64,000 nucleotides of DNA. Origin: Chthonomonadaceae bacterium. Lineage in GTDB: Bacteria; Armatimonadota; Chthonomonadetes; Chthonomonadales; Chthonomonadaceae. Each line of letters opens with the position of its first letter. Positions within the stretch are counted from its first letter, which is position 1. Below, piece by piece: positions 1-64,000 of the stretch. The DNA lies in the NCBI GenBank assembly GCA_965246955.1, contig CBDFGA010000004.1:1888100-1952099 (forward strand), given 5' to 3'. The translations under genes were made by a program, and so were the position numbers. The notes under the pieces were generated by a model, which had not been told where the DNA came from, searched no databases, and saw only the letters and a list, made by a program, of their open reading frames with translations.

Positions 1-1
1 A

Positions 2-967
2 GCGGTCTTCCTGTACCAGATTTTCCGGGACATCAAGACGCAGGGGACGGCGGGCCTTTTCAGCGCGACGGCGGGCATCGGGGCGGCGCTGCTGGCGCTG
101 ACTGTTTTTAACCGCCGCGCTCCAGGCAAACCGTACTTTCTGCGCTGGCGCAAACTCGGCAACGGATTCGCGCTGGGAGTTTGCGCGGCCTGCGCGTTCG
201 CCGCCTGCGCCGCTCTGGGCGTGATCTTCTACTTTGTTGCGAAAGAGGGACTGCCGACCCTTAGTCCGCGCTTCTTCCGTCTGCCCGCATCGGGCGGGCA
301 GGGCGGGATGCTGCACGCGATTGTGGGAACGGGCATCTTCATCTTTCTGGCGTCGCTGCTGGGGATTCCGCTCGGCATCATGGGCGGGATTTACCTTTCG
401 GAATTTGGCGCGAACCGGTTGGGTTGGTGGACGCGCTTCGCCGCTGACCTGCTCAACGGCGTCCCATCTATCGTGCTGGGGATTTTCGCCTACGCGCTCA
501 TCTTTGCGCCCTCGCACGGCAATCAGGGGCTTGCGGGCGGCTTCGCGCTCGGCGTGATGATGACCCCGACGATTATGCGGACGACGGAGGAACTCCTGCG
601 CCTTGTCCCGATGTCTCTGCGCGAAGGATCGCTGGCGCTGGGCGCGACGCGGGCGCGGACGGTCTGGCAGGTGATTTTGCCGGCGGCGCGGGGCGGAATC
701 GTGACGGGCGTTCTGCTGGCAATCGCCCGAATTGCGGGCGAGACGGCCCCCCTGCTCATGGTCGGCTGCGATACAACTTTCTGGAACCTTGACCCGCGTA
801 AGCCCATCGCCTCGCTCCCAATGCAAATCTATAAGCTCCGCGACGAGACCGGCAGCGCGGCGTATCAGCAACTCTGGGGGGTGGCCCTGCTGCTCGTTTT
901 GCTGGTGCTGGTATTCAGCCTTTTCGCCCGCTACGCCACCCGCGACCGGATGAAAATGAGCGCGTGA
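2..967 (+). CDS. pstA: Phosphate ABC transporter permease PstA, 5' partial (frame open to window start)
   Basis: Multi-TM protein with permease loop (IARIAGETAPLLM). Open frame from nt 2 with no stop. Directly upstream of pstB-phoU. Confidence 0.85.
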   Translation, partial: AVFLYQIFRDIKTQGTAGLFSATAGIGAALLALTVFNRRAPGKPYFLRWRKLGNGFALGVCAACAFAACAALGVIFYFVAKEGLPTLSPRFFRLPASGGQGGMLHAIVGTGIFIFLASLLGIPLGIMGGIYLSEFGANRLGWWTRFAADLLNGVPSIVLGIFAYALIFAPSHGNQGLAGGFALGVMMTPTIMRTTEELLRLVPMSLREGSLALGATRARTVWQVILPAARGGIVTGVLLAIARIAGETAPLLMVGCDTTFWNLDPRKPIASLPMQIYKLRDETGSAAYQQLWGVALLLVLLVLVFSLFARYATRDRMKMSA

Positions 968-1140
968 AATTATTTTGAACGCGGATTACACGGATTGATA
1001 CGATTACACAGATTTCCTGCTGTGTCCCGCTTGCTGCAAGGTGACGCGCTTGCAGGCAGAAATTGAAACATTTGTGGAACAATCCCACTCGGTGTAATCC
1101 AAATTAAAAAGAACGAAAAACGAAAAGAAGCGTCTAAACT

Positions 1141-1914
1141 ATGGAAGAGCCATTCGCGGAAAACGCCTGTATCGTGGCGAAAAACGTCAATTTTTATTAT
1201 GGAAAGTTTCAGGCGCTAAAAAGCATTACGCTGGACATTCCGGCGCGGCAGGTCACGGCGTTTATGGGGCCTTCGGGGTGCGGAAAGTCCACCTTTTTGC
1301 GGACAATCAACCGCATGAATGACCTGATCGCCGGAACGCGGCTTGAGGGCGAACTGACGCTGAACGGCGTAGACCTGTACGCCCGCAATATTGACGTGGT
1401 GGCGCTGCGGATGCGCGTCGGGATGGTCTTTCAGAAGCCGAATCCGTTCCCGATGAGCATCTGGGACAACGTGGCCTACGGCCCGAAACTGCACGGCAAA
1501 CGCAATAAGTCTGAACTCGACGCGCTGGTCGAAAAAAGCCTGACGCAGGCGGCCCTGTGGGACGAAGTGAAAGACGCGCTGAAAAAATCGGCGTTCGAAC
1601 TCTCCGGCGGGCAGCAGCAGCGTCTTTGCATTGCGCGGGCGCTGGCGGTTGCGCCGGAAGTGATTTTGATGGACGAGCCATGCTCGGCCCTTGATCCCGT
1701 CTCCACGATGCGGGTGGAGCAGTTAATCGAAGAATTAAAGCGGCAGTACAGCATCATTATCGTGACGCACAATTTGCAGCAGGCAGCGCGAATTTCGGAA
1801 AAGACCGCCTTTTTTTACAAGGGCGAACTGATTGAGGCGGGCGACACCAAACAGATATTCACTTGCCCGCGAGAAACGCGCACAGAAGATTACGTGCAGG
1901 GGCGTTTCGGCTGA
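1141..1914 (+). CDS. pstB: Phosphate ABC transporter ATP-binding protein PstB
   Basis: Walker [13 protein letters not shown] signature LSGGQQQR, Walker B ILMDEP. PstB-like N-terminus. Confidence 0.95.
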
Positions 1915-2109
1915 CGCATAAGTTTTCCGCAACCATTTTGCCCCGAATCGCGTATGAGAGTTATTGCTGTGGCGGCAACGCAAGGTGGCGGCGGCTAAAG
2001 GGCCGACAGCGATTCTCCGATAAAGTAGCAGGATAGAAGAAAGCAGAAGCAGTCCCAGACGACACTTTTCCCCGCGTGAAAAGCGTTTCCGACTGTCGCG
2101 AGGCGAGTC

Positions 2110-2811
2110 ATGGTGGCCCGGACGAGAGCGCATTTCGATCAGGAAATACACACGCTGCAAAACACGATGCTGGAGATGGCAACCTGCGCCGACTGGATGC
2201 TGTCCGCCGCCGTAGAAGCCCTGATGACGGGGGACGCCGAGGCGATCCGCAGCGTCGTCCTGCGCGACAATGTGGTGGACGATTTCGATATCGTCATCGA
2301 AAGCAAATGCCTTTCCCTGATCGCCACGCAGCAGCCGGTGGCCCGTGATCTGCGCGTGATTGGGACGGCCCTGAAAGTTATCACGGACATCGAACGGATT
2401 GGCGATTATGCGGTGGACATCGCCAAAATCGGACGGCGTATGGTGCGCTCCCACGAACTGTACCGCCCGCTCGTTGATCTGCCCCTGCTCGCCCGCCTGA
2501 CCCGCGATATGCTGCACGACGCATTACAGGCGTTCGTCAATCACGATTTAGACCTGGTGCGAAAGGTCATTGACGACGATGACGCGGTGGATAAACTTTA
2601 CCATCAGATGCGCGACGACCTGACGATCCATATTCTAAGCGCGGGGCCGCACAAATACGCCGCCCTGAGCAGCCTGTTCGCGGCAAAGTATCTGGAACGC
2701 GCCAGCGATCACGTCGTCAATATCGCCGAGCGGGTGAACTTTATCGAAACGGGCGAAGCGCGGAAACTCAGCGCCTCCGCCCCGACTCTCCTCCACGCCT
2801 CGCTGATTTAG
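2110..2811 (+). CDS. phoU: Phosphate signalling regulator PhoU
   Basis: Two PhoU repeats (DxxxD, ERIGDYAVDIAK motifs). Conserved pst-phoU order. Confidence 0.9.
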   Translation: MVARTRAHFDQEIHTLQNTMLEMATCADWMLSAAVEALMTGDAEAIRSVVLRDNVVDDFDIVIESKCLSLIATQQPVARDLRVIGTALKVITDIERIGDYAVDIAKIGRRMVRSHELYRPLVDLPLLARLTRDMLHDALQAFVNHDLDLVRKVIDDDDAVDKLYHQMRDDLTIHILSAGPHKYAALSSLFAAKYLERASDHVVNIAERVNFIETGEARKLSASAPTLLHASLI

Positions 2812-2925
2812 CCGCCGCCAGAACGCAATGGCCCTGCGGCGGTTGCCGTCAGGCAGGAAACGCCCGCCGCCGCGCCGAAAGGATCGGCAGAAATTCGCCC
2901 GATGTTTTGCAATGAAGGACGCGCC

Positions 2926-4284
2926 ATGACCGACCCAACCGCCGCCAACTCCCCCGCTCCGCCCCCCGATGAACTCGCCGCTCTGCTGCAACTGGGCCAG
3001 CTCCTTAATTCCAGCCTGGACTTAAAGCACGTTCTGGAGACCGCCATTGAGCAGGTCATTGCGTTTGTCGGGGCGGAACGCGGCTTTATTCTGCTGGTGG
3101 ACGTGGAAAGCGGGCGCGTGTGGGGCGAGGCTCTCCGCAACATCGAAAAGGCGGCGCTGGAGGCCACCCTTTCCGGGGCGGACGAACACAACCGGGCGGA
3201 GATTAGCCGCTCGCTTGTGGAAAGCGTACTGGAAACGCGCCGCCCCGTGCTGGCCCACAACGCGATGGAAGACCCGCGCTTCGCGAACCGGCAGAGCGTG
3301 CAGCTTTCCAGCCTACGTTCCGTTCTGTGCGTTCCGCTGCTGGCGCAGGGGCGTTTGCTCGGAATCATCTATCTGGATAACCGCATTAAATCCGGCGTTT
3401 TCACCGATCACCATCTTTCGCTGCTGTCCGCTTTTGGCAATCAGGCGGCGGTCGCGCTGGAAAACGCCCGCCTTTACGACAATCTGCGCCGCTCCCTCGA
3501 AGAGCGAATCCGATTGCAGGACGAACTGCACCAGCAGGAGACGCAGCGGATCGCCTTAGAGGAAGCCAGCCGCTTAAAATCCGACTTTATCGGGTTTGTG
3601 GCGCATGAACTCCGCAACCCGCTCACCACGATTCGCGGCTACGTCCAGACCATGATGCAGGACGAAGAGAACACGCTGGGCGAGGAGATCAAGCAGGAAT
3701 TTTACGAGGCGATTGAAGCCGACTCCGACCGCCTGCTGGATATGATTAACGAACTGCTGGACGTATCGCGATTGGAAGCGGGGCGTCCGCTGTCGCTGGC
3801 CCTCAAAACGTTCGAACTGCGCCCGCTGCTGGAAAAACTGGCCCGCCGCCACCGCTTTTACAAATTTTTCACCCGCAAGCACGAAATGATTACCGACCTC
3901 GCGCCCGACCTGCCGGAAATGATTGAGGCGGACGAGGACAAGCTGAATCAAGTCTTCTCCAACCTCCTCTCCAACGCCATCAAATACTCGCCTGACGGGG
4001 GACAAATTCGTCTCTCCGCTGCCCGCGAAGGCGATGCAGTTCTGATTATTGTCAAGGATTCCGGCGTAGGAATGACCGCAGAACAGGCGGGCAAACTGTT
4101 TCAGCAGTATGAGCGTCTGGAGCGCGACGACATCAAAAACATTCCCGGAACCGGGCTTGGCCTGTATCTCGTGAAGCATCTGGTCGAAATGCACGGCGGC
4201 AAAATTTGGGCGGAAAGCCAGCCCGGACAGGGCAGCGCGTTCCATGTCGAACTCCCAATAAAAATGATGAATCATGAACGATGA
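2926..4284 (+). CDS. GAF-domain sensor histidine kinase
   Basis: GAF region followed by HisKA H-box (HELRNPLTTIRGY) and HATPase N/G boxes (GTGLGL). Start at 2926 has an AAGGA SD; 2902 is the alternative. Last eight codons lie inside repeat D1. Confidence 0.8.
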   Translation: MTDPTAANSPAPPPDELAALLQLGQLLNSSLDLKHVLETAIEQVIAFVGAERGFILLVDVESGRVWGEALRNIEKAALEATLSGADEHNRAEISRSLVESVLETRRPVLAHNAMEDPRFANRQSVQLSSLRSVLCVPLLAQGRLLGIIYLDNRIKSGVFTDHHLSLLSAFGNQAAVALENARLYDNLRRSLEERIRLQDELHQQETQRIALEEASRLKSDFIGFVAHELRNPLTTIRGYVQTMMQDEENTLGEEIKQEFYEAIEADSDRLLDMINELLDVSRLEAGRPLSLALKTFELRPLLEKLARRHRFYKFFTRKHEMITDLAPDLPEMIEADEDKLNQVFSNLLSNAIKYSPDGGQIRLSAAREGDAVLIIVKDSGVGMTAEQAGKLFQQYERLERDDIKNIPGTGLGLYLVKHLVEMHGGKIWAESQPGQGSAFHVELPIKMMNHER

Positions 4285-4367
4285 ATAATGAATCCAATAC
4301 GCCCGCTTGCTCGCCACATTCACGAATAGCAAGCGGGCGCATTTTGATTCATCATTCATCATTTTCC
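4264..4367. repeat. MITE-like palindromic element, family D (GAATGAT heptad arms), copy 1
   Basis: Terminal inverted repeats atgatgaatcatgaacgatgaataatgaatcc / ggattcatcattcatcat. Inner palindrome cgcccgcttgct..agcaagcgggcg. Second copy at 47304-47406. Confidence 0.8.
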
Positions 4368-4435
4368 TCCCTCCCCCTAAAACGACGGGGCAAACTGTCC
4401 GAAGATAATTCATCAGGCAGGGGGAACACAGGGAA

Positions 4436-5305
4436 ATGGATTTCAAACGCATTGAAGTAAAACTGGCAAGAGCGACGACGCTGCCGATTTTGCCGCACGC
4501 CGTCACGCAAATTCTGGGGCTGTCGGATGGTACAGACGTGACGCCCCGCGATTTTGAACGGATTATCGTTAAGGACTCGGCGCTGACCGCCAAAATTTTG
4601 CGGACGGCGAACTCCGCCTATTTCAACCGGTCCGGCGAGATCGCCTCGCTGGGGCGGGCCATTGACCAACTCGGCATGAATACCGTGCGCTCGATTTGCG
4701 TTGCGTCGGCGTTTCAGTCCCGCGTCAGCTCCAAATCGCTGTGCCGCTCGTTTAATACCAACGATTACTGGACGCACAGTCTGTCGGTCGCGTGTCTGGC
4801 GAAGGTGCTGGCGAGCGTGACGAAATATCCGCGCGCGGAGGAGGCGTTTATCGCCGGTCTGTTCCACGACATCGGAAAGATGGCGATTGCCATGCTGCTG
4901 CCGGAGGAAGGGGCGCGTATCTACCAGACGGCGATGCTGCGGAAAATTTCGCATTACGAGGCGGAAGAGAGTATTCTGGAGGCGTCGCATCAGGAAATCG
5001 GGCTTCGCGCCGCCGAACTGTGGGGCCTGCCAAAAGTCTTTCTGGGGCCAATCTCCCAGCATCATACGCCCTGGATGACGGAAGAACCCGACCCCCTGAC
5101 AGACTTGATTCATGTGGCGAACGGACTGGCGCATCAGAACGGCATGGGTTACGCGGTCAGCGGCGAGATCAATCAGCCGGACGCGGCAATGATGGAGGCG
5201 ATGGGAATTTCCGAGGCGCAACTTACTATGATTATTACGGTGGTCAGCGTTGAAATCGCGAAATTGCAGCCTGTCTTCGGCCTTTCCGAATCGAAAGCGG
5301 CGTAG
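4436..5305 (+). CDS. HDOD domain signalling protein
   Basis: HDOD motifs (LPILPHAVTQIL, LFHDIGKMAI). Confidence 0.8.
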   Translation: MDFKRIEVKLARATTLPILPHAVTQILGLSDGTDVTPRDFERIIVKDSALTAKILRTANSAYFNRSGEIASLGRAIDQLGMNTVRSICVASAFQSRVSSKSLCRSFNTNDYWTHSLSVACLAKVLASVTKYPRAEEAFIAGLFHDIGKMAIAMLLPEEGARIYQTAMLRKISHYEAEESILEASHQEIGLRAAELWGLPKVFLGPISQHHTPWMTEEPDPLTDLIHVANGLAHQNGMGYAVSGEINQPDAAMMEAMGISEAQLTMIITVVSVEIAKLQPVFGLSESKAA

Positions 5306-5309
5306 CAAC

Positions 5310-5520
5310 CCGTTCGCAATCCCGCCAATCGCAACGCGGAGACCGGGAGGCGCAACGACCCGCCCGCAATGCAGAGGCCGCGCAGCGACCGAACGCAACG
5401 CCCCCCCGAACCGATAGCGCAGACCGGGCCGCAAACAAAACTGGAGACCGGGCCGCGCAGCGACCCGTCTGGGAGGCCTGCGGCCAACCGTCCTGCGGAC
5501 GGGAACGCTTGTTTACGCGA
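5310..5520. repeat. Intergenic repeat family E (gaccgggccg..gacccgtctgggaggcctgcggccaaccgtcctgcggacgg), copy 1
   Basis: About 85% identical block recurs at 19262-19400. Contains internal caatcgcaaygcg direct repeats. Confidence 0.6.
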
Positions 5521-5566
5521 TGCGATGAGTTACTTCGCGCTGTCCCTTAGTTTAGAGATTGAATAG

Positions 5567-5612
5567 AGTTCCCTCCCTGCCGACCGGCAGGAAGGGAATT
5601 TTTTTGTGACGA
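5567..5612 (+). terminator. Rho-independent terminator
   Basis: Hairpin ttccctccctgccg/cggcaggaagggaa followed by TTTTTTT. Confidence 0.65.
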
Positions 5613-5736
5613 CCGCAAAATCAATGCGTGAATCGGCGTTCTGATTTTCTCATGCTCAATCGGAAGGCGCGGCTGGGGTATAATCTATACAATAAGAAAC
5701 GGAAGCAGGCTTAACGAGAGAAAACGGGGTTTTGGA

Positions 5737-6204
5737 ATGGCGCATACGATGATTGAAGGCGATATGATGGCGGGCGGAATTTCGCTGGCGATTGTGGTCA
5801 GCCGGTGGAATGAGTTCTTGACGAAAGAATTGCTGGCGGGGGCGTTAGACGCGCTGCGGCGGCACGGCGCGGACGATTCAAAAATTACGGTCGCGTGGGT
5901 CCCCGGCAGCTTCGAGATTCCAGTGGCGGTACAGGCGCTGGCGAAATCGGGGAAGTACGACGGAATTGTGGCGCTGGGCGCGGTGATTCGCGGGGCCACA
6001 AGCCACTACGACCATATCGCGGGGGCGGTCACGAGCGGCCTCTCCCGCATTGCGCTGGACACGGGCCTTCCCGTCGCGTTCGGCGTCCTGACAGTGGAGA
6101 GCATTGAGCAGGGCATCGAGCGCTCCGGCAGCAAAGCGGGCAACAAAGGCGCGGAAGCGGCCCTCGTCGCGGTCGAAATGGCGAATTTGCTGAAGAAGTT
6201 TTAG
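5737..6204 (+). CDS. ribH: 6,7-dimethyl-8-ribityllumazine synthase
   Basis: Lumazine synthase fold motifs (VVSRWNEF, GAVIRGATSHYD). Confidence 0.9.
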   Translation: MAHTMIEGDMMAGGISLAIVVSRWNEFLTKELLAGALDALRRHGADDSKITVAWVPGSFEIPVAVQALAKSGKYDGIVALGAVIRGATSHYDHIAGAVTSGLSRIALDTGLPVAFGVLTVESIEQGIERSGSKAGNKGAEAALVAVEMANLLKKF

Positions 6205-6314
6205 GTATTCAGGTGTTCGGTGTTCGGGTGTTCAGGTACTGGTCGCTTTCGTGGTAATTTGTATAAACTTTCATCGGTGAGATAAACGCCTGAACACCGA
6301 ACACCTGAACACCC
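6205..6314. repeat. MITE-like palindromic element, family A (GGTGTTC heptad arms), copy 1
   Basis: Arms attcaggtgttcggtgttcgggtgttcaggt / cctgaacaccgaacacctgaacaccc. Fills the ribH-ribE gap. Confidence 0.8.
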
Positions 6315-6331
6315 TTTTTAAGAGGACTATC

Positions 6332-6937
6332 ATGTTTACAGGACTGGTTGAGGAGAGCGGGATTGTGGCGGCGTCGGAAGTTCAGGGCGAGACGGCGCGG
6401 ATCACGGTGGCGGCGGAAATCGTGCGCGTCGGCGCGGCGCTGGGCGACAGCGTAGCGGTCAACGGGTGCTGCCTGACGGTGGTCGCCATTGCGGGCGAAA
6501 ACCTGTCTTTCGACGCCGTGCCGGAGACGATGCGCCGGACGAATCTGGGCGACTTGAAGGCGGGTGACGTGGTGAATCTGGAGCGTCCGCTGCTGCCGAC
6601 GGCGCGGCTTGGCGGGCATTTTGTTCAGGGGCATATTGACGGCGCGGGAATCGTGCGAGCGATTACGCCGGATCAAAACGCGGTTGTATTTGAGATTGAA
6701 GTTCCGTCCGCGCTTCGCCGATACATTATTGAGAAGGGTTCGATTGCGGTGGACGGCATCAGCCTGACCGTCGCAAGTGTGACCGATACCGGATTTACCG
6801 TCTGGATTATTCCGCACACGCGGGAGGTCACGACCCTGAAACAGCGGCAGGTCGGCGACCGCGTGAATCTGGAATGTGATATGCTGGGCAAATATGTCGA
6901 GCGGCTTTTGCAGTTTTCCGATAAGTCGGGCGCGTAA
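6332..6937 (+). CDS. ribE: Riboflavin synthase alpha chain
   Basis: MFTGLVEE N-terminus, duplicated lumazine-binding half domains (GDSVAVNGCCLTV, GSIAVDGISLTV). Confidence 0.9.
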   Translation: MFTGLVEESGIVAASEVQGETARITVAAEIVRVGAALGDSVAVNGCCLTVVAIAGENLSFDAVPETMRRTNLGDLKAGDVVNLERPLLPTARLGGHFVQGHIDGAGIVRAITPDQNAVVFEIEVPSALRRYIIEKGSIAVDGISLTVASVTDTGFTVWIIPHTREVTTLKQRQVGDRVNLECDMLGKYVERLLQFSDKSGA

Positions 6938-7119
6938 TTTTGCCGCATCGAAGCATAACAATCGAATTTTCAGCCCCGTGAAACGCATCGCCCCAAACCC
7001 TGCGTATAGAACGGGGCGCGATTCTGCGCCATATACCGGTCGCTCCGGCAATCGTCCAAAGGCCGGAACGACAATTTTCTGCCAAATACTGTGTCGTTTT
7101 CCACGAAAGGAATTGCGCT

Positions 7120-8370
7120 GTGTTGCGAGACGCCTTCCGTAGTCTGTTCGCGCTTACTGCTATTTTTTGTGTTTTATTGCCTCCTGCTATGGCCTCCGCG
7201 CAGTCGGTTTCTCCGCGTCTGCCCGTCGCCGCGCCGCTGATTTTGCCGGGAATGGCCCCGCAAATTGTGGTGACGCTTTCCAGCCCGAACTATTTCATCC
7301 GGGCCGACTCCCGCACCGGCGCTCCGATTATGCCGCGAGATGTTGCGGCGAGCGCGGCGGTCGTGAACTGGCCCGCCGGAATCGCGCCGCCGCCGACTTT
7401 CCTCTGGCACGTTTATCTGGACTGGAAAATGCCGGGGTGGGACGGCTTCGAGACGCGCCACCCGATTGACGAAAAGACCTTTATGGCGGCGAGTCCGTTC
7501 CGGCCCGATCTGTCCGGCGCGGTGCGGGGCGGCGTTTTGACCATCTACGCAAAGGCCGTGCTAAACGGGCGGGAGATCATCGGAAGCGCAAAAGCGAACG
7601 TAATTGGGTTTAATCCGTCGCGGCGGGCTGTGCTTGCCGGGTTTCCGGTCTCGCGGTTCGGGCTGATCGCCTCCAAAATCGGAACGATTGAGAGCGGGCT
7701 GCGGCAGTTCACGCCGTCGTCGCTTTCTAAGGCGGGCGGGCAGCCGATAGTCTCCCCGTCTGGCGATGTGGGAATGATGCAGTTGAACGCGCCGACCGGG
7801 GCAATTACTTCGAGCGATCAGGTGTGGGACTGGCGGCAAAACGTGCGGCGCGGCCTAGAGATGTTGGCTGGCAAGGGCAGGACAAGCGTCGTGGTATCGC
7901 GTGGCGGCATGGGGCGCGGCTGGCAGCGCCCGTCGGAACGCGGGCTGCAATGTCTGGTCAACCTGAACGCCGCCCGTCTGCTGCTCGGTCTGACCCCGCT
8001 TGCCGCCCCGGAAGCGCCGCCGCTGTCCGCCGTTCCCGGTTCCGGCATCCTTCCCGGCGAGACCGACCCCGATCATGTCGCGCTCAGTCAGCTGGAACGG
8101 GACGCGATTCGCCGCTATAACGGCGGGCGAGAATACGCCTTCGTCCTCGTTCCCGACCCCGATTCGCTGACGATTGCCCGCGCCGGTTGGGAAGTAGACC
8201 CGACTCGCGGCGGGATACGGGCAAGTTCCGGCGCTCCCGATTATGTGACGCGAGCATTGGCGGCACGGAGCGGTATGATCTACCCGCCGCCACGCCCGAA
8301 GACCGTAAAAAGGGAAAAGGGGCGGGGAAAAAGAAAAAGGCATATTGCGCGGCGCGGAGCGAAAAAGTAA
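7120..8370 (+). CDS. Secreted protein with lytic-transglycosylase-like motif (putative peptidoglycan-recycling enzyme)
   Basis: Signal peptide ending AMASAQS. GMMQLN...W motif resembles the SLT catalytic region. Lys/Arg-rich C-terminal tail. Overlaps murQ start (TAATG). Confidence 0.45.
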   Translation: MLRDAFRSLFALTAIFCVLLPPAMASAQSVSPRLPVAAPLILPGMAPQIVVTLSSPNYFIRADSRTGAPIMPRDVAASAAVVNWPAGIAPPPTFLWHVYLDWKMPGWDGFETRHPIDEKTFMAASPFRPDLSGAVRGGVLTIYAKAVLNGREIIGSAKANVIGFNPSRRAVLAGFPVSRFGLIASKIGTIESGLRQFTPSSLSKAGGQPIVSPSGDVGMMQLNAPTGAITSSDQVWDWRQNVRRGLEMLAGKGRTSVVVSRGGMGRGWQRPSERGLQCLVNLNAARLLLGLTPLAAPEAPPLSAVPGSGILPGETDPDHVALSQLERDAIRRYNGGREYAFVLVPDPDSLTIARAGWEVDPTRGGIRASSGAPDYVTRALAARSGMIYPPPRPKTVKREKGRGKRKRHIARRGAKK

Positions 8371-9290
8371 TGAGCGTCCCGGCCTTATTTTTCCCGGAAC
8401 AGTTTGCGGGGCTGGAAACGGAGGCGCGAAACCCGCGCACCGCCGATCTGGACACGCTTGCGATTCCTGAACTGGTGACGCGGCTGCACGCGGAGAATTT
8501 CTTGGTGGCGGACGCGGTGCAAAAAACGCTGCCGGAGATCGCCCGCGTCGTGGAAATTCTGGCGGCGCGGCTGGGAAACAATGGGCGGCTGTTTTATGTC
8601 GGGGCAGGGACGAGCGGGCGGCTGGGCGTACTGGACGCAAGCGAGTGTCCGCCGACTTTTGGCGTTTTGCCGGAATTGGTTCAGGGGATTATCGCGGGCG
8701 GCGCTGCCGCCCTCACCCGCTCCATTGAGGGCGCAGAGGACAGCGCGGAAATGGGCGCGACCGACCTGCGGGAACGCGGCGTTACTGTCGCCGACGCGGT
8801 AATCGGCATTGCGGCGAGTGGACGAACGCCTTATGTCATCGGGGCGTTGGACGCGGCGCGGGAGATTGGCGCGGCGGCGTTCGCGGTGACAAACGTTTCC
8901 GATTCGGAACTCTCGCGCCACGCGGAGATTACCATTGCCGCCGTGACCGGGCCGGAACCGCTGACCGGTTCCACGCGCCTGAAAGCGGGAACAGCGCAAA
9001 AAATGGTCTTGAATATGCTGACGACCGCCGCCATGATTCGCCTCGGCAAGGTCTATGACAACCTCATGGTGGACGTTTGCGCCACAAATGAAAAACTCCG
9101 CGACCGCGCCGTCCGAATTGTGATGTCCGCGACGGGCGCTGATAGGCAGGCGGCGGAAGCGGCGCTGATCGAAGCGCAGGGCGGCGTGAAGACGGCGATT
9201 GTCCTGCTCGCCTGCCGGGTCTCCGCGTCCGAAGCGAAGGCGCGGTTAGACGCGGCGGGGGGCTGGGTGCGGACGGCGCTCATTGCGTAA
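8370..9290 (+). CDS. murQ: N-acetylmuramic acid 6-phosphate etherase MurQ
   Basis: SIS domain, GAGTSGRLG motif. ATG overlaps the upstream stop (TAATG). Confidence 0.85.
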   Translation: MSVPALFFPEQFAGLETEARNPRTADLDTLAIPELVTRLHAENFLVADAVQKTLPEIARVVEILAARLGNNGRLFYVGAGTSGRLGVLDASECPPTFGVLPELVQGIIAGGAAALTRSIEGAEDSAEMGATDLRERGVTVADAVIGIAASGRTPYVIGALDAAREIGAAAFAVTNVSDSELSRHAEITIAAVTGPEPLTGSTRLKAGTAQKMVLNMLTTAAMIRLGKVYDNLMVDVCATNEKLRDRAVRIVMSATGADRQAAEAALIEAQGGVKTAIVLLACRVSASEAKARLDAAGGWVRTALIA

Positions 9291-10226
9291 TCAAGTCGCA
9301 AGGCACGCTTCCAGCAGCGTCAACGTTCGGGATTGCGCGTCGAGGCGGGCGCGGATTCCCAGCGGCAGGGTGAGCGGGTTAGGGGCGTGACCGAACGGGA
9401 AACCGAAGAGGGCGGGGCGGTTCAGCGGCGTGAAAGTGTCCCGCCACAGCGAATCGGGCGTATTGATTTCCGGGCGGGCTTCCTGTTTTTGCCAGCCGGT
9501 GATTTCCCCGATAACAAAGCCCGCCGCCGATTGCAATAGCCCCGCATTCTTCAACTGCGTCAGGCAGCGGTCGGCGCGGTAAACCGCTTCGCCGACATCT
9601 TCAATCAAAACTAGTTTGTCCGTGAAATCGGGCGCGTCCGGCGTACCGCAGGCCGAGGCCAGCAAGGTAAGGCAGCCGCCCGCAAGCTCCCCCTCCACCA
9701 TGCCGCCGACAACCGTCTGCAAATTTTCCGAAGCGACAGGATATTCCCCGAAAGGTTCCATCACTTCTAAAATCCGCCAGAAAACGGACTGCGCCGCTGC
9801 GTCGCATTTTGCCAGCGTGGTCAGCATCGGGCCGTGAAATGTCACCAGTCCGCAGCGTCGCGCCAGCGCCAGATGCAGCGAGGTCACATCGCTGTACCCG
9901 ACGAAGATTTTGGGGTTGGCCCGAATTGCACTCCAGTCCAGCAAGTCCAGCAGGCGCATTGCTCCGTAGCCGCCGCGAACGCAGAAAATCGCTTTGACTT
10001 CCCGATGGGCAAAAAGGCGGTCCAGGTCAGCGGCGCGGTCGGCGTCACTGCCCGCCAGATAGCCGCAATGGAGCGCGGCATCCAGAACGCTTTTACCCAG
10101 CGCCACCCGATAGCCCCGCGCCTCCAGAAGCCGAACGCCCGCCGCAACCGTATCGGCGTCGGCAGGGCTGGCCGGGGCCGCAATCCCAATCAAATCGCCG
10201 GAACGCAGCGCTTTCGGTCGAATCAA
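9291..10226 (-). CDS. ldcA: LD-carboxypeptidase (peptidase S66, LdcA-like)
   Basis: S66 motifs (GYSDVTSLH, VLIEDVGE). Likely TTG start with AGGAGG SD. Longer ORF-track start runs into repeat C1. Confidence 0.75.
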   Translation of the reverse strand: MIRPKALRSGDLIGIAAPASPADADTVAAGVRLLEARGYRVALGKSVLDAALHCGYLAGSDADRAADLDRLFAHREVKAIFCVRGGYGAMRLLDLLDWSAIRANPKIFVGYSDVTSLHLALARRCGLVTFHGPMLTTLAKCDAAAQSVFWRILEVMEPFGEYPVASENLQTVVGGMVEGELAGGCLTLLASACGTPDAPDFTDKLVLIEDVGEAVYRADRCLTQLKNAGLLQSAAGFVIGEITGWQKQEARPEINTPDSLWRDTFTPLNRPALFGFPFGHAPNPLTLPLGIRARLDAQSRTLTLLEACLAT

Positions 10227-10268
10227 ATCGGCCTCCTGAAGAAAGGAAACAGGGAACAGAAAATACTT

Positions 10269-10409
10269 TATCCACGAAACGACACGAAGGGACACGAAAA
10301 AAGGAAATTCGACAAGAGGAAAAATCCAATCATTATCCTGTCAATCCTGAAAATCCCGTCAATCACGTCTAAATTCTTCTTCGTGTCCCTTCGTGTCCTT
10401 TGTGGATAG
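10269..10409. repeat. MITE-like element, family C (ATCCACGAAACGACACGAAGGGACACGAA arms), copy 1
   Basis: About 30-bp terminal inverted repeats. Inner aatcctgaaaatcccgt motif shared with copy 3. Other copies at 25295-25450 and 26150-26276. Confidence 0.85.
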
Positions 10410-10429
10410 AACGCATTTTTCGCTTTGAG

Positions 10430-11197
10430 TCAGCGCGGCAGCAAAATGGGCAGGGCGCGGGCGGGCGAGGCGACGGAATTTCGCGGCGCGGGGATTTGTC
10501 CCTCGTCCAGTTTTTCCATTGCGCCGACTGTCCAGGGGCGGGACTGTCCCACGAGAATCAGGCCGCTTTCCGTTAGACGCGCAATGCGGAATCGCCCGAT
10601 GTACTCCCCAACGCGGCGGTACACCGTCTGATCCAATTTTCCGGAACCCTCTTTGCCGCCGTTTTTCAGCGCAATCGTAAGCTGCGCGACCCGTTCCTGA
10701 CCGGCCTGATACACGCCGTCCAGCGTCACTTCGAGCGGCGGCGCAGCGACCATCTGCGCAACGGTCTGCGGCGGCGGGTTGTAGGCGGGGATGGGGGGGA
10801 AATTCGGAATCGGGCGCGTCTTGACGGTCGGCAGACTGCGCGTGACCTGCGGTTCCACTTTCGCAATCTGAATCGGGGCGGCAATCGTGCGGAAAGCGTC
10901 GGTATGCCCCCCGAAACTCGCGCCTACGCTGACGGGCGCGTCTGTGTCAATCGTATCGTCGAAGCGGCGCATCTGTCCTGGATTGCCCGCGCCTGCGATG
11001 ACCGTTCCCGTCCCGATGGGCGCAGCGGCGGGCGTTCCGCTCCCTGTCGCAGGATTGGCGGCAGGATTCGTCACGGTGGACGCCGTGTCTTTCGGGGCAA
11101 GCGCGGGAATCAACCGCGCAGCCGCAATAATCAAAATGACCACGATTCCAATAATTAGCCCGATAATCTTGGGCCGGTCTTCTGGTTTAGTTTGCAT
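10430..11197 (-). CDS. PilP-like pilus assembly protein (N-terminal TM, Pro-rich linker)
   Basis: C-terminal RVGEYIGRFRIARLTESGLIL resembles the PilP beta-domain. Located immediately downstream of the secretin. Confidence 0.45.
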   Translation of the reverse strand: MQTKPEDRPKIIGLIIGIVVILIIAAARLIPALAPKDTASTVTNPAANPATGSGTPAAAPIGTGTVIAGAGNPGQMRRFDDTIDTDAPVSVGASFGGHTDAFRTIAAPIQIAKVEPQVTRSLPTVKTRPIPNFPPIPAYNPPPQTVAQMVAAPPLEVTLDGVYQAGQERVAQLTIALKNGGKEGSGKLDQTVYRRVGEYIGRFRIARLTESGLILVGQSRPWTVGAMEKLDEGQIPAPRNSVASPARALPILLPR

Positions 11198-11213
11198 AGT
11201 TTTTATACCTCAA

Positions 11214-11442
11214 TTCAGGTGTTCGGGTGTTCAGGTGTTCGCCGCGTGTTGAAAACACCCGTCTGTGTAGCCTGCGGCTTCGTGTCCTTCGGACACACCA
11301 ATCAGGTTTTGACTGCTGCATCCGAAGGACGCGAGGCGCTTGCGCCACACAGACGGGTATATGTTGATGGGTAACACTTGGTCGCTGGTCGCCGACGGGT
11401 GTTTTCAACACGCTGCGTCAATCCTTGAACACCTGAACACCT
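11214..11442. repeat. Composite MITE-like element, family A arms with nested inner palindromes, copy 2
   Basis: Outer arms ttcaggtgttcgggtgttcaggtgttc / gaacacctgaacacc. Inner inverted repeat cgtgttgaaaacacccgtc. Occupies the whole pilQ-pilP intergenic gap. Confidence 0.8.
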
Positions 11443-11444
11443 TC

Positions 11445-13289
11445 CTAATCCGTGAGCAGGTGCGGCGTCACAAAGACCATGACTTCGCGGCGCAGGTGGT
11501 TGTACGTATGGCTGCGGAACAGGTTGCCGACAAACGGAATATCGCCGAGCAATGGAATTTTCGTCAGCGTTTTCGTGTCCTCTTCTTGAAGCAGGCCGCC
11601 GATGACCAGCGTTTCGCCGCTGCGGATTCGCACCGTCGTTTCCGCCTCGCGAGAAAACGTGCTGAATAGTCCCGTGCGGGAGTCTACCGCCCCGGCGCTG
11701 CTGTAAATCGGGTGGACGTGCAGGGTGATTTTGTCGTCTTCGTTCAGCCGCGCCCGCATCTGCAAAATAATCCCGACGGGGATTTCCACCACGCTGTTCA
11801 GGACGATGCTGTTGCCCGTTCCGACGTTCGTGGGAATAGTGGAAACGCTGACGCGCCGCGTCTCACCGACAAATACCACGCCCTCCAGATCGTTGAGGGC
11901 CGTGATCGTGGGTTTGGCGAGGACGTGAACGTCCTGCCGCTGAAAGAAAGCGTTCAGCGTCCCGGTGATGTTGGCGGACGTGCCGGTAATTGCTCCGTTT
12001 GCGATTCGCAAAATCCCCTGCGTGACGCCCGTGCCTGCTGAGTTGAGACTACCCGTCCAGTCCACGCCCAGCGTCTGCGCGGTCGTCGGACTGGTGCTAA
12101 CGACTTTGACATCCAGCACAATCTGCGGAGTCGGCGTGTCCAGTTTCGCAAGCAACTCCTGCGCGGCGCGGACGGCCTGTTCCGTGCCGCCAATGATAAT
12201 GGATCGGTAGCGTTCGCCGCCGCCATTCTGTCCCGTTCCGCTGCTGGAACTGCTGCCGCCCGAACCGCCTCCGCTTGAGCCGCCCGACGATCCGCCGGAA
12301 CTGCCGCCCGATGAGCCGCCGCTGCTGGAAGACCCGCCGGAACTGCCGCCTGATGAGCCGCCGCTGCTTGATCCGCCCCCCGAACCGACCGCCGAGTTAG
12401 AAGTTGTCAGGGCCACGTCGCGCAGGGGAATGAAGTAAGACGCAGGGCCGGGAACGACCGTCACATTCAGCGTCGTTTGCCGCAGCGTATTGACCAGACT
12501 AAGCGGGCTGGCGTATTTTACCTGATAGACGAAATACCGCGTGTTCGCCTCTTTGCCTTTGTCCAGTTCCCGCATGAAGGTCTGCGCCCGCTCCACGTCG
12601 CTGCGCTTGCCGGTGAAGACAACGGCGCTCTCACCCGCCTTTTGCGCGTCCAACTTAAATTGCGTCGTTAAAATCTGCTGCGCATCGGCGACGGGAATTG
12701 TGCTTAACGTAAGCGAGACGCTTTCCAGCGGTTCGCCGGAATAGGGCGCGTCGAGTTCCTGCAAGATGCCCCGCGCCTGATCTAAGTCCTGCGGCGCTCC
12801 AATTAAAATGATACTGCGGGCGGCGGCCCGCGCCGTCACGAAGGGGACTGCCGCATGAATCTGTTCGGCAATGTCCTTGATCTTCGCCGTGTCGGTCACG
12901 TTTTGCAGCGGAACGCGCTCCTGCGTCCCGTATTTTGCCAGAATATCGGGCATCTCCTTGTCCGGGGCCACGATGTAGACATTGCCGACGCGCCGGTAGG
13001 AGGCGTTGGCCTGCGCCGAGACCAGTTTCATGGCGTCGTCCACGCTGGCGTCGTTCAGGTTCACGCTGACGATTTTTTTCAGGTCTTCCGTCGTGACAAT
13101 GCCGACTCCGGCGATTCGGGCCAGAGCGTCCAGCACTTTGGACGCCTCCGCCCGAAAAACGAAATGGTCAATCCGCTTTTCTGTCGCTCCCGCGTGGGAG
13201 CCGCGTCCGGCAGCCGTTTGCGCCAGCGGACTGGCAACGGGAAGTAAGAGCGCAAACGCCGCAATGGGCAGAGATTTATGAGTTCGCAT
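11445..13289 (-). CDS. pilQ: Type IV pilus / T2SS secretin (PilQ/GspD family) with Gly-Ser low-complexity insert
   Basis: Signal peptide. Secretin C-domain (VIGGLLQEEDTKTLTKIPLLGDIPFVGNLF). GS-rich tract encoded by repetitive DNA around 12240-12400. Confidence 0.9.
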   Translation of the reverse strand: MRTHKSLPIAAFALLLPVASPLAQTAAGRGSHAGATEKRIDHFVFRAEASKVLDALARIAGVGIVTTEDLKKIVSVNLNDASVDDAMKLVSAQANASYRRVGNVYIVAPDKEMPDILAKYGTQERVPLQNVTDTAKIKDIAEQIHAAVPFVTARAAARSIILIGAPQDLDQARGILQELDAPYSGEPLESVSLTLSTIPVADAQQILTTQFKLDAQKAGESAVVFTGKRSDVERAQTFMRELDKGKEANTRYFVYQVKYASPLSLVNTLRQTTLNVTVVPGPASYFIPLRDVALTTSNSAVGSGGGSSSGGSSGGSSGGSSSSGGSSGGSSGGSSGGSSGGGSGGSSSSSGTGQNGGGERYRSIIIGGTEQAVRAAQELLAKLDTPTPQIVLDVKVVSTSPTTAQTLGVDWTGSLNSAGTGVTQGILRIANGAITGTSANITGTLNAFFQRQDVHVLAKPTITALNDLEGVVFVGETRRVSVSTIPTNVGTGNSIVLNSVVEIPVGIILQMRARLNEDDKITLHVHPIYSSAGAVDSRTGLFSTFSREAETTVRIRSGETLVIGGLLQEEDTKTLTKIPLLGDIPFVGNLFRSHTYNHLRREVMVFVTPHLLTD

Positions 13290-13317
13290 GGGTTTCTCCT
13301 GAAGAAGATATTATGCA

Positions 13318-13375
13318 TTAGATACCAGATATTAGGAACAATAACTAATATCTGGTATCTAGTATCTAATATCTC
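13318..13375. repeat. AT-rich perfect 16-bp inverted repeat (agataccagatattag / ctaatatctggtatct), family G
   Basis: Lies between pilO-like stop and pilQ start. Extra partial arm agtatctaatatct. Confidence 0.7.
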
Positions 13376-14048
13376 ACCTGGCTTGCGGCGGCGCGGGGGC
13401 CGCATCCGGTTTGTACACGAAACGGGTCAGCAGCAGGGTGGCGTGCAGTTCGCCGGTGGCGCTGTCGCCGCCATTGATTTGCAGGCTGTTGATATTGATG
13501 GCGCGGGGCGCTCCATAGCGCACGCCGCCCCCGCTAAAGCGATAATTGTACAGATTGCGCACAAACGTATTGATATTTGGAAAAGACCCGACGACGATCA
13601 GCGTGGTTGACAGCGGGCGGACGCCGAGCGGCAGACTGGTCAGCGAGTAGCCCGCTTTTTTGTCGTCCTCTTTTTTTGATGCGCTGGACGCGCCGGTTTT
13701 CGCCCCCGCCGCCTGCGTCCCAATCGTCGGAAGCGCCGACGGAACTGCCGGAACGATGCTCGTAGGGCGGACGCCGGAAGTCTCCATCAGCCGCTTTAAC
13801 TGCCCGTAAAACTCCGGGTCTTCGCGCATGGTGTCAGGCGCGGCGAGTCGCCGCGTCACGTCCTTGAACTGCGACTGGAGGGTAATCCGGTTCTGCTCCT
13901 GAATGGCGATATTGCGGCTGGTCTGTTGCTGCTCCTGTTTCGCGGTGGTGTAGCGTCCCCACTGATACCACCCGAAACCGAAGGCGATAATCAGCGCGAC
14001 GCTCCACGTAATCCAGGTCAAAATCGTCGTTAAATTGAAGCGCCCCAT
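13374..14048 (-). CDS. PilO-like (GspM-like) pilus assembly protein
   Basis: Single N-terminal TM, then coiled coil and periplasmic domain. AAGGAG SD before ATG at 14048. ORF-track start 14087 is an alternative. Confidence 0.6.
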   Translation of the reverse strand: MGRFNLTTILTWITWSVALIIAFGFGWYQWGRYTTAKQEQQQTSRNIAIQEQNRITLQSQFKDVTRRLAAPDTMREDPEFYGQLKRLMETSGVRPTSIVPAVPSALPTIGTQAAGAKTGASSASKKEDDKKAGYSLTSLPLGVRPLSTTLIVVGSFPNINTFVRNLYNYRFSGGGVRYGAPRAININSLQINGGDSATGELHATLLLTRFVYKPDAAPAPPQAR

Positions 14049-14090
14049 AAGGCTCCTTGCCGCGCTGCGGCCTGCGCGAATCGGCATTGA

Positions 14091-15806
14091 TTACAGCGGG
14101 CTGTTTTCGCTTTGCAGCGCCGCCTGCGTTCCGCTCAACGCCGTTTCGATGCGAAACGTCGTGATATGCGTCACCGGGTCGGAAGTGACCGTCTGCGCCC
14201 GTGTCCCGACGAAATGCGGGCAGGTGCGCAGCGTCAGATAATACAGATTAAATTCCTGCAAGTCGCGGGCGCTGCCCTCGACCGAGATTTTGCCGCCGCG
14301 CTCAATTTGAAGGTTTTTCAGCCCGACGCCCAGCGGCAATTCTTTTGTGACCTGATCCATGATGGCGGGCATTGGCAGGTTATCGCTTTTCACGATCCAG
14401 CCCAGCGCCTGCTCGTCCTGAATTTTCCTGTCCAGCACGGAGTAGTCCTGCTGATTCAGCGCGTACTGTTTCCGCAGGCGCTGCAATTCGTCGTTCTCCC
14501 CGTTGGCGCTGCGCCCGATCATCAGGCCGGAGAAGAAGCCGCCAATCAGGATGCAGATCGCCCCGATCATGACGGCGGTCAGGCGGTCGCGCTCAATAAT
14601 CGGCGTGGTGGAAGTCGCCGTCGTCGCCAGATTAAAGTGGGGGACCGCCCGCGATTCGGGCATGACGGCGTACTGCGCGAGGCCCAAAGCCCCCAGATAT
14701 TTCAAACCCTGCGGGGCCTGAAGCATCGCCGCGATTTCCGACGGCGAACCGGCGTCCAGCGGCGGCTCAACGACGCTCACATCGAGTTGCAGCGATTGCG
14801 TCAGCCACGAAGCGATGTCCGCCGCCTCCGGGTCGTTGGAGGTCAGCACAATGCGCGTAATCGGTGTGGCGGCGGGAAACTCCCGCTGATAATAGTCAAG
14901 CGAGCGCTGCACCTCATTAGAAAGCGAGGCCGCCGCCTGCGGCGTGACCTTACCGCCCGTCGCGCTGCTGTCAATCGGCGGGAAAGCGCCTGTGCCGCGC
15001 CGACTGTTCAGGTCGCCCGTCTGCAACTCGTCGGTGTCGCCCTCGTCCGGGTTCAGCATGATGCGCGGCGGGCGGGCGGGCGTCGGGACGCCAAAATCCA
15101 TCGAAAGGTCGGCGGAACCGGGAATCCGGGAGGACGCGGTGCGCCGCCCCTTGATGAAATCGTCGCTGCCCTGATCCAGACGGCGGTATAGCCGAATCCG
15201 CCCCTGATCCAGAATCGAGAGTTCCGAGCGCGTCGGGGTGACGGCGAGGCACAGCGTGGACGGGGCGCTCTGGAGCAGAGGATAGGCGGCGCGAAACAGG
15301 GCCAGCGTAATCGGTTCCAGCGCGATGAATTGCAGCCCTGCGCGTTCTACTACCGCGCGGAATCCCTGCGCCACGCGGTCTTCTGTCGCCATCAGCAGCA
15401 CGGACGGCAGGGCCTCGGTGGGGCCGGGAAGGCTGTCCATGCGGAAAAAGTCGAACGCGCCCGCGCCCTGCCGCAAAATCTGGTAGTGGGCCAGTTCGCC
15501 CTCCAGCACGACGCGCAGTTCCGATTCGGGGACGCGGGGGATGTCCATGACGCGGGTCACGACGCTTTGCAGCCCCATTCCGATCACGACAGCGCGGGAC
15601 TGACACCCGATGCGGGCGTGGAGGCCGCGCAGCAAGTCCGCCACCGCCTCGACCTGCGCGATGCGGTCGCCGTCCACCGCACCGGCAGGCAGCGGCACGG
15701 AACTGGCGCGAATGACCTGCGGCGGGTTGCCGCCGCGCATCTCCACCAGCCGGATTTCTCGCGGGCCTATCTCAATTCCCAGCGCTGTGCGTCTCTGAGT
15801 CGCCAT
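14091..15806 (-). CDS. PilM-PilN fusion protein (actin-like ATPase fold + TM + periplasmic domain; GspL analogue)
   Basis: N-terminal PilM-like region (IGIEIGPREIRLVE). Central TM (AVMIGAICILIGGFF) then PilN-like coiled coil. Alternative TTG start at 15827. Confidence 0.75.
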   Translation of the reverse strand: MATQRRTALGIEIGPREIRLVEMRGGNPPQVIRASSVPLPAGAVDGDRIAQVEAVADLLRGLHARIGCQSRAVVIGMGLQSVVTRVMDIPRVPESELRVVLEGELAHYQILRQGAGAFDFFRMDSLPGPTEALPSVLLMATEDRVAQGFRAVVERAGLQFIALEPITLALFRAAYPLLQSAPSTLCLAVTPTRSELSILDQGRIRLYRRLDQGSDDFIKGRRTASSRIPGSADLSMDFGVPTPARPPRIMLNPDEGDTDELQTGDLNSRRGTGAFPPIDSSATGGKVTPQAAASLSNEVQRSLDYYQREFPAATPITRIVLTSNDPEAADIASWLTQSLQLDVSVVEPPLDAGSPSEIAAMLQAPQGLKYLGALGLAQYAVMPESRAVPHFNLATTATSTTPIIERDRLTAVMIGAICILIGGFFSGLMIGRSANGENDELQRLRKQYALNQQDYSVLDRKIQDEQALGWIVKSDNLPMPAIMDQVTKELPLGVGLKNLQIERGGKISVEGSARDLQEFNLYYLTLRTCPHFVGTRAQTVTSDPVTHITTFRIETALSGTQAALQSENSPL

Positions 15807-15840
15807 TCCGTTGTCAATTCTCCCCAATCAATGCAAAAAT

Positions 15841-15892
15841 GCGGGTGTTCGGGTGTTTAGGTGTTCGGTGTCAATACCGAATACCCGAATAC
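15841..15892. repeat. Family A heptad-repeat element (degenerate), copy 3
   Basis: gcgggtgttcgggtgtttaggtgttcggtgtc..gaatacccgaatac. Confidence 0.6.
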
Positions 15893-15904
15893 TTTATACT
15901 TTCC

Positions 15905-16600
15905 TCACGAGGGCGGGACGGGCGCGTTGTAGGCCCCGCGCAGGGTCACCGCGCCGGTCAGGGTGCGGGTATATACCCGACTGTCAATGGATTTCGGGTA
16001 CGGGTTGTACCGCGCCGTCACCGTAATATAGATCGTTTTCGTCGTATAGAAGATGCGTCCATGCGTCGGGTCGGTTGTCGGGTCGCCTGCGATTAGTCCC
16101 TGCACCGTGTCAAATGTCCATTTGGTATTATTGGGCGCGGAGGGCAGACGATACTCATAAGCAAAATGGATATCGCCTCCATTGATATATAGCGCCGCCG
16201 CAGTAGGATCGCCTCTCAGTGGTCGTAAATGCGCCAGATAGGGAATATTGTTTGCAGATACTTCTGTGTAAAATTGATCTGTGTCGTGGCCTTGCAGACT
16301 CAAATACGATGAACTGCTATTACCAGGGTTAATTTGACCATTGATGTTTTGACCGGCAGACGTATAGAGATCGGCCTCCGTACTGCCTGTCCGCACCGCG
16401 TCGCAGAGGGTATCTAAAGCGCGGCGGGCCTCGCTGTCCACCCGGTTTTGCCATTTCAGATCGCTGAAAGACTGCCAGCTCGACTCCATCATTCTGGCAA
16501 CGCCGACCATGATAATCAGCAGAATAAACAGTGTGACCAGCAGTTCGGACATGGTAAGCCCGCGCCGGTGAGCGCGGCGTGTAACTTTTTGTCGGGACAT
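15905..16600 (-). CDS. Prepilin-type N-terminal cleavage/methylation domain pseudopilin
   Basis: RRGLTMSELLVTLFILLIIM prepilin-like N-terminus. Confidence 0.7.
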   Translation of the reverse strand: MSRQKVTRRAHRRGLTMSELLVTLFILLIIMVGVARMMESSWQSFSDLKWQNRVDSEARRALDTLCDAVRTGSTEADLYTSAGQNINGQINPGNSSSSYLSLQGHDTDQFYTEVSANNIPYLAHLRPLRGDPTAAALYINGGDIHFAYEYRLPSAPNNTKWTFDTVQGLIAGDPTTDPTHGRIFYTTKTIYITVTARYNPYPKSIDSRVYTRTLTGAVTLRGAYNAPVPPS

Positions 16601-16601
16601 C

Positions 16602-17198
16602 TTAAATTCCCCCCATCGCAAGGGCGTCCTGCATCACATACATCGCCGGATCATCCGGGTAGCGGGCGTCGTAGACTTGAACTTCAATCGCCATGATTTG
16701 CAGATCGGGACGGTCGGGCGGGATATGGCCCTGATTCGGATTGTTGCGGGTAACGCGGGTCAGGACGCAGAAACGCGCTCCCGCAGGCGCGGCGGGCTTT
16801 GCCGTCCCGCTGTCCACCCCGTCGTAATTATTGAAGGGCAGCATAATCTCTTTCAGCCCTTCGTCAAAGAAACGCCAGCGGGCCAGCAGGGGCGAAGTCA
16901 GGTTTGGATTGTTGGCGGAATTGATGGGATGGACAATGACCGTTGGCTCCGCCTGATAAAAGTTCAGGCTGCGCGAACGCTCCATGACCTGCCGCGCCAC
17001 TTCGTAGCCCATGCCGCGATTGTCGGAGGCCAACGTTGTCCGCATCATTTGCGCCCATGCCGCCACCGTGCCGGAAATTGCGACCAGCATAATCAGCGCT
17101 GCGACTAGCGTCTCAATGAGTGTCACGCCCCGAAAAGAGGTGCGCCCGATGCAATGCCCCGTATATTTTTGCATAAATCGTCTTGTTTTGACCTTCAT
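16602..17198 (-). CDS. Prepilin-type pseudopilin (PilV/GspI-like)
   Basis: FRGVTLIETLVAALIMLV class III signal motif. Confidence 0.7.
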   Translation of the reverse strand: MKVKTRRFMQKYTGHCIGRTSFRGVTLIETLVAALIMLVAISGTVAAWAQMMRTTLASDNRGMGYEVARQVMERSRSLNFYQAEPTVIVHPINSANNPNLTSPLLARWRFFDEGLKEIMLPFNNYDGVDSGTAKPAAPAGARFCVLTRVTRNNPNQGHIPPDRPDLQIMAIEVQVYDARYPDDPAMYVMQDALAMGGI

Positions 17199-17213
17199 AG
17201 CGCTTTTCCCTGA

Positions 17214-19232
17214 TTAAAACGGGGCTTTTCCGTACTCCGAGGCAGGTTCCGTTTGCAGAATGGGATTATCTGGGTTAATCTCTCGATACTGGGAACTAAC
17301 GCGATAAAAATAGACCAGATAAAACGGATCGTTCGTGTCTTCAATGACCGTGCTTCTTGTAAGATCGTAGGTCAAGGTCGGTTTTCCCACATAATTGTAG
17401 TACGAGTCTACATATTTCGCGGTGGTCTGCCCCACAGTGACATTCCCTGTGAGGGTGACCTTGTTCGCAATCGCCGCAACAACGGTGCAGGGAACACGCG
17501 AGCCATCAATCACAATCGCGCCGCCGTTATCCACTCCGCCGACCGGCAGACTGGTATTCGGCGGACGAATCCCGTAGGCCATTCCGGGGCAGCCCGGAGT
17601 CAGCAAAAATTCGATATTGGGAAAGTGCGTATCCTGCGGCGCGTTTTTGTAGTAGTCTACCGACAGCGTGTCTTTAGTCGAGTCGTAAAACGCATTGTTG
17701 ACAGCGGGCAGCGTAAAAGTCGGCTTGAAGATCATAGGCTGATTGGTGTCGTTATAGAAAACAAATGACGAGGCGATATGGTTGCTTTTTTTGTATCCAT
17801 GCGCAGTGTCCGCCACTGTGTCTTGAATCACTGCGACGTTGGTGATGTGGATCGGCTGGTTCAAGTTTCCATGAACAACGATGCGGCAGGTCACGGGCGC
17901 TCCCACCATATCGGTTGTCCTGATCATATCAAGCAGCAAAACGTCGTTTTCTTTCATCTGGATGTTGTTGAAGTAAAAGACGTTCATGTCCTGATCGGTC
18001 GCGTCCGTCACCGCGCTGACGTAGGAGTGCAGGCGAATTACCCGCAGAGGTTGCCCGGTATTCGGATTTTTCGGCCAGGGATAGTAATCCGGGGACGACG
18101 GATCGTCCGGCGGCGTGAAATCAGCGTCGCTTGATTTGGGAAGGATTGACTTAGCAAATTCTTTTTCTGTCAGTGAAGTGACCGGACCCAGAGTTTTGAA
18201 CTGCGTAGAATTAAACGTTTTGAGACTGGCCCGATAGTTCATATGTTTCATGGCCCCGATTGCAGGGTAGGGGTATGCTCCCCTGCCGTCCGGCAAGAGA
18301 TCAGAGCCGTCTCGTTCTGCGTATATTTTTTGCGAACGCGCTGCCTGATTGTTGCGGGTGCGCGGATCGGTTTGCAGGGTACTGATGTCGGTTCCCGGAA
18401 AAATGTAGGAAACAATTTCGCTGATGGGCGGGAAAACGGCGGCGTCGGTCGTTCGGGGAATGTCCCATCCCGATGGCGCGGCGCTGTCGAAACTTGCTTT
18501 GATTCCGTTCTGCAGACAGCCTTGCAGTCCGCCGAGGCTGCCGTTAAACGACTGCGGGGCCGCGCCGGAATAGGAAACCGATCCGTTGGAACCGATATAG
18601 CCGCGTTCAATCGTGCTGCTGCCTCCGGCGTTCGCGGTGAAGGTCAGGCTGTCGCGCCCGAAAAGAGTATATCGGTCTTCCAGCCGTGTGCCACTCGCCA
18701 CGAGGGAAACGCCGCGCCGATAGCCCGTTTTCGGATCAGTCGCTACGGCATAGACGATACAGTCTTGTGGCGGCTGCCAGGGGCCGGTAGCGCCAGATAC
18801 GCCGTTCTTCACCCAGGTATGCACGTCGTCTCGCAGCTGGATTCCGCCCAGGTCGGCGTTGATTTCGGCGTTGTTAGCGGTGCTGGAGTCCCTTGTATCG
18901 GGCTGGACTTGCCGAATCTGGTCTACCGTCAGGAAGCCGGTTCCGGGATTGCTCGGTTTCGAGCCGTCGGGGAGGTTGGGGACGACGCGGGAGACTTGCA
19001 GCAGCTGCCAGTTGACGGCGGCCTCTGCGCTGTAGATCAGGTGGGAGTATTCGAAGGCGTTCTCCTCCTCCTTGACATGAGACGTGATGAGGCCGGTCAT
19101 CGCCAGAACGATCAGCGAGAGGATGAACACGACCAGCAGGGCGTACATCAGGGCCGCGCCCCGCTCGGCGCGAAACGGGCGCATACTGTGTTTTCGATTT
19201 TTATCCGTGACGATTTCCATATCGTAGTCCAA
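17214..19232 (-). CDS. Large PilX-like minor pilin / pilus-associated protein
   Basis: PilX_N-like N-terminus (ERGAALMYALLVVFILSLIV). 672 aa. TTG start at 19232; alternative ATG at 19184. Confidence 0.55.
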   Translation of the reverse strand: MDYDMEIVTDKNRKHSMRPFRAERGAALMYALLVVFILSLIVLAMTGLITSHVKEEENAFEYSHLIYSAEAAVNWQLLQVSRVVPNLPDGSKPSNPGTGFLTVDQIRQVQPDTRDSSTANNAEINADLGGIQLRDDVHTWVKNGVSGATGPWQPPQDCIVYAVATDPKTGYRRGVSLVASGTRLEDRYTLFGRDSLTFTANAGGSSTIERGYIGSNGSVSYSGAAPQSFNGSLGGLQGCLQNGIKASFDSAAPSGWDIPRTTDAAVFPPISEIVSYIFPGTDISTLQTDPRTRNNQAARSQKIYAERDGSDLLPDGRGAYPYPAIGAMKHMNYRASLKTFNSTQFKTLGPVTSLTEKEFAKSILPKSSDADFTPPDDPSSPDYYPWPKNPNTGQPLRVIRLHSYVSAVTDATDQDMNVFYFNNIQMKENDVLLLDMIRTTDMVGAPVTCRIVVHGNLNQPIHITNVAVIQDTVADTAHGYKKSNHIASSFVFYNDTNQPMIFKPTFTLPAVNNAFYDSTKDTLSVDYYKNAPQDTHFPNIEFLLTPGCPGMAYGIRPPNTSLPVGGVDNGGAIVIDGSRVPCTVVAAIANKVTLTGNVTVGQTTAKYVDSYYNYVGKPTLTYDLTRSTVIEDTNDPFYLVYFYRVSSQYREINPDNPILQTEPASEYGKAPF

Positions 19233-19261
19233 ACTGCGGGCGGACTTGCCCGCGCAATTTC

Positions 19262-19400
19262 ACCCGGTGACCGGGCCGTCAATGCCCCGTCAATCGCAAT
19301 GCGCAGACCGGACAGCGTTTCCGGGCCGTGAACGACCCGTCTGGGAGGCTGCGCCAACCGTCCTGCGGACGGAAAAATGATTTCTACGTGGCGATGAGAA
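19262..19400. repeat. Intergenic repeat family E, copy 2
   Basis: Shares gaccgggccgtgaacgacccgtctgggaggctgcgccaaccgtcctgcggacgg with 5440-5510. Confidence 0.6.
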
Positions 19401-19485
19401 TTATTGACGCTTCTTTCCACTTGAATCGGGCAGATTCCTCTTTTTTACCTGTTTTTGCGCGATTTTACGCTGCTTTGCCGCAAAA

Positions 19486-20712
19486 TTAGCGTTTGATGAC
19501 GTTAGACAGGTTGAAAATCGGCATATAAAGGGCCAGCAGCACGAACAGCACCACCCCGCCAATCGCTACCGTGAGCAGCGGCTCCAGCAGGCGGGTCAGT
19601 TTCTGGACGGTGTACTCCACGTCCCGGTCATAAAAGCGGGTTAGTTCCGTAAGCATCTCATCGAGGTTGCCGGATTCTTCGCCCGCCGCAATCATGCGCG
19701 TCACCATCGGCGGGAACTGCCCGGTGTCCTCCATCGGTTTCCACAGGCGCGAACCCTGCTGCACGAACTCGGCGACTTTGGTCATGGCCTCCGCGATAAT
19801 CACGTTGTTCGCGACGCGGGAGGCGATCATCAGCGATTGCAAACTCGGGACGCCCGCCCGCACCATCGCGGAAAGCGTTCGGGTCAACCGCGCAATAGCG
19901 ATTTTGCGGTTCAGTTTGCCGAACAGGGGCATTTTCAGTTTCAGCGCGTCGAAGCGGCGGCGACCAACGGGCGTCTTGATATAGCGCTGAAACGCGAAAA
20001 ATCCCGCAATGCCGACCGCAATAAAAATCATGTCCCACCAGATATTAAGGACCATATCGCTCAGGGTAATCAGCGAAAGCGTGATTGCGGGCAGCTGCGC
20101 TCCAAACGAATCGTAGAACTGCTTGAAGCGCGGAATCACGAAAACAATCAGGAAGCCGACCACGCCAACCGCAGTGACCAGGACGATGATAGGGTAGGCG
20201 AACGCGGTCTTGACTTTTTCCCGCAATTCCGCCTCTTTGTCGAACTGCTCCGCCGCCGTCTCCAGCGTCTCGTCGAGGACTCCGCCCGCTTCTCCGGCGC
20301 GGATCAGCGCGATATAGAGTTCCGGGAAAACGTTCGGGTGGCGGGAGACCGCTTCGGTGAAACTGCTTCCGCCTAAAATGTCGCGCCGCACCTGCGCGAT
20401 GACCTCAATCAGATACGGATTTTCCGACTGGGCGCTGACGGTATACAGGGCCTCATTGATGGGGATGCCCGCCCGCACCAGCGACGCCAGTTGACGGCTC
20501 ATCACCACCATGTCGTTTATTTTGACGCGCTTTCCCCGCTTCGTGTTCTGCGCGACTCCCCCATCCATCGCGTCGCTTTGCGTCACAGCGCTCGTCAGGT
20601 ACAGATTGCGTTCCCGCAATACTTCCCGCACCGTCTGCACGTCCGCGCTCACGACGCTGCCCGACACCGCGACCCCGTTCTTGTCCCGCGCTTTGTAAAG
20701 ATAGTTTGGCAT
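19486..20712 (-). CDS. pilC: Type IV pilus / T2SS platform protein PilC/GspF
   Basis: Duplicated GspF domains, three TM segments. Start MPNYLYKARDKNG. Longer ORF-track start lies in repeat B1. Confidence 0.9.
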   Translation of the reverse strand: MPNYLYKARDKNGVAVSGSVVSADVQTVREVLRERNLYLTSAVTQSDAMDGGVAQNTKRGKRVKINDMVVMSRQLASLVRAGIPINEALYTVSAQSENPYLIEVIAQVRRDILGGSSFTEAVSRHPNVFPELYIALIRAGEAGGVLDETLETAAEQFDKEAELREKVKTAFAYPIIVLVTAVGVVGFLIVFVIPRFKQFYDSFGAQLPAITLSLITLSDMVLNIWWDMIFIAVGIAGFFAFQRYIKTPVGRRRFDALKLKMPLFGKLNRKIAIARLTRTLSAMVRAGVPSLQSLMIASRVANNVIIAEAMTKVAEFVQQGSRLWKPMEDTGQFPPMVTRMIAAGEESGNLDEMLTELTRFYDRDVEYTVQKLTRLLEPLLTVAIGGVVLFVLLALYMPIFNLSNVIKR

Positions 20713-20722
20713 AGACTGCGCA

Positions 20723-20836
20723 GGGTGTCGGGGTTCGGGTGTCGGGTGTCGAAAAATGCGCTCGCTATCGAAACTTAGTACAGGCTTTGATTGCATGAGA
20801 ATTGTCCGACACCCGACACCCGAACCCCGACACCCT
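20723..20836. repeat. MITE-like element, family B (GGTGTCG heptad arms), copy 1
   Basis: Arms ggtgtcggggttcgggtgtcgggtgtcg / cgacacccgacacccgaaccccgacaccc. Fills the pilB-pilC gap and overlaps the pilB stop. Confidence 0.85.
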
Positions 20837-22568
20837 ATTCTCCTTCCTGGACGCCCAGAACGCGCCCGACCTCTTCCAGCGTGGTGACGCCGAGGACGAC
20901 TTTGCGGACGCCCGCTTCCTTCATTGTTTTCATTCCCTGCCGGACGGCGGTATCGAAGAGCGTGGCGCTCGATTCGCGGCGCAGCGTCAGGTCGCGCAGC
21001 TCGTCGCTCATCGGCATCACTTCGTAGACGGCGGTGCGGCCTTTCATGCCCCGATTATTGCACTTCTGACAGCCGCGCCCCTGCGCCAGCATCGTCGCGA
21101 AGCCTTCGGTGCGGGGCAGGCCCAGCGCGTCAAGGGTGGCGTCGGAGGCGGGAATGTCTTCGCGGCAGTTGGCGCAGACCGTGCGCACAAGCCGCTGCGC
21201 GATCACGCATTGCAGCGCGGACGCAATCAGAAACGGTTCCACGCCCATATTCGTCAGGCGGGAGATCGCTCCGGGCGCGTCGTTAGTGTGCAGCGTGGAC
21301 AGCACGAGGTGACCGGTCAGCGCCGCCTGAATCGCAATCTCCGCCGTTTCCCGGTCGCGGATTTCGCCCACCATGATAATATCGGGGTCTTGCCGGACGA
21401 GGGTGCGCAGGCCGCTCGCAAAGGTCACGCCGATTTTCGCGTCCACCTGCGTATGGTTGACGCCGGGAATCATGTATTCTACCGGGTCTTCCACCGTGCT
21501 GATATTGATATTGGGGTTGTTGATTCGGAAGAGACCGGCCTGAAGCGTGGTGCTTTTGCCGCTGCCCGTCGGCCCCGTCACTAAAATCATGCCGTGCGGC
21601 CTGCGAATAAACTGATCGAAAACTTTGAACTGCTCCGGGAAAAATCCCATCTGCTCTAAGTTCGTCTGCTTTTTGTTGCGCTCCAGGATGCGGATGACGA
21701 CTTTTTCGCCGTAGATCGTCGGCATAATCGAGACGCGCAGATCGTTTTCGCGCCCGCTGTTTTTGTACAGGATGCGCCCGTCCTGCGGGCGGCGGCGCTC
21801 GGCGATATTCATGCGCCCCATGATTTTGATGCGCGACGCGATGGCGGAGCGGTAGTTGACCGGGATATTCATCTGCTCATATAGCAGGCCGTCAATGCGG
21901 TAGCGGATGCGGATGCAGTCCTCGCCCGGTTCGATATGGATGTCGCTAGCGTCGCTGGAGACGGCGCTGGCGATGATATTGCTGACGAGTTTGACAACCG
22001 GCGCGTCCTCCGCGCTGCGCATGAGTTCGTCTTCGCTCTCGCCAAAATCGGCATCCATGCCCGGAATGACGGCGGACTCGGAGATTTCCCGCAGGATCGC
22101 CTGCGCCCTTCCGTTGACATTGAAAATCCGGTTAATGGCGTCGTTGAGGTCGTTGTCAAAGGCCAGCACCGGCGTGATATGCCGATTGAGCAGAGCGGAG
22201 AGTTCGTCAATCGCCCCTAAGTCCAGCGGGTCGGACATGGCGACGATGATATCTTCGCCCCGGTCTGCTATGGGCAGGGCGTGGAGGCGGCGGGCGCGGG
22301 GTTCTCCGGCAAGTCGGGCGGCGTCGGCCTCGATAGGCCAGTCGCTGAGTTCGACGAATCGGCATTTGGTCGCGGCCTCGATGTAGCGTCCGAGGACGGG
22401 GGCGGCGACGCAGCCCATTTGCAGCAGGGTCTCACCGAGGCGCTGCCGGGTCTGAGTTTGGCGGGCGCGGGCTTCCTGAAGCTGCTCCGTCGTAAGCAGT
22501 CCGTCCGCGACGAGCTGCTCTCCGAGATGACTGCTCCGGTTGTAGAAGGGTTTCAGGCTTTCAAGCAT
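20835..22568 (-). CDS. pilB: Type IV pilus assembly / T2SS ATPase PilB/GspE
   Basis: Walker A GPTGSGKST, Asp box, His box, CxxC tetracysteine motif, N-terminal GSPII domain. Confidence 0.95.
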   Translation of the reverse strand: MLESLKPFYNRSSHLGEQLVADGLLTTEQLQEARARQTQTRQRLGETLLQMGCVAAPVLGRYIEAATKCRFVELSDWPIEADAARLAGEPRARRLHALPIADRGEDIIVAMSDPLDLGAIDELSALLNRHITPVLAFDNDLNDAINRIFNVNGRAQAILREISESAVIPGMDADFGESEDELMRSAEDAPVVKLVSNIIASAVSSDASDIHIEPGEDCIRIRYRIDGLLYEQMNIPVNYRSAIASRIKIMGRMNIAERRRPQDGRILYKNSGRENDLRVSIMPTIYGEKVVIRILERNKKQTNLEQMGFFPEQFKVFDQFIRRPHGMILVTGPTGSGKSTTLQAGLFRINNPNINISTVEDPVEYMIPGVNHTQVDAKIGVTFASGLRTLVRQDPDIIMVGEIRDRETAEIAIQAALTGHLVLSTLHTNDAPGAISRLTNMGVEPFLIASALQCVIAQRLVRTVCANCREDIPASDATLDALGLPRTEGFATMLAQGRGCQKCNNRGMKGRTAVYEVMPMSDELRDLTLRRESSATLFDTAVRQGMKTMKEAGVRKVVLGVTTLEEVGRVLGVQEGE

Positions 22569-23423
22569 CGGGCGTTTCTTTCACAGCAGGATCAGCGGCG
22601 TATCGAAACTCGCCTGCGCCAGTTCGGGCGGCAGACGGCAGGGCGCAAACATTTGTTCCCGACGGTCTATTTACGGGGCATGAAACGGGCTTCGGCGGCG
22701 TCGCCTTCGGGCCGACGGGACGGCAGGCAGGGCGGGGGCCGCCGACCGTCTGTGGGCCGGAAAAAGACTCGTTATCAGGGCGAGCATGGCGCGATGCGAT
22801 ACGGTAATCCGCGAGGCGGCGGGGCGGCAGGCGTACCGGGTTCTGCGGTGAGAAGTAACAGTGGGAGAGAGACATTTTCTGAATGGCCTGATTTACTTTC
22901 AACTTCTCTGGCGAATAAGGGCGTAAAATAGAACGCGGGAGGACATTCCTGCTTAGTATAAGCCAAAAAAATTCGGTTGTCAATAGTTTTTTCGGTGTCT
23001 GCGTAAAAAGAGGGTCTGATTTTAGACGTTTCCGCAGGCGTTTGGGTTCAAAAACGCCGTCCTGTGTGTAACTTACCACGTTTGCGGTCGCTTTCGTTTC
23101 AGCGAAACTAACAGCCTGCGTCCAAACCTAAGGGGAATGGACGAAAAAACCGCGCATTTGCGGATAAAGGCGGCGCAAAAATCTTCGCGGCAGTCCGCGC
23201 CGCGTGACGCCGGAATCGGAAGCGGCGCGTATTCTCACAATGGAAAACGGAGAACGCGCCCGCCCTTTTCCCGACGATGTGGCGGAATCTGCGCCGCGTA
23301 GGCCCACAGGCTTGCGCGAACCGGGTAAACGCCGCATAATCGTTGTAGAAAGACAGACGGGCGAAAAAGCCGATATAAAGCAGGTATAATGACCGAAACT
23401 TCCCGACCGAAAGGATTACTACT

Positions 23424-25280
23424 TTGGCGCACACTTCCGAACAATGGCAGGCCCTCGCAACGCAGCTGCGGGCCGACAGCATCCGCAGCACGACCGAGGC
23501 CGGCAGCGGACACCCGACTTCCAGTATGTCCGCCGCCGATTTAATGGCGGTATTGCTTTATGACTACCTGCATTACGACTGGAACAATCCGCATAATGTG
23601 ATGAACGACCGGCTGATTTTTTCCAAAGGCCACGCCGCGCCGCTGCTCTACGCGATGTACAAAGCGGCGGGCGCAATCACCGACGCCGAAATGATGACGC
23701 TGCGCAAAATGGGCAGCCGCATCGAAGGCCACCCCGTGCCGCTTCCCAACGGCCTGCCGTTCGTGGATCTCGCGACCGGTTCGCTGGGTCAGGGGCTTCC
23801 GGCGGGCGTCGGCATGGCCCTGAGCGCTAAAATGCTCGACAAATCGCCCGTGAAAATCTACGTCCTGCTCGGCGACTCCGAAATGGCGGAAGGCAGCAAC
23901 TACGAGGCGCTGGAACTGGGCGGACATTACAACCTGACTAACCTTGTGGCGATTCTGGACATGAACCGCCTCGGACAGCGCGGCCCGACTATGCTGGAAT
24001 GGCATGGGGAAATCTACGCCGCCCGCGCCGAAGCGTTCGGCTGGCGGGCGATTGAGATTGACGGGCAGGACGTGAACGCGGTCAACGCCGCCTACGCCGA
24101 AGCGCAGACTTCGGACAAACCCGTTTTTATCGTCGCGAAAACCAAAAAAGGCGCGGGCGTTTCGTTCCTTGCCGACCATGAGGGCTGGCACGGCAAAGCG
24201 CTTCCGGCGGACAAGGCCGTCGAAGCGCTGGCGGAACTCGGCAACCCGGCGGGCAATGTTCGGACTCCCAATCTCGGCTCGCATCCCGGCGCGTCGGCGC
24301 TGACGGGCGAGGCGAAAGAATTTGTCGCGCCGAAGTACGATCTCGGCGTCAAAGTCGCGACCCGCGAAGCGTATGGCGACGCGCTCGTCGCGCTGGGCGC
24401 GGCGCACCCGAACGTCGTGGCCCTCGATGGCGAGGTTAGCAACTCGACTTTTGCGGACAAGTTCAAGAAAGCGTACCCGGAGCGCTTCTTTGAGCAGTAC
24501 ATCGCGGAGCAGCAATTAGTCAGTTCGGCGGTCGGGATGCAGGTCATGGGCAAAATCCCGTTTGCGTCCACCTTTGCGGCGTTCTTCGCCCGCGCCTACG
24601 ATCAAGTCCGCATGAGCGCGATTTCGCAGGCCAATATCCGCCTTGCGGGTTCCCACGCGGGCGTCTCCATTGGCGAAGACGGCCCCTCGCAGATGGCGCT
24701 GGAAGATTTGGCCTCCATGCGCGGAATCTTCGGCAGCACCGTCCTCTATCCCTCCTGCGCCACGACGACGGCCCACCTCGTCAAGCAGATGGCGGAAACG
24801 AACGGCGTCGTTTATATGCGCACGACCCGCGAGAAACTGCCCGTCCTCTACGGCCCGGACGAGATGTTCCCGATTGGCGGCAGCAAGGTCGTCAAGCAGT
24901 CGGACAAAGATGTCGCTACGGTCATTGGCGCGGGAATCACGCTGCATGAGGCGATCAAGGCGTATGACCTGCTCGCCGCCGAAGGCGTGTCTATCCGCGT
25001 GATTGACCTGTACTCCGTCAAGCCGATTGACGCCGCGACCCTGAAAGCGGCTGCGGCGGCTACGAATGGCAACCTGATCGTGGTGGAAGACCACTGGGCG
25101 CAGGGCGGACTCGGCGACGCGGTGCTGGAAGTGTTCGGCGGCCCCGATGGGCCGCACCCGAACGTGACGCGCCTCGCGGTCAACGCCATGCCGGGATCGG
25201 GCGCTCCGCAGGAACTCGTGGATGCGGCGGGTATCGGGGCCGCCGCCATTGTCGCGGCGGTCAAAGCGACTCAGAAGTAG
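23424..25280 (+). CDS. tkt: Transketolase
   Basis: TPP-binding GDGE-type motif (LLGDSEMAEGSNYEA), HGxxL region. TTG start preceded by AAAGGA. Confidence 0.9.
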   Translation: MAHTSEQWQALATQLRADSIRSTTEAGSGHPTSSMSAADLMAVLLYDYLHYDWNNPHNVMNDRLIFSKGHAAPLLYAMYKAAGAITDAEMMTLRKMGSRIEGHPVPLPNGLPFVDLATGSLGQGLPAGVGMALSAKMLDKSPVKIYVLLGDSEMAEGSNYEALELGGHYNLTNLVAILDMNRLGQRGPTMLEWHGEIYAARAEAFGWRAIEIDGQDVNAVNAAYAEAQTSDKPVFIVAKTKKGAGVSFLADHEGWHGKALPADKAVEALAELGNPAGNVRTPNLGSHPGASALTGEAKEFVAPKYDLGVKVATREAYGDALVALGAAHPNVVALDGEVSNSTFADKFKKAYPERFFEQYIAEQQLVSSAVGMQVMGKIPFASTFAAFFARAYDQVRMSAISQANIRLAGSHAGVSIGEDGPSQMALEDLASMRGIFGSTVLYPSCATTTAHLVKQMAETNGVVYMRTTREKLPVLYGPDEMFPIGGSKVVKQSDKDVATVIGAGITLHEAIKAYDLLAAEGVSIRVIDLYSVKPIDAATLKAAAAATNGNLIVVEDHWAQGGLGDAVLEVFGGPDGPHPNVTRLAVNAMPGSGAPQELVDAAGIGAAAIVAAVKATQK

Positions 25281-25294
25281 ACTGCGCAAAAAAT

Positions 25295-25450
25295 CTATCC
25301 ACGAAACGACACGAAGGGACACGAAACAAGAGAACAGAAGAAAGGGAAAAGGCGACAGGAAAAAGAAATTCGATCTTTACCCTGTCCACCCTGCAAACCC
25401 CGCTCCTCCTGTCTCTTCTTCGTGTCCCTTCGCGTCATTTCGTGGATAGA
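25295..25450. repeat. MITE-like element, family C, copy 2
   Basis: ctatccacgaaacgacacgaagggacacgaaa ... ttcgtgtcccttcgcgtcatttcgtggataga. Confidence 0.85.
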
Positions 25451-25639
25451 TTTTTTGTGGAACTTTTTGCATCCTTTGCCGGTTGAACGGACGAGGCCCG
25501 CTGACGAATCGTAACCATTTCCCGAACATGAAACGCGGCAAAACATTCGCAACGCGACATTTTGTTGTAATAAACGCAACGGGCTGACAATCGCTTCCGA
25601 TTTTTGTATAATAGGTCGAAGCGATAGGATGAGGGCCAG

Positions 25640-26164
25640 ATGCTGGGAAACACGAAAAACGACAAAACGATTTGTAAACAAAGGACGCTGGATGCGACCG
25701 ACCATCAGATTTTGCGCCTGCTCCACGCAGACGGACGCAGGACGCAGGAGAGCATCGCGCACGAGGTTTTCCTTTCCCGCCCCGCCGTCCATGATCGGGT
25801 GAAGCGGCTGGAAGAAACGGGTGTGATTACGGGCTATCAGGCGCAGATTGACTGGCGTAAAGTCGGGCAGGCCCTTTCCCTCTTTGTCTGGGTGCGCACT
25901 TCGGGCGGCAAACTCCACGATCTCGCGGACGCAATTATGACGTTCAGCAACCGCGATACGCTGGTTGAGGAGTGCCACCTCATCACCGGCGACTGGTGTC
26001 TGTTGCTGAAAGTTCGCACCGTCTCCACCACTTCCCTGCAAATTTTGCTTAACCGCCTGCGTGATATGCCCCGCGTCCGCAACACCATGACGACGCTCGT
26101 TCTGTCCTCTGCCGGCGAGAATTTTACCGAAATAGAAACGCAGGATGAGCTATCCACGAAATGA
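25640..26164 (+). CDS. lrp: Lrp/AsnC family transcriptional regulator
   Basis: HTH_AsnC N-terminus (LDATDHQILRLLHADGRRTQESIAHEV) plus RAM domain. Last codons (ELSTK) come from the repeat C3 arm. Confidence 0.85.
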   Translation: MLGNTKNDKTICKQRTLDATDHQILRLLHADGRRTQESIAHEVFLSRPAVHDRVKRLEETGVITGYQAQIDWRKVGQALSLFVWVRTSGGKLHDLADAIMTFSNRDTLVEECHLITGDWCLLLKVRTVSTTSLQILLNRLRDMPRVRNTMTTLVLSSAGENFTEIETQDELSTK

Positions 26165-26276
26165 CACAAAAGAACACGAAAAAAGGGAAGAGGGAAGAAA
26201 ATGCAACCCTAATCCTGAAAAATCCTGTTCATCCTCTCTATTCTTCTTCGTGTCGCTTCGTGTCATTTTGTGGATA
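26150..26276. repeat. MITE-like element, family C, copy 3
   Basis: ctatccacgaaatgacacaaaagaacacgaa ... ttcgtgtcgcttcgtgtcattttgtggataa. Inner aatcctgaaaaatcctgt. Confidence 0.85.
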
Positions 26277-26312
26277 AAAAAAACGCATTGAACTTTTGAC
26301 GGCGGTTGTGGG

Positions 26313-27119
26313 TTGCAACGGGCGAAGGAGAATTGGGCTGTGAAACGACTTGAAAAAAAGCATCCGCTGGCGATCCGCTGGTTCCACTGGATTAACTTTC
26401 CCGTGCTGATGATTATGATCTGGAGCGGGATACTCATCTATTGGGCGGTAGATGACCACACCGAAAAACCGTCTGTCAACAACAACCATTACCGCATCGG
26501 GATTGGCGACCATACGCTGTTTGAGTTTTTCCCGCCCGCGTTCTACCACCCGTTCGAAGTCCTCAATGCGAAAGGCGATGTCGTGCGGCCCGCGCTCTAT
26601 CATCTCGACGTGCGGCTGGCGGAGGGAATGGCGTGGCACTTTTTCTTTATGTGGCTGTTCGCAATCAACGGGATGCTGTACGTTCTTTATACGTTCCTAT
26701 CCGGCGAATGGCGGCACTTGCTGCCCGACCGAAGATCGCTGAAAGAGGCGATTCAGGTTGTGCTGTATGACCTGCATTTAAGCAAATACCACCCGCCGCG
26801 CCGCAAGTTCAACGGGGCGCAGCGGATCGCGTATACCAGTATTATCGTGATGGGCGCGGGGTCGCTGGCGACAGGGCTTGCGATTTACCGGCCCGTGCAG
26901 TTCGGCTGGATTACCACGCTGGTCGGCGGCTACGGATACGCTCGTTTCTTCCATTTCTGGCTCACGCTGGGCTACTGCGGATTCTTCCTTGTCCATGTCA
27001 CGCAGGTCATGCGGGCGGGCTGGAACAATTTCCGCGCAATGGTCACGGGCTACGAAATGACCGATGACGGCCTGCGCGTTCCGGGCTACCACCCGGCGGT
27101 AAAAGAGGAGAGCGCATGA
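26313..27119 (+). CDS. Cytochrome b561 / Ni-Fe-hydrogenase b-type cytochrome family membrane protein
   Basis: Four TM helices with conserved His (HWINFPVLMI, FHFWLTLGYCGFFLVH). Alternative GTG start at 26340 has an AAGGAG SD. Confidence 0.6.
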   Translation: MQRAKENWAVKRLEKKHPLAIRWFHWINFPVLMIMIWSGILIYWAVDDHTEKPSVNNNHYRIGIGDHTLFEFFPPAFYHPFEVLNAKGDVVRPALYHLDVRLAEGMAWHFFFMWLFAINGMLYVLYTFLSGEWRHLLPDRRSLKEAIQVVLYDLHLSKYHPPRRKFNGAQRIAYTSIIVMGAGSLATGLAIYRPVQFGWITTLVGGYGYARFFHFWLTLGYCGFFLVHVTQVMRAGWNNFRAMVTGYEMTDDGLRVPGYHPAVKEESA

Positions 27120-27670
27120 CTGCCTATGCTCCAACGGCGCAGAACGGACGCGCCCCGCATGGCCCGATTGCCTGCCCGATGTGCGGACTGGAAAACGCGC
27201 CGGACGCCGTTTTCTGCGCCAATGAAGCGTGCCACAAAGCGCTGGGCGGTTTCCGCTACGTTTCGGAGGAACTCCACGCAAACCGCCACTGGCACGAGCA
27301 TCTTGCGGAGCGGGTCACGGGATTTATCGGCAAGCCCCGCTTTTTTGTGTTCCATGCGCTGTGGTTTCTGGCGTGGATTGCGTTCAACAGCGGTATGGTG
27401 ATGGCGGTGCGGCAGTTCGATTCGTACCCGTTCAGCCTGCTGGGGATTTTACTGAGCGCGGAGGCGGTTCTGGCGACGGGCTTTATTTTAATCCGGGAAA
27501 ATCAGCAGAACGCCTACGCGGAGAAACGCGCCGAGATAGATTATGAGATTAGTGTGCGGACGTACCGCGAGGTCACCGCGCTGCGCGATTCGCTCGTAGC
27601 AGTCGCGTCGCGCTTAGAGCGTCTGGAAGCGGGCCTGCCCCGCCAGACCGCGCCGACGAGGGAAAAATAG
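27116..27670 (+). CDS. DUF1003 family membrane protein with N-terminal zinc ribbon
   Basis: CxxC..CxxxxC ribbon. RHWHE and LSAEAVLATGFILIRENQQ motifs typical of DUF1003. Overlaps upstream stop by 4 nt. Confidence 0.6.
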   Translation: MTAYAPTAQNGRAPHGPIACPMCGLENAPDAVFCANEACHKALGGFRYVSEELHANRHWHEHLAERVTGFIGKPRFFVFHALWFLAWIAFNSGMVMAVRQFDSYPFSLLGILLSAEAVLATGFILIRENQQNAYAEKRAEIDYEISVRTYREVTALRDSLVAVASRLERLEAGLPRQTAPTREK

Positions 27671-27888
27671 TGATGGAAGAACCGGAAAATCAGGGAACAG
27701 AGAACAGGGAACAGGGAACAGGGGAGAAGGAGAATGTGGCGTCTGGCGCGGAGGTCATCGCTGCGCCCCCGTCTGGCGCGGAGGCATCCGCTGTCGCTGC
27801 CCCGTCTGCGCTGGCGGCGGGCTACCCCGTTCCCCAGGAGCAGACCGAGACGGTCGATGTTTTGACGGGAAATGCGGCGGAGCGGGAG

Positions 27889-28617
27889 ATGCGCCGCATT
27901 TCGCGCCGTAGTTTCCTCTGGGCGGGCGTTGCGATTGCGGGCGTTCTGGGCGGGCGGCACTGGCTGAACTCGCGCAGTCAGATTGACGGCGTGGCATGGC
28001 CTTTGCGCCGCGTTCTGGAGATTAACGAGCAGATTACCCGCGACTATTTCCAGACAGCGCGGCTCTCCCCGACCTTCCCCCGCGCAATGGCCTCGTTCCC
28101 CAAACCGAACGGCGAGTATGGATTGGACGGCGATGTTGACCCGGAATGGAGTCTCAGCCTCGTCGGTCTGCCGGACGCGGAAAAGCCGCTGATGGTCTCG
28201 CTGGACGATCTGAAAAAACTGCCGCGAACGGAAATGGTCACGGAACTCAAGTGCATCGAAGGGTGGAGCAAAATCGTGCAGTGGGCGGGCGTCCGGTTCG
28301 CGGACGTAATCGCGCATTACTGGCCGGTCGCAGATCATCCGTTGAGCGAACTGCCGCAGTACGTCGCAATAGAGACGCCGGACGGGGCATACTACGTCGG
28401 GCTGGACAAAGCGAGCGCCATGCACCCGCAGACCCTGCTTTGCTACGAGATGAATGGCGCCGCCCTGACGGACGAGCATGGCGCTCCGCTGCGCCTCGCG
28501 ATTCCGGTGAAGTACGGCATCAAGAATATCAAACGCATTGGAACGATTCGCCTGACCGACGCCCGACCGAAAGATTACTGGGCGGAACAGGGCTACGACT
28601 GGTACGCAGGGCATTAG
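27889..28617 (+). CDS. Sulfite-oxidase-family molybdopterin oxidoreductase (MsrP/YedY-like), Tat-secreted
   Basis: Twin-arginine motif SRRSFLWAG. Moco-binding region (LKCIEGWSKIVQWAGV). Start 27889 has a GGAGCGGGAG SD. ORF-track start 27670 adds a low-complexity, repeat-encoded extension. Confidence 0.75.
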   Translation: MRRISRRSFLWAGVAIAGVLGGRHWLNSRSQIDGVAWPLRRVLEINEQITRDYFQTARLSPTFPRAMASFPKPNGEYGLDGDVDPEWSLSLVGLPDAEKPLMVSLDDLKKLPRTEMVTELKCIEGWSKIVQWAGVRFADVIAHYWPVADHPLSELPQYVAIETPDGAYYVGLDKASAMHPQTLLCYEMNGAALTDEHGAPLRLAIPVKYGIKNIKRIGTIRLTDARPKDYWAEQGYDWYAGH

Positions 28618-28697
28618 TCCCGGCGTCCTGCGCGGCAATGATGCCGCGAACCCATGCGGCAATCGCGCCGCAAATTTCAAAAAGGAAAAATGAACTT

Positions 28698-28940
28698 ATG
28701 AACACTCGAATTGCAGGCCTGTTTTCGGCCCTGACGCTGTTCGGCGTCCTGACGGTCTCCTCGTCCTTCGCGCAGGACAAAATGGGCAAAATGGACAAGA
28801 TGTCCCACAAAGGCAAAATGGGCCACTCCAAAATGGCGCATAAAGGCAAAATGATGCACGGCAAAATGTCCCACAAGGGCAAAATGATGCACGGCAAGAT
28901 GAGCCATTCCAAAATGTCCCACGACAAAATGAAGAAATAG
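28698..28940 (+). CDS. Small secreted Met/His/Lys-rich repeat protein (putative periplasmic metal-binding protein)
   Basis: Signal peptide ending FAQD, then about eight HKGKM/SHxKM repeats. AAAGGA SD 8 nt upstream of ATG. Confidence 0.7.
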   Translation: MNTRIAGLFSALTLFGVLTVSSSFAQDKMGKMDKMSHKGKMGHSKMAHKGKMMHGKMSHKGKMMHGKMSHSKMSHDKMKK

Positions 28941-28971
28941 GCCATTCCCGCAGGAGTCGCGCAGGCCACCC

Positions 28972-29022
28972 CTGAAAAAGACCGCCGGACAGTTTTCGTG
29001 ACTGACCGGCGGTCTTTTTTGT
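28972..29022 (+). terminator. Rho-independent terminator
   Basis: aagaccgccgg..ccggcggtcttttttg hairpin plus T-run. Confidence 0.75.
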
Positions 29023-29036
29023 GGTATAATGTACAT

Positions 29037-29474
29037 ATGGAAATCGAAAAACAAAAAACGCGAAAACGCGGCAGACCGTCCAACGCGACCACGCGGGCCG
29101 AAAAGTACACGTTATCGCTCGGCCCCGATTTCACAGACTGGGTAAAAAGCCAATCCGGTGGACTATCGGAGTTAGTTCATCGCGACCTAAACTCGCCCGC
29201 ATTTGCCTCCAGCAAGACTTTTGGCGGAACGCTACGCGGCGAGGAGTTAACAATGCCGCGGCAAATGACGAATCTCCGTCGCCCTATACTAGAGCGCCGC
29301 CTGCTTCGAGGGGAGCGCGAGAAATCAGAAGCGGCGCTGGACGCAGCAGACAACCAGAAATGGGACGAATCCTTCGCATCTACACCGACCGCGAAACTTC
29401 GCAAGATGGCGGAAAAAGTCCGGGCAGATTACGCGGCAGGCAAGACACGGCTTGGAGGCTTTGGTGGCGAATGA
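29037..29474 (+). CDS. Putative antitoxin / DNA-binding partner of the downstream toxin
   Basis: TATAAT 8 nt upstream of ATG. Stop overlaps the toxin start (ATGA). Confidence 0.4.
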   Translation: MEIEKQKTRKRGRPSNATTRAEKYTLSLGPDFTDWVKSQSGGLSELVHRDLNSPAFASSKTFGGTLRGEELTMPRQMTNLRRPILERRLLRGEREKSEAALDAADNQKWDESFASTPTAKLRKMAEKVRADYAAGKTRLGGFGGE

Positions 29475-29755
29475 TTTCCCGGACCACGCAGGACTTCCGG
29501 GAATTATTCAAAAATCTTCCAGTCAGAATCCAGGCGCAGGCGCGGCAAAGTTATGCGGTGTGGCAGTCTGATTCCTTTCATCCCGGCCTGCATTTTAAGC
29601 CTGTCCACAAAAGCTTTCCTGAAATATGGTCTGTCCGCATCGGCAGGAATTGCCGGGCGTTAGGGCTTCGTGAGGCGGTGGATGGACACGATACGATCTT
29701 CTGGTATTGGATCGGGCCGCATAGCGAATACGACCGCCTGCTCAAACAGTTCTAA
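29471..29755 (+). CDS. RelE/ParE-superfamily toxin (HigB-like mRNA interferase)
   Basis: Motif WSVRIGRNCRALG...WYWIGPHSEYDRLL resembles the HigB/RelE-like C-terminal H..EYD region. 94 aa. Translationally coupled to upstream ORF. Confidence 0.5.
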   Translation: MISRTTQDFRELFKNLPVRIQAQARQSYAVWQSDSFHPGLHFKPVHKSFPEIWSVRIGRNCRALGLREAVDGHDTIFWYWIGPHSEYDRLLKQF

Positions 29756-29800
29756 TGATGGGGCCGCGCTTTCGAAGCGTGGCCCTTTCCTGTTTTTTTG

Positions 29801-30082
29801 CTAATCAGGATTGCAGCAGCGTCGGCAGGAGCGGTCAATGATGAAGCGGCAGACGGCGTTCTGCTCGCTTTCGAGATCGGGATAGTCCCGCGCCGCGACT
29901 CCGCCCGCCTCCTGATACAAATCAGCGAGTTCCGCGCCTGTAAGCGTATCGGGGTAAGCGCCGTTTTCGCTAACGACATAGTTTTTCCACCCATGAATTA
30001 AATCGAGCAATCGGGTTGCGGACTGCTTGACATCCGTCTGCGCTGCAACCCTTTCCGCGATAGGCGCTGCGATTGCGCTCAT
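29801..30082 (-). CDS. Putative HicB-like antitoxin (partner of decayed hicA)
   Basis: Small ORF immediately downstream of the hicA remnant with a GAAAGGAA SD. No strong domain motif seen by eye. Confidence 0.3.
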   Translation of the reverse strand: MSAIAAPIAERVAAQTDVKQSATRLLDLIHGWKNYVVSENGAYPDTLTGAELADLYQEAGGVAARDYPDLESEQNAVCRFIIDRSCRRCCNPD

Positions 30083-30126
30083 CGTGTTCCTTTCTGTCGA
30101 AACGGATTTTCCTGTTCTGGCGCTGG

Positions 30127-30321
30127 TCAGGGGAGTTTTACCCATCCCGCTTGCTTGTAAATGCTTCGGAGGTCATCCTGGTCAATATCGCCGGAATGTA
30201 CGGGGACAGTAACTCGCGCTCCGGGCCTGTCGGGATGTTAGAAATGTTTGTGTCCGCCAGTATGCCGGTCTTCATACCAGCCATCTTTATTCAATCTTTT
30301 GATTGCCTCTTTTGCCGTTAT
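30127..30321 (-). pseudogene. hicA: hicA toxin pseudogene (start codon ATA; in-frame TAA replaces a Lys codon)
   Basis: I-TAKEAIKRLNKDGWYEDRHTGGHKHF-[TAA]-HPDRPGARVTVPVHSGDIDQDDLRSIYKQAGWVKLP aligns with HicA (GSHxxFxHPxKPG.VTVPxH). ATA sits where ATG is expected, 7 nt after GAGGAAGG. Confidence 0.65.
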
Positions 30322-30558
30322 GCCGGCCCCTTCCTCTACTGCAACTCTCCCTGCGATTATTATGCGCGGGTTCTGCCTGCGTGTCAAGCGGGCCGACGCG
30401 AAAAAAAACGAAATGGCACGGAATAGAGTATAATAAATTACAGGGATAGAATCGTAGATTTCTGGTGGCGCGGCGCGGTGTTCGCAGGCCGTCCGAATCG
30501 CCTGATCGGGCAACGCAGGCCCGAAAGCGTCGTTTCCACTGCGCAAAAGGAGGCGGTC

Positions 30559-31155
30559 ATGTCTCTGTTTATCGCTTTACTGGTCCTTGGACTAATCGGG
30601 ATGCTGCTGATGGCGATTCCCGGCCTGAATCACGGACACGCGGGAATAGGCTCCCACGTTCCGCCGCACGTTCCGCGCCTGCCCGCCGCGCCCCACGCCG
30701 CCGCGCATCATACGCTGCCCGCCGGACAAAGCTCGTCCCTGACGCGCTTTATCCCCTCGCCCCGCGTGATTTTCGGATTTCTGGCGCTGTACGGCGCTTT
30801 TGGCAATGCGTTTGAGAAAGCGGGGCATTTGCCCGTTTCGCTGGCGGCGCTGGCGGCCATTGTCCCGGCGTTTTTGCTGGAGCGGTACGCGCTCAGTCCT
30901 TTTTGGAACCGCCTGATGGCCTTTCAGGGAACGCCCTGCGCCCCGCTGGAAACACTGGTGATGTGCGAGGCCAAAGCGGTCACGCCGTTCCGCAACGGGC
31001 GTGGCATGGTCAGCGTGGTGTACGAAAACCGACTGGTGCAAATGCGGGCGGACTTGCTGCCCGCCCAAATAGCAATGCCCGTCCGCGTGGGCGACACGCT
31101 GCGGGTCGAAGAAATTGACGGCAAGAATGAGCGGGTCGTGGTCTCGCTAGCATAG
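30559..31155 (+). CDS. NfeD-like membrane protein (stomatin/flotillin operon partner)
   Basis: N-terminal TM helices. C-terminal OB-fold beta region (GMVSVVYENRLVQMRADLL..VGDTLRVEEIDGKNERVVVS). AAAAGGAGG SD. Confidence 0.65.
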   Translation: MSLFIALLVLGLIGMLLMAIPGLNHGHAGIGSHVPPHVPRLPAAPHAAAHHTLPAGQSSSLTRFIPSPRVIFGFLALYGAFGNAFEKAGHLPVSLAALAAIVPAFLLERYALSPFWNRLMAFQGTPCAPLETLVMCEAKAVTPFRNGRGMVSVVYENRLVQMRADLLPAQIAMPVRVGDTLRVEEIDGKNERVVVSLA

Positions 31156-31281
31156 AAAACAGAAAACAGAAAACAGAAAACAGAAGAAAATGCCCGGTCT
31201 GCCAACGTTTCAATCGAAGCGCAAACTTTCCAAACTCGGAACGCCCTTCTGTATTCTGTTTTCTGTTTTCTGTCTTCTTCC
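31152..31281. repeat. MITE-like element, family F (GAAAACA heptad arms)
   Basis: tagaaaacagaaaacagaaaacagaaaacagaag ... cttctgtattctgttttctgttttctgtcttc. Fills the nfeD-flotillin gap. Confidence 0.8.
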
Positions 31282-31298
31282 CCGAAGGAGATACTACA

Positions 31299-32702
31299 AT
31301 GGACGGTGGAATAAGCGCATTGATTTTGCTGGGCGGCGTGTTGCTGGCGGTCTTTGTCGCGACGGCGGTTATCGCCACGACTTTTTTGCGGAGCGTGGAC
31401 GCGGGAGAAATCCTGCTTGTTTCGTGGCTGGGGCGGCGGGGGCAGCAGATTTTTCGAGGTCCTAAAAAAGCGTTTGTCGTCCCTATTTTCACGCAGGTGC
31501 GTTCGATCCCCGCGCAGGCGATCAACGTGGACATTGAGATTACCGATCAGACGGCGGACTTGGACGCGAACGGCAGGCCCGCCCCCGTCAAGGTGACCGT
31601 GCGGGCGTCGGCGATTGTTTCGGTGGGTGAAGATGAAACGATGGTGAACACCGCCGCCAACAAATTCTTCTCCAAAAACGGCGGGGAGCAGTTAAGCACT
31701 CTGACGGACGTGCTTTCGTCCGCCGGTCGCCGCGCCATCAACCTGCTGAAGCACGACCAACTTTTCAGCATAAGAACGACTTCCCCGACCGCCTCGGCGC
31801 TGATGGTAGGGCCGGAAACGGCGCTGACTTCGCAGAACGCAGGAATGATCGCAATGGCGGCGCGGGGCGACGACGACGAACTGGCGGTCATCATCAAGGA
31901 CGCCTGCTCGCGGGAACTGCTCGATCTGGGGCTGACGTTCAATAGTCTGAACATCAAGGCCGTTTTAAGCGAAGTGGCGGAAGCCCGCCGCCGCGAATCT
32001 GCCGCCCGCGCTAAGGCCAGCGCCGACGTGGTGCAGGCGCAGGAGGAACAGCGGGCGCGGATTGCCCAGCTGGAAGCGCAGCAGAAAGTCAACGATCAGG
32101 AGCGCAACCTGAATATGCAGATCGCGGCGAACGGGGCCTCGATTGCCCGCGCCGAAGCGGAGAAGCAGGCGGCATTCCGGGAACAGCGCGAGGCGGAACT
32201 CAACGCAAGCCAGATTACGAAGGCCCGCGCTGACGCCGAACAGAACGTGATTCAGCAGGAAGCGGAGGGACGGGCGCAGGCCGCTCGCATTAGCGCCATC
32301 GCCGAAGCGGAAGCGGGCGCGATTCGCCTGAAAGCGCAGGCTTTGGCGGACGCCGGGCAGGGCTACTTCGACCTGCGCCGTTTGGAACTCGCCCCGGCGC
32401 TGACCCGCGAAGTGGCGTCGGCATTGGGCAACGGGCAGTTCATCAACTTTGGCTCAACCGGCGCGGGCGGCACGAGCGCGGCGACTTCGGGTACGGACGA
32501 CGTTCTGCGCGTGGTGCAGACCCTGATTGCGGCGCAGGCGGTCAACTTCAACGGTCAAAACAACGGCGGCAATGGGAATGGCAACGGAAATAATTCCCGC
32601 CCGCTGGCCCTGCCCGACGACACGGAAATTGACCAACTGACCAACGGCGTCCCGAACCGCCCGACCGTCCCGGCAGTCGCCAAAAACACCTTTCGGAAGT
32701 GA
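31299..32702 (+). CDS. Flotillin-like SPFH/band-7 protein
   Basis: N-terminal TM, SPFH domain, long Ala/Glu/Gln-rich coiled coil typical of flotillins (YuaG/FloT-like). Confidence 0.85.
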   Translation: MDGGISALILLGGVLLAVFVATAVIATTFLRSVDAGEILLVSWLGRRGQQIFRGPKKAFVVPIFTQVRSIPAQAINVDIEITDQTADLDANGRPAPVKVTVRASAIVSVGEDETMVNTAANKFFSKNGGEQLSTLTDVLSSAGRRAINLLKHDQLFSIRTTSPTASALMVGPETALTSQNAGMIAMAARGDDDELAVIIKDACSRELLDLGLTFNSLNIKAVLSEVAEARRRESAARAKASADVVQAQEEQRARIAQLEAQQKVNDQERNLNMQIAANGASIARAEAEKQAAFREQREAELNASQITKARADAEQNVIQQEAEGRAQAARISAIAEAEAGAIRLKAQALADAGQGYFDLRRLELAPALTREVASALGNGQFINFGSTGAGGTSAATSGTDDVLRVVQTLIAAQAVNFNGQNNGGNGNGNGNNSRPLALPDDTEIDQLTNGVPNRPTVPAVAKNTFRK

Positions 32703-32705
32703 CGC

Positions 32706-32981
32706 GTGGATTTCACGTGGGATGAGACAAAAGCGCAGGTGAACGCGGCAAAACACGGCGTGGCATTCGAAGAAGCGAAAACGGTTTTCGATGACCCACT
32801 TTTCATAGATTTTTATGACGCAAACCATTCGGAGGCCGAGGAGCGTTATCTTATCGTGGGACGCTCCTCGGCAGACCGAATCCTTATCGTTTCGTACACG
32901 GAGCGCAACGGCGAAACGCGCCTTATCAGCGCCCGCGATACCACGCCCCGCGAACGTCGTGATTATCAGAGGGGAAGTTAA
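32706..32981 (+). CDS. brnT: BrnT-family toxin (DUF497)
   Basis: FTWDETKAQVNAAKHGVAFEEAKTVFDDP...RLISARDTTPRERRDYQ matches the BrnT signature. Confidence 0.8.
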   Translation: MDFTWDETKAQVNAAKHGVAFEEAKTVFDDPLFIDFYDANHSEAEERYLIVGRSSADRILIVSYTERNGETRLISARDTTPRERRDYQRGS

Positions 32982-32985
32982 GACG

Positions 32986-33195
32986 ATGGAAGACGAACTT
33001 GAACCGGAATATGATTTAATGGCTTTAAAAGTGCGACGCATGGGAGCGCAGCGGGAGCGTTTCGGCAACGCCGCTGTGATGCTTGAACCCGATGTGGCGC
33101 TGGCTTTTCCGAATGCCACAGCCGTCAATGAAGCGTTGCGCTTCCTGATTCGCGTCACGAAAGACAACGCCAATACGCGGCAAGAAGCGGCTTGA
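32986..33195 (+). CDS. brnA: BrnA-like antitoxin (RHH/CopG-like)
   Basis: Immediately downstream of brnT. C-terminal AVNEALRFLIRVT motif shared with the fused copy at 37535. Confidence 0.65.
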   Translation: MEDELEPEYDLMALKVRRMGAQRERFGNAAVMLEPDVALAFPNATAVNEALRFLIRVTKDNANTRQEAA

Positions 33196-33255
33196 CTGCC
33201 AAATTCCCTCAGAGTCAGGCGAAAAACGCCAGCGTTGGGATTCAGGAGAAATCAC

Positions 33256-33699
33256 ATGATAGGCCGAGAGCGACGCGATTTGTATGCGGAACACCTGCGG
33301 CATTTCGCGGCAGGCAGGACGACCGATGATGAATACATAACGCTCACGGAAGATTTGTTTTATGATACCCCGGACTATTCTGTTGTCGCTATATATTACA
33401 GCATTAGTTTACCTCATGCTGTTTTTCGGATGAAGAAAATCCAGGGGAAATTGCGCCTGACGGAGAAGGCGCGAAAAACGGTGGCGCGTTGCGTCCTGTT
33501 TCTCCATTCCGACAGAGAATATGAACTCCCCAAAATGTCGGCGCAAGGGCGCTTGCTGGATATTTTGACGCTTGGTTGTTGGAGGGATCAATTAGAAACA
33601 AGATTGATCAACGAGTCCGATTGCTGGCCTTTTCTGTGCCACGAAGATTTAGAAACGGCGAAGCGGACACCGAAGTTTTTTGCGCGGCAGGCGGCCTGA
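33256..33699 (+). CDS. Hypothetical protein
   Basis: AGGAGA SD 7 nt before ATG. Lower-GC islet. Confidence 0.45.
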   Translation: MIGRERRDLYAEHLRHFAAGRTTDDEYITLTEDLFYDTPDYSVVAIYYSISLPHAVFRMKKIQGKLRLTEKARKTVARCVLFLHSDREYELPKMSAQGRLLDILTLGCWRDQLETRLINESDCWPFLCHEDLETAKRTPKFFARQAA

Positions 33700-33721
33700 T
33701 TGACTCATAAAAAGAAAGGCG

Positions 33722-34099
33722 GTGAGTATGGTCGACAATAGAAAATTTTGCGTTATAAGTGCGCTGCTATTTCTTGTGGCTGGTTGTAGCTCAACTAAAA
33801 TTGCTGACACAGCCTCATCAGGCGCACAGCAAAATTCGTCGGTTGCTCAATCCCAAGGTCAACCACCGAAAGCGACCACTAAAGTTTTGGGACAACAGAA
33901 TCACAAAAAAATGCAAATGACATTTGATGCGCCCGAAGGACTTCTTCTTGGCGATGAATTGACGACCAGTGATGCCGTGCATCGTTATGACATTATTTGC
34001 TTGGAAAGAGTCGAAAAGCATAAAGTACTGATGCGTGTTCTCTCGCTTCAAGAAACCGACGATTATAAAGGCAAAAAGCTTCGAAGTAGACAAGGATGA
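33722..34099 (+). CDS. Hypothetical lipoprotein
   Basis: Lipobox LVAGC. AT-rich codon usage atypical for the window. Confidence 0.5.
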   Translation: MSMVDNRKFCVISALLFLVAGCSSTKIADTASSGAQQNSSVAQSQGQPPKATTKVLGQQNHKKMQMTFDAPEGLLLGDELTTSDAVHRYDIICLERVEKHKVLMRVLSLQETDDYKGKKLRSRQG

Positions 34100-34187
34100 C
34101 CAAACAGGAACGCTCACATACACTGAAATCAAATAATGACTGCCTGCGGAATGTGTCAAGCATTTTGAGACAAAAAGGTGATATTTT

Positions 34188-35147
34188 TTAATGTACTTTC
34201 GGATCAGTCTCCGCTGTCTGCGGTTCGACCCGATTGATACACACTTGCTCATGCAGCGGCAAGACTTTGGGCGCTCCTTTGGAGAAACGACCCGGCTTGC
34301 GGGCATACGCTTGCTCTAAAGTTTCCTGCCGCGCCTGCTGAACGGCAGCGGCTTTTCCCATGTGAACCATTTCCGGGGTCAGCAACGCAATGCCGGTATG
34401 GTACTGCTGCGTGTTATAGAACGTCAGAAACGCCGCGCAAAACGTCCGCGCTTCCGCAATGCTATCAAAATGACCGGGAAACTGAGGCGCATATTTCACC
34501 GTCTTGAACTGCGCCTCCGAAAACGGGTTGTCATTGGAAACGCGCGGACGCGAGTGCGAACGGGTCACGCCCAGATCACAAAGCAACTCCGAAACCGTTT
34601 TAGAGACCATCGGCCCGCCCCGATCCGCATGAAGGGTGAGCGCATCGCGAGAAATCCCGTGACGCTGGCAGGCCGTTTCGATCAGTTGCGCCGCCAGATG
34701 TTGACACTCCCGTTCGGAGACAAGCCAGCCGACCACGCAGCGACTGAAAATATCCAGCACGACATACAGGCGGTATCCCTGTCCTTTGGCGGGGCCGCGC
34801 AGTTTGGTGATGTCCCACGTCCACACCTGGTTGGGCGCGGTGGCGAGAAGCACGGGGCGGGTATGTTTTTGGTGGCGCGATTGCCGCCTCCTTTCGGCAA
34901 CCTGTTTGTTTTCGCGCAAAAGCCGATACATCGTCGCGATTGAGGCCAAATAGCAGCCTTCGTCGAGCAACGCGGCGTAAACCTGGCGAACCGACCGATC
35001 CAAAAAGCGTTCCGAGTGCAGATGCGCGAGCAGTTCCGCTTTTTCCGCCGCCGAAAGGCTTTGGGACGTTGAATTTGTCCGCAGTCCCAAAACCAACTGA
35101 CCGCCGTTTCGCTGACGATAGAAAGTCGCCCGGCTTTTGCCCACCAC
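34188..35147 (-). CDS. IS3 transposase OrfB (DDE integrase core)
   Basis: rve domain motifs (WTWDITKL, YVVLDIFSRCVVGW, HADRGGPM, SRPRVSNDNPFSE). Confidence 0.85.
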   Translation of the reverse strand: MVGKSRATFYRQRNGGQLVLGLRTNSTSQSLSAAEKAELLAHLHSERFLDRSVRQVYAALLDEGCYLASIATMYRLLRENKQVAERRRQSRHQKHTRPVLLATAPNQVWTWDITKLRGPAKGQGYRLYVVLDIFSRCVVGWLVSERECQHLAAQLIETACQRHGISRDALTLHADRGGPMVSKTVSELLCDLGVTRSHSRPRVSNDNPFSEAQFKTVKYAPQFPGHFDSIAEARTFCAAFLTFYNTQQYHTGIALLTPEMVHMGKAAAVQQARQETLEQAYARKPGRFSKGAPKVLPLHEQVCINRVEPQTAETDPKVH

Positions 35148-35203
35148 CGCGCAGGCTCTTTTGATGCCCGTGAAGCGCGCGGTCTCTGCGATGAACGACG
35201 CGG

Positions 35204-35587
35204 CTATCCGGTCGGCAGCGTGAGGTTCATCAAGTCGGAAAGTTTTTTTTGGAGTTCCACGAGCGCTTTGAGTTTTTGGTTCTCCAACTGGAGGGCTTGC
35301 AGAGTTCGGGCGTCCTGCTGGCGTTGGGCTGCTCGCTCTTTTCGCTTCTGCTTTTGGCGCGGGTCATTTTGGGCGACGAGTTTTCCCTCTTCGTACTGCT
35401 TTCGAAAGGAAGCGAGAGTGGAAGAGTAAATGGCCTCGCGGCGCAGGATGGTTCCGAGTTGTCCGCGCTCGGTGCATTGGTCGGCTTCGCGCAGGATGCG
35501 AAGTTTGTCGGCGACGGTGAAGCGGCGGCGGCTGGCAGGCTGGCTGACGTGCGGGTCAGGCAACAGGCGGATATTCAGGTCAGACAT
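35204..35587 (-). CDS. IS3 transposase OrfA (HTH)
   Basis: HTH_Tnp_1-like N-terminus, leucine-zipper-like C-terminus (LQLENQKLKALVELQKKL). Confidence 0.85.
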   Translation of the reverse strand: MSDLNIRLLPDPHVSQPASRRRFTVADKLRILREADQCTERGQLGTILRREAIYSSTLASFRKQYEEGKLVAQNDPRQKQKRKERAAQRQQDARTLQALQLENQKLKALVELQKKLSDLMNLTLPTG

Positions 35588-35844
35588 GGATGGATCACTT
35601 TCTCGCCCTGAGAAATCTACACTATTTTTGGTACGGGCTTCTGTCTCACTCTATTCTGACACATAGGGCTGCGTGTCGTGGACAACAAACTGCGCGAGAC
35701 TTCGCAACATCAGTTTTACGTTGCGCCCGACGGTTTCGGCGGTCACAAAAACCACGTGTCGGAAATTACCTAATTCCCGCCCCCTCCTTGATTTGTTCGC
35801 TACGCTCACAGGAAGGGGGAGAGAATTCATTGGACTTAAAAAGT

Positions 35845-36408
35845 ATGACGAATTATTATTTTGTGCGCGTTAATGGGCAAAGCGATCATAACAATCCGGG
35901 TAACGCCTTATTCTATGTGCCGAACGAACCACCGGCTTATCCAAAAACAAAATTTAATTACCTGAAGTTTTGTCTTGAGTATGAAGTCGTTCGTATTGGC
36001 TGGCCTGATACTGGCGACCTATCAGCCGATGGCGCGAACAAATTGGCGCATGGCTATGACCTCAACACGATAAAGTCTTATGAGCGAAAATATTTAGAGA
36101 AATTTTGCCGTATTCCAGTTGGAAGCATAATTCTTGTTCCTGACGTGGACAAATCGGGCGATCTCTATATTGGGGTGACCACAGGTTCATATCGCTACCA
36201 CTACGACATACCACAGGAGCCTTATGAGTGCGCTCATCGTATAAATGTTCAATGGGACAAAGGGCGCGACGGCCGGCCGAAAACATATACAACCGAACAA
36301 CTCACTATGCAACGAAGCGGCATTTGGCGCAAGGCTTTTCAACAGTTGAATGGCATTCCCACCGGGCGAATTGTCATCCCGCACATTGAGAAGGCTCGAT
36401 TAGATTAA
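35845..36408 (+). CDS. Hypothetical protein (lower-GC islet)
   Basis: ATG with GGGGGAGAG SD. No recognised motif. Confidence 0.45.
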   Translation: MTNYYFVRVNGQSDHNNPGNALFYVPNEPPAYPKTKFNYLKFCLEYEVVRIGWPDTGDLSADGANKLAHGYDLNTIKSYERKYLEKFCRIPVGSIILVPDVDKSGDLYIGVTTGSYRYHYDIPQEPYECAHRINVQWDKGRDGRPKTYTTEQLTMQRSGIWRKAFQQLNGIPTGRIVIPHIEKARLD

Positions 36409-36418
36409 AGGGAATATC

Positions 36419-37498
36419 GTGCAGACATTGATGGGGTTGAATACAAAAGAATTAGAGCAGGTCGCGCAGGAGTTGGGGCAGCCCGCCTATCGGGGGCGGC
36501 AGATCGCTTCCTGGATTTACAAGCGGGGCGCAGAGTCGTTTGAGGCCATGTTGGACTTGCCGCGCGAGTTTCGGACGCGGCTGGAAAATCAGTGCGCGGT
36601 CGGGGCTTTGGATGTCGCGCACCGGGACGAGTCGGCGGACGAGACGGTGAAATACGTGATGTCGCTGTGGGACGAGCAGACGATTGAGAGCGTGTACCTG
36701 CCCTATGCCGAGCGCGTTTCCGTTTGCCTTTCCACGCAGGTCGGGTGCGCCGCTGGCTGCACTTTCTGCGCGACGGCGCAGGGCGGGCTTTCGCGGAACC
36801 TGACGGCGGGCGAGATTGTCGGGCAGTTTTTGAAGATGCAGGCGGTCAGCGAGCGGCGAATCTCCCACGCGGTCTATATGGGAATGGGCGAACCGCTGTG
36901 GAATTACGAAAATACGGTGAAAAGCCTGCGGCTTATCGGGGAAGAAATCGGCGTTTCGCTGCGCAATCTGACCGTCTCGACCGTCGGCGTCGTTCCGGGC
37001 ATCCTGGCGCTGGCAAAGGAAACGATTCCGATTACGCTGGCCCTCTCGCTCCACGCCCCCAACGACGAACTCCGGGCTAAACTGATTCCGACGGCGCGAA
37101 AATGGAAACTCGACGAAATTCTGGACGCCTGCGACGTATACACTAAAAATACCGGGCGCGACCTGACCTTTGAATACCTGCTGATTGGCGGCGTCAATGA
37201 CAGCGCGGAACACGCCCGCGAACTGGCGGCGCTTTTAAAGCGTAAAAAATTGCCGGGTAACGTCAACCTGATCCCGTTCAATTATGTTGAAACATCGCAG
37301 GGTTTTCGACGTCCTGAAAAAGAGAATATCGTTCGTTTCCGCGCCGAACTGGAAAAAGCGGGGCGCGTCGCTACCCAGCGCATGACGCGGGGACACGCTA
37401 TCGCCGCCGCTTGCGGACAGTTGCGCCGCGAAGTCAGCAAACACGCGCCCGCCCCGCGCCGTATAGAAAACGTGATACCGCTACAGGCCAATGGATAA
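36419..37498 (+). CDS. rlmN: 23S rRNA (adenine2503-C2)-methyltransferase RlmN (radical SAM)
   Basis: CxxxCxxC radical-SAM motif (CAAGCTFCATAQ), RlmN N-terminal region. GTG start. Confidence 0.9.
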   Translation: MQTLMGLNTKELEQVAQELGQPAYRGRQIASWIYKRGAESFEAMLDLPREFRTRLENQCAVGALDVAHRDESADETVKYVMSLWDEQTIESVYLPYAERVSVCLSTQVGCAAGCTFCATAQGGLSRNLTAGEIVGQFLKMQAVSERRISHAVYMGMGEPLWNYENTVKSLRLIGEEIGVSLRNLTVSTVGVVPGILALAKETIPITLALSLHAPNDELRAKLIPTARKWKLDEILDACDVYTKNTGRDLTFEYLLIGGVNDSAEHARELAALLKRKKLPGNVNLIPFNYVETSQGFRRPEKENIVRFRAELEKAGRVATQRMTRGHAIAAACGQLRREVSKHAPAPRRIENVIPLQANG

Positions 37499-37534
37499 TC
37501 TCAGCCAGATTCAAGATCACACGGAAAACTCAGT

Positions 37535-38035
37535 ATGGAATTTGAGTGGGATGAAACGAAAGCGCAGACTAATTTTGTGAAGCATGGCGTCACTTTCTAC
37601 GAGGCGCAGGAGATTTTTGATGATCCACTTTCCGGGCTTTTGTCTGACCCGGATCATTCGAACGAAGAAAAACGCTCTGTTATTATTGGCATGACCGACA
37701 AAAACCGCCTGCTTTTTGTTTCGTTTGCCGAGCGGGATGAGACAATACGCATCATCAGCGCCCGCGAAGCAACGCGCAAAGAAAACGCTATGAGGATCAA
37801 CCCTGAATCGGATTTAGACGATGAATTGCGCCCGGAATATAACGAGGAAGACATGAAGAATATGACACGAGGCAAATATGTGGGCCGCGTCAAGCGAAAG
37901 TGTCCGCCGACCGTGCAGTTGGAGGCAGATGTCGTAGGCGCTTTTCCTGATGCCGCCGCAGTGAACGAGGCGCTGCGTTTCCTGATCCGCGTGACAAATC
38001 AGAATCTGAAAACTCCGCCAGGTGAGTCCGTATAA
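37535..38035 (+). CDS. BrnT toxin fused in-frame to BrnA-like antitoxin domain (single 166-aa ORF)
   Basis: N-terminal half FEWDETKAQTNFVKHGVTFYEAQEIFDDP...IISAREATRKE (BrnT). C-terminal half ...ELRPEYNEED...AVNEALRFLIRVT (BrnA-like). No stop between them. Confidence 0.7.
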   Translation: MEFEWDETKAQTNFVKHGVTFYEAQEIFDDPLSGLLSDPDHSNEEKRSVIIGMTDKNRLLFVSFAERDETIRIISAREATRKENAMRINPESDLDDELRPEYNEEDMKNMTRGKYVGRVKRKCPPTVQLEADVVGAFPDAAAVNEALRFLIRVTNQNLKTPPGESV

Positions 38036-38075
38036 GCCCGCGCCAGCCGACTGGCGCGTGGAAGCGAGAAGAGTC

Positions 38076-38321
38076 ATGACAAAAAATTGTCCCTGGTGCG
38101 GTCACGCGATGCCGCCCGATTCGATTGCGTGCGAAAAATGCAAATGGACGCGGAACCGGCCTAATATGCGGCCTGCCATTCTTGCGTATAGTTTTTTTAT
38201 TCTGCTGTGCGCCGTCCTTGCGATTGCGGCGATGCGGTGGGTCAGCAGTAATACGGGAAACACGCGCCCGCCGCTCAATGTCATAGCGCGGAATCTTATC
38301 GAAATGCGGGCGGCGAAATGA
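38076..38321 (+). CDS. Small zinc-ribbon membrane protein
   Basis: CPWCGH...CEKCKW ribbon followed by one TM helix. Confidence 0.4.
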   Translation: MTKNCPWCGHAMPPDSIACEKCKWTRNRPNMRPAILAYSFFILLCAVLAIAAMRWVSSNTGNTRPPLNVIARNLIEMRAAK

Positions 38322-38899
38322 GGCGAGCGGCGCTAATGTTTACCGCCTGTTGCCTGTCGCCTGCTCTTTCCGGTTGCGTAGACCCGATTCCGCCCTCCAC
38401 GCTGGCGAAAAAAGTGGCGGAGAAAAAAGAGCCGGCCCCGATTCCGGCGCGGATTGACGGTAAAGGCTGGCATATCCAGTGGAAATCCCGCGATACCTCA
38501 AAGACGCGGGCGCAGGCCGTTCCTGTGCTGGTGGCGGATGCGGAGACGGGCGAATTTACCAGCGACACCGACCCGCCCGCGCTCGGCCTCAACACCGTGC
38601 AGGCGCAGATTTTTCAGGACGGCAGGCACGTCGCGGATATGACGGCGGCGCGAATTGACGCCGACCGGGGCGAAGATACGATCTATGGCAGCGGCGGCGT
38701 CACCCTCCATTCGCTGACTAATCCGCTCGATACGACGATAACAGCCGACGCGATGCAGTGGCAGGCCGATGGCAGCCGCCTGATTGCGGAGGGCGGCGCG
38801 AAACTGACGCGACCGGCGCAGGGCAAAACGCCCGCGTTCGCGCAATCGGGCAACCGGATTACTTACGACTTGAAGCGGGGAAATTTTGATGTCCAGTAA
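38318..38899 (+). CDS. LptC-like lipoprotein (LPS export periplasmic component)
   Basis: Lipobox LSGC. Position immediately upstream of the OstA/LptA-like gene and lptB-lptFG. Confidence 0.4.
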   Translation: MRRAALMFTACCLSPALSGCVDPIPPSTLAKKVAEKKEPAPIPARIDGKGWHIQWKSRDTSKTRAQAVPVLVADAETGEFTSDTDPPALGLNTVQAQIFQDGRHVADMTAARIDADRGEDTIYGSGGVTLHSLTNPLDTTITADAMQWQADGSRLIAEGGAKLTRPAQGKTPAFAQSGNRITYDLKRGNFDVQ

Positions 38900-40775
38900 A
38901 CTTGTCCACCGCGCCATGCCATGCGCTTTCGGCCTGATTTGCGCGGCGTTGTATCTGCCCGCGTCGGCGCGGCCCAAACAGACGCCCGCGCCGCCAAAAC
39001 AGGTAAATCCCGCGCCGCAAAAAGACAATCTGGAAACGCAGTACGGTGATATTCGCATCACAAAAGCGCATAATATCAAGGGTAAGGGCGACTTTTCCGG
39101 CGTACAGATTAGCGGCAAAGAGACGCTCGTCACCGTCCCGTACCCGCGCAGCCATTCCGTGCTTGTCCTTCATGCCGACGCTATTAAGACCAAATCCGAG
39201 GGCAGCGACCAGTTTGCTCACGCCAACCTGACCGGCAATGTCCGTTACACGATGACGCAGAACGTCGAGGGCGGCGCAGCGCGAATCGTGACGGGAACGG
39301 CGCAGCGGGCGGTCTTTAACCACAAATCGCAGCGGATTGAGATGGACGGCGGCGTTCAGGTGACCCTGACCGACCCGGAGCGCCTTGCTATGCCCGCCAC
39401 AATCCGCGCCGCCCGCGCCATTGTGGAAATGGACAAATCGCCTTACCTCTACACGCTGTCCGGCCCCGCCGCCGCAAACGATATTACGTTTCTGCCGAAA
39501 GAGGACGCGCCGAAAGCGGGCGAGAAACCAAAGCCCAACGGAGTCAGGAACGGCATCGGGGCCGTCCACGTTTCCGGCTATACGACCGGGACGTTCCAAA
39601 TCGGAGAGCGGGCGCACTTCGAAGGCGATGGCACGACCATTGAACTGAACGGCAGAGACCAACTTTCCCACGCCGAAATCCGCGCCGCCACATTCGACGC
39701 GACATTCAAGATAGTGGCGAAACGCTCGGCCTTGAAATCCGCAATCGCAACAGGCGGGACGCGCTACCATATCCTGCGCCCGGAACCGCCAAAGAAACCG
39801 GCGGGCAGTCCGCCTGAGGACAACCCACTGGCAGACACTCCGCCCGCTGACCAGAAGCCCGTTTTAGACGACCTCACGGGACGCAGCGACCGGCTGGAGT
39901 ATCAGGCCGGTGATGCAGAAGCAAAGAACGCCGCCGAACAAGAGACGAAATTTACGCTGGCAGGCCATGTGGACGCCGACATTCTGGCCCCCGGAACCCT
40001 GCGCGGCCCCGCAAAAATTATGGTGGATCGGCTGATTGCCCACGTCTCGAAGCCCTATTCTTACGAGATGAAAAGCGCGGCGCGGAACGGCGTGATACGT
40101 TTCGCTCCCGCGCAAAAAATTGCGCCGCCCGCAAGACCGGGCGAAGATACTCCGCCGAAAGCGCCGCGAGTCGCGCTCGGAATTATCACCGTTTCGCGCT
40201 TCGATTACGGGATGTATGCGCCGGGAAACAGTCTCCGCCTGACGACCACGCAGGGCAAAATTCTGCTGCAAAGCGACGACGCCGCAACGAAAACGCAGTC
40301 CCGCTTTCTGGCCCGCGACATTACCGCCAATATCGCGCCGGACAACCATGTCACGCTGGCAAAAGCGACGGGCGAGGTAGAGTTCCGCGTCCTGCAAACT
40401 TTGATGAAAGAGCGGGAAGACGAAAAAACAAAGAAAAAGACGACGTTTGAGATTCCGCAGATTATCGAAGGGACAGCGCCGGAACTGGATTTCGCCGCAA
40501 TGGACGAAGGCCGCAGCCTGACGATGCCGGGGCCGTTCCGCGCTACGGTTTCCGACCCCTCGCGCCTGGTGCAGCCCGGAAGACTCACGGGGGAAGCGGG
40601 CGACAAACTAATCTTGACCGTGACGGGCGAAACTTACGATTACGAACTGCAAAGCGACCGGCAGACCGCGCAGGTGGAATTTACCCCCCTTCCGCCCGCA
40701 AAAAAGCCCGCCGAAAAGCCCGGTGCGGACGGCAAAAAGTCCGCCATCAAAGTAAAAAAAGTTTCCATGCGGTAA
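38886..40775 (+). CDS. Large OstA/LptA-domain periplasmic protein
   Basis: Signal peptide. Repeated OstA_N-like beta-jellyroll segments. Lies between lptC-like and lptB. Confidence 0.5.
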   Translation: MMSSKLVHRAMPCAFGLICAALYLPASARPKQTPAPPKQVNPAPQKDNLETQYGDIRITKAHNIKGKGDFSGVQISGKETLVTVPYPRSHSVLVLHADAIKTKSEGSDQFAHANLTGNVRYTMTQNVEGGAARIVTGTAQRAVFNHKSQRIEMDGGVQVTLTDPERLAMPATIRAARAIVEMDKSPYLYTLSGPAAANDITFLPKEDAPKAGEKPKPNGVRNGIGAVHVSGYTTGTFQIGERAHFEGDGTTIELNGRDQLSHAEIRAATFDATFKIVAKRSALKSAIATGGTRYHILRPEPPKKPAGSPPEDNPLADTPPADQKPVLDDLTGRSDRLEYQAGDAEAKNAAEQETKFTLAGHVDADILAPGTLRGPAKIMVDRLIAHVSKPYSYEMKSAARNGVIRFAPAQKIAPPARPGEDTPPKAPRVALGIITVSRFDYGMYAPGNSLRLTTTQGKILLQSDDAATKTQSRFLARDITANIAPDNHVTLAKATGEVEFRVLQTLMKEREDEKTKKKTTFEIPQIIEGTAPELDFAAMDEGRSLTMPGPFRATVSDPSRLVQPGRLTGEAGDKLILTVTGETYDYELQSDRQTAQVEFTPLPPAKKPAEKPGADGKKSAIKVKKVSMR

Positions 40776-40892
40776 TGAAAACGTCCATCAGCGTGTCCGG
40801 GCCGTAAACAGCCCGTCTGAAAAACGTGCCGCCAACCGGTCAAAGGGCCGGGAATACCGAAAATTCTGGCTTCTAACTTCTGACTTCTTCCT

Positions 40893-41708
40893 ATGAAAAT
40901 TTCTGCGCACAACTTAGTTAAATCGTATCGCGGTCGGCGTGTCGTCAACGGCATCAGCATCGAGGTCGGGGAGGGCGAGGTCGTCGGCCTGCTGGGGCCG
41001 AACGGCGCGGGCAAAACGACGACCTTCTACATGATCGTCGGACTGGTCAGGCCGCAAAGCGGACAAGTCCTGCTGGACGCGCAGGACATCACCCGATTGC
41101 CGATGTACCGCCGCGCTCGCGCCGGAATCAGTTATCTGCCGCAGGAGGCGTCCGTTTTTCGCAATCTCACCGTCGCGGAGAACCTGATGCTGGTGCTGCA
41201 AATGCAGAAAATCCCGGCGTCGGAACGTAAGCCCCGCGCCGAGAAACTCATGGAAGACCTGCATATTACGCACCGCCGCAACGATCTGGGCAAAACGCTC
41301 TCCGGCGGCGAACGGCGGCGCGTGGAAATTGCCCGCGCCCTGGCAGCGAGTCCGCGCTTTATTCTGCTGGACGAACCGTTTACGGGAGTTGACCCCAAAG
41401 CGATTGAGGACATTGAAATCATTATTCAGCGCCTTTCCAAACAGGACAACATCGGCATTTTGATTACCGATCACAACGTCGAGGCCATGTTGCGCATCAC
41501 AGAACGCGCCTACATCGTCGCGGAGGGCGAAAAGCGCTTTGACGACGTTTCCTCGCAGCTTTTAGAGAACGCGGAGGCCCGCGCCTACTATTTCGGAGAA
41601 CGCTACGGGCGCACTTCGCCGGACGCCGCCCGCATTGCGGCGGAAGCGGAACTCAACTCGGAGGCCCTGGAGGCGCAGCGCCGGGAAGACAACGATGCGC
41701 CTCATTGA
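40893..41708 (+). CDS. lptB: LPS export ABC transporter ATP-binding protein LptB
   Basis: Walker A GPNGAGKTT, signature LSGGERRRVEIARAL, LptB-specific C-terminal extension. Confidence 0.9.
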   Translation: MKISAHNLVKSYRGRRVVNGISIEVGEGEVVGLLGPNGAGKTTTFYMIVGLVRPQSGQVLLDAQDITRLPMYRRARAGISYLPQEASVFRNLTVAENLMLVLQMQKIPASERKPRAEKLMEDLHITHRRNDLGKTLSGGERRRVEIARALAASPRFILLDEPFTGVDPKAIEDIEIIIQRLSKQDNIGILITDHNVEAMLRITERAYIVAEGEKRFDDVSSQLLENAEARAYYFGERYGRTSPDAARIAAEAELNSEALEAQRREDNDAPH

Positions 41709-42843
41709 CAAACTGATTTTAAAGGAGATCGTCGGCCCGTTCATCAATGGGCTGATGATGTTTATGATGCTGCTGTTCGCCGCCGCCTATCTTTTTCCGG
41801 CGACCGAACTGCTCGTCAAAGGCGTCCCATTTCTCACGGTGCTGTATCTCACGGTCTTGAGCCTGCCGACCGTCGTGACGCAGACCTTTCCGATGGCGAT
41901 GCTGCTGGGTGGACTGATGGCGTTCGGGCGACTTTCCAATGACCGGGAGGCCGTTGCGATTTTTGCGGCGGGCATCAGTTTCCCCCGCGCAATCCGGGCA
42001 ATCTGGATTGTGGGAACCGTTGTCAGCGTGGTCGCGTTCTTCTGGAACGATCTCGTGGTGCCGCCCGCCATGCGCCAGTACTGGGACGTGCGGCAGCAGG
42101 CCGTCAAGAAGATGCTCCATTCCAAACAGGCCATTAACTACTCAATCGCCGTGCCGGACGGCTCGATGCAGGCGGAAAACGTCACGGCGAACGGCGGATT
42201 TGACGCGGCGACGCGAACCCTGCGCCGCGTCACCATCGTCAAATATAAGGCGCTGGAACCGAAGCGCGGCGCTCCCGAAATCCTGATCTACTGCGACCGC
42301 GCCGAAGCGCACGATGACCGGGGCCTGCAATGGAAATACTACGACGGCTATTTCACCTCGTCCGGCGTAGACGACAAAACGGGACAAATCGAAGATACCG
42401 TCCGCGTGGATTTTAAGGAACTGGCGACGCTGCCGCAGGGCGCGACGATTGGCAAGGCCTTTGATGAAGTCCTGAATGTGGACGTGAACGACCCAAACCG
42501 CCTGAGTTTCAATCAGCTTCGCGCCGAAATTAACGCAGACCGGGCGCGGGGCGAAGAATCGCGGGGCAAAGAGGTAGACCTTTACGGCAAAATCGCCCTG
42601 CCGCTGGCCTCACTGATTTTCGGCGTCGTCGGGGCGGCGTTAGGATTGAACACGCAGCGCGGCGGCGGCAAGGCCGTCGGCTTCGGCATGGCGATTTTTA
42701 TCGTTTTCCTGTACTGGGTGTTTTACCACGCGATGTTTGTAGTCGGTAAAAATGGCGGGCTTCCGCCCATCCTCGCCAGTTTTCTGGCCGATATTGTCGG
42801 CGCAATCGCCGGACTAATCCTTGCGGCGCGGGCATCAAGATAA
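41695..42843 (+). CDS. LPS export permease LptF/LptG family (YjgP/YjgQ)
   Basis: MRLIDKLILKEIVGPF N-terminus, six TM helices with large periplasmic loop. Overlaps lptB stop. Confidence 0.85.
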   Translation: MRLIDKLILKEIVGPFINGLMMFMMLLFAAAYLFPATELLVKGVPFLTVLYLTVLSLPTVVTQTFPMAMLLGGLMAFGRLSNDREAVAIFAAGISFPRAIRAIWIVGTVVSVVAFFWNDLVVPPAMRQYWDVRQQAVKKMLHSKQAINYSIAVPDGSMQAENVTANGGFDAATRTLRRVTIVKYKALEPKRGAPEILIYCDRAEAHDDRGLQWKYYDGYFTSSGVDDKTGQIEDTVRVDFKELATLPQGATIGKAFDEVLNVDVNDPNRLSFNQLRAEINADRARGEESRGKEVDLYGKIALPLASLIFGVVGAALGLNTQRGGGKAVGFGMAIFIVFLYWVFYHAMFVVGKNGGLPPILASFLADIVGAIAGLILAARASR

Positions 42844-42845
42844 AG

Positions 42846-42958
42846 GGGGTCGGGGTTCGGGTGTCGGGTGTCGAAAAACAAGCTTGTATGCTGAACGTTT
42901 GTAACAATTTCAAGCGAACAAGGCATTGCTCGACACCCGACACCCGAACCCCGACACC
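42846..42958. repeat. MITE-like element, family B, copy 2
   Basis: ggggtcggggttcgggtgtcgggtgtcg ... cgacacccgacacccgaaccccgacacc. Solo arm-like fragment also at 48630-48660. Confidence 0.85.
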
Positions 42959-42970
42959 TGTTTTGGAGAA

Positions 42971-44608
42971 ATGGCAATGATCTGGACTCTCCTCGCTCTG
43001 GTCAGCATGATTGCGCTGGGCGGGTTCATCTCGTATTACGGCGATTTGCAGGGGCGGCGCTGGGGCAAAAAGCGCGTGTCGTGGTTCGGCCTGCGTCCCA
43101 AACATACTGCGATTGTGATTACGAGTATTACCGGCGCGTTTATTGCGCTGTTTAGCATCGTGACGGTGCTGCTGATTGCCCCGCCGGTGCGCCGAATTGC
43201 CCTGCACGGCGAGCAGGCGATCCGCGACAATCAAGACCTCAACGCGCAGTACGAGCGCAAAAACCGCGATTACGAGAACATACTGCGCGAAAAATCGGTG
43301 CAGGAAGCGACGGCGCGGGCGAAATATAACACCCTGAATCTGGACTTGCAGCAGGCCACAAAGGAACTCCGCGAGACCCAGCAGCAAAAGACTGACAGCC
43401 AGCGGCAATTAGACGCGCTGTTCACCAAAAACAAGGCGTTGCAGGTCAGTTTCTACCAGACCGAACGCGACTTGAAGCAGCGGCAGGTCAAAATCGCCGC
43501 GTTGGAGCGGGAAGGCGCGGCGCTGACGCGGCAAAAAATGGCGCTGAATCGCAGTATCGCCGACCTGAACAAGACGATTGCGGCGGAAACGTTCACGAAC
43601 CGCAGCGTCGGCAAACAGAATTACGACCTGGTGCGGCAGCGGACGGCGTTGGAGGCCGCGACGAAACTGCTAACCGAAAAGAACGCCGCGCTCATTACGC
43701 TCAAAACCGGGCTGGAAAAAGACGCGGCGGAACTGAACCACAAAAACCAAATTTTGCTCGATTCTAACAAGATGCTGCTCGACGCCAACGCGGATACGCA
43801 GCGGCAAAACGAGGCCGAAGCGCGGAAATTAGAGGAGAAGATTCAGCAGCTAACCGCCCAGCGCGATCAGCTCTACGGACTGCTGCAAAACGCGGACGGC
43901 ACGAATGACCGCTACGCCGCCCTGCGGCAGCGGCCCATCGTCCTCCATTCCGGCGAGATGCTGGCGCGGCGAACACTTGACGCCCATCTCGGCGAAGCGG
44001 CGGTGCGGCGCGAACTTCAAGAACTGATGAACGACGCGAACGCGGTGGCCCTGCTGCGCGGCGCGGGGCGCGGCGAAAACGGACGCACCGTCATGCTGTT
44101 CAATCACCGGAACGTGGCCCTTGCCGGTTCGCAGGCGTCGGACGAACGCTCGACCCTCGACGCGCTGGTAGAGAAATTGACCGGACTGAACGCCCCCGCG
44201 CTTCTCTCTGCGAACACGCTGGCGAACACGGTCACAGGCGAACAGGCGCTCCTTGATTTCACCGCGCAGCCCATTGTCCCGACGTTTCGCAAGGGCGAGG
44301 TAGTGGCGCAGTCTGGCGTGATTGACGGCGGCAGACCAATCCGTCAAATGATCGAATCCATCGTGCAGTTTTTGCAAAGCGACGTGCGGGATGCGGCCCT
44401 GAAACGCGGCGCGACACCGCAGATTGACCCCGCAACCGGCGCGAAACAGGTGGGCGCGTTCGGCCCCGCCGACCTCGTGGAATTGACCGATAAAGTGCGG
44501 CGGACGGGCGGAAAAGTCACGATTACGGCGGTCGCGGCCCAATCCCTGAACTCGGCGGAACCGCTGCGCCTCACCTTCCGCGTCGCTCGCCTGCAAAAAG
44601 ACCTATGA
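42971..44608 (+). CDS. DUF3084-family membrane-anchored coiled-coil protein
   Basis: N-terminal TM, GDLQGRRWGKKRVSWFGLRPKHTA motif typical of DUF3084, about 300 aa of coiled coil. Confidence 0.7.
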   Translation: MAMIWTLLALVSMIALGGFISYYGDLQGRRWGKKRVSWFGLRPKHTAIVITSITGAFIALFSIVTVLLIAPPVRRIALHGEQAIRDNQDLNAQYERKNRDYENILREKSVQEATARAKYNTLNLDLQQATKELRETQQQKTDSQRQLDALFTKNKALQVSFYQTERDLKQRQVKIAALEREGAALTRQKMALNRSIADLNKTIAAETFTNRSVGKQNYDLVRQRTALEAATKLLTEKNAALITLKTGLEKDAAELNHKNQILLDSNKMLLDANADTQRQNEAEARKLEEKIQQLTAQRDQLYGLLQNADGTNDRYAALRQRPIVLHSGEMLARRTLDAHLGEAAVRRELQELMNDANAVALLRGAGRGENGRTVMLFNHRNVALAGSQASDERSTLDALVEKLTGLNAPALLSANTLANTVTGEQALLDFTAQPIVPTFRKGEVVAQSGVIDGGRPIRQMIESIVQFLQSDVRDAALKRGATPQIDPATGAKQVGAFGPADLVELTDKVRRTGGKVTITAVAAQSLNSAEPLRLTFRVARLQKDL

Positions 44609-44692
44609 TCCCCGCTTCCTACCAATCGCCGACGCGCTCCCCCTTCCCTGTGAGCGTAGCGAACGCATTAGGGAAGGGGGTTGGGGGGTTAG

Positions 44693-45109
44693 GTGATTAT
44701 ACTTGCCATTGATCCGGGACGGGCGAAGTGCGGCCTTGCCGTGATGCGCGACGACGGTGAACTGCTCGCGCAATGCGTCGTGGAAACGCTGACGCTCATC
44801 ACGGTCATCAATAGCGCCTGCCGCCAATTCGCGCCCGCCCTGATTTTGCTTGGCAACGGCACGGGATCGAAGCCGATTCACGAAGCCCTTGTATCCGCAA
44901 ATCTGCCGCTTGCTATCGAATTAGTGGAAGAATCGCATACGTCGGAGGAGGCGCGAAAGCGATTTGTGGCGGAAAATCCGGCGCAGGGCTGGCAGCGGTT
45001 CCTCCCGTACAGCCTGCGGACGCCCGATAAGCCTTACGATGATTATGTCGCGATTATTCTGGCGGAACGTTATTTCGCGCAGCAAAAAAACTTGGAGTCT
45101 GAGAAGTGA
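44693..45109 (+). CDS. RuvX/YqgF-like RNase H-fold nuclease (putative pre-16S rRNA nuclease / resolvase-like)
   Basis: ILAIDPGRAKCGLAV, LLGNGTGSK, EESHTSEEA parallel RuvX motifs. GTG start. Confidence 0.5.
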   Translation: MIILAIDPGRAKCGLAVMRDDGELLAQCVVETLTLITVINSACRQFAPALILLGNGTGSKPIHEALVSANLPLAIELVEESHTSEEARKRFVAENPAQGWQRFLPYSLRTPDKPYDDYVAIILAERYFAQQKNLESEK

Positions 45110-45888
45110 AAATCGCCTATTTCGATTGTTTTAGCGGCGTCAGCGGGGACATGATGCTCGGCGCGTTACTCGATGCGGGCGTGGACGAGGCGGCATGGCG
45201 TGGCGAACTGGCGAAACTCAACGTTCCCGGCTACGCCCTCACGATTGGCAAGGTCGTCAAAGAGGGCATCTCCGGCACGGACGTGGACGTAGTGTTGCAG
45301 GAGCAGGACGAGGCGCACGGGCGGCATTTAAGCGACATTGCCGCGATTCTCAATGGCAGCGGACTCGCGGAAAACGTCCGCTGCCGCGCTCTGGGCGCGT
45401 TCACCGGTCTGGCCCGCGCCGAAGCGAAAATCCACGCCATGACCCCCGAAAGCATCCATTTTCACGAGGTCGGGGCGATTGACGCCATCGTGGATATTGT
45501 CGGGGCGTGCATCGGGCTGGACTTGCTGGGCGTGGAGAAAGTCTACTGCTCGCCGCTGCCCTTTAATCGCGGATGGGTAGAGTGCGCTCACGGGACAATG
45601 CCCGTCCCCGCGCCCGCCACGCTGGAGCTGCTGACCGGCTTCGCCCTGCGTCCCGACGACCGCCCGAAAGAACTCATCACGCCGACGGGCGCGGCGCTGC
45701 TGGCGGAATTTGCGGAGCGCAATCCGACCGGAGACATCGCGCCCCCGCCGCCCTTCCGCCTGCAAAGGGTGGGGTACGGCGCGGGCAAACGCGACTCGTG
45801 GATTCCCAACCTGCTGCGCCTGCTCGTTGGCGAGACCTGTGAAGCCCCGCTGAAAAGACCGTCCGGGACGCGGCGCGTCGGACGGTAA
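45106..45888 (+). CDS. larC: LarC-family (DUF111) protein, N-terminal domain only
   Basis: MKIAYFDCFSGVSGDMMLGALLDAG, HFHEVGAIDAIVDIVG motifs. Ends after about 260 aa without the C-terminal domain. Confidence 0.65.
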   Translation: MKIAYFDCFSGVSGDMMLGALLDAGVDEAAWRGELAKLNVPGYALTIGKVVKEGISGTDVDVVLQEQDEAHGRHLSDIAAILNGSGLAENVRCRALGAFTGLARAEAKIHAMTPESIHFHEVGAIDAIVDIVGACIGLDLLGVEKVYCSPLPFNRGWVECAHGTMPVPAPATLELLTGFALRPDDRPKELITPTGAALLAEFAERNPTGDIAPPPPFRLQRVGYGAGKRDSWIPNLLRLLVGETCEAPLKRPSGTRRVGR

Positions 45889-45910
45889 TTTCGGCGGGTA
45901 CTGCGCCCGC

Positions 45911-46468
45911 CTACCGCTTCGCCGCTGCCGCTTCCGACAGGCCCGCAACTTTGACGGTAGACGGCGCAAACCGTCCGCCATACGCGAATCCGCCGGGAAG
46001 GGGCGTATACAGTTCAATCGCGATCTGCGAGAGGGGCATTTTCGTCACCGGATCGGGCTTCTCCGCCGGAGTGACCGAGGTAATCACCAGAATCGGAGCG
46101 TTCGCGTCCTTCACCCCTTCGAGCGGGGCGCGACCGGAGCGCGGTGTCGGCATCATCTTCATCAGGTTCTGGCGCATCATGCTGTTGTAGAAGGTGACGA
46201 CCGCTTTTTTATTCTCAAACCACGAGAAAATGGCTTTTTTCCCGCCGGGGGTTCCCACCGTTTCAATACCGAGACATCCCGGCGACTGCGCGACCGCCTT
46301 TGCCAGGTTGCCGAAGCGGTCTTGCTGCGGGGCGGCTGCGGGCGGGGGCGTCTGAGCGCGGGACTTCTGGGCGAAATGGGTCAGCAGCAGGCCGCTGACG
46401 GCGCAAAGGATGACGGCGGAGGCGAACACAAATGGGGCGCGGCGATTGCTCATGTTGTTTTGATTCAC
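45911..46468 (-). CDS. Secreted hypothetical protein
   Basis: Signal peptide / TM at N-terminus. No recognised motif. Confidence 0.45.
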   Translation of the reverse strand: MNQNNMSNRRAPFVFASAVILCAVSGLLLTHFAQKSRAQTPPPAAAPQQDRFGNLAKAVAQSPGCLGIETVGTPGGKKAIFSWFENKKAVVTFYNSMMRQNLMKMMPTPRSGRAPLEGVKDANAPILVITSVTPAEKPDPVTKMPLSQIAIELYTPLPGGFAYGGRFAPSTVKVAGLSEAAAAKR

Positions 46469-46536
46469 TCTCTTTCAGAATTTGCGTTAAGTTCGCCCGA
46501 TGCGACGTAAAATCCTTCCTGTGATCCGCGTTGGCA

Positions 46537-47292
46537 TTAGCGCGTCTCGTCGGTCTCGTCGGGGACGGTCGCCGTTTCGTTCTCATCGTCTTCCAGGTCG
46601 AAGTCCTCCGGCGCAAATTTCGCGCCCTTCTCCACCCCCGCAATCGCTACGATGTACTCGCCGCGCGGCGCTTTCTTCACGACATATTCCATCAGTTCAG
46701 AGAGTTTTCCGCGCTTAACTTCCTCAAATTTTTTCGTCAGATCGTTGCAGAGGGCGGCGTCCCGGTCGCCGTAAACAACCAGCGCGTCCCGGAAAAACGA
46801 CTCCAGACGGTAAGGGCTTTCGTAGAAAATCAGGGTATGCGGGGCGATGCGGTCAATGCCGAAGAATTTCTGGCGCGGGCCGGACTTGCGCGGCGGAAAA
46901 CCCCGAAACGTAAAACTATGGACGGGCAGGCCGGACAGCACCAGCGCCATAATCGGCCCCGCCGCGCCCGGAATCAGCGTAAATTCCAGTTCCGCTTCCA
47001 GAGCGCGGCGCACCAGCGTATAGCCCGGATCGGAGATTCCCGGCGTCCCCGCGTTAGTCACCAGCGCGACCGTTTTGCCCTCTTTCAGCAGCGCGATAAT
47101 CCGTTCGCCCGCCCGCGCCTCGTTATGCTCGTGGAACGCGATTTGCGGCTTCTTTATTTCGAAATGCTGAAGCAGCAGGCCCGTCTTGCGCGTGTCCTCG
47201 CTCGCCACAAAGTCGGCCTGCCGCAGCGTCTCCAACGCCCGCAAAGTGATGTCGCCCAGATTCCCAATCGGTGTTGCAACCAGAAACAGCAT
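46537..47292 (-). CDS. rsmI: 16S rRNA (cytidine1402-2'-O)-methyltransferase RsmI
   Basis: [13 protein letters not shown], tetrapyrrole-methylase fold motifs. Acidic C-terminal tail. Longer ORF-track start lies within repeat D2. Confidence 0.85.
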
Positions 47293-47303
47293 GAAGACCT
47301 TTG

Positions 47304-47406
47304 GAATGATGAATGATGAATGATGAATCAAAATGCCTCCTTTGTTATTCGTGAAAACGGACAGCAAACGGGCGTATTAGATTCATCATTCATCATTCAT
47401 CATTTT
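47304..47406. repeat. MITE-like element, family D, copy 2
   Basis: gaatgatgaatgatgaatgatgaatc ... gattcatcattcatcattcatcatt. Lies between rsmI start and MBL gene stop. Confidence 0.85.
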
Positions 47407-48226
47407 TCTTAATAGTAAATCGCAATCCGTCGTAGCCCGGTGTGATATGATGCGGCGCGAAGGCCGCTTCCAGCTCTTCGTGCGTCAGGCCGCCGTGATG
47501 CGAAAAATGCGTTGTGACGAACGGACTTTCGGGCGCGAGATTGCCTTCCGCAATCCACTTTTCGCGCATGGCAATCACCTGCGCCATGTTCAGGTGACCG
47601 GGGTAGTCGCTGTCATGGGGGCCATTGGTACACTCCATGACCACGCCGTCCATCTTCACCGACTGTAAAGAGTTCCACGTTGCCGCGTCGTACCATCCCG
47701 TGTCGCTGGCATAGAGCAGAGTTGCGCCGTCCGCGCCCTCGATCAGGTAGTTAAAGCAGGTCATGTCCGGGTCGTGCCGCGCCAGAATCGGCGTCACGCG
47801 GTAATCTGAAACTTGCGCGGTCTGCCACGCCGTCAGCGTGTGGAGGGTGAGCGGAACATCCGCCGCATCGAACCGCCGCGCCAGTTCTTCGGTGACTTCC
47901 GGCGGGCCGAAAACGGGCAGGCGGAAATCACGCGGCGGACTCACGAAATACTTGCCGAGGTATTGCAGCTCCGCCGGACTGAAATGGTCGTCATGCGCGT
48001 GGGTGAAAAGCAGGGCCTCGACGCAGGCCAGGTCTACTCTATGCTGAATGATCTGGTGCAGCGTATCGGGAGAGAGATCAATTTTCAGTGTATCGTCAAT
48101 TAAGGCGCTGGCCCGCGTTCGGACATTTTTGCCGCCCAGTTTCCGCGCCCGAAGGCACGCCGCGCAGCGGCAAAACAGCCCCGGCCATCCCTCCGCCGCA
48201 GAAGTTCCGAGCAACTGAATCTCCAT
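47393..48226 (-). CDS. MBL-fold metallo-hydrolase (PhnP-like)
   Basis: HxHxDH motif (THAHDDH), downstream His/Asp ligands. Confidence 0.75.
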   Translation of the reverse strand: MEIQLLGTSAAEGWPGLFCRCAACLRARKLGGKNVRTRASALIDDTLKIDLSPDTLHQIIQHRVDLACVEALLFTHAHDDHFSPAELQYLGKYFVSPPRDFRLPVFGPPEVTEELARRFDAADVPLTLHTLTAWQTAQVSDYRVTPILARHDPDMTCFNYLIEGADGATLLYASDTGWYDAATWNSLQSVKMDGVVMECTNGPHDSDYPGHLNMAQVIAMREKWIAEGNLAPESPFVTTHFSHHGGLTHEELEAAFAPHHITPGYDGLRFTIKKNDE

Positions 48227-48383
48227 AGAATCCCCGTTTCCCGCGCCAACCAACGCGCCGCGCCTCTGAATCACGGAGAATCCTACAACGCCCCGCAATA
48301 TAAATTATAGGCTGAATCGCAACAGTCCGCTGTGACTTTTTTCACACCCGCAGTGTAAATTTTTACGCTGCGATTTTTTCGCG

Positions 48384-48614
48384 TCACAGATAATCGCCGT
48401 TCGGGGCGAAAACGCGCCCGCATTTCCAGCAATGCGCGGCGTCTTTCGCCGAAAGGCACTTGCAGCGAGGGCAGCAGCGCAGCTTGATCGGGAACCGCCC
48501 GCACTGCGGGCATTTCAGCGTATTGTCATAGGACAGCCCGCCGCAATGGTCGCAGCAGCCCGAACCATCTGCGCCATTCTGGATTTTGAATTTTGAATTT
48601 TGGATTGCGGTCAT
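48384..48614 (-). CDS. Double zinc-ribbon small protein
   Basis: CCDHCG..CPQCG and CCPRCKC..CWKCG pairs. N-terminus (QNSKFKIQN) encoded by a gaatttt heptad run. Confidence 0.5.
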   Translation of the reverse strand: MTAIQNSKFKIQNGADGSGCCDHCGGLSYDNTLKCPQCGRFPIKLRCCPRCKCLSAKDAAHCWKCGRVFAPNGDYL

Positions 48615-48666
48615 GCGCTTACCCTCTGATGCCCAATACCCGACCCCCGAACCCCGACGCCCGTTC

Positions 48667-49464
48667 CTACTTCGTCGCCCGCCAGTAGCTGCGCAGGCCA
48701 ATCACGAGAACGATCAGCGCGGTCGCCGCCCAGATTGCTCCCCACAGCGTTGCGGGCAGGGCGTAGGTCTTCGCCATATTGCCTGCGTCGTTCTGCATCT
48801 CGCCGCCCGTCGTCAGCGAAAGCAGGATGCCGATGTCGCTGATGGCGTTCAGGCTGCACTGCACCGCGATAAAAGCGGCGGCAAAATTCGCGGCGGCGGG
48901 CGAAAGGAAACGCGCCAGCGCAAAACAGGCTGCCGATAGTCCAAACCCGACCGCCAGCGTAAAGGGATCGTGCCAGCCCCACAGCAGGGTAATCAGCGCA
49001 AGGGCGGCGGACGCGAAATACAGCGCCGTCCTTCCAGGAGCCTGCAATTTCCGCAGCCGCCCGACTTGCAGCATGACCGCGCCGAAAATCGCCGTGCCGA
49101 GGTAGCCCGCCGAATCAATGACCCACGCGCTCAGGAAATTTTGCGTCGCCATCGTGACGCCCTCGCCGTTGGGCTTAATCGCCAGCGAAGCGACGTGATT
49201 GCCCGTCAGCAGCGCCGCCAGCGCATGACCGCTCTCGTGAACAAACGTGATGAACAGCCGCAGCGGGTACAGCAAAACCGTGTTGATTCGGTACATCGTC
49301 AGTCCGACATTTGCCCCGAAGACATAACCCAGCACGAACGGCGCAAACATCAGGGCGAGCGCGGCAAGCGTCGCGCCGAGCAGCAGGTTCCGGGCCTTGC
49401 GTCCGTGTTCGCCCCGTCCCGCGTCCGTCGTGTTAATCAGCGTCAATGGATTTTCGTTTTGCAT
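48667..49464 (-). CDS. M50-family (site-2-protease-like) membrane metallopeptidase
   Basis: HESGHAL HExxH motif inside a TM helix, multiple TM segments. Confidence 0.7.
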   Translation of the reverse strand: MQNENPLTLINTTDAGRGEHGRKARNLLLGATLAALALMFAPFVLGYVFGANVGLTMYRINTVLLYPLRLFITFVHESGHALAALLTGNHVASLAIKPNGEGVTMATQNFLSAWVIDSAGYLGTAIFGAVMLQVGRLRKLQAPGRTALYFASAALALITLLWGWHDPFTLAVGFGLSAACFALARFLSPAAANFAAAFIAVQCSLNAISDIGILLSLTTGGEMQNDAGNMAKTYALPATLWGAIWAATALIVLVIGLRSYWRATK

Positions 49465-49589
49465 TTTTCCCTGCCTGTTCTCGTCAAAATCCGGTCTCAT
49501 TCTGTTATACGTAAATGCGGGGCCGTTCCGCGTCATAAGAATTGCGGCACAACAAAAAAACACTCCCCTGAAGGGAAAGAGGCGCGGTC

Positions 49590-49700
49590 CATGCAGAAAA
49601 GCCCCCTGCTTGAAAGACGCTTGATGTTGCGTGTTGGGTTGAATTGGATAATTATGAAACACCCGGCAACCCTGCCAAAACTGCCCGCATAAAAAATAAT
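49590..49700 (+). promoter_or_regulatory. Conserved leader element L, copy 1 (partial)
   Basis: gaaagacgcttg...ggataattatgaaacacccggcaaccctgccaaaactgcccgcataaaaaataatt. Near-identical to 50690-50772 and 57530-57600. Confidence 0.55.
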
Positions 49701-49725
49701 TCCATTTTTGTCACTATTCACCGCG

Positions 49726-49830
49726 TCCTTGCCACTCGCGCCGGAATGAAAAGCGTGGCGTCTCCCTCCGTCACTCTCTACGGCGCTCCGACCGGCGTTG
49801 TCCTGACGCTATCGAAAGCGGCGCAAGCGA
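49726..49830 (+). pseudogene. Orphan 3' fragment homologous to the C-terminus of the 53880-54530 gene
   Basis: TRAGMKSVASPSVTLYGAPTGVVLTLSKAA versus ARRAGMASVASPAITLYGANVGVVLTLAKAA. No upstream body or start. Confidence 0.45.
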
Positions 49831-49863
49831 AACTAAACGCCCTTGCCATGAAAAAAGCCGAAC

Positions 49864-49900
49864 GCGAAGAAAGGCTTCGCGTTCGGCCTATGCAATGCGG
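49864..49900. terminator. Bidirectional hairpin (gccgaacgcgaag/cttcgcgttcggc)
   Basis: 12-bp perfect stem. Paralogous hairpin at 55655-55692. Confidence 0.6.
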
Positions 49901-49909
49901 GCGCGGCGG

Positions 49910-50083
49910 TTACGATGCCTTGCGCTGTTCCTGAGCCATCTTTTGTTCTTCGCGCATGATCGCCGTTCGTTTCGCCCAGTACGCCAGTTCTTCTTCGGGC
50001 GTCATTCCTGCTGTGCGGGCCTGAATAATTTCCTGCGCCTTGTCTTTCATCTCTACGCAGTCAAACGCTTTGTTCTTTTTCAT
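49910..50083 (-). CDS. Small charged protein, partner of PIN protein (copy A)
   Basis: 57 aa, MKKNKAFDCVEMKDKAQEII...EEQKMAQEQRKAS. Paralogue at 55706-55876. Overlaps the PIN gene end. Confidence 0.5.
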   Translation of the reverse strand: MKKNKAFDCVEMKDKAQEIIQARTAGMTPEEELAYWAKRTAIMREEQKMAQEQRKAS

Positions 50084-50546
50084 TGGTAACCTCCGGCGGC
50101 GAATGAATCGCCACGCTGTTGTAGCCATACAGAGCATTGATGGCGTTGAAACGCTGAATCTTGGAGAACCGCACGATATGCCGAAAATTCCAACTGACAA
50201 TCAGTTCGCAGTCGTTAACAGTAGCGACAGCAACGTGCAGGGCATCGGCAGCAGATTTGGCGGCAAGGATACCCGCATCAAGATACGCTTTTCGCAACGC
50301 CTGCGCTTCGGCAGTAATGTCTACGGTTTCGGCGTAGGTTTTCATCTGCGCATACAACGCCTGCACTTCAAGCGGCGCAGTGGCAATCTCCTCGTCTAGA
50401 GGCGCCGTAACAACGAGCGCGAACTTCCCGCTTTTGACCTCTTCAAAAAAGGCGCGGCTTGCGGCCTCGAATTCCACGTCCACAATGCCGCCGAAAACGG
50501 TGGTGTCGGCATAGGCGCGAATGGAATGTTGGCGAAAGAGCATCAT
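50061..50546 (-). CDS. PIN-like (VapC-like) nuclease domain protein (copy A)
   Basis: Acidic residues at strand ends (AYADTTVF, FEEV, DEEI, DALHVAVA, SWNF) consistent with PIN fold. Toxin-first gene order. Confidence 0.5.
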   Translation of the reverse strand: MMLFRQHSIRAYADTTVFGGIVDVEFEAASRAFFEEVKSGKFALVVTAPLDEEIATAPLEVQALYAQMKTYAETVDITAEAQALRKAYLDAGILAAKSAADALHVAVATVNDCELIVSWNFRHIVRFSKIQRFNAINALYGYNSVAIHSPPEVTNEKEQSV

Positions 50547-50649
50547 TTCGTTCCTCTGCGACGCGCTGCTCTGCGTCCCATTTTCCTTTATTATACAGCA
50601 TAAAATCGCGCCGTCCTCACAAATCTTCCGCGCTACGCAAAATCTACCG

Positions 50650-50772
50650 CCGCAGAAACGCTTGCGGAATGGCGCGTCTGAAAGACGCTTGTTTTTTCTA
50701 GCCGGGTATGTATTGAATAGGAAACACCCGGAAACCCCGCCGAAACTGCCCGCATAAAAAATAATTTACTTT
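50650..50772 (+). promoter_or_regulatory. Conserved leader element L, copy 2 (full), upstream of PEP-CTERM gene
   Basis: cagaaacgcttgcggaatggcgcgtctgaaagacgcttgttttttc (hairpin + T-run) then ...gaaacacccggaaaccccgccgaaactgcccgcataaaaaataattt. Confidence 0.6.
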
Positions 50773-50867
50773 TTTTCGTTGAAAAGGTGTTTCCCGTTCA
50801 ATTTGGCACACATCTTGCAATATACAGACTTGACGAGCAAAATGCCGCCAAAAGGAAACCTACTGTC

Positions 50868-51782
50868 ATGAACCGAAACCTGAAGAACACCATCGCGCTC
50901 GGAGCGTTCGCCCTGCTCGGCCTTACCAGCGCCGCCAACGCGCAGAACGTCGTCAAAACCTTCAACTACACCGGCGACTATCAGACATTCACTGTTCCTT
51001 CCGATGTCAACAACATTTTCGTTCGGCTTTGGGGCGCAGGCGGGGGTAGTGGCGTCAGTAGCGCCGGTATCTTCGTCGGGGGAAGCGGCGGCGCATTTGT
51101 TTCCGGTGTTTTAAGTGTAACACCGGGCAGTACTTTTACTCTGCTTGTGGGCGGCGGCGGTGTTGGTAACAAAGGTGGCTTCGGTGGAGGCGGTTCCGGC
51201 GCCAGTGGAGGGGGCGGACGATCTGCGCTTATGGTCAATACAATCGAGTTGGTTGATGCGGGCGCAGGCGGCGGCGGAAACTTTAGTGGTGGAGCAGGCG
51301 GTGTATTGATAGGTCAGGCAGGCGGGGACAGTTTTGCGGGGGGCGGCGGTGGCGGCGGAACACAGAACGCAGGGGGCGCAGGTGGTCTTGGGCGGCCTGA
51401 TAACGGGCAGAGCGGCAGTCAATTTCAGGGAGGAAGCAATATCTTTTGCGGCGGCGGCGGCGGCGGTTATTATGGCGGTGGCAGCGGTGGGACGGACACT
51501 GATGGCAATGGTAGCGGCGGCGGCGGCGGTTCTTCCTACATTAGCGGCCTTGCGAGCATCGGAAATACGCAGGATGGCAATGGCGCTACTCCTGGAGGCA
51601 TGAGCGACCCCTACTATCTATCCAACGTCGGCGTGGGCGGAAACCATGCTAGTGGTGGCAATGGCGAAATTGTCTTTGCTTACTCGTCCTCTATTGCCGC
51701 CACGCCTGCCCCTTCCTCTCTGCTCGTTGCACTTGGTGGGATTGTTTCGGGCGTCGGGGTTCTTCGCAGGCGGCGCAAATAG
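50868..51782 (+). CDS. Glycine-rich secreted protein with PEP-CTERM-type sorting tail
   Basis: Signal peptide, GGxGG-rich body. C-terminus ATPAPSSLLVALGGIVSGVGVLRRRRK (TM + RRRRK). Confidence 0.8.
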   Translation: MNRNLKNTIALGAFALLGLTSAANAQNVVKTFNYTGDYQTFTVPSDVNNIFVRLWGAGGGSGVSSAGIFVGGSGGAFVSGVLSVTPGSTFTLLVGGGGVGNKGGFGGGGSGASGGGGRSALMVNTIELVDAGAGGGGNFSGGAGGVLIGQAGGDSFAGGGGGGGTQNAGGAGGLGRPDNGQSGSQFQGGSNIFCGGGGGGYYGGGSGGTDTDGNGSGGGGGSSYISGLASIGNTQDGNGATPGGMSDPYYLSNVGVGGNHASGGNGEIVFAYSSSIAATPAPSSLLVALGGIVSGVGVLRRRRK

Positions 51783-51804
51783 GTTCCATTCTTCGCGGGA
51801 TTTG

Positions 51805-51843
51805 GGGCCGCGCTTTTCCTCTGCTTTGGGGAAAGCGCGGCCC
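51805..51843 (+). terminator. Conserved terminator-like palindrome T (gggccgcgcttttcc..ggaaagcgcggccc), copy 1
   Basis: Recurs at 52485-52524 and 58706-58745. Variant at 54549-54585. Followed by cttgttg and a GTATAATA box. Confidence 0.6.
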
Positions 51844-51887
51844 TTGTTGCGGCGCATGGTATAATAAAAATAAATTGGGAGCGCGGC

Positions 51888-52175
51888 ATGAACTTCGAAT
51901 GGGACGAGGTTAAACGCAGCAGCAATATCGCCAAACATGGTCTGGATTTTGCCGATGCTTCCGCGATGTTCGGTCTTGCGATGTTCGTTGTTCCCGACGA
52001 CCGCGAAGACTACGGCGAACTGCGCTATCGGGGTATCGGACTGCTGAACGGCGCTTTCGCCGCCGTTGTATTCACCGAACCCGATGAGGAAACCATCCGC
52101 CTGATTTCGCTGCGACGGGCTACGCCACAGGAGCGACGCATTTATGAGCATGAAATCAAACAAAATGGATATTGA
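51888..52175 (+). CDS. BrnT-family toxin (DUF497), second type
   Basis: FEWDEVKRSSNIAKHGLDFADASAMF...IRLISLRRATPQERRIYE. Promoter ggtataataaaa 22 nt upstream. Confidence 0.75.
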   Translation: MNFEWDEVKRSSNIAKHGLDFADASAMFGLAMFVVPDDREDYGELRYRGIGLLNGAFAAVVFTEPDEETIRLISLRRATPQERRIYEHEIKQNGY

Positions 52176-52383
52176 CCCGGAAAACCCGCCGATGACGGAA
52201 GCGCAGGCCAGAAAAGGCTGGGTTCGCCTGCCGGACGGGACGCGGATCGTTCCGGCGCGAATGGACGCTCCGACGTATCAATGGTTTATGTCGCAGGGGC
52301 AGGACATTCCCGCGCAGATCGAAGCGGCGCTGCGCGATTACGCGGCGGCGCGGCGGCGCGAACAGCCGCCGCAATCGGCCTGA
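52144..52383 (+). CDS. DUF4415/BrnA-like antitoxin
   Basis: PENPPMTEAQARKG motif typical of DUF4415 partners of BrnT. Overlaps toxin 3' end. Confidence 0.55.
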   Translation: MSMKSNKMDIDPENPPMTEAQARKGWVRLPDGTRIVPARMDAPTYQWFMSQGQDIPAQIEAALRDYAAARRREQPPQSA

Positions 52384-52463
52384 CGCCCGCGTCCTCCTCC
52401 ATTCTGGTTGTTTTGATTGGGGCGGTTCCGCTTATCGGGGCGCTTCGCAGGCGGCGCAAATAG
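52383..52463 (+). pseudogene. Orphan PEP-CTERM sorting-tail remnant (TPASSSILVVLIGAVPLIGALRRRRK)
   Basis: Homologous to the tails at 51702-51782 and 58605-58685. Followed by the same palindrome T. No protein body upstream; the BrnT/antitoxin pair sits there instead. Confidence 0.65.
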
Positions 52464-52484
52464 GTTCGTTTCCTTGCGGGCTTT

Positions 52485-52524
52485 GGGACCGCGCTTTTCC
52501 TCTGCTTCGGGGAAAGCGCGGCCC
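52485..52524 (+). terminator. Palindrome T, copy 2
   Basis: gggaccgcgcttttcctctgcttcggggaaagcgcggccc. Downstream -10 gcgtataatag at 52546. Confidence 0.6.
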
Positions 52525-52604
52525 TTGTTGTTGCGGGCGGAAATAGCGTATAATAGAAGTGGAACATTCGCCTGCTTGCAGGCAACGACGAAAGGACGCC
52601 GCGC

Positions 52605-52853
52605 ATGACCCTTACCCTTACCCCGGAACTGGAATACGCCGTCAACGAAAAGGCAAAGCGGCAGGGCGTTCCGCCTGAACATCTCGCCATGCGGGAATTG
52701 CAACGCCTCTTTTTGCCCGCCGACGCATGGGAAATGCAGGTTCACCGCTATCAAAGCCTTGTGGAAAAAGATTTCTTAGGCGGCCTGACAGCGGAAGAAG
52801 CGCAGGAGTGCGAAAGGCTTGGAGCCGCGATTGACGCCGCCGAAACGCCCTGA
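52605..52853 (+). CDS. Small hypothetical protein preceding HNH endonuclease
   Basis: GAAAGGA SD. 82 aa, acidic C-terminus. Confidence 0.4.
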   Translation: MTLTLTPELEYAVNEKAKRQGVPPEHLAMRELQRLFLPADAWEMQVHRYQSLVEKDFLGGLTAEEAQECERLGAAIDAAETP

Positions 52854-52868
52854 AAGGACGCCTGCCGC

Positions 52869-53348
52869 ATGGCCCGTTTCCGCCGAACCGTCCCCGCCCC
52901 GATACTTGCCGCTCAAAAGAATTATCAGGCCTATCGCCCTTACGTTCGGCGCGACTTCGAAGAATGTTGCGCCTACTGCCTGCGTCACGAAGATTGGGCC
53001 GAAGCGGAGACTTTCGAGTTAGACCACCGCCGTCCGCAGTCCCTCTTTCCTGAAGACAAGTACGATTTTTATAATCTTTGCTACACCTGCCGGCGTTGCA
53101 ATATGAGAAAATTGCACTACTACCCCGACGCCGATTTGCTTGCCGCCGGAATTGGCTTTGTAGATTATTGCGTGGATGACTTCGCCACACATTTCGAGAT
53201 TGGCGATAATGACCTCTGGGTTCCGCAAACCGATTCCGCCCCCTTCACCCTGCGTATCCTGCGCCTCAACAGCGATTTTCTGGTTCGTCAGCGGCTTTTT
53301 CTGCGTGACAATGGTTTTGCCATAGACCGCCCCGCCCCGTCCCGCTAA
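52869..53348 (+). CDS. HNH endonuclease
   Basis: CAYCL...FELDHRRPQS...NLCYTCRRCNMRK (Cys4 + His/Asn HNH motif). Confidence 0.75.
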   Translation: MARFRRTVPAPILAAQKNYQAYRPYVRRDFEECCAYCLRHEDWAEAETFELDHRRPQSLFPEDKYDFYNLCYTCRRCNMRKLHYYPDADLLAAGIGFVDYCVDDFATHFEIGDNDLWVPQTDSAPFTLRILRLNSDFLVRQRLFLRDNGFAIDRPAPSR

Positions 53349-53385
53349 ACGCCCTGCGCGAAGGAAACGGCGCGGGGCGTTTACT

Positions 53386-53501
53386 CCGCCCTCCGCAATC
53401 GGGTACAATATATCGCTATTGAACAAAGACGTTCCGCCGCACTCATCTCCATTCATTTTGACGGCGAGGGCGAACAAAGGATACCGAAAGCGATGACCGC
53501 C
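53386..53501 (+). promoter_or_regulatory. Duplicate of the ppdK promoter/leader including its ATGAC start
   Basis: About 90% identical to 58752-58870 (ccgccctccgcaatcgggtacaatatatcgctattgaacaaagacgttccgccgcactc...gaacaaaggataccgaaagcgATGac). Here it leads only to a 12-codon ORF. Confidence 0.65.
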
Positions 53502-53879
53502 GGACTTGTAAGCCGCGCTGCAATCGCCTGAAACCGCGCCGGGAACGGCGAAAATCCTCTCCCGCTTTGGTTTGTTCTCCTCCTCAAGTTTGCTTCTTGT
53601 CTCTCCGATAATTTCCCTGTTAACGCGCCGGTTTGTTCCCGTCCTAAAGGCGATTTTGCCCGCGCCGCTGTCTTTGTTCTGCGTAATGCGGCCTTCGCGT
53701 TTCATCATGCGGGTGTCTCCTTCCGCGTCAGGAGCATGAAAGGCGGCGGGACTGTCTTCAACCGCCGCGCTATGAAATTCCACTGCGGCGGCGCGAAACG
53801 CAAAGGCCGCGCCGTAAGCGACAAAGACGGCGAGACAGCGAACGAAAACGGAACCGGCATCTATCCGAGGAGCAGGAAA

Positions 53880-54530
53880 ATGAGTAGCGATTATATGCCC
53901 AAAGGCAAGACCCAACTGCAAGCGTGGCTGAACAATTTCAACGCCGTCGCAAGCGCGAACATGGCGACATTGGGCCTGACCGCCGCTGATATTACCGCAT
54001 TGAGCGGAACGACGGGCGGCTTTACGTCCTCCGTTGCGGTGGTGAAAACGGCGAAGGCCAATCTCAAAGCGGCGACGCAGGGCGAAACCAGCGCAACCCG
54101 AACCGTGAACGCCACCGTGCGCGGCGTGGTGCGGCGCATCCAGTCCAACGCGGCGGTTTCGCCTTCGCTCAAAGGGTCGCTGGGCATCAATCCGCGCAAC
54201 GCCCCCAGAAATCACGCCCCGCCTGTGACCCCGACGGGACTGACGGCGGAAGGGTTCAGCACGGGAGTCAATCGCCTGAACTGGAACCGCGCCGGGAACA
54301 AACCCAACACGATTTTCGTGATTGAAGCGCAAAGCGGGGCCAGTACGCAATGGACGGAAGTCGGGAGCGTGACCGCTACCAAATTCGATCACGTCGGGCA
54401 GACTCCGGGCGTGAAGACGGCGTACCGGGTCACGGCGCGGCGGGCGGGCATGGCGAGCGTGGCAAGTCCCGCCATCACGCTCTACGGCGCGAACGTCGGC
54501 GTGGTTCTCACGCTGGCGAAGGCGGCGTAA
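53880..54530 (+). CDS. Hypothetical protein with FN3-like C-terminal region
   Basis: GAGGAG SD. C-terminal 30 aa are duplicated as the orphan fragment at 49726-49830. Confidence 0.45.
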   Translation: MSSDYMPKGKTQLQAWLNNFNAVASANMATLGLTAADITALSGTTGGFTSSVAVVKTAKANLKAATQGETSATRTVNATVRGVVRRIQSNAAVSPSLKGSLGINPRNAPRNHAPPVTPTGLTAEGFSTGVNRLNWNRAGNKPNTIFVIEAQSGASTQWTEVGSVTATKFDHVGQTPGVKTAYRVTARRAGMASVASPAITLYGANVGVVLTLAKAA

Positions 54531-54644
54531 AGCGTCCGGGTTTTCAGGAACGAAGCCGCGCCTTTTCAATTTGGCGCGGCCCTTGTTGCGGACGGCGAAA
54601 ATCGTGTATAATAGGAGCAAGAAATCTTTGACGCAGGAGCGGAA

Positions 54645-55253
54645 ATGATGCCGACGTATCAAGACGAATCAACGCAATTCCTACAGCGGGCCGAAGCGGT
54701 TTACAATGAGAAACTCCGCGCCACGCTCGATACGCCCGAAAATCGCGGCAAATTCCTCGCGCTTGAACCCGACAGCGGCGCTTACGAAGTCCGCGACGAA
54801 CTGCGTCAGGCGGCGGATTGGGTTCGCGCCTGTTGTCGCGGCAAGCGCGTTTACGCCACGCGCATCGGGCAGGAAACGTTTCCCAATCGCGGCTGCTTTC
54901 CCTGTATCCTCACGGCGCTACACGCGGCGGAAAACAAGAACGCGCCCTGCGGCGAGGAGGCTTTCCGCCCGCGAAACAATCCCGCGCCAACGGAACCGGA
55001 AGAACTGGCGAAGGTCAATCGGCGCGGCAGGGACGTTTACGAAACAAAACTTCGCGCCGCGCTGGACACGCCGGAGAACTACGGCAAAACCCTTGTGATT
55101 GACCCCGACAGCGCGGATTACGAAATGGGCGAGAACCATTACGCCCTGCTTGATGCCCTGCGCATTCGCCACCCGGACAAACTTTCCTACTCCATGCGGA
55201 TTGGCTATGCGAAAATGGCCCATGCGCTCGGCGCCCGGAGCGTGAGAAAGTAG
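54645..55253 (+). CDS. Tandem-repeat small protein, upstream partner of retropepsin-like protease
   Basis: Internal duplication VYNEKLRATLDTPENRGKFLALEPDSGAYEV / VYETKLRAALDTPENYGKTLVIDPDSADYEM. Promoter gtgtataatagg 30 nt upstream. Single-repeat paralogue at 63315-63611. Confidence 0.6.
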   Translation: MMPTYQDESTQFLQRAEAVYNEKLRATLDTPENRGKFLALEPDSGAYEVRDELRQAADWVRACCRGKRVYATRIGQETFPNRGCFPCILTALHAAENKNAPCGEEAFRPRNNPAPTEPEELAKVNRRGRDVYETKLRAALDTPENYGKTLVIDPDSADYEMGENHYALLDALRIRHPDKLSYSMRIGYAKMAHALGARSVRK

Positions 55254-55625
55254 ATGATTACCGCCCCCGTCGCAGAGGACTTCACGGTTCGCTTTTACAT
55301 CAAATTCATCGGCGATAACGGAATGGAATTGGACTTCTCCGTTCTGTTCGATACGGGGTTCAATCGCCATATCGCCCTGCCCCGCGACATCATAGACGCG
55401 CTTGGCTATCCCGAAATCGGCGCGGTGGAAATCACGCTGGCGGACGGGGCGCCGCAAAACGTCACGCTTCACAATGGCAAAATGGTGTGGGACGGGCAGG
55501 AAGTCGGCGTCACGATCCATTGTCTGGCGGGCGAGGGACTGCTTGGAACGCTTCAAATCGAAAACTACCTTGTGACAATTCCCGCCCGCGTCGGCGAAAC
55601 CGTGACCTTCGCCCTCATGCCATAG
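55254..55625 (+). CDS. Retropepsin-like (clan AA) aspartic protease domain protein
   Basis: LFDTGFNRHIALP contains the D-T-G catalytic triad. About 120 aa, single-domain. Start overlaps upstream stop (TAGATG). Paralogue at 62941-63330 (VIDTGFNGTFTLP). Confidence 0.6.
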   Translation: MITAPVAEDFTVRFYIKFIGDNGMELDFSVLFDTGFNRHIALPRDIIDALGYPEIGAVEITLADGAPQNVTLHNGKMVWDGQEVGVTIHCLAGEGLLGTLQIENYLVTIPARVGETVTFALMP

Positions 55626-55654
55626 CCCCCAATCCCCGCCCTGAATAGAAAAGC

Positions 55655-55692
55655 CGAACGCGAAGCCCTTCTTCGCGTTCGGCTCATAATCT
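55655..55692. terminator. Bidirectional hairpin (gccgaacgcgaag/cttcgcgttcggc), copy 2
   Basis: Shared by the convergent aspartic-protease and PIN modules. Confidence 0.6.
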
Positions 55693-55705
55693 ACGGGCGC
55701 GGCGG

Positions 55706-55876
55706 TTACGACGCCTTGCGCTGTTCCAGCAGGGCCTGTTGCTTTTCGCGCAGTTCCCGGTTCCGCCGGTTCCAGTAAGCCGCTTCTTCTTCCGGCGTCA
55801 TGGTTTCCAGTTTCGCCTGCAATTTTGCCGCGCCTTTGCGCTTCATCTCCACACAATCGAAAGGCTTATTCTCCAT
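55706..55876 (-). CDS. Small charged partner protein of PIN (copy B)
   Basis: MENKPFDCVEMKRKGAAKLQ...EKQQALLEQRKAS, paralogue of 49910-50083. Confidence 0.5.
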   Translation of the reverse strand: MENKPFDCVEMKRKGAAKLQAKLETMTPEEEAAYWNRRNRELREKQQALLEQRKAS

Positions 55877-56339
55877 CTTTGATAACCTCCGGCGGCGAAT
55901 GAATCGCCACACTCCGATAGCCGTACAAGGCATTGACGGCGTTGAAACGCTGAATTTTGGAATAGCGCACAATGTGATTGAAGTTCCAGCTGACAATCAG
56001 TTCGCAATCGGCAACGCTCGCCGTCGCGACGTGCAGGGCATCCGTTGCGGATTTAGCGGTCAGGATGCCCGCCTTGAGATATTCTGCCTGCAAAGCCCTC
56101 GCTTCGTCCGTGACCAGCACAACTTCCGCGTAAGTTACCATCTCCTGAAACAAATTCTGCACTTTGAGCGGCGCGTCGGCGATTTCGTCTTCCACAGGCG
56201 CCGCAATCACAAGCGCAAAACCTCCGTTGGGCGCCTCATCGAAAAAGGCGCGGCTTGCCGTCTCGAACTCAACATCCACAATGCCGCCAAAGACCGTTGT
56301 TTCCGCATAGACGCGAATGGGATGCTGGCGAATGTTCAT
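55866..56339 (-). CDS. PIN-like nuclease domain protein (copy B)
   Basis: About 70% identical to copy A. Promoter box ctgtagaataaagga on the minus strand upstream. Confidence 0.5.
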   Translation of the reverse strand: MNIRQHPIRVYAETTVFGGIVDVEFETASRAFFDEAPNGGFALVIAAPVEDEIADAPLKVQNLFQEMVTYAEVVLVTDEARALQAEYLKAGILTAKSATDALHVATASVADCELIVSWNFNHIVRYSKIQRFNAVNALYGYRSVAIHSPPEVIKDGE

Positions 56340-56474
56340 GGTTTCAATCCTCTCCGGCGCGATACCCTGCGTCCCATTTTCCTTTATTCTACAGCATAAG
56401 TCCGCGCCGCCGTTCCGGGCGGCGAAAATGGAGTATAATAAAGCAGAGAAATCTTCGGACGGGAGAATGGACGC

Positions 56475-56714
56475 ATGGCAACGGCAACTATTGAAACGAT
56501 TGAAGAACGCCTCGTGACGCTGGAAACGCGCCTTGACGCCTTGCAGGGACAAGCGCTTGCTTGCCTGCCGCGCACAGCCCCTACGAAAACAAAGCGCGGC
56601 TGGAAGGCGATTGTCGGCACGTTCGCGAACGACCCGCTTTATGATGAAGCGATGCGATTAGGCCGCGAATGGCGCGAAAACCGATTTGATGAAACGGACG
56701 CGGAGACGCGATAA
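56475..56714 (+). CDS. Orphan small hypothetical protein under cassette promoter
   Basis: gagtataataaag box 30 nt upstream. 79 aa, coiled-coil N-terminus. Confidence 0.35.
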   Translation: MATATIETIEERLVTLETRLDALQGQALACLPRTAPTKTKRGWKAIVGTFANDPLYDEAMRLGREWRENRFDETDAETR

Positions 56715-56741
56715 ACGCTTGTTTTCTGTTTCGTCCTGCTT

Positions 56742-57008
56742 CTACGCCGCTCGTTCCGCTTTGGGTTCTGCCGGGACAAGAAAGACGCGAATGTTTTCCT
56801 GCGCGAAAATGGCGTCCTCGGCCCGCCCCAATTCCTCGTAGTATTCGTATAGTTTCGGCGGTTCGTAGTCGGGCTGAACGGGAACGCGCCAGACAGACTC
56901 ATCGCGGCGGATTCGCGCTTCAATTATGTCCAGATTGGAACCGCCGGGGTGAATGGCGCTCAAATGCTTGCGGGCGGCGCGGGCGACCTGCTGAATTTCC
57001 TCACTCAT
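56742..57008 (-). CDS. Small acidic protein, downstream partner of HEPN protein
   Basis: 88 aa. 8-nt overlap with the HEPN gene. Confidence 0.35.
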   Translation of the reverse strand: MSEEIQQVARAARKHLSAIHPGGSNLDIIEARIRRDESVWRVPVQPDYEPPKLYEYYEELGRAEDAIFAQENIRVFLVPAEPKAERAA

Positions 57009-57387
57009 CTTCTACCTCCAGGGTTTCATAGACGCGATAAACATCTCGAATACAGGCAACTGCAACGGCCCGCGTAACATCCGCCCCGGGACGGTAATCG
57101 GCGTCTTCGCGGGCGCGGCGCAGGCGAATAATGGTTTGCCGAAGCCGATACCGCCCCGCTTTCGGAACGCGGGGCATATGACTTAATACGAGTTCCGGCA
57201 GTTGATGGTGCGCGGGATTGTTCCAATCGGCGGGAAACGAGACTTTCTCACGGATTAACTCGGCGGTGATAAGGCAGTAAACGGCATAGTAAGCGCTGCT
57301 CATACTGCGCCGATAACAGCCGCCGTTCATCAAAAGTTGAGCGGACTTCAAGCAATCCCGACTCATTTCTTCCCACGTCCCCATCAA
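57001..57387 (-). CDS. HEPN-domain protein (putative RNase toxin or nucleotide-sensor)
   Basis: Helical N-terminus (SAQLLMNGGCYRRSMSSAYYAVYCLITA). Rx4-6[HY]-like motif RLRRAREDADYR. Minus-strand promoter box tgtataataaagga upstream. Confidence 0.5.
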   Translation of the reverse strand: MMGTWEEMSRDCLKSAQLLMNGGCYRRSMSSAYYAVYCLITAELIREKVSFPADWNNPAHHQLPELVLSHMPRVPKAGRYRLRQTIIRLRRAREDADYRPGADVTRAVAVACIRDVYRVYETLEVEDE

Positions 57388-57494
57388 TCGTTCTCCATGA
57401 AAACAGAAACGCCCGAACGCCCGCGCTTATCCTTTATTATACAGCATAAATCCGCGCCGCCGTTCCAAATTTTCCACCCTGTGCAAAATTCACC

Positions 57495-57605
57495 GCCGCA
57501 GAAACGCTTGCGGAATGGCGCGTCTGAAAGACGCTTGTTTTTTCCTGCCGGGCTGAATTTGGTAATTATGAAACTCCCGGCAACCCCGGCAATAAAAAAA
57601 ATTTC
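57495..57605 (+). promoter_or_regulatory. Conserved leader element L, copy 3, upstream of NHL PEP-CTERM gene
   Basis: cagaaacgcttgcggaatggcgcgtctgaaagacgcttgttttttc...ggtaattatgaaactcccggcaaccccggcaataaaaaaaattt. Confidence 0.6.
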
Positions 57606-57725
57606 TCCTGATGAAACTATCAGCCCGCCGCGCTCGTAAAATCCATGAGGCAAGCAAATAAAGGCCCTGCGCCCGCTTCCCGCGATTTCACCGGCAGTAA
57701 CGATTCAGGAAAGGTAGACCCGAAA

Positions 57726-58685
57726 ATGCGCAACCTCGTCCGCAACGCCTTCGCGCTCATAGCGCTTGCCCTGCTCGGCACAGCAAACGCCAATGCGCAA
57801 ACATACGTTTTTGACAGCAACATAGGCAATCCCTATAACGGTAGCAATAGCAACGGGCACCTGTTTTACCCTAGAGGTGTCGCGGTAGACGGTAACGGTA
57901 ACGTTTTTGTCGCAGACGGTTCCGATGGTGGTGTTGAGGAATTCAACAGCGGTGGAACGTTCATCCGCAATATCGGCGTTTCAGGCAGTGGTCAGTTGGA
58001 TTACGCTGGTAGTGTCGCTGTTGATGGCAACGGCAATTTATATGTGGCGGACGGTACCAACAACCGAATTGTGGAGTTTAATAATAGCGGCGCGTTCGTC
58101 CGCAATATCGGTACTTCTGGTACAAGCAATGGACAGTTGATCTCGCCTACCAGTGTTGTACTAGATAACAGCGGGAATCTGTATGTCGCGGACTCTGGCA
58201 ACAATCGCATAGAGGAATTTAACCAAAATGGCGGATTTGTTCGCGCCATTAGTAATACGTCCTTCCAAAATCCACAGGGCGTCGCACTAGACAAAAGCGG
58301 CAATATCTACATCGTAGACAATGGCATTGATGAATTGAATAGTAGCGGCACGTTTGTTCGTTACATCGGGGCTGGAAAGGTGTTCGATCCTAGCGGCGTC
58401 ATCTTAGATCGCAGTGGTAATATCTATGTTGCAGATTTGGATACGCAACTTTCGGAGTTCAATAGCGCAGGCAACTTTGTCCAAACTGTCGGCTTTGGAT
58501 ATTTGGTTAGGCCTTTTGGTCTTGCGTTTGATGGAAGCAACAATCTTTACGTTGGGGACATAAACAACCAGTACGTGACAAAGTTCCGTAACACTTCCGC
58601 CGCTACTCCTGCGCCTTCCTCTGTTCTGATTGTTCTGCTTGGGGCGGTTCCGCTTGTCGGGGTGCTTCGCAGGCGGCGCAAGTAG
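57726..58685 (+). CDS. NHL-repeat beta-propeller protein with PEP-CTERM-type sorting tail
   Basis: Signal peptide. Six NHL-like repeats (GN.YVAD..NNRI.EF). Tail ATPAPSSVLIVLLGAVPLVGVLRRRRK. Confidence 0.85.
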   Translation: MRNLVRNAFALIALALLGTANANAQTYVFDSNIGNPYNGSNSNGHLFYPRGVAVDGNGNVFVADGSDGGVEEFNSGGTFIRNIGVSGSGQLDYAGSVAVDGNGNLYVADGTNNRIVEFNNSGAFVRNIGTSGTSNGQLISPTSVVLDNSGNLYVADSGNNRIEEFNQNGGFVRAISNTSFQNPQGVALDKSGNIYIVDNGIDELNSSGTFVRYIGAGKVFDPSGVILDRSGNIYVADLDTQLSEFNSAGNFVQTVGFGYLVRPFGLAFDGSNNLYVGDINNQYVTKFRNTSAATPAPSSVLIVLLGAVPLVGVLRRRRK

Positions 58686-58705
58686 GCTTGTTTCCTCGCA
58701 GGCTT

Positions 58706-58745
58706 TGGGGCCGCGCTTTTCCTCGGCTTTGGGGAAAGCGCGGCC
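58706..58745 (+). terminator. Palindrome T, copy 3
   Basis: ggggccgcgcttttcctcggctttggggaaagcgcggccc. Confidence 0.6.
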
Positions 58746-58751
58746 CTTGTT

Positions 58752-58865
58752 GTTTCCGCCCTCCGCAATCGGGTACAATATATCGCTATTGAACAAAGAC
58801 GTTCCGCCGCACTCCTTCTTTATGCATATTTTGACGGCGAGGACGAACAAAGGATACCGAAAGCG
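58752..58865 (+). promoter_or_regulatory. ppdK promoter/leader (original of the 53386-53501 duplicate)
   Basis: gggtacaatat -10-like box. gaacaaaggataccg SD-like stretch before ATG. Confidence 0.55.
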
Positions 58866-61523
58866 ATGACGAAACGAGTTTACCTGTTTGAAGAAGGCGA
58901 TAAGTCCATGCGCGACCTGCTCGGCGGCAAGGGCGCAAACCTCGCCGAAATGACCAAAATCGGCCTGCCCGTTCCCCCCGGCTTCACCATCACCACCGAC
59001 ACCTGCAACGAATACTACGCCAACGGCAAAACCCTGCCCGCCCCCCTCATGGACGAAGTTCTCACCGCCTTGTCCGACGTGGAGAACAAACTCGGCAAGA
59101 AGTTCGGCGAGGTTGGCAATCCTCTCCTGCTTTCCGTGCGTTCCGGCGCCCGCTTTTCCATGCCCGGCATGATGGACACCGTGCTGAACCTCGGCCTCAA
59201 CGACGCCATTATCGCCCAACTCGTGACCGTGACCGACCCGCGCTTTGTCTACGATTCCTACCGCCGCTTCATTATGATGCTCTCCGACGTGGCCTATTCC
59301 GACAAGTTCGACCACATGAGCAAGCACGATTTCGAGCATCTTTTCGCCGACCTCAAGACCGAACTCGGCGTGAAGGAAGACCTCGAAGTCAGCGCGGACG
59401 GCCTCAAGACCCTGTGCGAGCGCTACAAGGCGCACGTCCTCGCGCACATCGGAAGCGAATTTCCGCAAGACCCCACCATTCAGTTGCAGGCCGCGATTGA
59501 GGCCGTGTTCCGCTCGTGGAACAACGAACGCGCCTTCATCTACCGCCGCCGCGAAAAAATCTCCGACGACATCGGAACCGCCGTCAACGTGCAAAGCATG
59601 GTCTTCGGCAACATGGGCGAGGACTGCGGCACGGGCGTGGCCTTCACCCGCAACGCTTCCACCGGCGAGAACGTGGTCTTTGGCGAATACCTGATGAACG
59701 CGCAGGGCGAAGATGTGGTTGCGGGCGTCCGAACGCCCATGCCCATTGAGCAGCTTGCCAGCCAGAACCCGGAAATCTACAAGCAGTTTGATGAAGTGTG
59801 CAAGACGCTCGAAGGCCACTACAAGGATATGCAAGACATCGAGTTCACCATTGAGCATAACAAACTCTTCATCCTGCAATGCCGAAGCGGAAAGCGCACC
59901 GGCCCCGCCGCCGTGAAAATCGCGGTAGATCAAGTCGCTGAAGGCCTAATCACGAAAGAGGAAGCGATTGCCCGCGTGGAGCCGGAACTCCTCAACCACT
60001 GCCTGCTTCCGGTAATTCCGCAGAACACGAAGTACAACGTCCTCGCCAAAGGACTGCCCGCCGGCCCCGGTGCGGCGACGGGCATTGCGATTTTTGACGC
60101 GGAGCGCGCGGCGGAACTCGGCAAGGGCGGTTTAGGCCAGAAGGTCATTCTCGTTCGCGCCGACACCAGCCCCGACGACCTCAAAGGGATGCTGGCGGCG
60201 CAGGGCGTCCTGACGGAAAAGGGCGGCATGACCTCCCACGCGGCGCTCGTGGCGCGCGGCTTCGGCATCCCCACGGTTGCGGGCTGTTCCGAAATCGCCG
60301 TTGACGCGGGCAAGCGGCAGTTCACGGTAAACGGGCAGACCGTGAAAGAGGGCGACGAAATTTCGCTCAACGGCACCCTGGGCGAAGTCATTCTTGGCGG
60401 CGTCCCGGTGGAAGACGCGAAACTGACCGGCGAATTCGGCACGTTCCTCGGCTGGGCGGACGAAATGCGAACGCTCGGAATCCGCACGAACGCCGACACT
60501 CCCAAAGACACCGAACTCGCCATCAAATTCGGCGCTGAAGGCATTGGCCTGTGCCGCACGGAGCATATGTTCTTCGCCGAAGAGCGCCGCCCCGTCGTAC
60601 AGCGCATGATCCTCGCCAAAGACGAGGCCACCCGGCAGGCCGCGCTTGACGAACTGCTTCCCTTTCAGCGCGAGGACTTCAAGGGCATTTTCGAGGCGCT
60701 CGAAGGCCGTCCCGCCACCATCCGCCTGATTGACCCGCCCCTCCATGAGTTCCTGCCCAACATGGAAGAACTCATCGAGGAGATCGCCACCCTCCACGCG
60801 CAGGGCAAGTCCGATCCCGCCAAAGAGGAAATGCTCACGGCGGTCAAGTCCATGCACGAGATCAACCCGATGATGGGACTGCGCGGCTGCCGCCTCTCGA
60901 TTGTGTTCCCCGGCATCGTCGTGATGCAGACGCGGGCCATCCTCGAAGGCGCGGCGGCGGTCATCAAAGCGGGCGGCGCGGCCCACCCGGAGATTATGAT
61001 CCCCCTCGTCGGACACGTCAACGAACTCAAGACCGTGCGCGAAGGGCTGGAAAAGACAGCGAAAGCGGTGGAAGCGGAACAGGGCATCACGATCCCCTAC
61101 CAGTTCGGCACCATGATTGAAGTGCCTCGCGGCGCCCTGACCGCGGATGAAATCGCCCCCGAAGCGGAGTTCTTCTCGTTCGGAACGAATGACCTGACGC
61201 AGATGACGTTCGGCTTCTCCCGCGACGACAGCGACAAGTTCCTCAAGCCCTATGTGGCGCAGAAAATCCTTGCCGTTGATCCGTTCGAGAGCATTGACCA
61301 AAGCGGCGTGGGTCTGCTGATGGAGATGGCGGTGGCGAAAGGGCGGGGCGTGAAGCCGGGGCTGAAGATGGGCATTTGCGGCGAACACGGCGGCGAACCG
61401 CGTTCCATCGCCTTCTGCCACAAGATCGGCCTCAACTACGTGAGTTGTTCGCCCTACCGGGTTCCGATAGCGCGGCTTGCGGCGGCGCAGGCGGCCCTCG
61501 GCAAAGGCGTCAGCGACAAGTAG
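58866..61523 (+). CDS. ppdK: Pyruvate, phosphate dikinase
   Basis: 885 aa. PEP-utilising enzyme mobile His domain (GGMTSHAALVARGFGIP), N-terminal ATP-grasp, C-terminal TIM barrel (GICGE). Confidence 0.95.
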   Translation: MTKRVYLFEEGDKSMRDLLGGKGANLAEMTKIGLPVPPGFTITTDTCNEYYANGKTLPAPLMDEVLTALSDVENKLGKKFGEVGNPLLLSVRSGARFSMPGMMDTVLNLGLNDAIIAQLVTVTDPRFVYDSYRRFIMMLSDVAYSDKFDHMSKHDFEHLFADLKTELGVKEDLEVSADGLKTLCERYKAHVLAHIGSEFPQDPTIQLQAAIEAVFRSWNNERAFIYRRREKISDDIGTAVNVQSMVFGNMGEDCGTGVAFTRNASTGENVVFGEYLMNAQGEDVVAGVRTPMPIEQLASQNPEIYKQFDEVCKTLEGHYKDMQDIEFTIEHNKLFILQCRSGKRTGPAAVKIAVDQVAEGLITKEEAIARVEPELLNHCLLPVIPQNTKYNVLAKGLPAGPGAATGIAIFDAERAAELGKGGLGQKVILVRADTSPDDLKGMLAAQGVLTEKGGMTSHAALVARGFGIPTVAGCSEIAVDAGKRQFTVNGQTVKEGDEISLNGTLGEVILGGVPVEDAKLTGEFGTFLGWADEMRTLGIRTNADTPKDTELAIKFGAEGIGLCRTEHMFFAEERRPVVQRMILAKDEATRQAALDELLPFQREDFKGIFEALEGRPATIRLIDPPLHEFLPNMEELIEEIATLHAQGKSDPAKEEMLTAVKSMHEINPMMGLRGCRLSIVFPGIVVMQTRAILEGAAAVIKAGGAAHPEIMIPLVGHVNELKTVREGLEKTAKAVEAEQGITIPYQFGTMIEVPRGALTADEIAPEAEFFSFGTNDLTQMTFGFSRDDSDKFLKPYVAQKILAVDPFESIDQSGVGLLMEMAVAKGRGVKPGLKMGICGEHGGEPRSIAFCHKIGLNYVSCSPYRVPIARLAAAQAALGKGVSDK

Positions 61524-61564
61524 ACAACGAAGCAAAACGTACAAATCTGCTGTATAATGAAAGG

Positions 61565-61600
61565 ACGCGGGAGGCATTTCCCGCGTCCTTTGCAAGTTTA
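61565..61600 (+). terminator. Hairpin terminator after ppdK
   Basis: aaaggacgcggga..tcccgcgtccttt. Confidence 0.6.
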
Positions 61601-61642
61601 TGCGTCTCCGGCGCGTTCTGCGCGTGGCGAAAAGGAAGGTTG

Positions 61643-61852
61643 ATGCCCGAAAAAGTTGCTGTTAGTTTTCTCGAATACCTGCTTTCCAAGTCCACGATTT
61701 CGTTGTCTACGGCAAAACAGGCCCACGAAATTATCGCTGAGGTTCGAGGTATTTTACGCAATCCCGAACGTAATGGCGGCGTAACATACAGCCTGTATTT
61801 CGGAGATCAGGCGGGCGCTCCGTTTTATCGGTTGGCGTGGACAACAATTTGA
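61643..61852 (+). CDS. Small hypothetical protein (first gene of an overlapping pair)
   Basis: AAGGAAGG SD. 16-nt overlap with next ORF. Confidence 0.4.
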   Translation: MPEKVAVSFLEYLLSKSTISLSTAKQAHEIIAEVRGILRNPERNGGVTYSLYFGDQAGAPFYRLAWTTI

Positions 61853-62259
61853 CACAGCACATTCTGCCGGAGCGATTTAGCCTGACCGAAAGCGAGCAAG
61901 CGCCGACCGAAGATTACCTGACCGAAAATCTTGTGGAATATTTGACGCGGCATCGTCAAATGCTGACAAACCCGCGTTGCTGTATTGGTCTGTGGGAAGG
62001 CCCGTTGAAAGACGGGGGAAACGAATTATATCTGGATATTTCGGTACTGGTTTATCACGAGACGCTGGCCCTTGCGTTTGGGAAAGAAAGCAATCAAATC
62101 GCCATTTTTTCCCTGCGCGACGGGCGCGTGATCAACCTCGGAGGAACCGGCGAATCGGTTGAAGCGCGTTTACAGCTCGGAGGAACCGGCGAATCGGTTG
62201 AAGCGCGTTTACAGCGTCTTGAACGCGCGGATCGTCCTGTGCTGACAGAAGGGAAATGA
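61837..62259 (+). CDS. Hypothetical protein with internal tandem 13-aa duplication
   Basis: 39-bp tandem repeat ctcggaggaaccggcgaatcggttgaagcgcgtttacag x2 (62139-62216) giving LGGTGESVEARLQ twice. Confidence 0.45.
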   Translation: MDNNLTQHILPERFSLTESEQAPTEDYLTENLVEYLTRHRQMLTNPRCCIGLWEGPLKDGGNELYLDISVLVYHETLALAFGKESNQIAIFSLRDGRVINLGGTGESVEARLQLGGTGESVEARLQRLERADRPVLTEGK

Positions 62260-62262
62260 ACC

Positions 62263-62562
62263 ATGAGCAATAAAACGCTGACAGAGCCGACGACATCAAG
62301 CAGGCAGCAACGCCAATGGCTGCCCGTGACGGTTACGGGCATTCAAAAAAGTGAGCCGCCGCGTCTGGAGTTTTATTCCATGATGACCCTGCGGGACGGG
62401 CAGCAAAAACCCTGTCCCGGAACGGCAAGGATTGAGGACGAAGATTTGTTGCGCCGTCTGTGGGCGGAAATGTTATCAGGAGACAAGTTTCGGATATACA
62501 TTCGGACTGATTGGAGCAGCGAGGACATTCCTGTTGTCTTGCTTGATTTTTGTCGGCTGTGA
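62263..62562 (+). CDS. Hypothetical protein
   Basis: ATG 4 nt after upstream stop. No motif. Confidence 0.35.
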   Translation: MSNKTLTEPTTSSRQQRQWLPVTVTGIQKSEPPRLEFYSMMTLRDGQQKPCPGTARIEDEDLLRRLWAEMLSGDKFRIYIRTDWSSEDIPVVLLDFCRL

Positions 62563-62940
62563 GGCATTGTGTCGGGCGGCGGGAACAATCGTTTTCGCCT
62601 TTGACGGTTCCGGCTTCGTCTTTCGCGCTTTCCTTTTCCTCACGGATGCTTTCCACTTCGCGTTGGAAGTCTTCCGCTTCGTGTTTGGCGGCTTCCTTTT
62701 CGTGTTGGACGCTTCCAATCACGAAAAAAGTCCCGCCAATCACGAAAAAGAATCATTCCGCGAACCACGTCAGCAAAGCAAATGAGATAGCAAACGGCGC
62801 GTTTCGAGGAGAATTATCGGCGGGGGCGGGGCGTTTCCTTATCTCATGGAACCGGAGAAGACGTGAAAAAGCCGCTTTGCCGTCGTTTTCTATGAGGCAA
62901 AGCGGCTATGAAAAGGGCAGCTTGCTTGCTGGAACGCGGA

Positions 62941-63330
62941 CTACGGATTCGGAAGGGGGCGCAGGGTAAATGCGGCGCCAACCCGCACGGGTAAGTTTAG
63001 TTCGTAATCGCGCATCAGGGCCATTCCTATCAACGAATCGGAATCCATTTCGTCTATTAAAATCGTCAAAGGCTGTCCGTCCCACAGCAGAACGCCGCGA
63101 TAAACATCAAAACGAACGATACTGCCGTCTGCCAGCGTGGAGGTATCGTAGCGAAACCAGCGCAGGCCGAGCGCGGCGATAACGGCGGGCGGCAGGGTGA
63201 AGGTTCCGTTAAACCCGGTGTCTATCACGGCATCGTAATCGTGAGGCCGTCCGTTGGCGTCAAAGAGGGTAACGCGCAAAATGGCGGCGCCTTCCGCCGT
63301 GACCGTTCCCGTCATCATCGCGTTCGCCAC
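62941..63330 (-). CDS. Retropepsin-like aspartic protease domain protein (copy 2)
   Basis: VIDTGFNGTFTLP DTG motif. Paralogue of 55254-55625. Terminator hairpin aaagccgctttgcc/ggcaaagcggct downstream at 62866-62912. Confidence 0.55.
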   Translation of the reverse strand: MANAMMTGTVTAEGAAILRVTLFDANGRPHDYDAVIDTGFNGTFTLPPAVIAALGLRWFRYDTSTLADGSIVRFDVYRGVLLWDGQPLTILIDEMDSDSLIGMALMRDYELNLPVRVGAAFTLRPLPNP

Positions 63331-63611
63331 ACTCCTCTCGCGCCGAACCGCCGCACACCGCGATCCGGGCCGACGCGCAGAACGAGAATCTGCGCGTCGG
63401 GCAGTCGGGCGTCCAGACGTTCCGAAGCGGTGTTTTCATCGGGGTCCATCTCCCATGCGCCCGTTTCAAGGTCAAGGGCGATAATCTCGCCATTATGCGC
63501 GGGTTCGACCTGCGGACGAATATCGCGCTCGTAGATTTCATCGCCAAGCCTTCCGGCTTCCTGCGGGCTGTATTTGGGTTGTTTTACGGGCATGAGGCAT
63601 CTCCCTTCCAA
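63315..63611 (-). CDS. Single-repeat paralogue of the protease partner protein (copy 2)
   Basis: IYERDIRPQVEPAHNGEIIALDLETGAWEM aligns with both repeats of 54645-55253. Overlaps protease gene start. Confidence 0.5.
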   Translation of the reverse strand: MEGRCLMPVKQPKYSPQEAGRLGDEIYERDIRPQVEPAHNGEIIALDLETGAWEMDPDENTASERLDARLPDAQILVLRVGPDRGVRRFGARGVWRTR

Positions 63612-64000
63612 AAGCGGGGCGCAAGACTGCGCCCCGCTCCATTATACACCAGAACCGCGCCGACGGGCCGATTCCTTTTTGCAGGGAATTAAAGCGTCGT
63701 GAGAAAGCCATCCAGACTACTTTTTCGGTGACGCAGAACGGTTTGAACATATCTAAACGGGCTTTACTGCTTAGTCCAACTGTTCGTGCCATTACTCACG
63801 AATCGAACTGATGGGTTGTTACTACTATTTAATGTGATGGAAGGTGCGGAATTACCACCTTGTGCGTTAATTGGTAGAGTATATGTTTGATTCGTCGAAC
63901 TACTATACAGGTTGATCGAGAGGGATGTACCGGCAGGTACTGAGCCAGCGAGTGGTAAGTATGTTGTCGTGGTGTATTGTCCATCATTTTCTTGTGTACC

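Follow-up and report, generated by a model that had tools for sequence, protein, structure and literature searches.

EzeT of E. coli is a single-chain toxin-antitoxin that is conserved and characterised, with a zeta kinase as its toxin, and its fold and activity are unrelated to those of BrnT. CapRel(SJ46), a toxSAS protein, carries a toxin and a neutralising domain in one polypeptide and is neutralised in cis (PMC9712102). Among BrnT-BrnA systems, 28 prokaryotic and four eukaryotic fusions have been published, which carry BrnA/CopG-type ribbon-helix-helix (RHH) or HTH domains (PMC11980606, mBio 2025). The locus described here lies in a 64,000-nt stretch of DNA from a Chthonomonadaceae bacterium, hereafter the window, and resembles BrnT-BrnA systems in that its toxin half is a clear BrnT by HMM and by fold and its toxin comes first. 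It differs from them in that its antitoxin has no match to PF14384 and in that both parts sit in one polypeptide. Unlike the published fused brnTA mono-gene modules, it demonstrably arose by a recent 4-nt frameshift and its orthologues are unfused, and the VNEALR and PEYDFS motifs of its antitoxin type were found in none of the published fusions (PMC11980606). With CapRel(SJ46) it shares the combination of toxin and neutralising domain in one chain, and with it a presumed neutralisation in cis; however, fold and activity are unrelated, and CapRel(SJ46) is conserved and functionally characterised, whereas the window fusion is known from its sequence. The locus is a new, private instance of the already described BrnT-antitoxin fusion, and its origin is explained by a 4-nt slippage deletion.

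An ORF of 166 aa with an ATG start is present as the original prediction described, and the reading of it as an in-frame fusion of a BrnT toxin and its cognate antitoxin was borne out by the ORF list, by the match to PF04365 and by the 48% match of its C-terminal part to the free-standing antitoxin of a second, paralogous locus in the window (Table 1). The protein record identical to the ORF (P0001) derives from a single 2.96-Mb contig and is a database singleton.

Table 1. Features of the fused and paralogous brnT loci, with positions in the window
Feature	Position	Strand	Description	Basis
Paralogous free-standing BrnT, 91 aa	32706..32981	+	GTG start	PF04365, E 1.5e-26
Paralogous free-standing antitoxin, 69 aa	32986..33195	+	same uncurated family as the C-terminal half of the fusion; frame +1, 4 nt past the brnT stop	
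Sigma-70-like promoter match	37472..37499	+	GTGATA-16-GATAAT; inside the rlmN end, 36 nt 5' of the brnT ATG	consensus scan, weak
Fused ORF	37535..38035	+	BrnT(1-83), junction N84-A85, antitoxin M86-V166, then stop codon	ORF list
BrnT (DUF497) ribonuclease-toxin domain	37535..37783	+	aa 1-83, ending at the conserved E83	Pfam, PDB matches, AF2, Foldseek
Deletion site	37778..37785	+	AAAGAAAA against AAAGAAAGAAAA or AAGGAAAGAAAA in three relatives; placement within the repeat ambiguous	DNA alignments
Relic of the ancestral brnT 3' end	37780..37806	+	frame +2: RKRYEDQP-stop, TGA at 37804-37806	three-frame translation
Antitoxin ORF, 81 aa	37790..38035	+	own ATG at 37790-37792 (Met86 of the fusion)	free-standing homologues

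Residues 5-83 of the fusion match the Pfam model BrnT_toxin (PF04365) with an E-value of 7e-27 and 94 bits (cut-off 34.5), over positions 1-77 of the 77 in the model, and the sequence matches of this half in the PDB, 7vd7_A (E 2e-11) and 3u97_A, are solved BrnT-family toxins. Foldseek recovered the same two structures with the predicted model of the fused chain (7vd7_A, TM 0.77, E 3e-7; 3u97, TM 0.76, E 1e-4; TM on target). Moreover, the columns conserved across the BrnT family (W5, K9, N13, K16, H17, D38, G52, R72, R77 and E83) are all kept. The native BrnT tail (..KER+xYExx-stop, at a length of about 91 aa) is absent: the chain continues after E83 with N-A-M-R-I-N in place of the native last eight residues, among which is the Tyr found throughout the family in the ER+xYE tail. 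The earlier description of this half as a complete BrnT is thus correct for the Pfam domain and incorrect for the last eight residues of the native tail, the lack of which could fully inactivate the toxin. The closest BrnT (P0002) is a free-standing protein of 91 aa with 94% identity that ends ..ATRKERKRYENQS, and P0006, P0009, P0010 and P0011 are likewise free-standing BrnT proteins of 91 aa. Tails of free-standing BrnT proteins read RKRYENQS, RKRYETQP, RIRYENQP, YEYENQS and RKLYEDQP. Among GTDB species representatives, the best match stood at 59%.

By its position and its homology to free-standing partners of BrnT, the C-terminal half is assigned as the cognate antitoxin. The nearest antitoxins (P0123-P0125) are free-standing, 82 aa long, 79-81% identical and start at the residue aligned with M86, while free-standing homologues across P0123-P0130 have 77-82 aa and about 57-80% identity and begin MxxNPESDL.DELRPEY. 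The Met aligned with residue 86 of the fusion is invariant in an alignment of 40 sequences. The motifs of the family are ELRPEY, RGKY, V-L-E-x-DV and AVNEALRFLIRV, within a fuller pattern ELRPEYD..RGKY..V.LEPDVA.AFPDA.AVNEALRFLIRVTKEN. With 382 matches at E<=1e-3, this is a widespread BrnT-associated antitoxin family brought to light here for which neither Pfam nor NCBIfam has a curated model. Its members (P0123-P0242 and the two window antitoxins at 37790-38035 and 32986-33195) are labelled 'hypothetical' or, wrongly, 'YjgA (DUF615)'.

The C-terminal half had been called BrnA-like in the original prediction. Searches of this half against Pfam and NCBIfam gave no matches, BrnA included, and the BrnA model PF14384 (DUF4415) matched neither of the two window antitoxins at E up to 10. 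Across 40 antitoxin homologues the same model gave one faint match (E 0.13); in this test, genuine BrnA partners from other brnT loci scored from E 1e-20 to 3e-9. An hhalign comparison of the antitoxin family with a set of BrnA sequences gave a probability of 65% (E 6e-5, 55 columns), which hints at a distant tie, and the register was that expected for BrnA, with an acidic Y-D-F/S motif followed by a strand and then two helices. In AF2 monomer modelling the antitoxin has two C-terminal helices without a confident strand, and a sequence-profile search for a solved relative in the PDB found none. On these comparisons the family is perhaps, at best, a distant relative of BrnA, and the term BrnA-like would be a defensible analogy rather than a statement of membership.

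Additionally, tandem arrangements of the antitoxin were seen. One contig of a relative (L082, 5925-6450; ENA ERZ25070695 ctg114731) has a truncated brnT remnant adjoining an ISL3 transposase, followed by a 149-aa tandem double-antitoxin ORF, and there is a separate family of double-antitoxin proteins of about 130 aa, one cluster of which has 47 members. Proteins listed with L082 and the tandem antitoxins are P0004, P0137, P0133 and P0144.

The paralogous locus in the window keeps the two parts as separate genes, as had been predicted: they are parted by TAA-GACG-ATG, read directly from the DNA, and lie in different frames (offset 280 nt, +1). Its BrnT is 51% identical to residues 1-83 of the fusion (E 5e-29) and its antitoxin 48% identical to residues 94-160 (E 8e-16). 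The exact protein of this 69-aa antitoxin is also on record.

A recent stop-codon loss or a moved start had been proposed as the origin of the fusion. The event is indeed recent, given the relic of the old tail and the unfused relatives; its cause, however, is the loss of 4 nt from an AAAG repeat that precedes the antitoxin ATG, and in the old frame the TGA is still there. Three relatives were aligned with the window at this site (L001, L168 and L169), and all three carry the extra 4 nt, so that one unit of the AAAG tandem is gone in the window alone among the four sequences. Specifically, L001 reads CGCAAAGAAAGAAAACGCTATG where the window has CGC----AAAGAAAACGCTATG. L001, which encodes P0002, is syntenic with the window, having rlmN upstream and shared genes downstream; the two are 92% identical in DNA, and the 4-nt gap is the sole frame-changing difference between them in brnT and the junction. 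L168 is a further syntenic relative, and L169 carries an intact operon with a BrnT of 91 aa and an antitoxin of 80 aa. On the extra 4 nt, L001 and L168 are backed by L169 and by the tails of five more homologous proteins. Toxin and antitoxin are separate polypeptides at all three orthologous loci and at the paralogous locus, but not in the fused ORF. Judged from these alignments, the deletion is the derived state.

Restoring the 4 nt in the window yields a BrnT of 91 aa with the length and tail of P0002, P0006, P0009, P0010 and P0011. The current junction frame reads ..SAREATRKENAMRINPES.., and frame +2 still reads RKRYEDQP-stop. The antitoxin ATG is embedded in the Tyr-Glu codons (TATGA) of the old tail, 14 nt before the old stop and in frame +1, and because the antitoxin overlaps the end of brnT in this frame, any net -1 indel that falls after the final conserved BrnT residues and before its ATG joins both ORFs. 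The relic tail, the old stop and the internal ATG are unaltered, which indicates a very young event. Codon differences between the window and L001 are 10 synonymous and five non-synonymous in brnT and eight and two in the antitoxin, and this comparison exposed no further disabling mutations in either half. Two other routes to the joined frame were considered and rejected. Stop-codon loss or read-through was ruled out since the old TGA persists in the old frame and the paralogous genes are out of frame too, and programmed frameshifting or recoding is not indicated, the junction having no canonical slippery heptamer and nothing else pointing that way.

The contigs of L001 (1769-3390) and L168 (2200-2500), both from ENA ERZ26165376, are of low coverage (labelled 4x and 3x) and have defects of their own, namely an rlmN that is split, a brnT whose frame shifts in the N-terminal part and an antitoxin broken by two 1-nt insertions. 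These frame defects are most likely long-read consensus errors arising from the low coverage, and they call for caution in frameshift-based inference from such contigs.

A set of 160 loci sampled regardless of fusion was examined, 80 from GTDB species representatives and 80 from JGI metagenome contigs. BrnT ORFs had 87-100 aa in all 33 GTDB loci looked at first. The antitoxin type of the window was present in 23 of the 160 loci, with none of the 23 fused and 20 in frame +1, and many of the surveyed brnTA loci resemble the window locus in that the antitoxin start overlaps the toxin 3' end. A search with the fused protein of 1.84 billion cluster representatives gave 7,919 matches at E<=1e-3; among the best 150 of these, 23 contained both halves in one stretch. 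The fused state is not common to the relatives of the window ORF, as for each half the closest relatives are free-standing, but more than 20 fused cluster representatives were found elsewhere. In the JGI metagenomes, the junction pattern had no match in exact or degenerate form, and a protein-based metagenome scan returned relatives at no more than 62% identity.

Fused ORFs in the databases are mostly singletons, and P0008, P0250 and P0290 are visibly scrambled inside BrnT. Two others, P0003 (L083/L084) and P0005 (L085/L086), have the same antitoxin family as the window and frameshift fusions of their own, via a GA repeat, the GAGAGAGAG run, in the former and an A run in the latter. In both, frame +2 still shows the old tail and stop (..EKEFYEES* and ..KNAYEEN*, respectively). 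Identical copies of each came from at least two contigs, and those of P0003 from two different samples. A 197-aa 'long BrnT' in a Gemmatimonadota MAG (L035, 3001-3592; JAPPNN010000040.1) was rejected as a fusion: having lost its stop codon, this BrnT reads on without a change of frame through a BrnA gene that is intact and lies in another frame.

We also identified a diverged clade of fused proteins with 12 representatives (P0033, P0248, P0249, P0251, P0253, P0255, P0282, P0309, P0311, P0324, P0339 and P0377). These have less than 50% mutual identity, a junction ..E[RK]RxYM[NDK].. and the C-terminus ALRQLIAEGRxP, and none of the published BrnTA fusions (PMC11980606) has their motifs. At one locus of this clade the fused gene stands alone, with no free antitoxin gene following it. 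Two fused representatives from Acidobacteriota MAGs, P0260 and P0395 (the latter in the P0324 cluster), go by the NCBI name 'BrnT family toxin'. The clade also includes multi-repeat chains, with the orders A-T-A (267 aa), T-A-A (218 aa) and T-A-T-A (374 aa), where T is toxin and A antitoxin. P0247, P0265 and P0349 are listed beside the fused clade. The window ORF resembles members such as P0033, P0248 and P0324 in its domain families, their order, the place of the junction and a similar linker length; in contrast, the clade is old and has diverged while fused. With 37-44% identity to the clade, the junction KENAM and the C-terminus ALRFLIRVTNQN, the window ORF is not a member, and this distance, together with its nesting among unfused relatives, indicates an independent and recent origin of the window fusion.

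The fused chain was modelled with AF2 from an alignment anchored by overlapping fragments of the window ORF, giving a mean pLDDT of 76 and a pTM of 0.59. Residues 1-80 of the BrnT half were modelled at pLDDT 78-91, the linker (residues 81-99) below 50 and the antitoxin part at 65-82. Antitoxin residues 26-35 (RGKYVGRVK; residues 111-120 of the fusion) reached pLDDT 81 and formed a beta-bridge in the fused chain against about 58 in the antitoxin modelled alone, a comparison between runs that had different alignments. The difference is no more than suggestive of this segment docking on BrnT in cis.

Our preferred account is that a recent slippage frameshift of an ordinary bicistronic module has probably produced a tolerated single-chain toxin-antitoxin that is neutralised in cis. 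The ancestor was an ordinary bicistronic type II toxin-antitoxin operon, toxin gene first, with a brnT of 91 aa, from which one AAAG unit was lost 5-12 nt upstream of the antitoxin ATG, most likely via replication slippage. As the loss of 4 nt amounts to a -1 frameshift, ribosomes on brnT now enter the antitoxin frame, and the encoded product is BrnT(1-83)-Asn-Ala-antitoxin(1-81). In this chain a disordered linker, about 20 residues long, would tether an intact toxin domain to its own antitoxin, and such tethering would bring about neutralisation in cis at 1:1 stoichiometry. This would explain why the cell tolerates the mutation, whereas an indel that abolished antitoxin synthesis would not survive. 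With termination-reinitiation coupling lost, free antitoxin would arise solely via internal initiation at Met86, upstream of which there is no strong Shine-Dalgarno sequence. Addiction and differential-stability behaviour are probably lost or blunted, in that selective turnover of the antitoxin would set no separate toxin free short of proteolytic cleavage of the linker; the original argument that a covalent fusion would remove the differential-stability logic is a reasonable one.

That the fusion is an assembly artefact is unlikely. The organism would then carry AAAGAAAGAAAA and two overlapping genes, and the gap would be a long-read consensus error in an A-rich repeat. Consistent with such an error, P0001 is known from its one contig, the site is a short tandem repeat, indel errors are common in the related metagenome contigs and an independent copy of the junction was not found in the JGI metagenome collection. 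However, the loss of a whole 4-nt unit fits replication slippage better than it fits consensus errors, which in homopolymers are of 1 nt. The window, with 58% GC, moreover has a coding density of 88%, ORFs as long as 885 aa and, immediately upstream of the fusion, an undamaged rlmN, and this density and the long intact ORFs indicate an assembly that is not riddled with indels. The identical recovery of the analogous slippage fusions P0003 and P0005 from more than one contig also speaks against an artefact. A second reading, that the locus is a decaying pseudogene in which the replaced BrnT tail and 83 extra residues inactivate the toxin while the locus is being lost, is highly improbable. The replacement of the last eight native residues, family-wide Tyr included, would agree with decay, as would the preponderance of singletons among fused database ORFs and the scrambled BrnT of P0008, P0250 and P0290, but the Pfam domain is complete (77/77) with every conserved column kept, neither half has acquired further disabling mutations, and the conserved fused clade ends its BrnT tail near the same point, at the Y-M junction, yet persists.

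Selection for a single-chain module, for instance an auto-inhibited RNase serving as a stress or phage-defence gene and released by proteolysis or another trigger, is distinctly unlikely for this lineage, although it has precedents. A clade that diverged while fused demonstrates that fusions are not invariably dead ends, and the window fusion could on this ground be under selection: the 12 clade representatives have their fusion at an equivalent position (..ERRxYM..), one of their genes stands alone, the ISAR-to-PEY spacing is similar (22 residues here versus 26 in P0248), both halves of the window ORF are intact, and the published BrnT-BrnA fusions were called likely functional (PMC11980606). 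On the other side, the window ORF falls outside that clade, the nearest relatives of both its halves are unfused, and the untouched relic tail, old stop and internal ATG mark it as very young. The PADLOC defence models gave no match, and the neighbourhood consists of housekeeping genes, namely rlmN upstream and genes for an ABC transporter of the Lpt type, plus an IS3 element. There is no sign of selection for the fused state in this lineage, where the ORF is one of many sporadic young fusions of a sort that the overlapping layout of the genes readily yields, and a defence role and the suggested domesticated nuclease are likewise unsupported here.

For this genome, the slippage-born fusion is of little importance, as one of two neighbouring brnT modules has become one continuous ORF, and the toxin in it is probably neutralised permanently. 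Its broader value is modest and lies in giving, at nucleotide resolution, a route to fused toxin-antitoxin genes, namely slippage where the two genes of a toxin-first operon overlap out of frame, a route also seen in several unrelated lineages. Such operons give rise to fusions repeatedly and now and then fix them. It also suggests that catalogues of toxin-antitoxin fusions may contain, besides a smaller number of truly conserved families, recent products of frameshifts and perhaps sequencing errors. A more far-reaching reading, which we consider rather unlikely, is that the out-of-frame overlap lets -1-equivalent indels within a tail of about 20 nt recur as viable, cis-neutralised fusions, some of which are occasionally fixed into conserved one-gene modules, even of the T-A-T-A type, with a function of their own, and that the window locus captures a single-chain toxin-antitoxin being born in this way. 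If this were true, comparing the window allele with the unfused orthologue, at 92% identity, would amount to a natural before-and-after experiment on the origin of fused toxin-antitoxin and defence proteins.

Regarding the surroundings of the two brnT loci, a promoter consensus scan found two sites against 0.8 expected, which is weak evidence, and no operator-like inverted repeats were found 5' of brnT at either locus. An Rfam scan of the window gave no RNA families. Between the loci lies an IS3-family element (34191-35587, minus strand) composed of orfA (HTH_Tnp_1) and orfB (rve integrase core). Finally, a small ORF downstream of the fusion (38022-38321, plus strand) has a weak treble-clef/DUF2116 match and a hydrophobic segment. 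With a GTG start it would share 14 nt with the 3' end of the fused ORF; its orthologue begins MPKNCPWCGH, which makes the ATG at 38077 the probable start.

What the first reader, a model, noticed from the sequence alone, without database searches (positions are those of the whole stretch)
50650..50772. Conserved about 120-nt leader element upstream of PEP-CTERM genes (three copies)
Copies at 49590-49700 (truncated), 50650-50772 and 57495-57605 share two parts. The first is a terminator-like hairpin (gcgcgtctgaaagacgc + T6). The second is a block ..(g)ataattatgaaacacccggcaaccc.gcc.aaactgcccgcataaaaaataatt ending about 95-120 nt before the start codon of a PEP-CTERM gene. Copy 1 instead ends at an orphaned gene fragment. 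PEP-CTERM genes are typically co-regulated with the exosortase system, so this may be the cis-element (promoter or 5' UTR structure) for that regulon. A sigma-54-like GG-N9-GC spacing is present but imperfect.
Basis: partly seen in the sequence, partly recalled or inferred. Interest (0 to 1): 0.6.

Follow-up and report, generated by a model that had tools for sequence, protein, structure and literature searches.

The report
Sigma-54 promoter module before surface-protein genes
The repeated ~120-nt sequence is real, but it is not an RNA leader: it is the upstream half (terminator, repeat block, A/T tract) of a duplicated promoter cassette whose best-kept core is a textbook sigma-54 promoter in front of PEP-CTERM-type surface-protein genes of an Armatimonadota bacterium.

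Summary
The three copies exist at about the stated coordinates and exceed chance. Only c2 (50674-50772) is intact. c1 lacks the left hairpin arm and abuts a gene fragment. In c3 everything 3' of 57604 is replaced by unique sequence.

Seven more copies were recovered from closely related Armatimonadota contigs. Across these and c2, conservation peaks over CGCCRAAACCGCCCGCATAAAAAA...GTTCAAGTTGGCAC-N5-TTGCW and decays 5' of it. The inverted repeat erodes in some copies, its loop is deleted in two, and no compensatory changes occur. All eight sigma-54-bearing copies sit 48-113 nt before a PEP-CTERM-type gene. A more distant relative has an independent perfect sigma-54 site before its PEP-CTERM gene.

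Best reading: a terminator/insulator, a putative activator-binding and bending region, and a sigma-54 promoter, copied together with swappable surface-protein genes. This parallels the proteobacterial PEP-CTERM sigma-54 region (Haft 2006) but uses a different upstream motif. Whether the lineage has rpoN could not be tested. No Rfam match was found.

The parts
50581..50620 (-). 40-nt module 'D11' (TTTCCTTTATTATACAGCATAAA...). On the minus strand it reads TATAAT at 50595-50590, 35 nt before the ATG (50546) of a PIN-like toxin gene. It is a neighbour of the element, not part of the PEP-CTERM cassette.
   Evidence: There are three copies (50581, 56377, 57427), each just upstream of a minus-strand toxin-antitoxin operon. 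It is absent from relatives' cassettes that follow a co-directional gene.
50650..50667 (+). Small hairpin CCGCAgaaacgctTGCGG. It belongs to the 5' extension variant found next to D11.
   Evidence: Read from the sequence and present in the MFE fold. It is replaced by a different 5' extension in L003A, L007B, L008 and L009A/B.
50674..50697 (+). Intrinsic-terminator-like hairpin GCGTCTgaaAGACGC followed by TTGTTTTTT.
   Evidence: Terminator scan. Folds at -8 kcal/mol. 94% of cells are paired across 9 copies. It follows a co-directional gene in 5 relatives' copies.
50701..50731 (+). Inverted repeat GCCGGGT-N18-ACCCGG. The right arm is conserved; the left arm is variable.
   Evidence: The loop is deleted in L007B and L008. 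The stem is lost in L009B (-0.1 kcal/mol) and weak in L008. There are no compensatory changes.
50723..50753 (+). Three C-rich direct repeats at about 10-12 bp spacing: AACACCCGG / AAACCCCGCC / GAAACTGCCCGC. This is the candidate activator-binding region, 51-81 bp upstream of the -24 box.
   Evidence: Alignments. Repeat 3 and part of repeat 2 are retained even in the shortest copy, L003B. The binding function is inferred only.
50754..50787 (+). A/T-rich tract ATAAAAAATAATTTACTTTTTTTCGTTGAAAAGG, lying between the repeats and the promoter. It is a candidate bend or architectural-protein site.
   Evidence: Nearly invariant in all 8 complete copies. The function is inferred.
50786..50802 (+). GGTGTTTCCCGTTCAAT, an inverted copy of ATTGAATAGGAAACACC (50712-50728) that abuts the -24 box.
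   Evidence: Inverted repeat I1: 17 nt, 88% complementary, 57 nt apart. The proximal arm is conserved in all 8 copies.
50804..50819 (+). Sigma-54 (-24/-12) promoter TGGCACacatcTTGCA.
   Evidence: It is the only exact consensus match in the 64-kb window, against 0.08 expected. It is conserved in 7 relatives' copies. It ends 48 nt before the ATG at 50868.
50868..51782 (+). Glycine-rich secreted protein with a PEP-CTERM-type tail (T-P-A-P-S-S, transmembrane helix, RRRRK).
   Evidence: The tail scores 15.3 bits on TIGR02595 against a cut-off of 16.
57496..57604 (+). Copy c3. It has the small hairpin (57496-57513), the terminator (57520-57543), the inverted repeat GCCGGGC...TCCCGGC (57547-57581), repeats 1-2 and a shortened A-run. 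It has no sigma-54 site.
57605..57743 (+). Unique segment in c3 that replaces the A/T tract, the sigma-54 promoter, the 5' UTR and the first codons.
   Evidence: No homolog in any locus. Homology to the other cassettes resumes at 57744, in the signal-peptide codons. The equivalent NHL gene in L007 has the full cassette.
57726..58685 (+). NHL-repeat protein with a PEP-CTERM-type tail.
   Evidence: Pfam NHL 1e-28. The tail scores 21.1 bits on TIGR02595, above the cut-off of 16.
49593..49712 (+). Copy c1, a remnant. The left arm of the terminator is lost. The inverted repeat (GTTGGGT...ACCCGGC), repeats 1-3 and the start of the A/T tract are kept. It is fused at about 49720 to an orphan 3' gene fragment (49720-49934).

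Best explanation
The element is the distal part of a roughly 330-nt promoter cassette that is duplicated together with PEP-CTERM-type surface-protein genes in a hypervariable island next to ppdK, in an Armatimonadota lineage.

From 5' to 3' the cassette holds:
1. An intrinsic terminator. It ends or insulates transcription coming from upstream.
2. An inverted repeat followed by three C-rich direct repeats. This is the proposed binding region for an enhancer-binding activator.
3. A conserved A/T tract, proposed as a DNA bend or architectural site.
4. A sigma-54 -24/-12 promoter.
5. A 5' UTR and the signal-peptide codons.

Transcription of the gene is predicted to start about 11-13 nt after the -12 GC, near 50830. 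The element itself would therefore not be part of the mRNA.

Shown: the copies, their anatomy, the conservation gradient, the sigma-54 consensus, and the association with PEP-CTERM-type genes.

Inferred: activator binding, bending, terminator activity, and the use of sigma-54 in this organism.
For: - Copies and significance.
- Perfect sigma-54 site: TGGCAC-N5-TTGCA at 50804-50819, 0.08 expected per window.
- The same site is present in 7 further cassette copies from relatives (L003, L007, L008, L009). All lie 48-113 nt before the ATG of a PEP-CTERM-type gene with unrelated passenger domains.
- Independent case: CTGGCACGTTTCTTGCAAT lies 83 nt before a TIGR02595-positive gene in a relative with 90% PpdK identity. 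Its upstream DNA gave no match to the cassette by blastn or nhmmer.
- The conservation maximum lies over repeat 3, the A/T tract and the promoter.
- The terminator passes the scan, folds at -8 kcal/mol, and directly follows co-directional HNH, PIN_3 or other genes in 5 copies.
- The layout matches the sigma-54 region described for proteobacterial PEP-CTERM genes (PMC1569441).
Against: - The presence of rpoN and of an enhancer-binding protein in this lineage was not tested. None lies in the window. The Fimbriimonas ginsengisoli genome paper lists only rpoD, rpoE and fliA.
- All copies are recent paralogs or orthologs at 80-96% identity, so conservation is weak evidence of function.
- One functional-looking cassette (L003B) lacks the terminator, the inverted repeat and repeat 1.
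- c3 keeps the element but has no sigma-54 site, yet its gene is intact.
- There is no dyad typical of NtrC-type enhancers at a fixed distance.
Confidence: 0.55

Rival explanations
1. The element is a passenger flank with no regulatory role beyond an ordinary terminator. On this reading it is conserved only because whole gene cassettes were copied recently and are homogenised by gene conversion. The conserved 5' and 3' flanks mainly act as homology arms that let different passenger domains be swapped.
For: - c2 and c3 are 100% identical over about 52 nt but about 87% identical overall.
- Non-homologous passenger domains share the same 5' cassette and the same 150-nt 3' repeat.
- The island differs between strains at the same position. 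The window has an NHL gene with a remnant element, whereas L003 has a 243-aa gene with the core only.
- The left arm of the inverted repeat and the hairpins decay freely.
- L003B lacks the element.
Against: - The right arm and the C-rich repeats are clearly better kept than the left arm and loop within the same copies. This argues for some constraint.
- The element is retained even in remnants c1 and c3.
Confidence: 0.25
2. The element is a transcribed cis-regulatory RNA (an attenuator or riboswitch-like leader) or a small RNA. It would start near the D11 module and end at the hairpin plus U-run.
For: - A terminator-like hairpin lies in a long intergenic region with no co-directional upstream gene in c2, c3 and L007A.
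- C-to-T changes in the left arm of the inverted repeat keep G-U pairs on the plus strand.
Against: - No Rfam match even at E <= 1.
- Folding z-scores are -0.47 (+ strand) and -0.40 (- strand).
- There are 0 compensatory pairs, and pairing is no better than in shuffles.
- No convincing plus-strand sigma-70 promoter lies upstream.
- In 5 copies the hairpin simply follows another gene.
- A promoter lies downstream of the element.
Confidence: 0.07
3. The element is a mobile or recombination element, such as a MITE or an attC-like or other site-specific recombination site, that marks cassette boundaries in the island.
For: - The island is a mosaic of repeated modules, toxin-antitoxin pairs and HNH genes, with duplicated pieces of ppdK.
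- The element contains inverted repeats.
Against: - There are no terminal inverted repeats or target duplications at consistent boundaries. The 5' and 3' ends differ between copies.
- No integrase or transposase lies next to the copies.
- No GTTRRRY-type core was seen when I read the copies by eye (no formal scan).
- The orientation and distance to the downstream gene are always the same.
Confidence: 0.07
4. The conserved block is a minus-strand sigma-70 promoter (TTGGCA-16-CATAAT) that drives the divergent genes (M50 peptidase, PIN-like, HEPN).
For: The promoter scan gives hits at 49678-49651 (10 of 12) and 57592-57565 (9 of 12) on the minus strand.
Against: - There is no such hit in the intact copy c2.
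- The -10 part lies in the loop that is deleted in L007B and L008.
- In 5 copies the upstream gene is co-directional, so such a promoter would fire antisense.
- The divergent genes have their own TATAAT in D11.
Confidence: 0.05

Closest known systems
Proteobacterial PEP-CTERM upstream cis-regulatory region (motif 1 + spacer + sigma-54 motif 2; PrsR/PrsK/PrsT), Haft et al. 2006, PMC1569441
   Same: - Single PEP-CTERM genes are preceded by long non-coding regions that are similar to each other.
- A -24/-12 sigma-54 site lies tens of nt before the start codon. Here the distance is 48-113 nt; Haft reports a mean of 71.
- A conserved sequence lies upstream of that site, at enhancer distance.
   Different: - The phylum differs. 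This is Armatimonadota; Haft found the motif only in Proteobacteria.
- Motif 1 (a 17-mer ending in TTTACA, about 63 nt upstream) is not present. The upstream block here is C-rich repeats plus an A/T tract.
- No PrsR/PrsK/PrsT genes could be examined.
- The tails are mostly a P-A-P variant.
- A terminator is part of the unit.
Generic sigma-54 enhancer-dependent promoter architecture (upstream activator sites, IHF or bend, -24/-12)
   Same: A perfect -24/-12 consensus is preceded by an A/T-rich tract and then by repeated sequence 50-130 bp upstream.
   Different: - No activator, no IHF consensus and no dyad-symmetric upstream site at a fixed distance were identified.
- The A/T tract abuts the promoter rather than sitting at about -50 to -70.
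- The sigma factor itself is unverified in this lineage.
Rho-independent terminator
   Same: A 6-bp G+C-rich stem and a 3-nt loop are followed by TTGTTTTTT. In relatives the hairpin follows co-directional genes.
   Different: In the three window copies there is no co-directional upstream gene. The hairpin travels as part of the downstream gene's cassette.

Membership tests
Sigma-54 (-24/-12) promoter | GG and GC elements at the canonical spacing, with the consensus TGGCAC-N5-TTGCW | tested here: met
There is an exact match at 50804-50819, the only one in the window, against 0.08 expected. Seven relatives' copies and an independent site in L004 also match. c1 and c3 have none.
Sigma-54 (-24/-12) promoter | The organism encodes RpoN and at least one AAA+ enhancer-binding protein | not testable with these tools
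   No RpoN-box or GAFTGA protein lies in the 64-kb window. The F. ginsengisoli paper does not mention rpoN.
Sigma-54 (-24/-12) promoter | An upstream activator binding site 80-150 bp upstream | tested here: inconclusive
   Conserved C-rich repeats and an inverted repeat lie 51-103 bp upstream of the -24 box. There is no known motif and no fixed dyad, and one copy (L003B) lacks most of this region.
Proteobacterial PEP-CTERM regulatory region (Haft 2006) | Motif 2 is a sigma-54 site before the PEP-CTERM gene | tested here: met
   The distance to the ATG is 48-113 nt, against the published mean of 71.
Proteobacterial PEP-CTERM regulatory region (Haft 2006) | Motif 1 is a 17-mer ending in TTTACA, about 63 nt (32-92) upstream of motif 2 | tested here: not met
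   No TTTACA is present in the cassette. The nearest match is TTTACT, 33 nt upstream in some copies, and it reads TTCAC or TTCCC in others. The published logo itself could not be read because the figure is not held.
Proteobacterial PEP-CTERM regulatory region (Haft 2006) | Co-occurrence with PrsR/PrsK/PrsT; restricted to Proteobacteria | tested here: not met
   The best named PpdK relatives are Armatimonadota / Fimbriimonadaceae. No such genes lie in the window. The rest of the genome was not testable.
Rho-independent terminator | A G+C-rich stem-loop followed directly by a U-run | tested here: met
   (-8 kcal/mol, TTGTTTTTT). 94% of cells are paired in 9 copies. It is not met in c1 (left arm lost) and is weakened in L008.
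Rho-independent terminator | It lies at the 3' end of a co-directional transcription unit | tested here: inconclusive
   This holds in L003A, L007B, L008, L009A and L009B. It does not hold in c1, c2, c3 or L007A, where the neighbouring genes are divergent.
Structured cis-regulatory RNA (riboswitch, leader, attenuator) | A match to a described family, or covariation-supported structure within the transcript | tested here: not met
   Rfam gave 0 hits at gathering threshold and at E <= 1. The z-scores are -0.47 and -0.40. No pairs change on both sides. The element lies upstream of the predicted promoter.
PEP-CTERM sorting domain (TIGR02595) on the downstream genes | A C-terminal P-E-P motif, a transmembrane helix and a basic cluster, scoring above the model cut-off (16 bits) | tested here: inconclusive
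   The tails alone score 21.1 bits (gene 57726-58685) and 15.3 bits (gene 50868-51782). The motif is P-A-P, not P-E-P. Full-length window proteins gave no hit at E <= 0.01. Cassette-bearing genes in L009 with V-P-E-P tails pass, at 24.4 and 16.7 bits. The exosortase could not be checked.
MITE / insertion sequence / integron attC | Terminal inverted repeats with target duplications, or the R''-L''...L'-R' structure with a GTTRRRY core and a nearby integrase | tested here: not met
   No terminal inverted repeats lie at the copy boundaries. The boundaries differ among copies. No integrase is annotated in the loci. The GTTRRRY core was looked for by eye only, not by a formal scan.

The most novel reading that the evidence does not exclude
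An Armatimonadota lineage keeps a hypervariable island beside ppdK in which surface-protein genes are exchanged as cassettes. Each cassette lies between a conserved 5' arm (terminator, lineage-specific sigma-54 enhancer region, promoter, signal peptide) and a conserved 3' arm (sorting tail, strong terminator). On this reading the element is both the enhancer of a non-proteobacterial PEP-CTERM sigma-54 regulon and a homology arm for shuffling the surface repertoire.
Probability: 0.25. Interest if true: 0.55.

Novelty: new variant of a known kind. Interest (0 to 1): 0.35.

Why it matters
Haft et al. (2006) found a shared sigma-54 regulatory region before PEP-CTERM genes only in Proteobacteria. 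They noted that other phyla must have motifs still to be found.

This cassette would be such a case in Armatimonadota, a barely studied phylum. It offers a concrete promoter, a candidate enhancer sequence and a predicted transcription start, all of which can be tested.

It also shows how surface-protein genes with unrelated passenger domains share identical regulatory and sorting flanks. That points to cassette exchange. The finding is useful but lineage-restricted, and mechanistically it is an extension of a known design.

Tried and rejected
- **Genome-contig scan** with AAGACGC-N(22-50)-GAAACNCCCGGNAACCC gave only 2 hits, in Caulobacteraceae and Melioribacteraceae. That is about the number expected by chance, and they were not inspected.
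- **Metagenome scan 1** with the two-part element pattern gave 0 hits.
- **Metagenome scan 2** with the promoter core gave 1 chance hit, inside a coding region of an AT-rich genome. The cassette is therefore absent from those collections at exact-pattern level.
- **Exact look-ups** of the two window proteins returned nothing on record.
- **A profile of signal peptide plus sorting tail** returned only short fragments. Two of them did lead to useful contigs, L006 and L007.
- **RNA readings:** Rfam gave nothing, folding z-scores were near zero, and there was no covariation.
- **Minus-strand sigma-70 promoter** in the block was rejected. It is absent in c2, and its -10 lies in a loop that is deleted in two copies.
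- **Sigma-70 or ECF readings** of the core were rejected, on reading the sequence by eye, because no hexamer pair has usable spacing.
- **MITE or attC reading** was rejected for lack of terminal repeats or consistent ends.
- **Sigma-54 sites before other PEP-CTERM genes** (L005, L006, L010, L012, L013, window gene 2) were sought and none was found.
- **Literature check for rpoN in Armatimonadota** found no statement either way.

Full report
**1. Observation**

Reading the window and running repeat detection confirm three copies. In what follows, c1 is about 49593-49712, c2 is 50581-50777 and c3 is 57427-57604.

- The 17-mer GAAACACCCGGCAACCC occurs three times at up to 1 mismatch, against 0.29 expected.
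- The hairpin plus T-run, GCGTCTGAAAGACGCTTGTTTTTT, occurs twice exactly, against 0 expected.
- The orphan fragment after c1 is also as described.
- Only two complete genes with a PEP-CTERM-type tail exist in the window, and both follow a copy.

**2. Organism and relatives**

PpdK (58866-61523) places the window in Armatimonadota, near Fimbriimonadaceae.

The element is absent from the GTDB representative genomes and the JGI metagenomes at exact-pattern level.

Contigs of close relatives were reached through proteins:
- L003: PpdK 99% identical.
- L007 and L009: low-coverage strains from the same ENA sample.
- L008: from another sample.
- L004, L010, L012 and L013: a 4.86-Mb genome with PpdK 90% identical.
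- L005: PpdK 91% identical.

Profile searches over about 285 kb found ten copies in total. All are in the island next to ppdK, and none is elsewhere.

**3. Anatomy**

The sequence is composite.

(a) *D11 module.* A 40-nt module (50581, 56377, 57427) always sits about 35 nt before minus-strand toxin-antitoxin genes (PIN-like or HEPN). It reads TATAAT on that strand. It is missing from cassettes that follow a co-directional gene, so it belongs to the neighbours.

(b) *Terminator hairpin.* A 6-bp hairpin plus U-run, folding at -8 kcal/mol.

(c) *Inverted repeat.* GCCGGGT...ACCCGG.

(d) *C-rich repeats.* Three direct repeats: AACACCCGG, AAACCCCGCC and GAAACTGCCCGC.

(e) *A/T tract.* ATAAAAAATAATTTAC-T7-CGTTGAAAAGG.

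This is a perfect sigma-54 -24/-12 consensus. It is the only one in the window, against 0.08 expected, and it ends 48 nt before the ATG at 50868.

**4. Comparison of copies**

Eight copies carry the sigma-54 site: c2, L003A, L003B, L007A, L007B, L008, L009A and L009B.

- Each lies 48-113 nt before the ATG of a secreted protein with a PEP-CTERM-type tail.
- The passenger domains are unrelated: glycine-rich, NHL, SGGS-repeat and others.
- Conservation is highest from repeat 3 through the A/T tract to the promoter, and it falls off 5' of that.
- L003B lacks parts (b), (c) and repeat 1 altogether.
- L007B and L008 have lost the loop of the inverted repeat.
- L008 and L009B have lost most of its pairing, folding at -5 and -0.1 kcal/mol.
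- Across nine copies no base pair changes on both sides, and pairing is no better than in shuffles.
- Whole-region folding is unremarkable on either strand, and Rfam finds nothing.

It lies upstream of the predicted transcription start, not in a leader.

The window's other two copies are rearranged remnants.
- c1 has lost the left terminator arm and is fused to a gene fragment.
- In c3 everything from the A/T tract to the first codons is replaced by 139 nt of unique sequence. No sigma-54 site lies there.
- The equivalent NHL gene in L007 has the full cassette.
- The 52-nt stretch of 100% identity between c2 and c3 is not shared by L007A. This points to gene conversion within the genome.

**5. 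Independent support for sigma-54**

In the relative with 90% PpdK identity, the PEP-CTERM gene beside ppdK (TIGR02595-positive) is preceded by CTGGCACGTTTCTTGCAAT, 83 nt before its ATG. Its upstream DNA gave no match to the cassette by blastn or nhmmer.

Other PEP-CTERM paralogs of that genome and of L005 instead carry sigma-70-type promoters (for example TTGACA-17-TATAAT) and share a different conserved 5' UTR. The sigma-54 cassette is therefore one of at least two promoter modules used by these gene families.

**6. Mechanism**

Best reading, with confidence 0.55:
- The terminator insulates the tightly controlled promoter or ends the upstream gene. It follows co-directional genes in five copies.
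- The C-rich repeats and the inverted AAACNCC-type sites are candidate activator sites 51-103 bp upstream (one search shows a 17-nt inverted repeat, 50712-50728 with 50786-50802).
- The A/T tract is a candidate bend.
- Sigma-54 holoenzyme starts transcription near 50830.

Only the sequence features are shown. Binding, bending and the use of sigma-54 are inferred.

The main weakness is that rpoN could not be checked. None lies in the window. The Fimbriimonas genome paper lists rpoD, rpoE and fliA only.

The main rival (confidence 0.25) is that the distal element is a passenger flank, kept by recent duplication and gene conversion, that serves at most as a terminator and a homology arm.

**7. 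Comparison with what is known**

Haft et al. [quoted passage not shown] It has a 17-nt motif ending in TTTACA, a spacer of about 63 nt and a sigma-54 site, and it is linked to PrsR/PrsK/PrsT.

The layout here is analogous. However, the phylum, the upstream motif and (as far as could be tested) the regulators differ, and most tails are a P-A-P variant. It therefore works like that system but is not a member of it. I rate it a new variant of a known kind.

**8. Verdict**

The element is a real cis-acting neighbourhood of PEP-CTERM-type genes. The flagged 120 nt are upstream of it, only partly conserved, and not an RNA leader. Interest is moderate (0.35).

Noticed in passing
window 50581-50620, 56377-56416, 57427-57466; L007 4517-4557 and 6239-6273; L003 6502-6541 and 7552-7592: A 40-nt module (TTTCCTTTATTATACAGCATAAATCCGCGCC...) lies about 35 nt upstream of minus-strand toxin-antitoxin operons of different families (PIN-like and HEPN). 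It reads TATAAT on the minus strand. It is probably a shared promoter or operator that moves with these cassettes.
   Followed up: partly
window 51702-51851, 52383-52532, 58605-58754: A 150-nt repeat covers the sorting-tail codons plus a strong terminator (GGGGCCGCGCTTTTCC...GGAAAGCGCGGCCC, 13-17 bp). The copy at 52383-52532 is an orphan tail with no gene body, placed after a BrnT/BrnA pair. Together with the 5' cassette it gives PEP-CTERM-type genes conserved arms on both sides.
   Followed up: partly
window 53385-53497 vs 58755-58870; L007 9172-9378; L003 12567-12770 and 17848-18492; L004 17878-18198; L005 9875-10444; L009 14160-14669: The ppdK promoter, 5' UTR and start are duplicated 5.4 kb upstream at 93% identity. 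In relatives, fragments of the ppdK N- and C-terminal coding regions are scattered on both sides of ppdK, among toxin-antitoxin, HNH and XisH/XisI genes. ppdK seems to be a hotspot where variable DNA is inserted with partial duplication of the gene ends.
   Followed up: partly
window 49853-50620 vs 55649-56416: A segmental duplication of about 770 bp (73-80% identity, constant offset of 5796) carries a PIN-like toxin, its small partner gene, a shared bidirectional-looking terminator and the D11 module.
   Followed up: partly
L010 9858-10000, L012 9857-10000, L013 9816-10000, L005 about 3480-3645: A second conserved module lies before PEP-CTERM genes in relatives. It has a sigma-70-type promoter (for example TTGACA-17-TATAAT) followed by a conserved 5' UTR (...GCAAGCCTGTCCGTGTTGTCCGTGCAGAC...GGAAGGAAA). 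This UTR could be a genuine RNA leader and was not analysed.
   Followed up: no
window 20722-20756, 42844-42878 (inverted copies at 20803-20858, 42927-42982, 48630-48685); 10261-10323, 25288-25350, 26143-26205 (inverted copies at 10375, 25414, 26242): Two families of short intergenic repeats occur in inverted pairs: GGGTGTCGGGGTTCGGGTGTCGGGTGTCG and CCACGAAACGACACGAAGGGACACGAAAAA. They look like REP-like or terminator-like elements scattered through the window.
   Followed up: no
window 28796-28922: A tandem 33-nt coding repeat (GGCAAAATGATGCACGGCAAAATGTCCCAC...) would encode a His/Lys/Met-rich repeat (GKMMHGKMSH).
   Followed up: no
window 57605-57743: A unique 139-nt segment replaces the promoter part of the cassette before the NHL gene. 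It has no homolog in any fetched locus and no recognisable sigma-54 site. The promoter of this intact gene is unknown.
   Followed up: partly
window 50868-51782 and 57726-58685; L003 1113-1877 and 7788-8519; L007 6570-7580: Most sorting tails in this lineage read T/V-P-A-P-S-S (or P-S-P) rather than P-E-P. They score at or just around the TIGR02595 cut-off. Neighbouring paralogs in L009 and L004 have canonical V-P-E-P-G-S tails. This may be a sub-type of exosortase signal.
   Followed up: partly

What the first reader, a model, noticed from the sequence alone, without database searches (positions are those of the whole stretch)
51888..52463. BrnT/DUF4415 TA pair has replaced the body of a PEP-CTERM gene, leaving an orphan sorting tail
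Immediately after the antitoxin stop (52383) comes a 27-codon remnant TPASSSILVVLIGAVPLIGALRRRRK*. It is clearly homologous to the C-terminal sorting tails of the two intact PEP-CTERM genes (51782, 58685). The same palindrome T follows it. No signal peptide or protein body precedes it. This is direct evidence that the TA cassette inserted into, or recombined with, a PEP-CTERM gene at a defined junction.
Basis: seen in the sequence. Interest (0 to 1): 0.65.

Follow-up and report, generated by a model that had tools for sequence, protein, structure and literature searches.

The report
Orphan PEP-CTERM tail beside toxin-antitoxin pair
A dead 80-base leftover of the end of a surface-protein gene, with that gene's terminator hairpin, sits directly after an intact BrnT/BrnA toxin-antitoxin operon; it is a recombination scar in a heavily reshuffled gene island, real but ordinary.

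Summary
Window 52383-52463 encodes TPASSSILVVLIGAVPLIGALRRRRK*, with no signal peptide or protein body before it. Together with the spacer and hairpin up to 52532, it is DNA-homologous to the 3' ends of the two intact PEP-CTERM-like genes (87% to 58605-58754, BLAST E 7e-47; 78% to 51702-51851). An independently assembled close strain (L001) carries the identical relic, so it is not an assembly artefact.

The toxin-antitoxin pair is intact. BrnT matches PF04365. The antitoxin is a divergent BrnA, shown only transitively, and keeps its native C-terminus and stop codon.

The same cassette in L002, L003 and L004 ends with stop, a 25-27 nt spacer and a same-family hairpin, with no tail. The junction is therefore specific to the window/L001 lineage. 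It maps to 52383-52391 (ACGCCCGCG), where homology from both sides overlaps.

The relic is probably decaying: the motif reads PAS instead of PAP, and it has 5 nonsynonymous versus 1 synonymous private changes.

The best reading is one illegitimate, microhomology-assisted recombination that joined an intact brnTA operon to the 3' end of a PEP-CTERM gene. It happened in a mosaic island upstream of ppdK that holds other such leftovers. Interest is low to moderate.

The parts
50868..51782 (+). Intact glycine-rich PEP-CTERM-like gene upstream of the TA pair (signal peptide, body, tail at 51702-51782)
   Evidence: ORF and translation; weak Gly_rich_2 match; tail found by six-frame scan
51804..51844 (+). 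Hairpin 1 (terminator-like) of tail-hairpin module 1 (module 51702-51851)
   Evidence: Pattern match; RNA fold of 51783-51854 gives -39.7 kcal/mol, z -4.4; repeat family D1
51857..51865 (+). TGGTATAAT, an extended -10-like element upstream of brnT; this hairpin/promoter/brnT junction is also present in L001 and L002
   Evidence: Read from sequence; function inferred
51888..52175 (+). brnT toxin gene (95 aa), intact
   Evidence: PF04365 E 3.5e-22; PDB 3u97_A BrnT E 2e-11
52144..52383 (+). Antitoxin gene (79 aa), a divergent BrnA, overlapping brnT by 32 nt; native C-terminus and stop
   Evidence: No direct Pfam hit. Profile search finds small homologues, 9 of 10 of which match PF14384. C-terminus conserved in P0001 and P0002 and in L003 DNA
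52383..52391 (+). Junction: ACGCCCGCG, where TA-side homology (L002 to 52391, L003 to 52387) overlaps tail-family homology (from 52382/3)
   Evidence: BLAST end points; 3' flanks. The microhomology is not significant on its own by shuffle test
52383..52463 (+). Orphan PEP-CTERM-like tail (26 codons plus TAG), non-coding relic; motif reads PAS instead of PAP
   Evidence: Private changes 5 nonsynonymous to 1 synonymous, against about 6:15 among functional tails, Fisher p=0.027 (hand count from the sequences; test)
52485..52524 (+). Hairpin 2, the probable current terminator of the brnTA operon
   Evidence: RNA fold of 52464-52535 gives -34.6 kcal/mol, z -3.8; terminator-like hit; pattern match
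52525..52554 (+). TTGTTG, 18 nt, TATAAT: promoter-like stretch for the next operon; this hairpin-arm/promoter unit recurs at 54574-54617 and in L018
   Evidence: Repeat D11; L018 alignment; function inferred
52605..53348 (+). Two-gene cassette: an 82-aa protein (no family match) and an HNH endonuclease (159 aa). It occurs in another context in L018, where homology starts at window 52510
   Evidence: PF01844
53385..53497 (+). Orphan copy of the ppdK promoter/5' region including ATGAC, a second relic of the same kind
   Evidence: Repeats D8 and D10; 93% to 58755-58870; also present in L001
58605..58754 (+). Tail-hairpin module 3 at the end of the intact NHL-repeat PEP-CTERM-like gene (ORF 57645-58685; likely start near 57726). 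Closest copy in the window to the orphan

Best explanation
The 81 nt at 52383-52463, plus the spacer and hairpin to about 52532, are a dead fragment of the 3' end of a PEP-CTERM-type gene: the sorting-signal codons, the stop, and the 3'UTR with its terminator hairpin.

One illegitimate recombination event joined this fragment to the 3' flank of an intact brnT-brnA operon. The join lies in a 9-nt stretch (ACGCCCGCG) that resembles both partners. The other end of the exchange was probably carried by ordinary homology, that is, homology-facilitated illegitimate recombination. The event happened in the common ancestor of the window strain and strain L001.

The fragment is not translated and no longer works as a sorting signal. 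Its hairpin most likely now terminates brnTA transcription, and the TTGTTG...TATAAT stretch behind it drives the next operon.

Shown:
- homology of the fragment to PEP-CTERM gene 3' ends;
- the position of the junction;
- intactness of the TA pair;
- absence of the tail from all other copies of the cassette;
- inheritance of the relic in a second strain.

Inferred:
- the recombination mechanism;
- the terminator and promoter roles;
- the direction of the event.

On direction, I lean (about 45%) to the TA pair being resident upstream of ppdK, with the tail arriving as the ragged left end of incoming DNA that carried the HNH cassette.
For: - Homology runs through the tail, stop, spacer and hairpin.
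- The identical relic is present in the independently assembled strain L001.
- The antitoxin C-terminus and its TGA stop are conserved in L002 and L003, so the cassette is complete up to its stop.
- The cassette in L002 and L003 (directly upstream of ppdK) and in L004/L005/L008 (upstream of a radical-SAM gene) has stop, a 25-27 nt spacer and a same-family hairpin, with no tail.
- Those spacers show no significant similarity to a tail, so they are not decayed tails.
- Junction end points are 52387/52391 from the TA side and 52382/3 from the tail side.
- The private substitutions of the orphan are 5 nonsynonymous to 1 synonymous and destroy the motif proline. Functional tails differ mostly synonymously (sequences; Fisher p=0.027).
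- The island holds other relics of the same type: the ppdK 5' region at 53385-53497, and a PEP-CTERM leader at 49611-49712 followed by a C-terminal fragment at 49752-49826.
- In L004 a second, independent junction fuses a PEP-CTERM tail to the last 17 codons of brnT at an Arg-codon microhomology.

For the lean on direction:
- The orphan ppdK 5' copy 1 kb downstream carries L003-like variants (TTTACTCC, ATGACC). This fits an original TA-hairpin-ppdK arrangement split by an insert.
- The HNH cassette occurs elsewhere (L018), with homology starting inside the hairpin's 3' arm.
Against: - No donor or ancestral arrangement was found, so the direction is not demonstrated.
- The TA cassette is much more similar between lineages than ppdK. 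BrnT is 83% and BrnA 91% identical to L003 by tblastn, against 65% for PPDK. The TA pair is therefore itself horizontally exchanged and could be the incomer.
- The 9-nt overlap is imperfect in the relatives (8/9 in L002, 7/9 in L003) and not significant by shuffling (p about 0.1).
- The arguments from single-base variants (hairpin loop C, GGGACC) are weak and point in opposite directions.
- L001-L003 appear to be low-coverage contigs; I read the 2x-4x in their record names as coverage.
- The terminator and promoter roles are untested.
Confidence: 0.7

Rival explanations
1. A resident PEP-CTERM gene stood upstream of the HNH cassette. Incoming DNA carrying brnTA, probably together with its upstream PEP-CTERM partner and hairpin, replaced that gene's leader and body. 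The right-hand join was made just past the antitoxin stop at the tail start, leaving the tail.
For: - The TA pair is flanked by two tail-hairpin modules in direct orientation.
- The TA cassette is horizontally mobile: it is far more conserved than ppdK between lineages.
- The segment 51697-52287 is a 7%-divergent patch between the window and L001, so TA-bearing DNA has been re-imported since the two split.
- PEP-CTERM gene followed by ppdK is a recurring arrangement.
- The bodies of PEP-CTERM genes at this locus are exchanged between close strains.
Against: - No strain with the intact gene was found.
- The left junction is shared with L002, which lacks the tail, so a TA-only insertion cannot have made both junctions.
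- The L003-like ppdK 5' relic 1 kb downstream is left unexplained.
Confidence: 0.3
2. In-place deletion. A complete PEP-CTERM gene once lay between brnA and the HNH cassette. A deletion between two short ACGCCCGCG-like repeats then removed the TA terminator, the leader, the signal peptide and the body.
For: - One copy of the short repeat remains at the junction, as expected for a deletion between microhomologies.
- L004 shows a deletion of exactly this style between a tail and brnT.
Against: It needs two events, an insertion of the gene and then a deletion. No intermediate was seen in any relative.
Confidence: 0.15
3. The tail is still functional: translated as the 60-aa ORF 52281-52463, or fused to the antitoxin by frameshifting, to give a small membrane-anchored peptide.
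For: The reading frame, the hydrophobic helix, RRRRK and the stop codon are all intact.
Against: - By inspection of the sequence, there is no Shine-Dalgarno-like sequence before the ATG at 52281 and no slippery site near the antitoxin stop.
- The N-terminal half of the ORF is out-of-frame antitoxin sequence.
- The motif proline is lost and the private changes are mostly nonsynonymous.
- The tail is absent from every other copy of the cassette.
- No homologous protein was found.
Confidence: 0.03
4. The tail-hairpin module is an autonomous small mobile or repeat element (MITE/REP-like or attC-like) that inserted itself behind the antitoxin.
For: - The orphan starts within about 10 nt of where homology between unrelated PEP-CTERM genes begins, so it looks like a discrete unit.
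- Hairpins of this family occur only in this island within the window.
Against: - There are only three full copies in 64 kb, and the other two are the in-frame ends of genes.
- By inspection there are no terminal inverted repeats and no target duplications.
- The hairpin is a perfect stem without attC-type core sites (sequence).
- Exact-pattern scans of the genome and metagenome collections found no copy.
Confidence: 0.04

Closest known systems
Gene remnants left by homology-facilitated illegitimate recombination and by microhomology-mediated deletion in bacterial genomic islands (from my own knowledge of the literature, e.g. de Vries and Wackernagel 2002; not read here)
   Same: A sharp junction lies in a few shared bases. 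One partner is truncated with no start codon or body. The remnant is inherited by sister strains and is decaying. Similar ragged leftovers lie nearby.
   Different: The remnant happens to be a complete, still open sorting-signal module with its terminator, which appears to have been taken over as the terminator of the neighbouring operon. The mechanism is inferred, not observed.
Orphan C-terminal modules of cdiA and rhs loci (displaced toxin tips; from my own knowledge)
   Same: A C-terminal gene fragment lacks the N-terminal body and translation start. It keeps homology to full-length family members and could recombine with them.
   Different: Those orphans encode variable toxin tips with immunity genes and lie downstream of the parent gene. 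Here the orphan is the conserved, non-variable end (a sorting signal), has no immunity partner, and lies after a toxin-antitoxin operon.
PEP-CTERM / exosortase sorting signals (TIGR02595; Haft et al. 2006, from my own knowledge)
   Same: A proline-containing motif, a hydrophobic helix and an Arg-rich cluster at the extreme C-terminus. The intact neighbours have signal peptides.
   Different: The motif is T-P-A-P (T-P-A-S in the orphan). HMM scores fall just below the cut-off. The orphan has no protein in front of it.
BrnT/BrnA type II toxin-antitoxin system (PF04365 / PF14384; PDB 3U97)
   Same: The toxin matches the family model and the solved BrnT structure's sequence. A small antitoxin gene lies downstream and overlaps it.
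   Different: The antitoxin is too divergent for a direct PF14384 match and is linked only through intermediate homologues. Activity was not tested.

Membership tests
PEP-CTERM sorting domain (TIGR02595) | Match to the domain model above its curated cut-off | tested here: inconclusive
   The orphan ORF scores 15.7 bits and the NHL gene tail 15.5 bits, against a cut-off of 16. The glycine-rich gene gave no hit at E<=0.1.
PEP-CTERM sorting domain (TIGR02595) | P-E-P-type motif, then a hydrophobic helix, then a basic cluster, at the very C-terminus | tested here: inconclusive
   The helix and RRRRK are present. The motif is TPAP in the intact genes and TPAS in the orphan.
PEP-CTERM sorting domain (TIGR02595) | The domain sits at the end of a secreted protein with an N-terminal signal peptide | tested here: not met
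   Nothing but the antitoxin gene, in another frame, precedes the orphan. The two intact neighbours do have signal-peptide-like N-termini (by inspection).
PEP-CTERM sorting domain (TIGR02595) | An exosortase is encoded in the same genome | not tested
   The rest of the window was not annotated and the genome is not available.
BrnT/BrnA type II toxin-antitoxin | The toxin belongs to the BrnT family (PF04365) | tested here: met
   E 3.5e-22, 79 bits against a cut-off of 34.5; 3u97_A E 2e-11.
BrnT/BrnA type II toxin-antitoxin | The antitoxin belongs to BrnA (PF14384, formerly DUF4415) and is encoded just downstream | tested here: inconclusive
   Direct scans are negative even at E<=10. A profile of the antitoxin and its relatives finds small proteins at E 1e-11 to 4e-5, and 9 of 10 scanned match PF14384 at E<=0.01, 7 of them above the curated cut-off. 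The gene overlaps brnT by 32 nt.
BrnT/BrnA type II toxin-antitoxin | Ribonuclease toxicity that is neutralised by the antitoxin | not testable with these tools
   This needs experiments.
Intrinsic (rho-independent) terminator | A stable GC-rich stem-loop followed by a U-tract | tested here: inconclusive
   The stem is strong (-34.6 kcal/mol, z -3.8). The tail CUUGUUGUU is only moderately U-rich. The consensus scan flags hairpins 2 and 3.
Integron attC site / gene cassette | An imperfect palindrome bounded by RYYYAAC and GTTRRRY core sites, with an integron integrase nearby | tested here: not met
   By inspection the hairpins are near-perfect stems and the flanks (..TTTGGGG / CCCTTGTTG..) do not fit the core sites. 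An integrase was not searched for.

The most novel reading that the evidence does not exclude
In this lineage the conserved ends of PEP-CTERM genes may act as portable recombination handles. These ends are the leader plus signal peptide on one side, and the tail plus terminator hairpin on the other. Through them, unrelated protein bodies and neighbouring cassettes (brnTA, HNH) would be swapped between strains. The lineage is probably Chthonomonadaceae / Armatimonadota, judged only from distant relatives. On this reading the orphan tail is a by-product and a possible landing pad. Homologous recombination between the two tails flanking brnTA would excise the TA pair and regenerate an intact gene.
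Probability: 0.15. Interest if true: 0.55.

Novelty: new member of a known kind. Interest (0 to 1): 0.3.

Why it matters
The junction is mapped to 9 nt and dated to one lineage. It is a clean example of how toxin-antitoxin cassettes and surface-protein genes are reshuffled in a little-studied lineage, probably Armatimonadota. It shows that the conserved 3' end of PEP-CTERM genes, including the terminator, is where homology between unrelated genes begins, and that rearrangement breakpoints recur there. It also warns annotators that short intact-looking sorting-signal ORFs can be scars. It does not reveal a new molecular system.

Tried and rejected
Searches for the source genome or more relatives:
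- Exact-protein look-ups of BrnT, the antitoxin, PPDK and the glycine-rich protein found nothing, so the source genome is not in the collection.
- Hairpin DNA patterns found nothing in genome contigs or metagenome contigs.
- Profile-based locus scans found only distant TA relatives, including a Chthonomonadaceae MAG at 51% identity.
- A search with the orphan tail peptide for an intact parent gene failed: 32 aa was too short, and 40 aa gave no hit.
- Contexts of HNH homologues (L018-L020) show no PEP-CTERM gene upstream.

Tests that gave nothing:
- Rfam has nothing above threshold in 49000-59500.
- I tested whether the short spacers after the antitoxin in L002, L003 and L004 are decayed tails. 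Similarity is not significant.
- I tested whether 53493 onward is the displaced original TA flank. Similarity is not significant.
- I considered special conservation of the orphan, since it has 0 differences from L001. I rejected this because most of the island is equally identical and divergence comes in patches.

Readings rejected:
- Assembly artefact: L001 carries the identical relic.
- attC/integron, autonomous repeat element, and translated mini-protein: see the rival explanations.

Full report
**What is there.** The antitoxin ORF ends with TGA at 52381-52383. Starting at 52383, in another frame, are 26 codons plus TAG that read TPASSSILVVLIGAVPLIGALRRRRK* and end at 52463. A six-frame scan of the 64-kb window finds only three such tails. 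Two are the C-termini of intact genes: a glycine-rich protein (50868-51782) and an NHL-repeat protein (ORF 57645-58685). The third is this orphan.

At DNA level, 52383-52532 is 87% identical to 58605-58754 (E 7e-47). Its 3' 96 nt are 90.6% identical to 51754-51849. The similarity runs through the stop codon, a roughly 20-nt spacer and a 40-nt hairpin. The 35-nt hairpin pattern occurs three times against zero expected in shuffles. The hairpins fold at -35 to -40 kcal/mol, with z-scores of -3.8 to -4.8. Nothing resembling a signal peptide or protein body precedes the tail. The 60-aa ORF in its frame is out-of-frame antitoxin sequence.

**The toxin-antitoxin (TA) pair.** The toxin is BrnT (PF04365, E 3.5e-22; PDB 3u97_A, E 2e-11). 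The antitoxin gives no direct Pfam or PDB hit. A profile of it and its relatives does find small proteins in a 1.8-billion-protein library. Of ten such proteins scanned, nine match PF14384 (BrnA, formerly DUF4415), seven of them above the curated cut-off. The tails score just under the PEP-CTERM cut-off (15.5-15.7 vs 16) and carry TPAP rather than PEP. I call them PEP-CTERM-like.

**Relatives.** The source genome is not in the collections. Antitoxin homologues led to informative contigs.

- L001 is a close strain: its PPDK is 99% identical. It has the identical orphan tail and hairpin after its antitoxin stop, so the feature is real and inherited.
- L002 and L003 are much more distant organisms: L003's PPDK is 65% identical. 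They carry the same cassette directly upstream of ppdK. BrnT is 83-84% identical, and BrnA is 91% (L003) and 75% (L002).
- L004, L005 and L008 carry the cassette upstream of a radical-SAM gene.

In all of these other copies the antitoxin stop is followed by a 25-27 nt spacer and a hairpin of the same family, with no tail. Those spacers show no significant similarity to a tail. The antitoxin C-terminus and TGA are conserved. The cassette in the window is therefore complete, and the tail is a derived addition to its 3' flank.

**The junction.** Homology of the window to L002 ends at 52391 and to L003 at 52387. Homology to the tail family begins at 52382/3. The two tracts overlap in ACGCCCGCG (52383-52391). 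L002 matches this 9-mer at 8/9 positions and L003 at 7/9. By shuffling, this microhomology is not significant on its own. I treat it as compatible with, not proof of, a microhomology-assisted join.

The left side of the cassette (hairpin 1, TGGTATAAT, brnT) is colinear in the window, L001 and L002. It therefore predates the tail junction. A simple insertion of the TA pair alone into a gene cannot have produced both junctions.

**State of the relic.** I counted codon changes by hand from the sequences.

- Compared with four functional tails, the orphan has six private codon changes: five nonsynonymous and one synonymous. They include loss of the second motif proline (PAP to PAS).
- Functional tails differ from each other mostly synonymously, at roughly 6 nonsynonymous to 15 synonymous (Fisher p=0.027).
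- The orphan's tail codons are 66-69/81 identical to these tails, which share 72-74/81 among the three closest.

This fits relaxed constraint, on small numbers. The orphan is identical between the window and L001, but that is not informative. The two strains are almost identical over most of the island and differ only in patches.

**Context.** The region 49.6-58.9 kb is a mosaic.

- A PIN-like TA pair is duplicated (49853-50613 and 55649-56409, 73% identical).
- PEP-CTERM gene leaders occur three times (49611-49712, 50679-50777, 57525-57592).
- A copy of the ppdK promoter/5' region including ATGAC sits alone at 53385-53497.
- A leader at 49611-49712 is followed by a C-terminal fragment of a relative of the 264-aa gene (49752-49826).

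Between the window and L001, DNA is colinear from exactly the start of tail 1 (51697) to the signal-peptide region of the NHL gene (57799). It is colinear again from the start of tail 3 (58591). The bodies of both PEP-CTERM genes are unrelated. The start of the tail is thus a recurrent boundary of homology.

In L004, an NHL PEP-CTERM gene runs in frame from ...VPEPGGVALLFSIAAVGALRTRR into the last 17 residues of BrnT. The toxin is deleted and the antitoxin is intact. This is a second, independent junction between a tail and this cassette.

**Mechanism and direction.** All viable histories need one illegitimate join at 52383-52391. They differ in what was resident.

Three points favour a resident TA pair:
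- The cassette's ancestral 3' end lacks a tail at two different loci.
- The orphan ppdK 5' copy 1 kb downstream carries L003-like variants (TTTACTCC, ATGACC), as if an original TA-hairpin-ppdK arrangement had been split.
- The HNH cassette travels with part of an upstream hairpin in L018, where homology starts at window 52510.

- The cassette is clearly exchanged horizontally: it is far more similar between lineages than ppdK.
- The segment 51697-52287 is a re-imported patch, 7% divergent from L001.
- A PEP-CTERM gene directly upstream of ppdK is a common arrangement.

No relative with an intact gene at the site, and no donor arrangement, was found. I therefore rate the general explanation at 0.7: a dead 3' fragment joined to an intact brnTA operon by one illegitimate recombination, with its hairpin now likely serving as the operon's terminator. 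I leave the direction open, with a lean towards a resident TA pair.

**Comparison and novelty.** This is a recombination scar of a known kind. It resembles the orphan C-terminal modules of cdiA and rhs loci only in being a headless C-terminal fragment that keeps homology to full genes. Unlike them, it is the conserved end of the gene, not the variable one. It is not an attC site or an autonomous repeat. Rfam has nothing there. The taxonomic setting rests only on distant TA relatives in a Chthonomonadaceae MAG. The feature is of modest interest. The more interesting lead is the population-level swapping of PEP-CTERM gene bodies between conserved ends.

Noticed in passing
window 53385-53497: A solitary copy of the ppdK promoter/5' region, including the ATG and 2-3 further bases. 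It is 93% identical to 58755-58870, with exact stretches of 60 nt. It sits between the HNH terminator and unrelated sequence and is also present in L001. This is a second headless/tailless relic in the island.
   Followed up: partly
window 49611-49826: A third copy of the PEP-CTERM gene leader (49611-49712) is not followed by a signal peptide. It is followed instead by a fragment (49752-49826) homologous to the C-terminus of the 264-aa gene at 53736-54530.
   Followed up: partly
window 51697-57799 and 58591-62321 vs L001: Two strains with 94-100% identical flanks carry unrelated protein bodies in both PEP-CTERM-like genes. Homology stops at the signal-peptide region and resumes exactly at the tail.
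   Followed up: partly
L004 2-541 (also L005-L007): An NHL-repeat PEP-CTERM gene (canonical VPEP tail) is fused in frame to the last 17 codons of brnT. The toxin body is deleted and the antitoxin is intact.
   Followed up: yes
L003 3424-3916: Both brnT and the antitoxin carry in-frame stop codons (TGG to TGA at codon 5; CAG to TAG). They lie about 350 nt after a tRNA gene and directly upstream of ppdK. The contig appears to be low coverage (2x in its record name), so sequencing errors are possible.
   Followed up: no
window 51884-52391 vs L002/L003; ppdK 58866-61523: The TA cassette is 82-89% identical in DNA to L002 and L003, while the adjacent ppdK is only 69-72% identical (65% at protein level for L003). 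The cassette has been exchanged horizontally yet sits upstream of ppdK each time.
   Followed up: partly
window 49853-50613 and 55649-56409 (minus strand): A PIN-like toxin and its small partner are duplicated at 73% identity, 5796 nt apart. Each lies divergently upstream of a PEP-CTERM-like gene and shares the intergenic promoter region (50581-50739 and 57427-57588).
   Followed up: no
window 32706-32981 and 37535-38035: Two further BrnT paralogues (39% identity). The second lies in a single 166-aa ORF that also contains the antitoxin-like part, so it may be a toxin-antitoxin fusion or a frameshift.
   Followed up: no
window 52570-52583: The palindrome GCCTGCTTGCAGGC lies between the TATAAT and the start codon of the 82-aa gene. 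It is conserved, with one change, in L018. It may be an operator for autoregulation of the 82-aa/HNH operon.
   Followed up: no
window 56742-57387 (minus) vs L002 7387-8002 and L003 6859-7519: A HEPN protein and its partner lie upstream of ppdK in the window. In L002 and L003 they lie downstream of ppdK in the opposite orientation, which indicates a larger rearrangement around ppdK.
   Followed up: no
window 54556-54617: A fourth, shorter hairpin of the same family (AAGCCGCGCC..GGCGCGGCCC), followed by the same CTTGTTG...GTATAAT stretch, lies after the 264-aa gene. In this window the family is confined to the island.
   Followed up: partly
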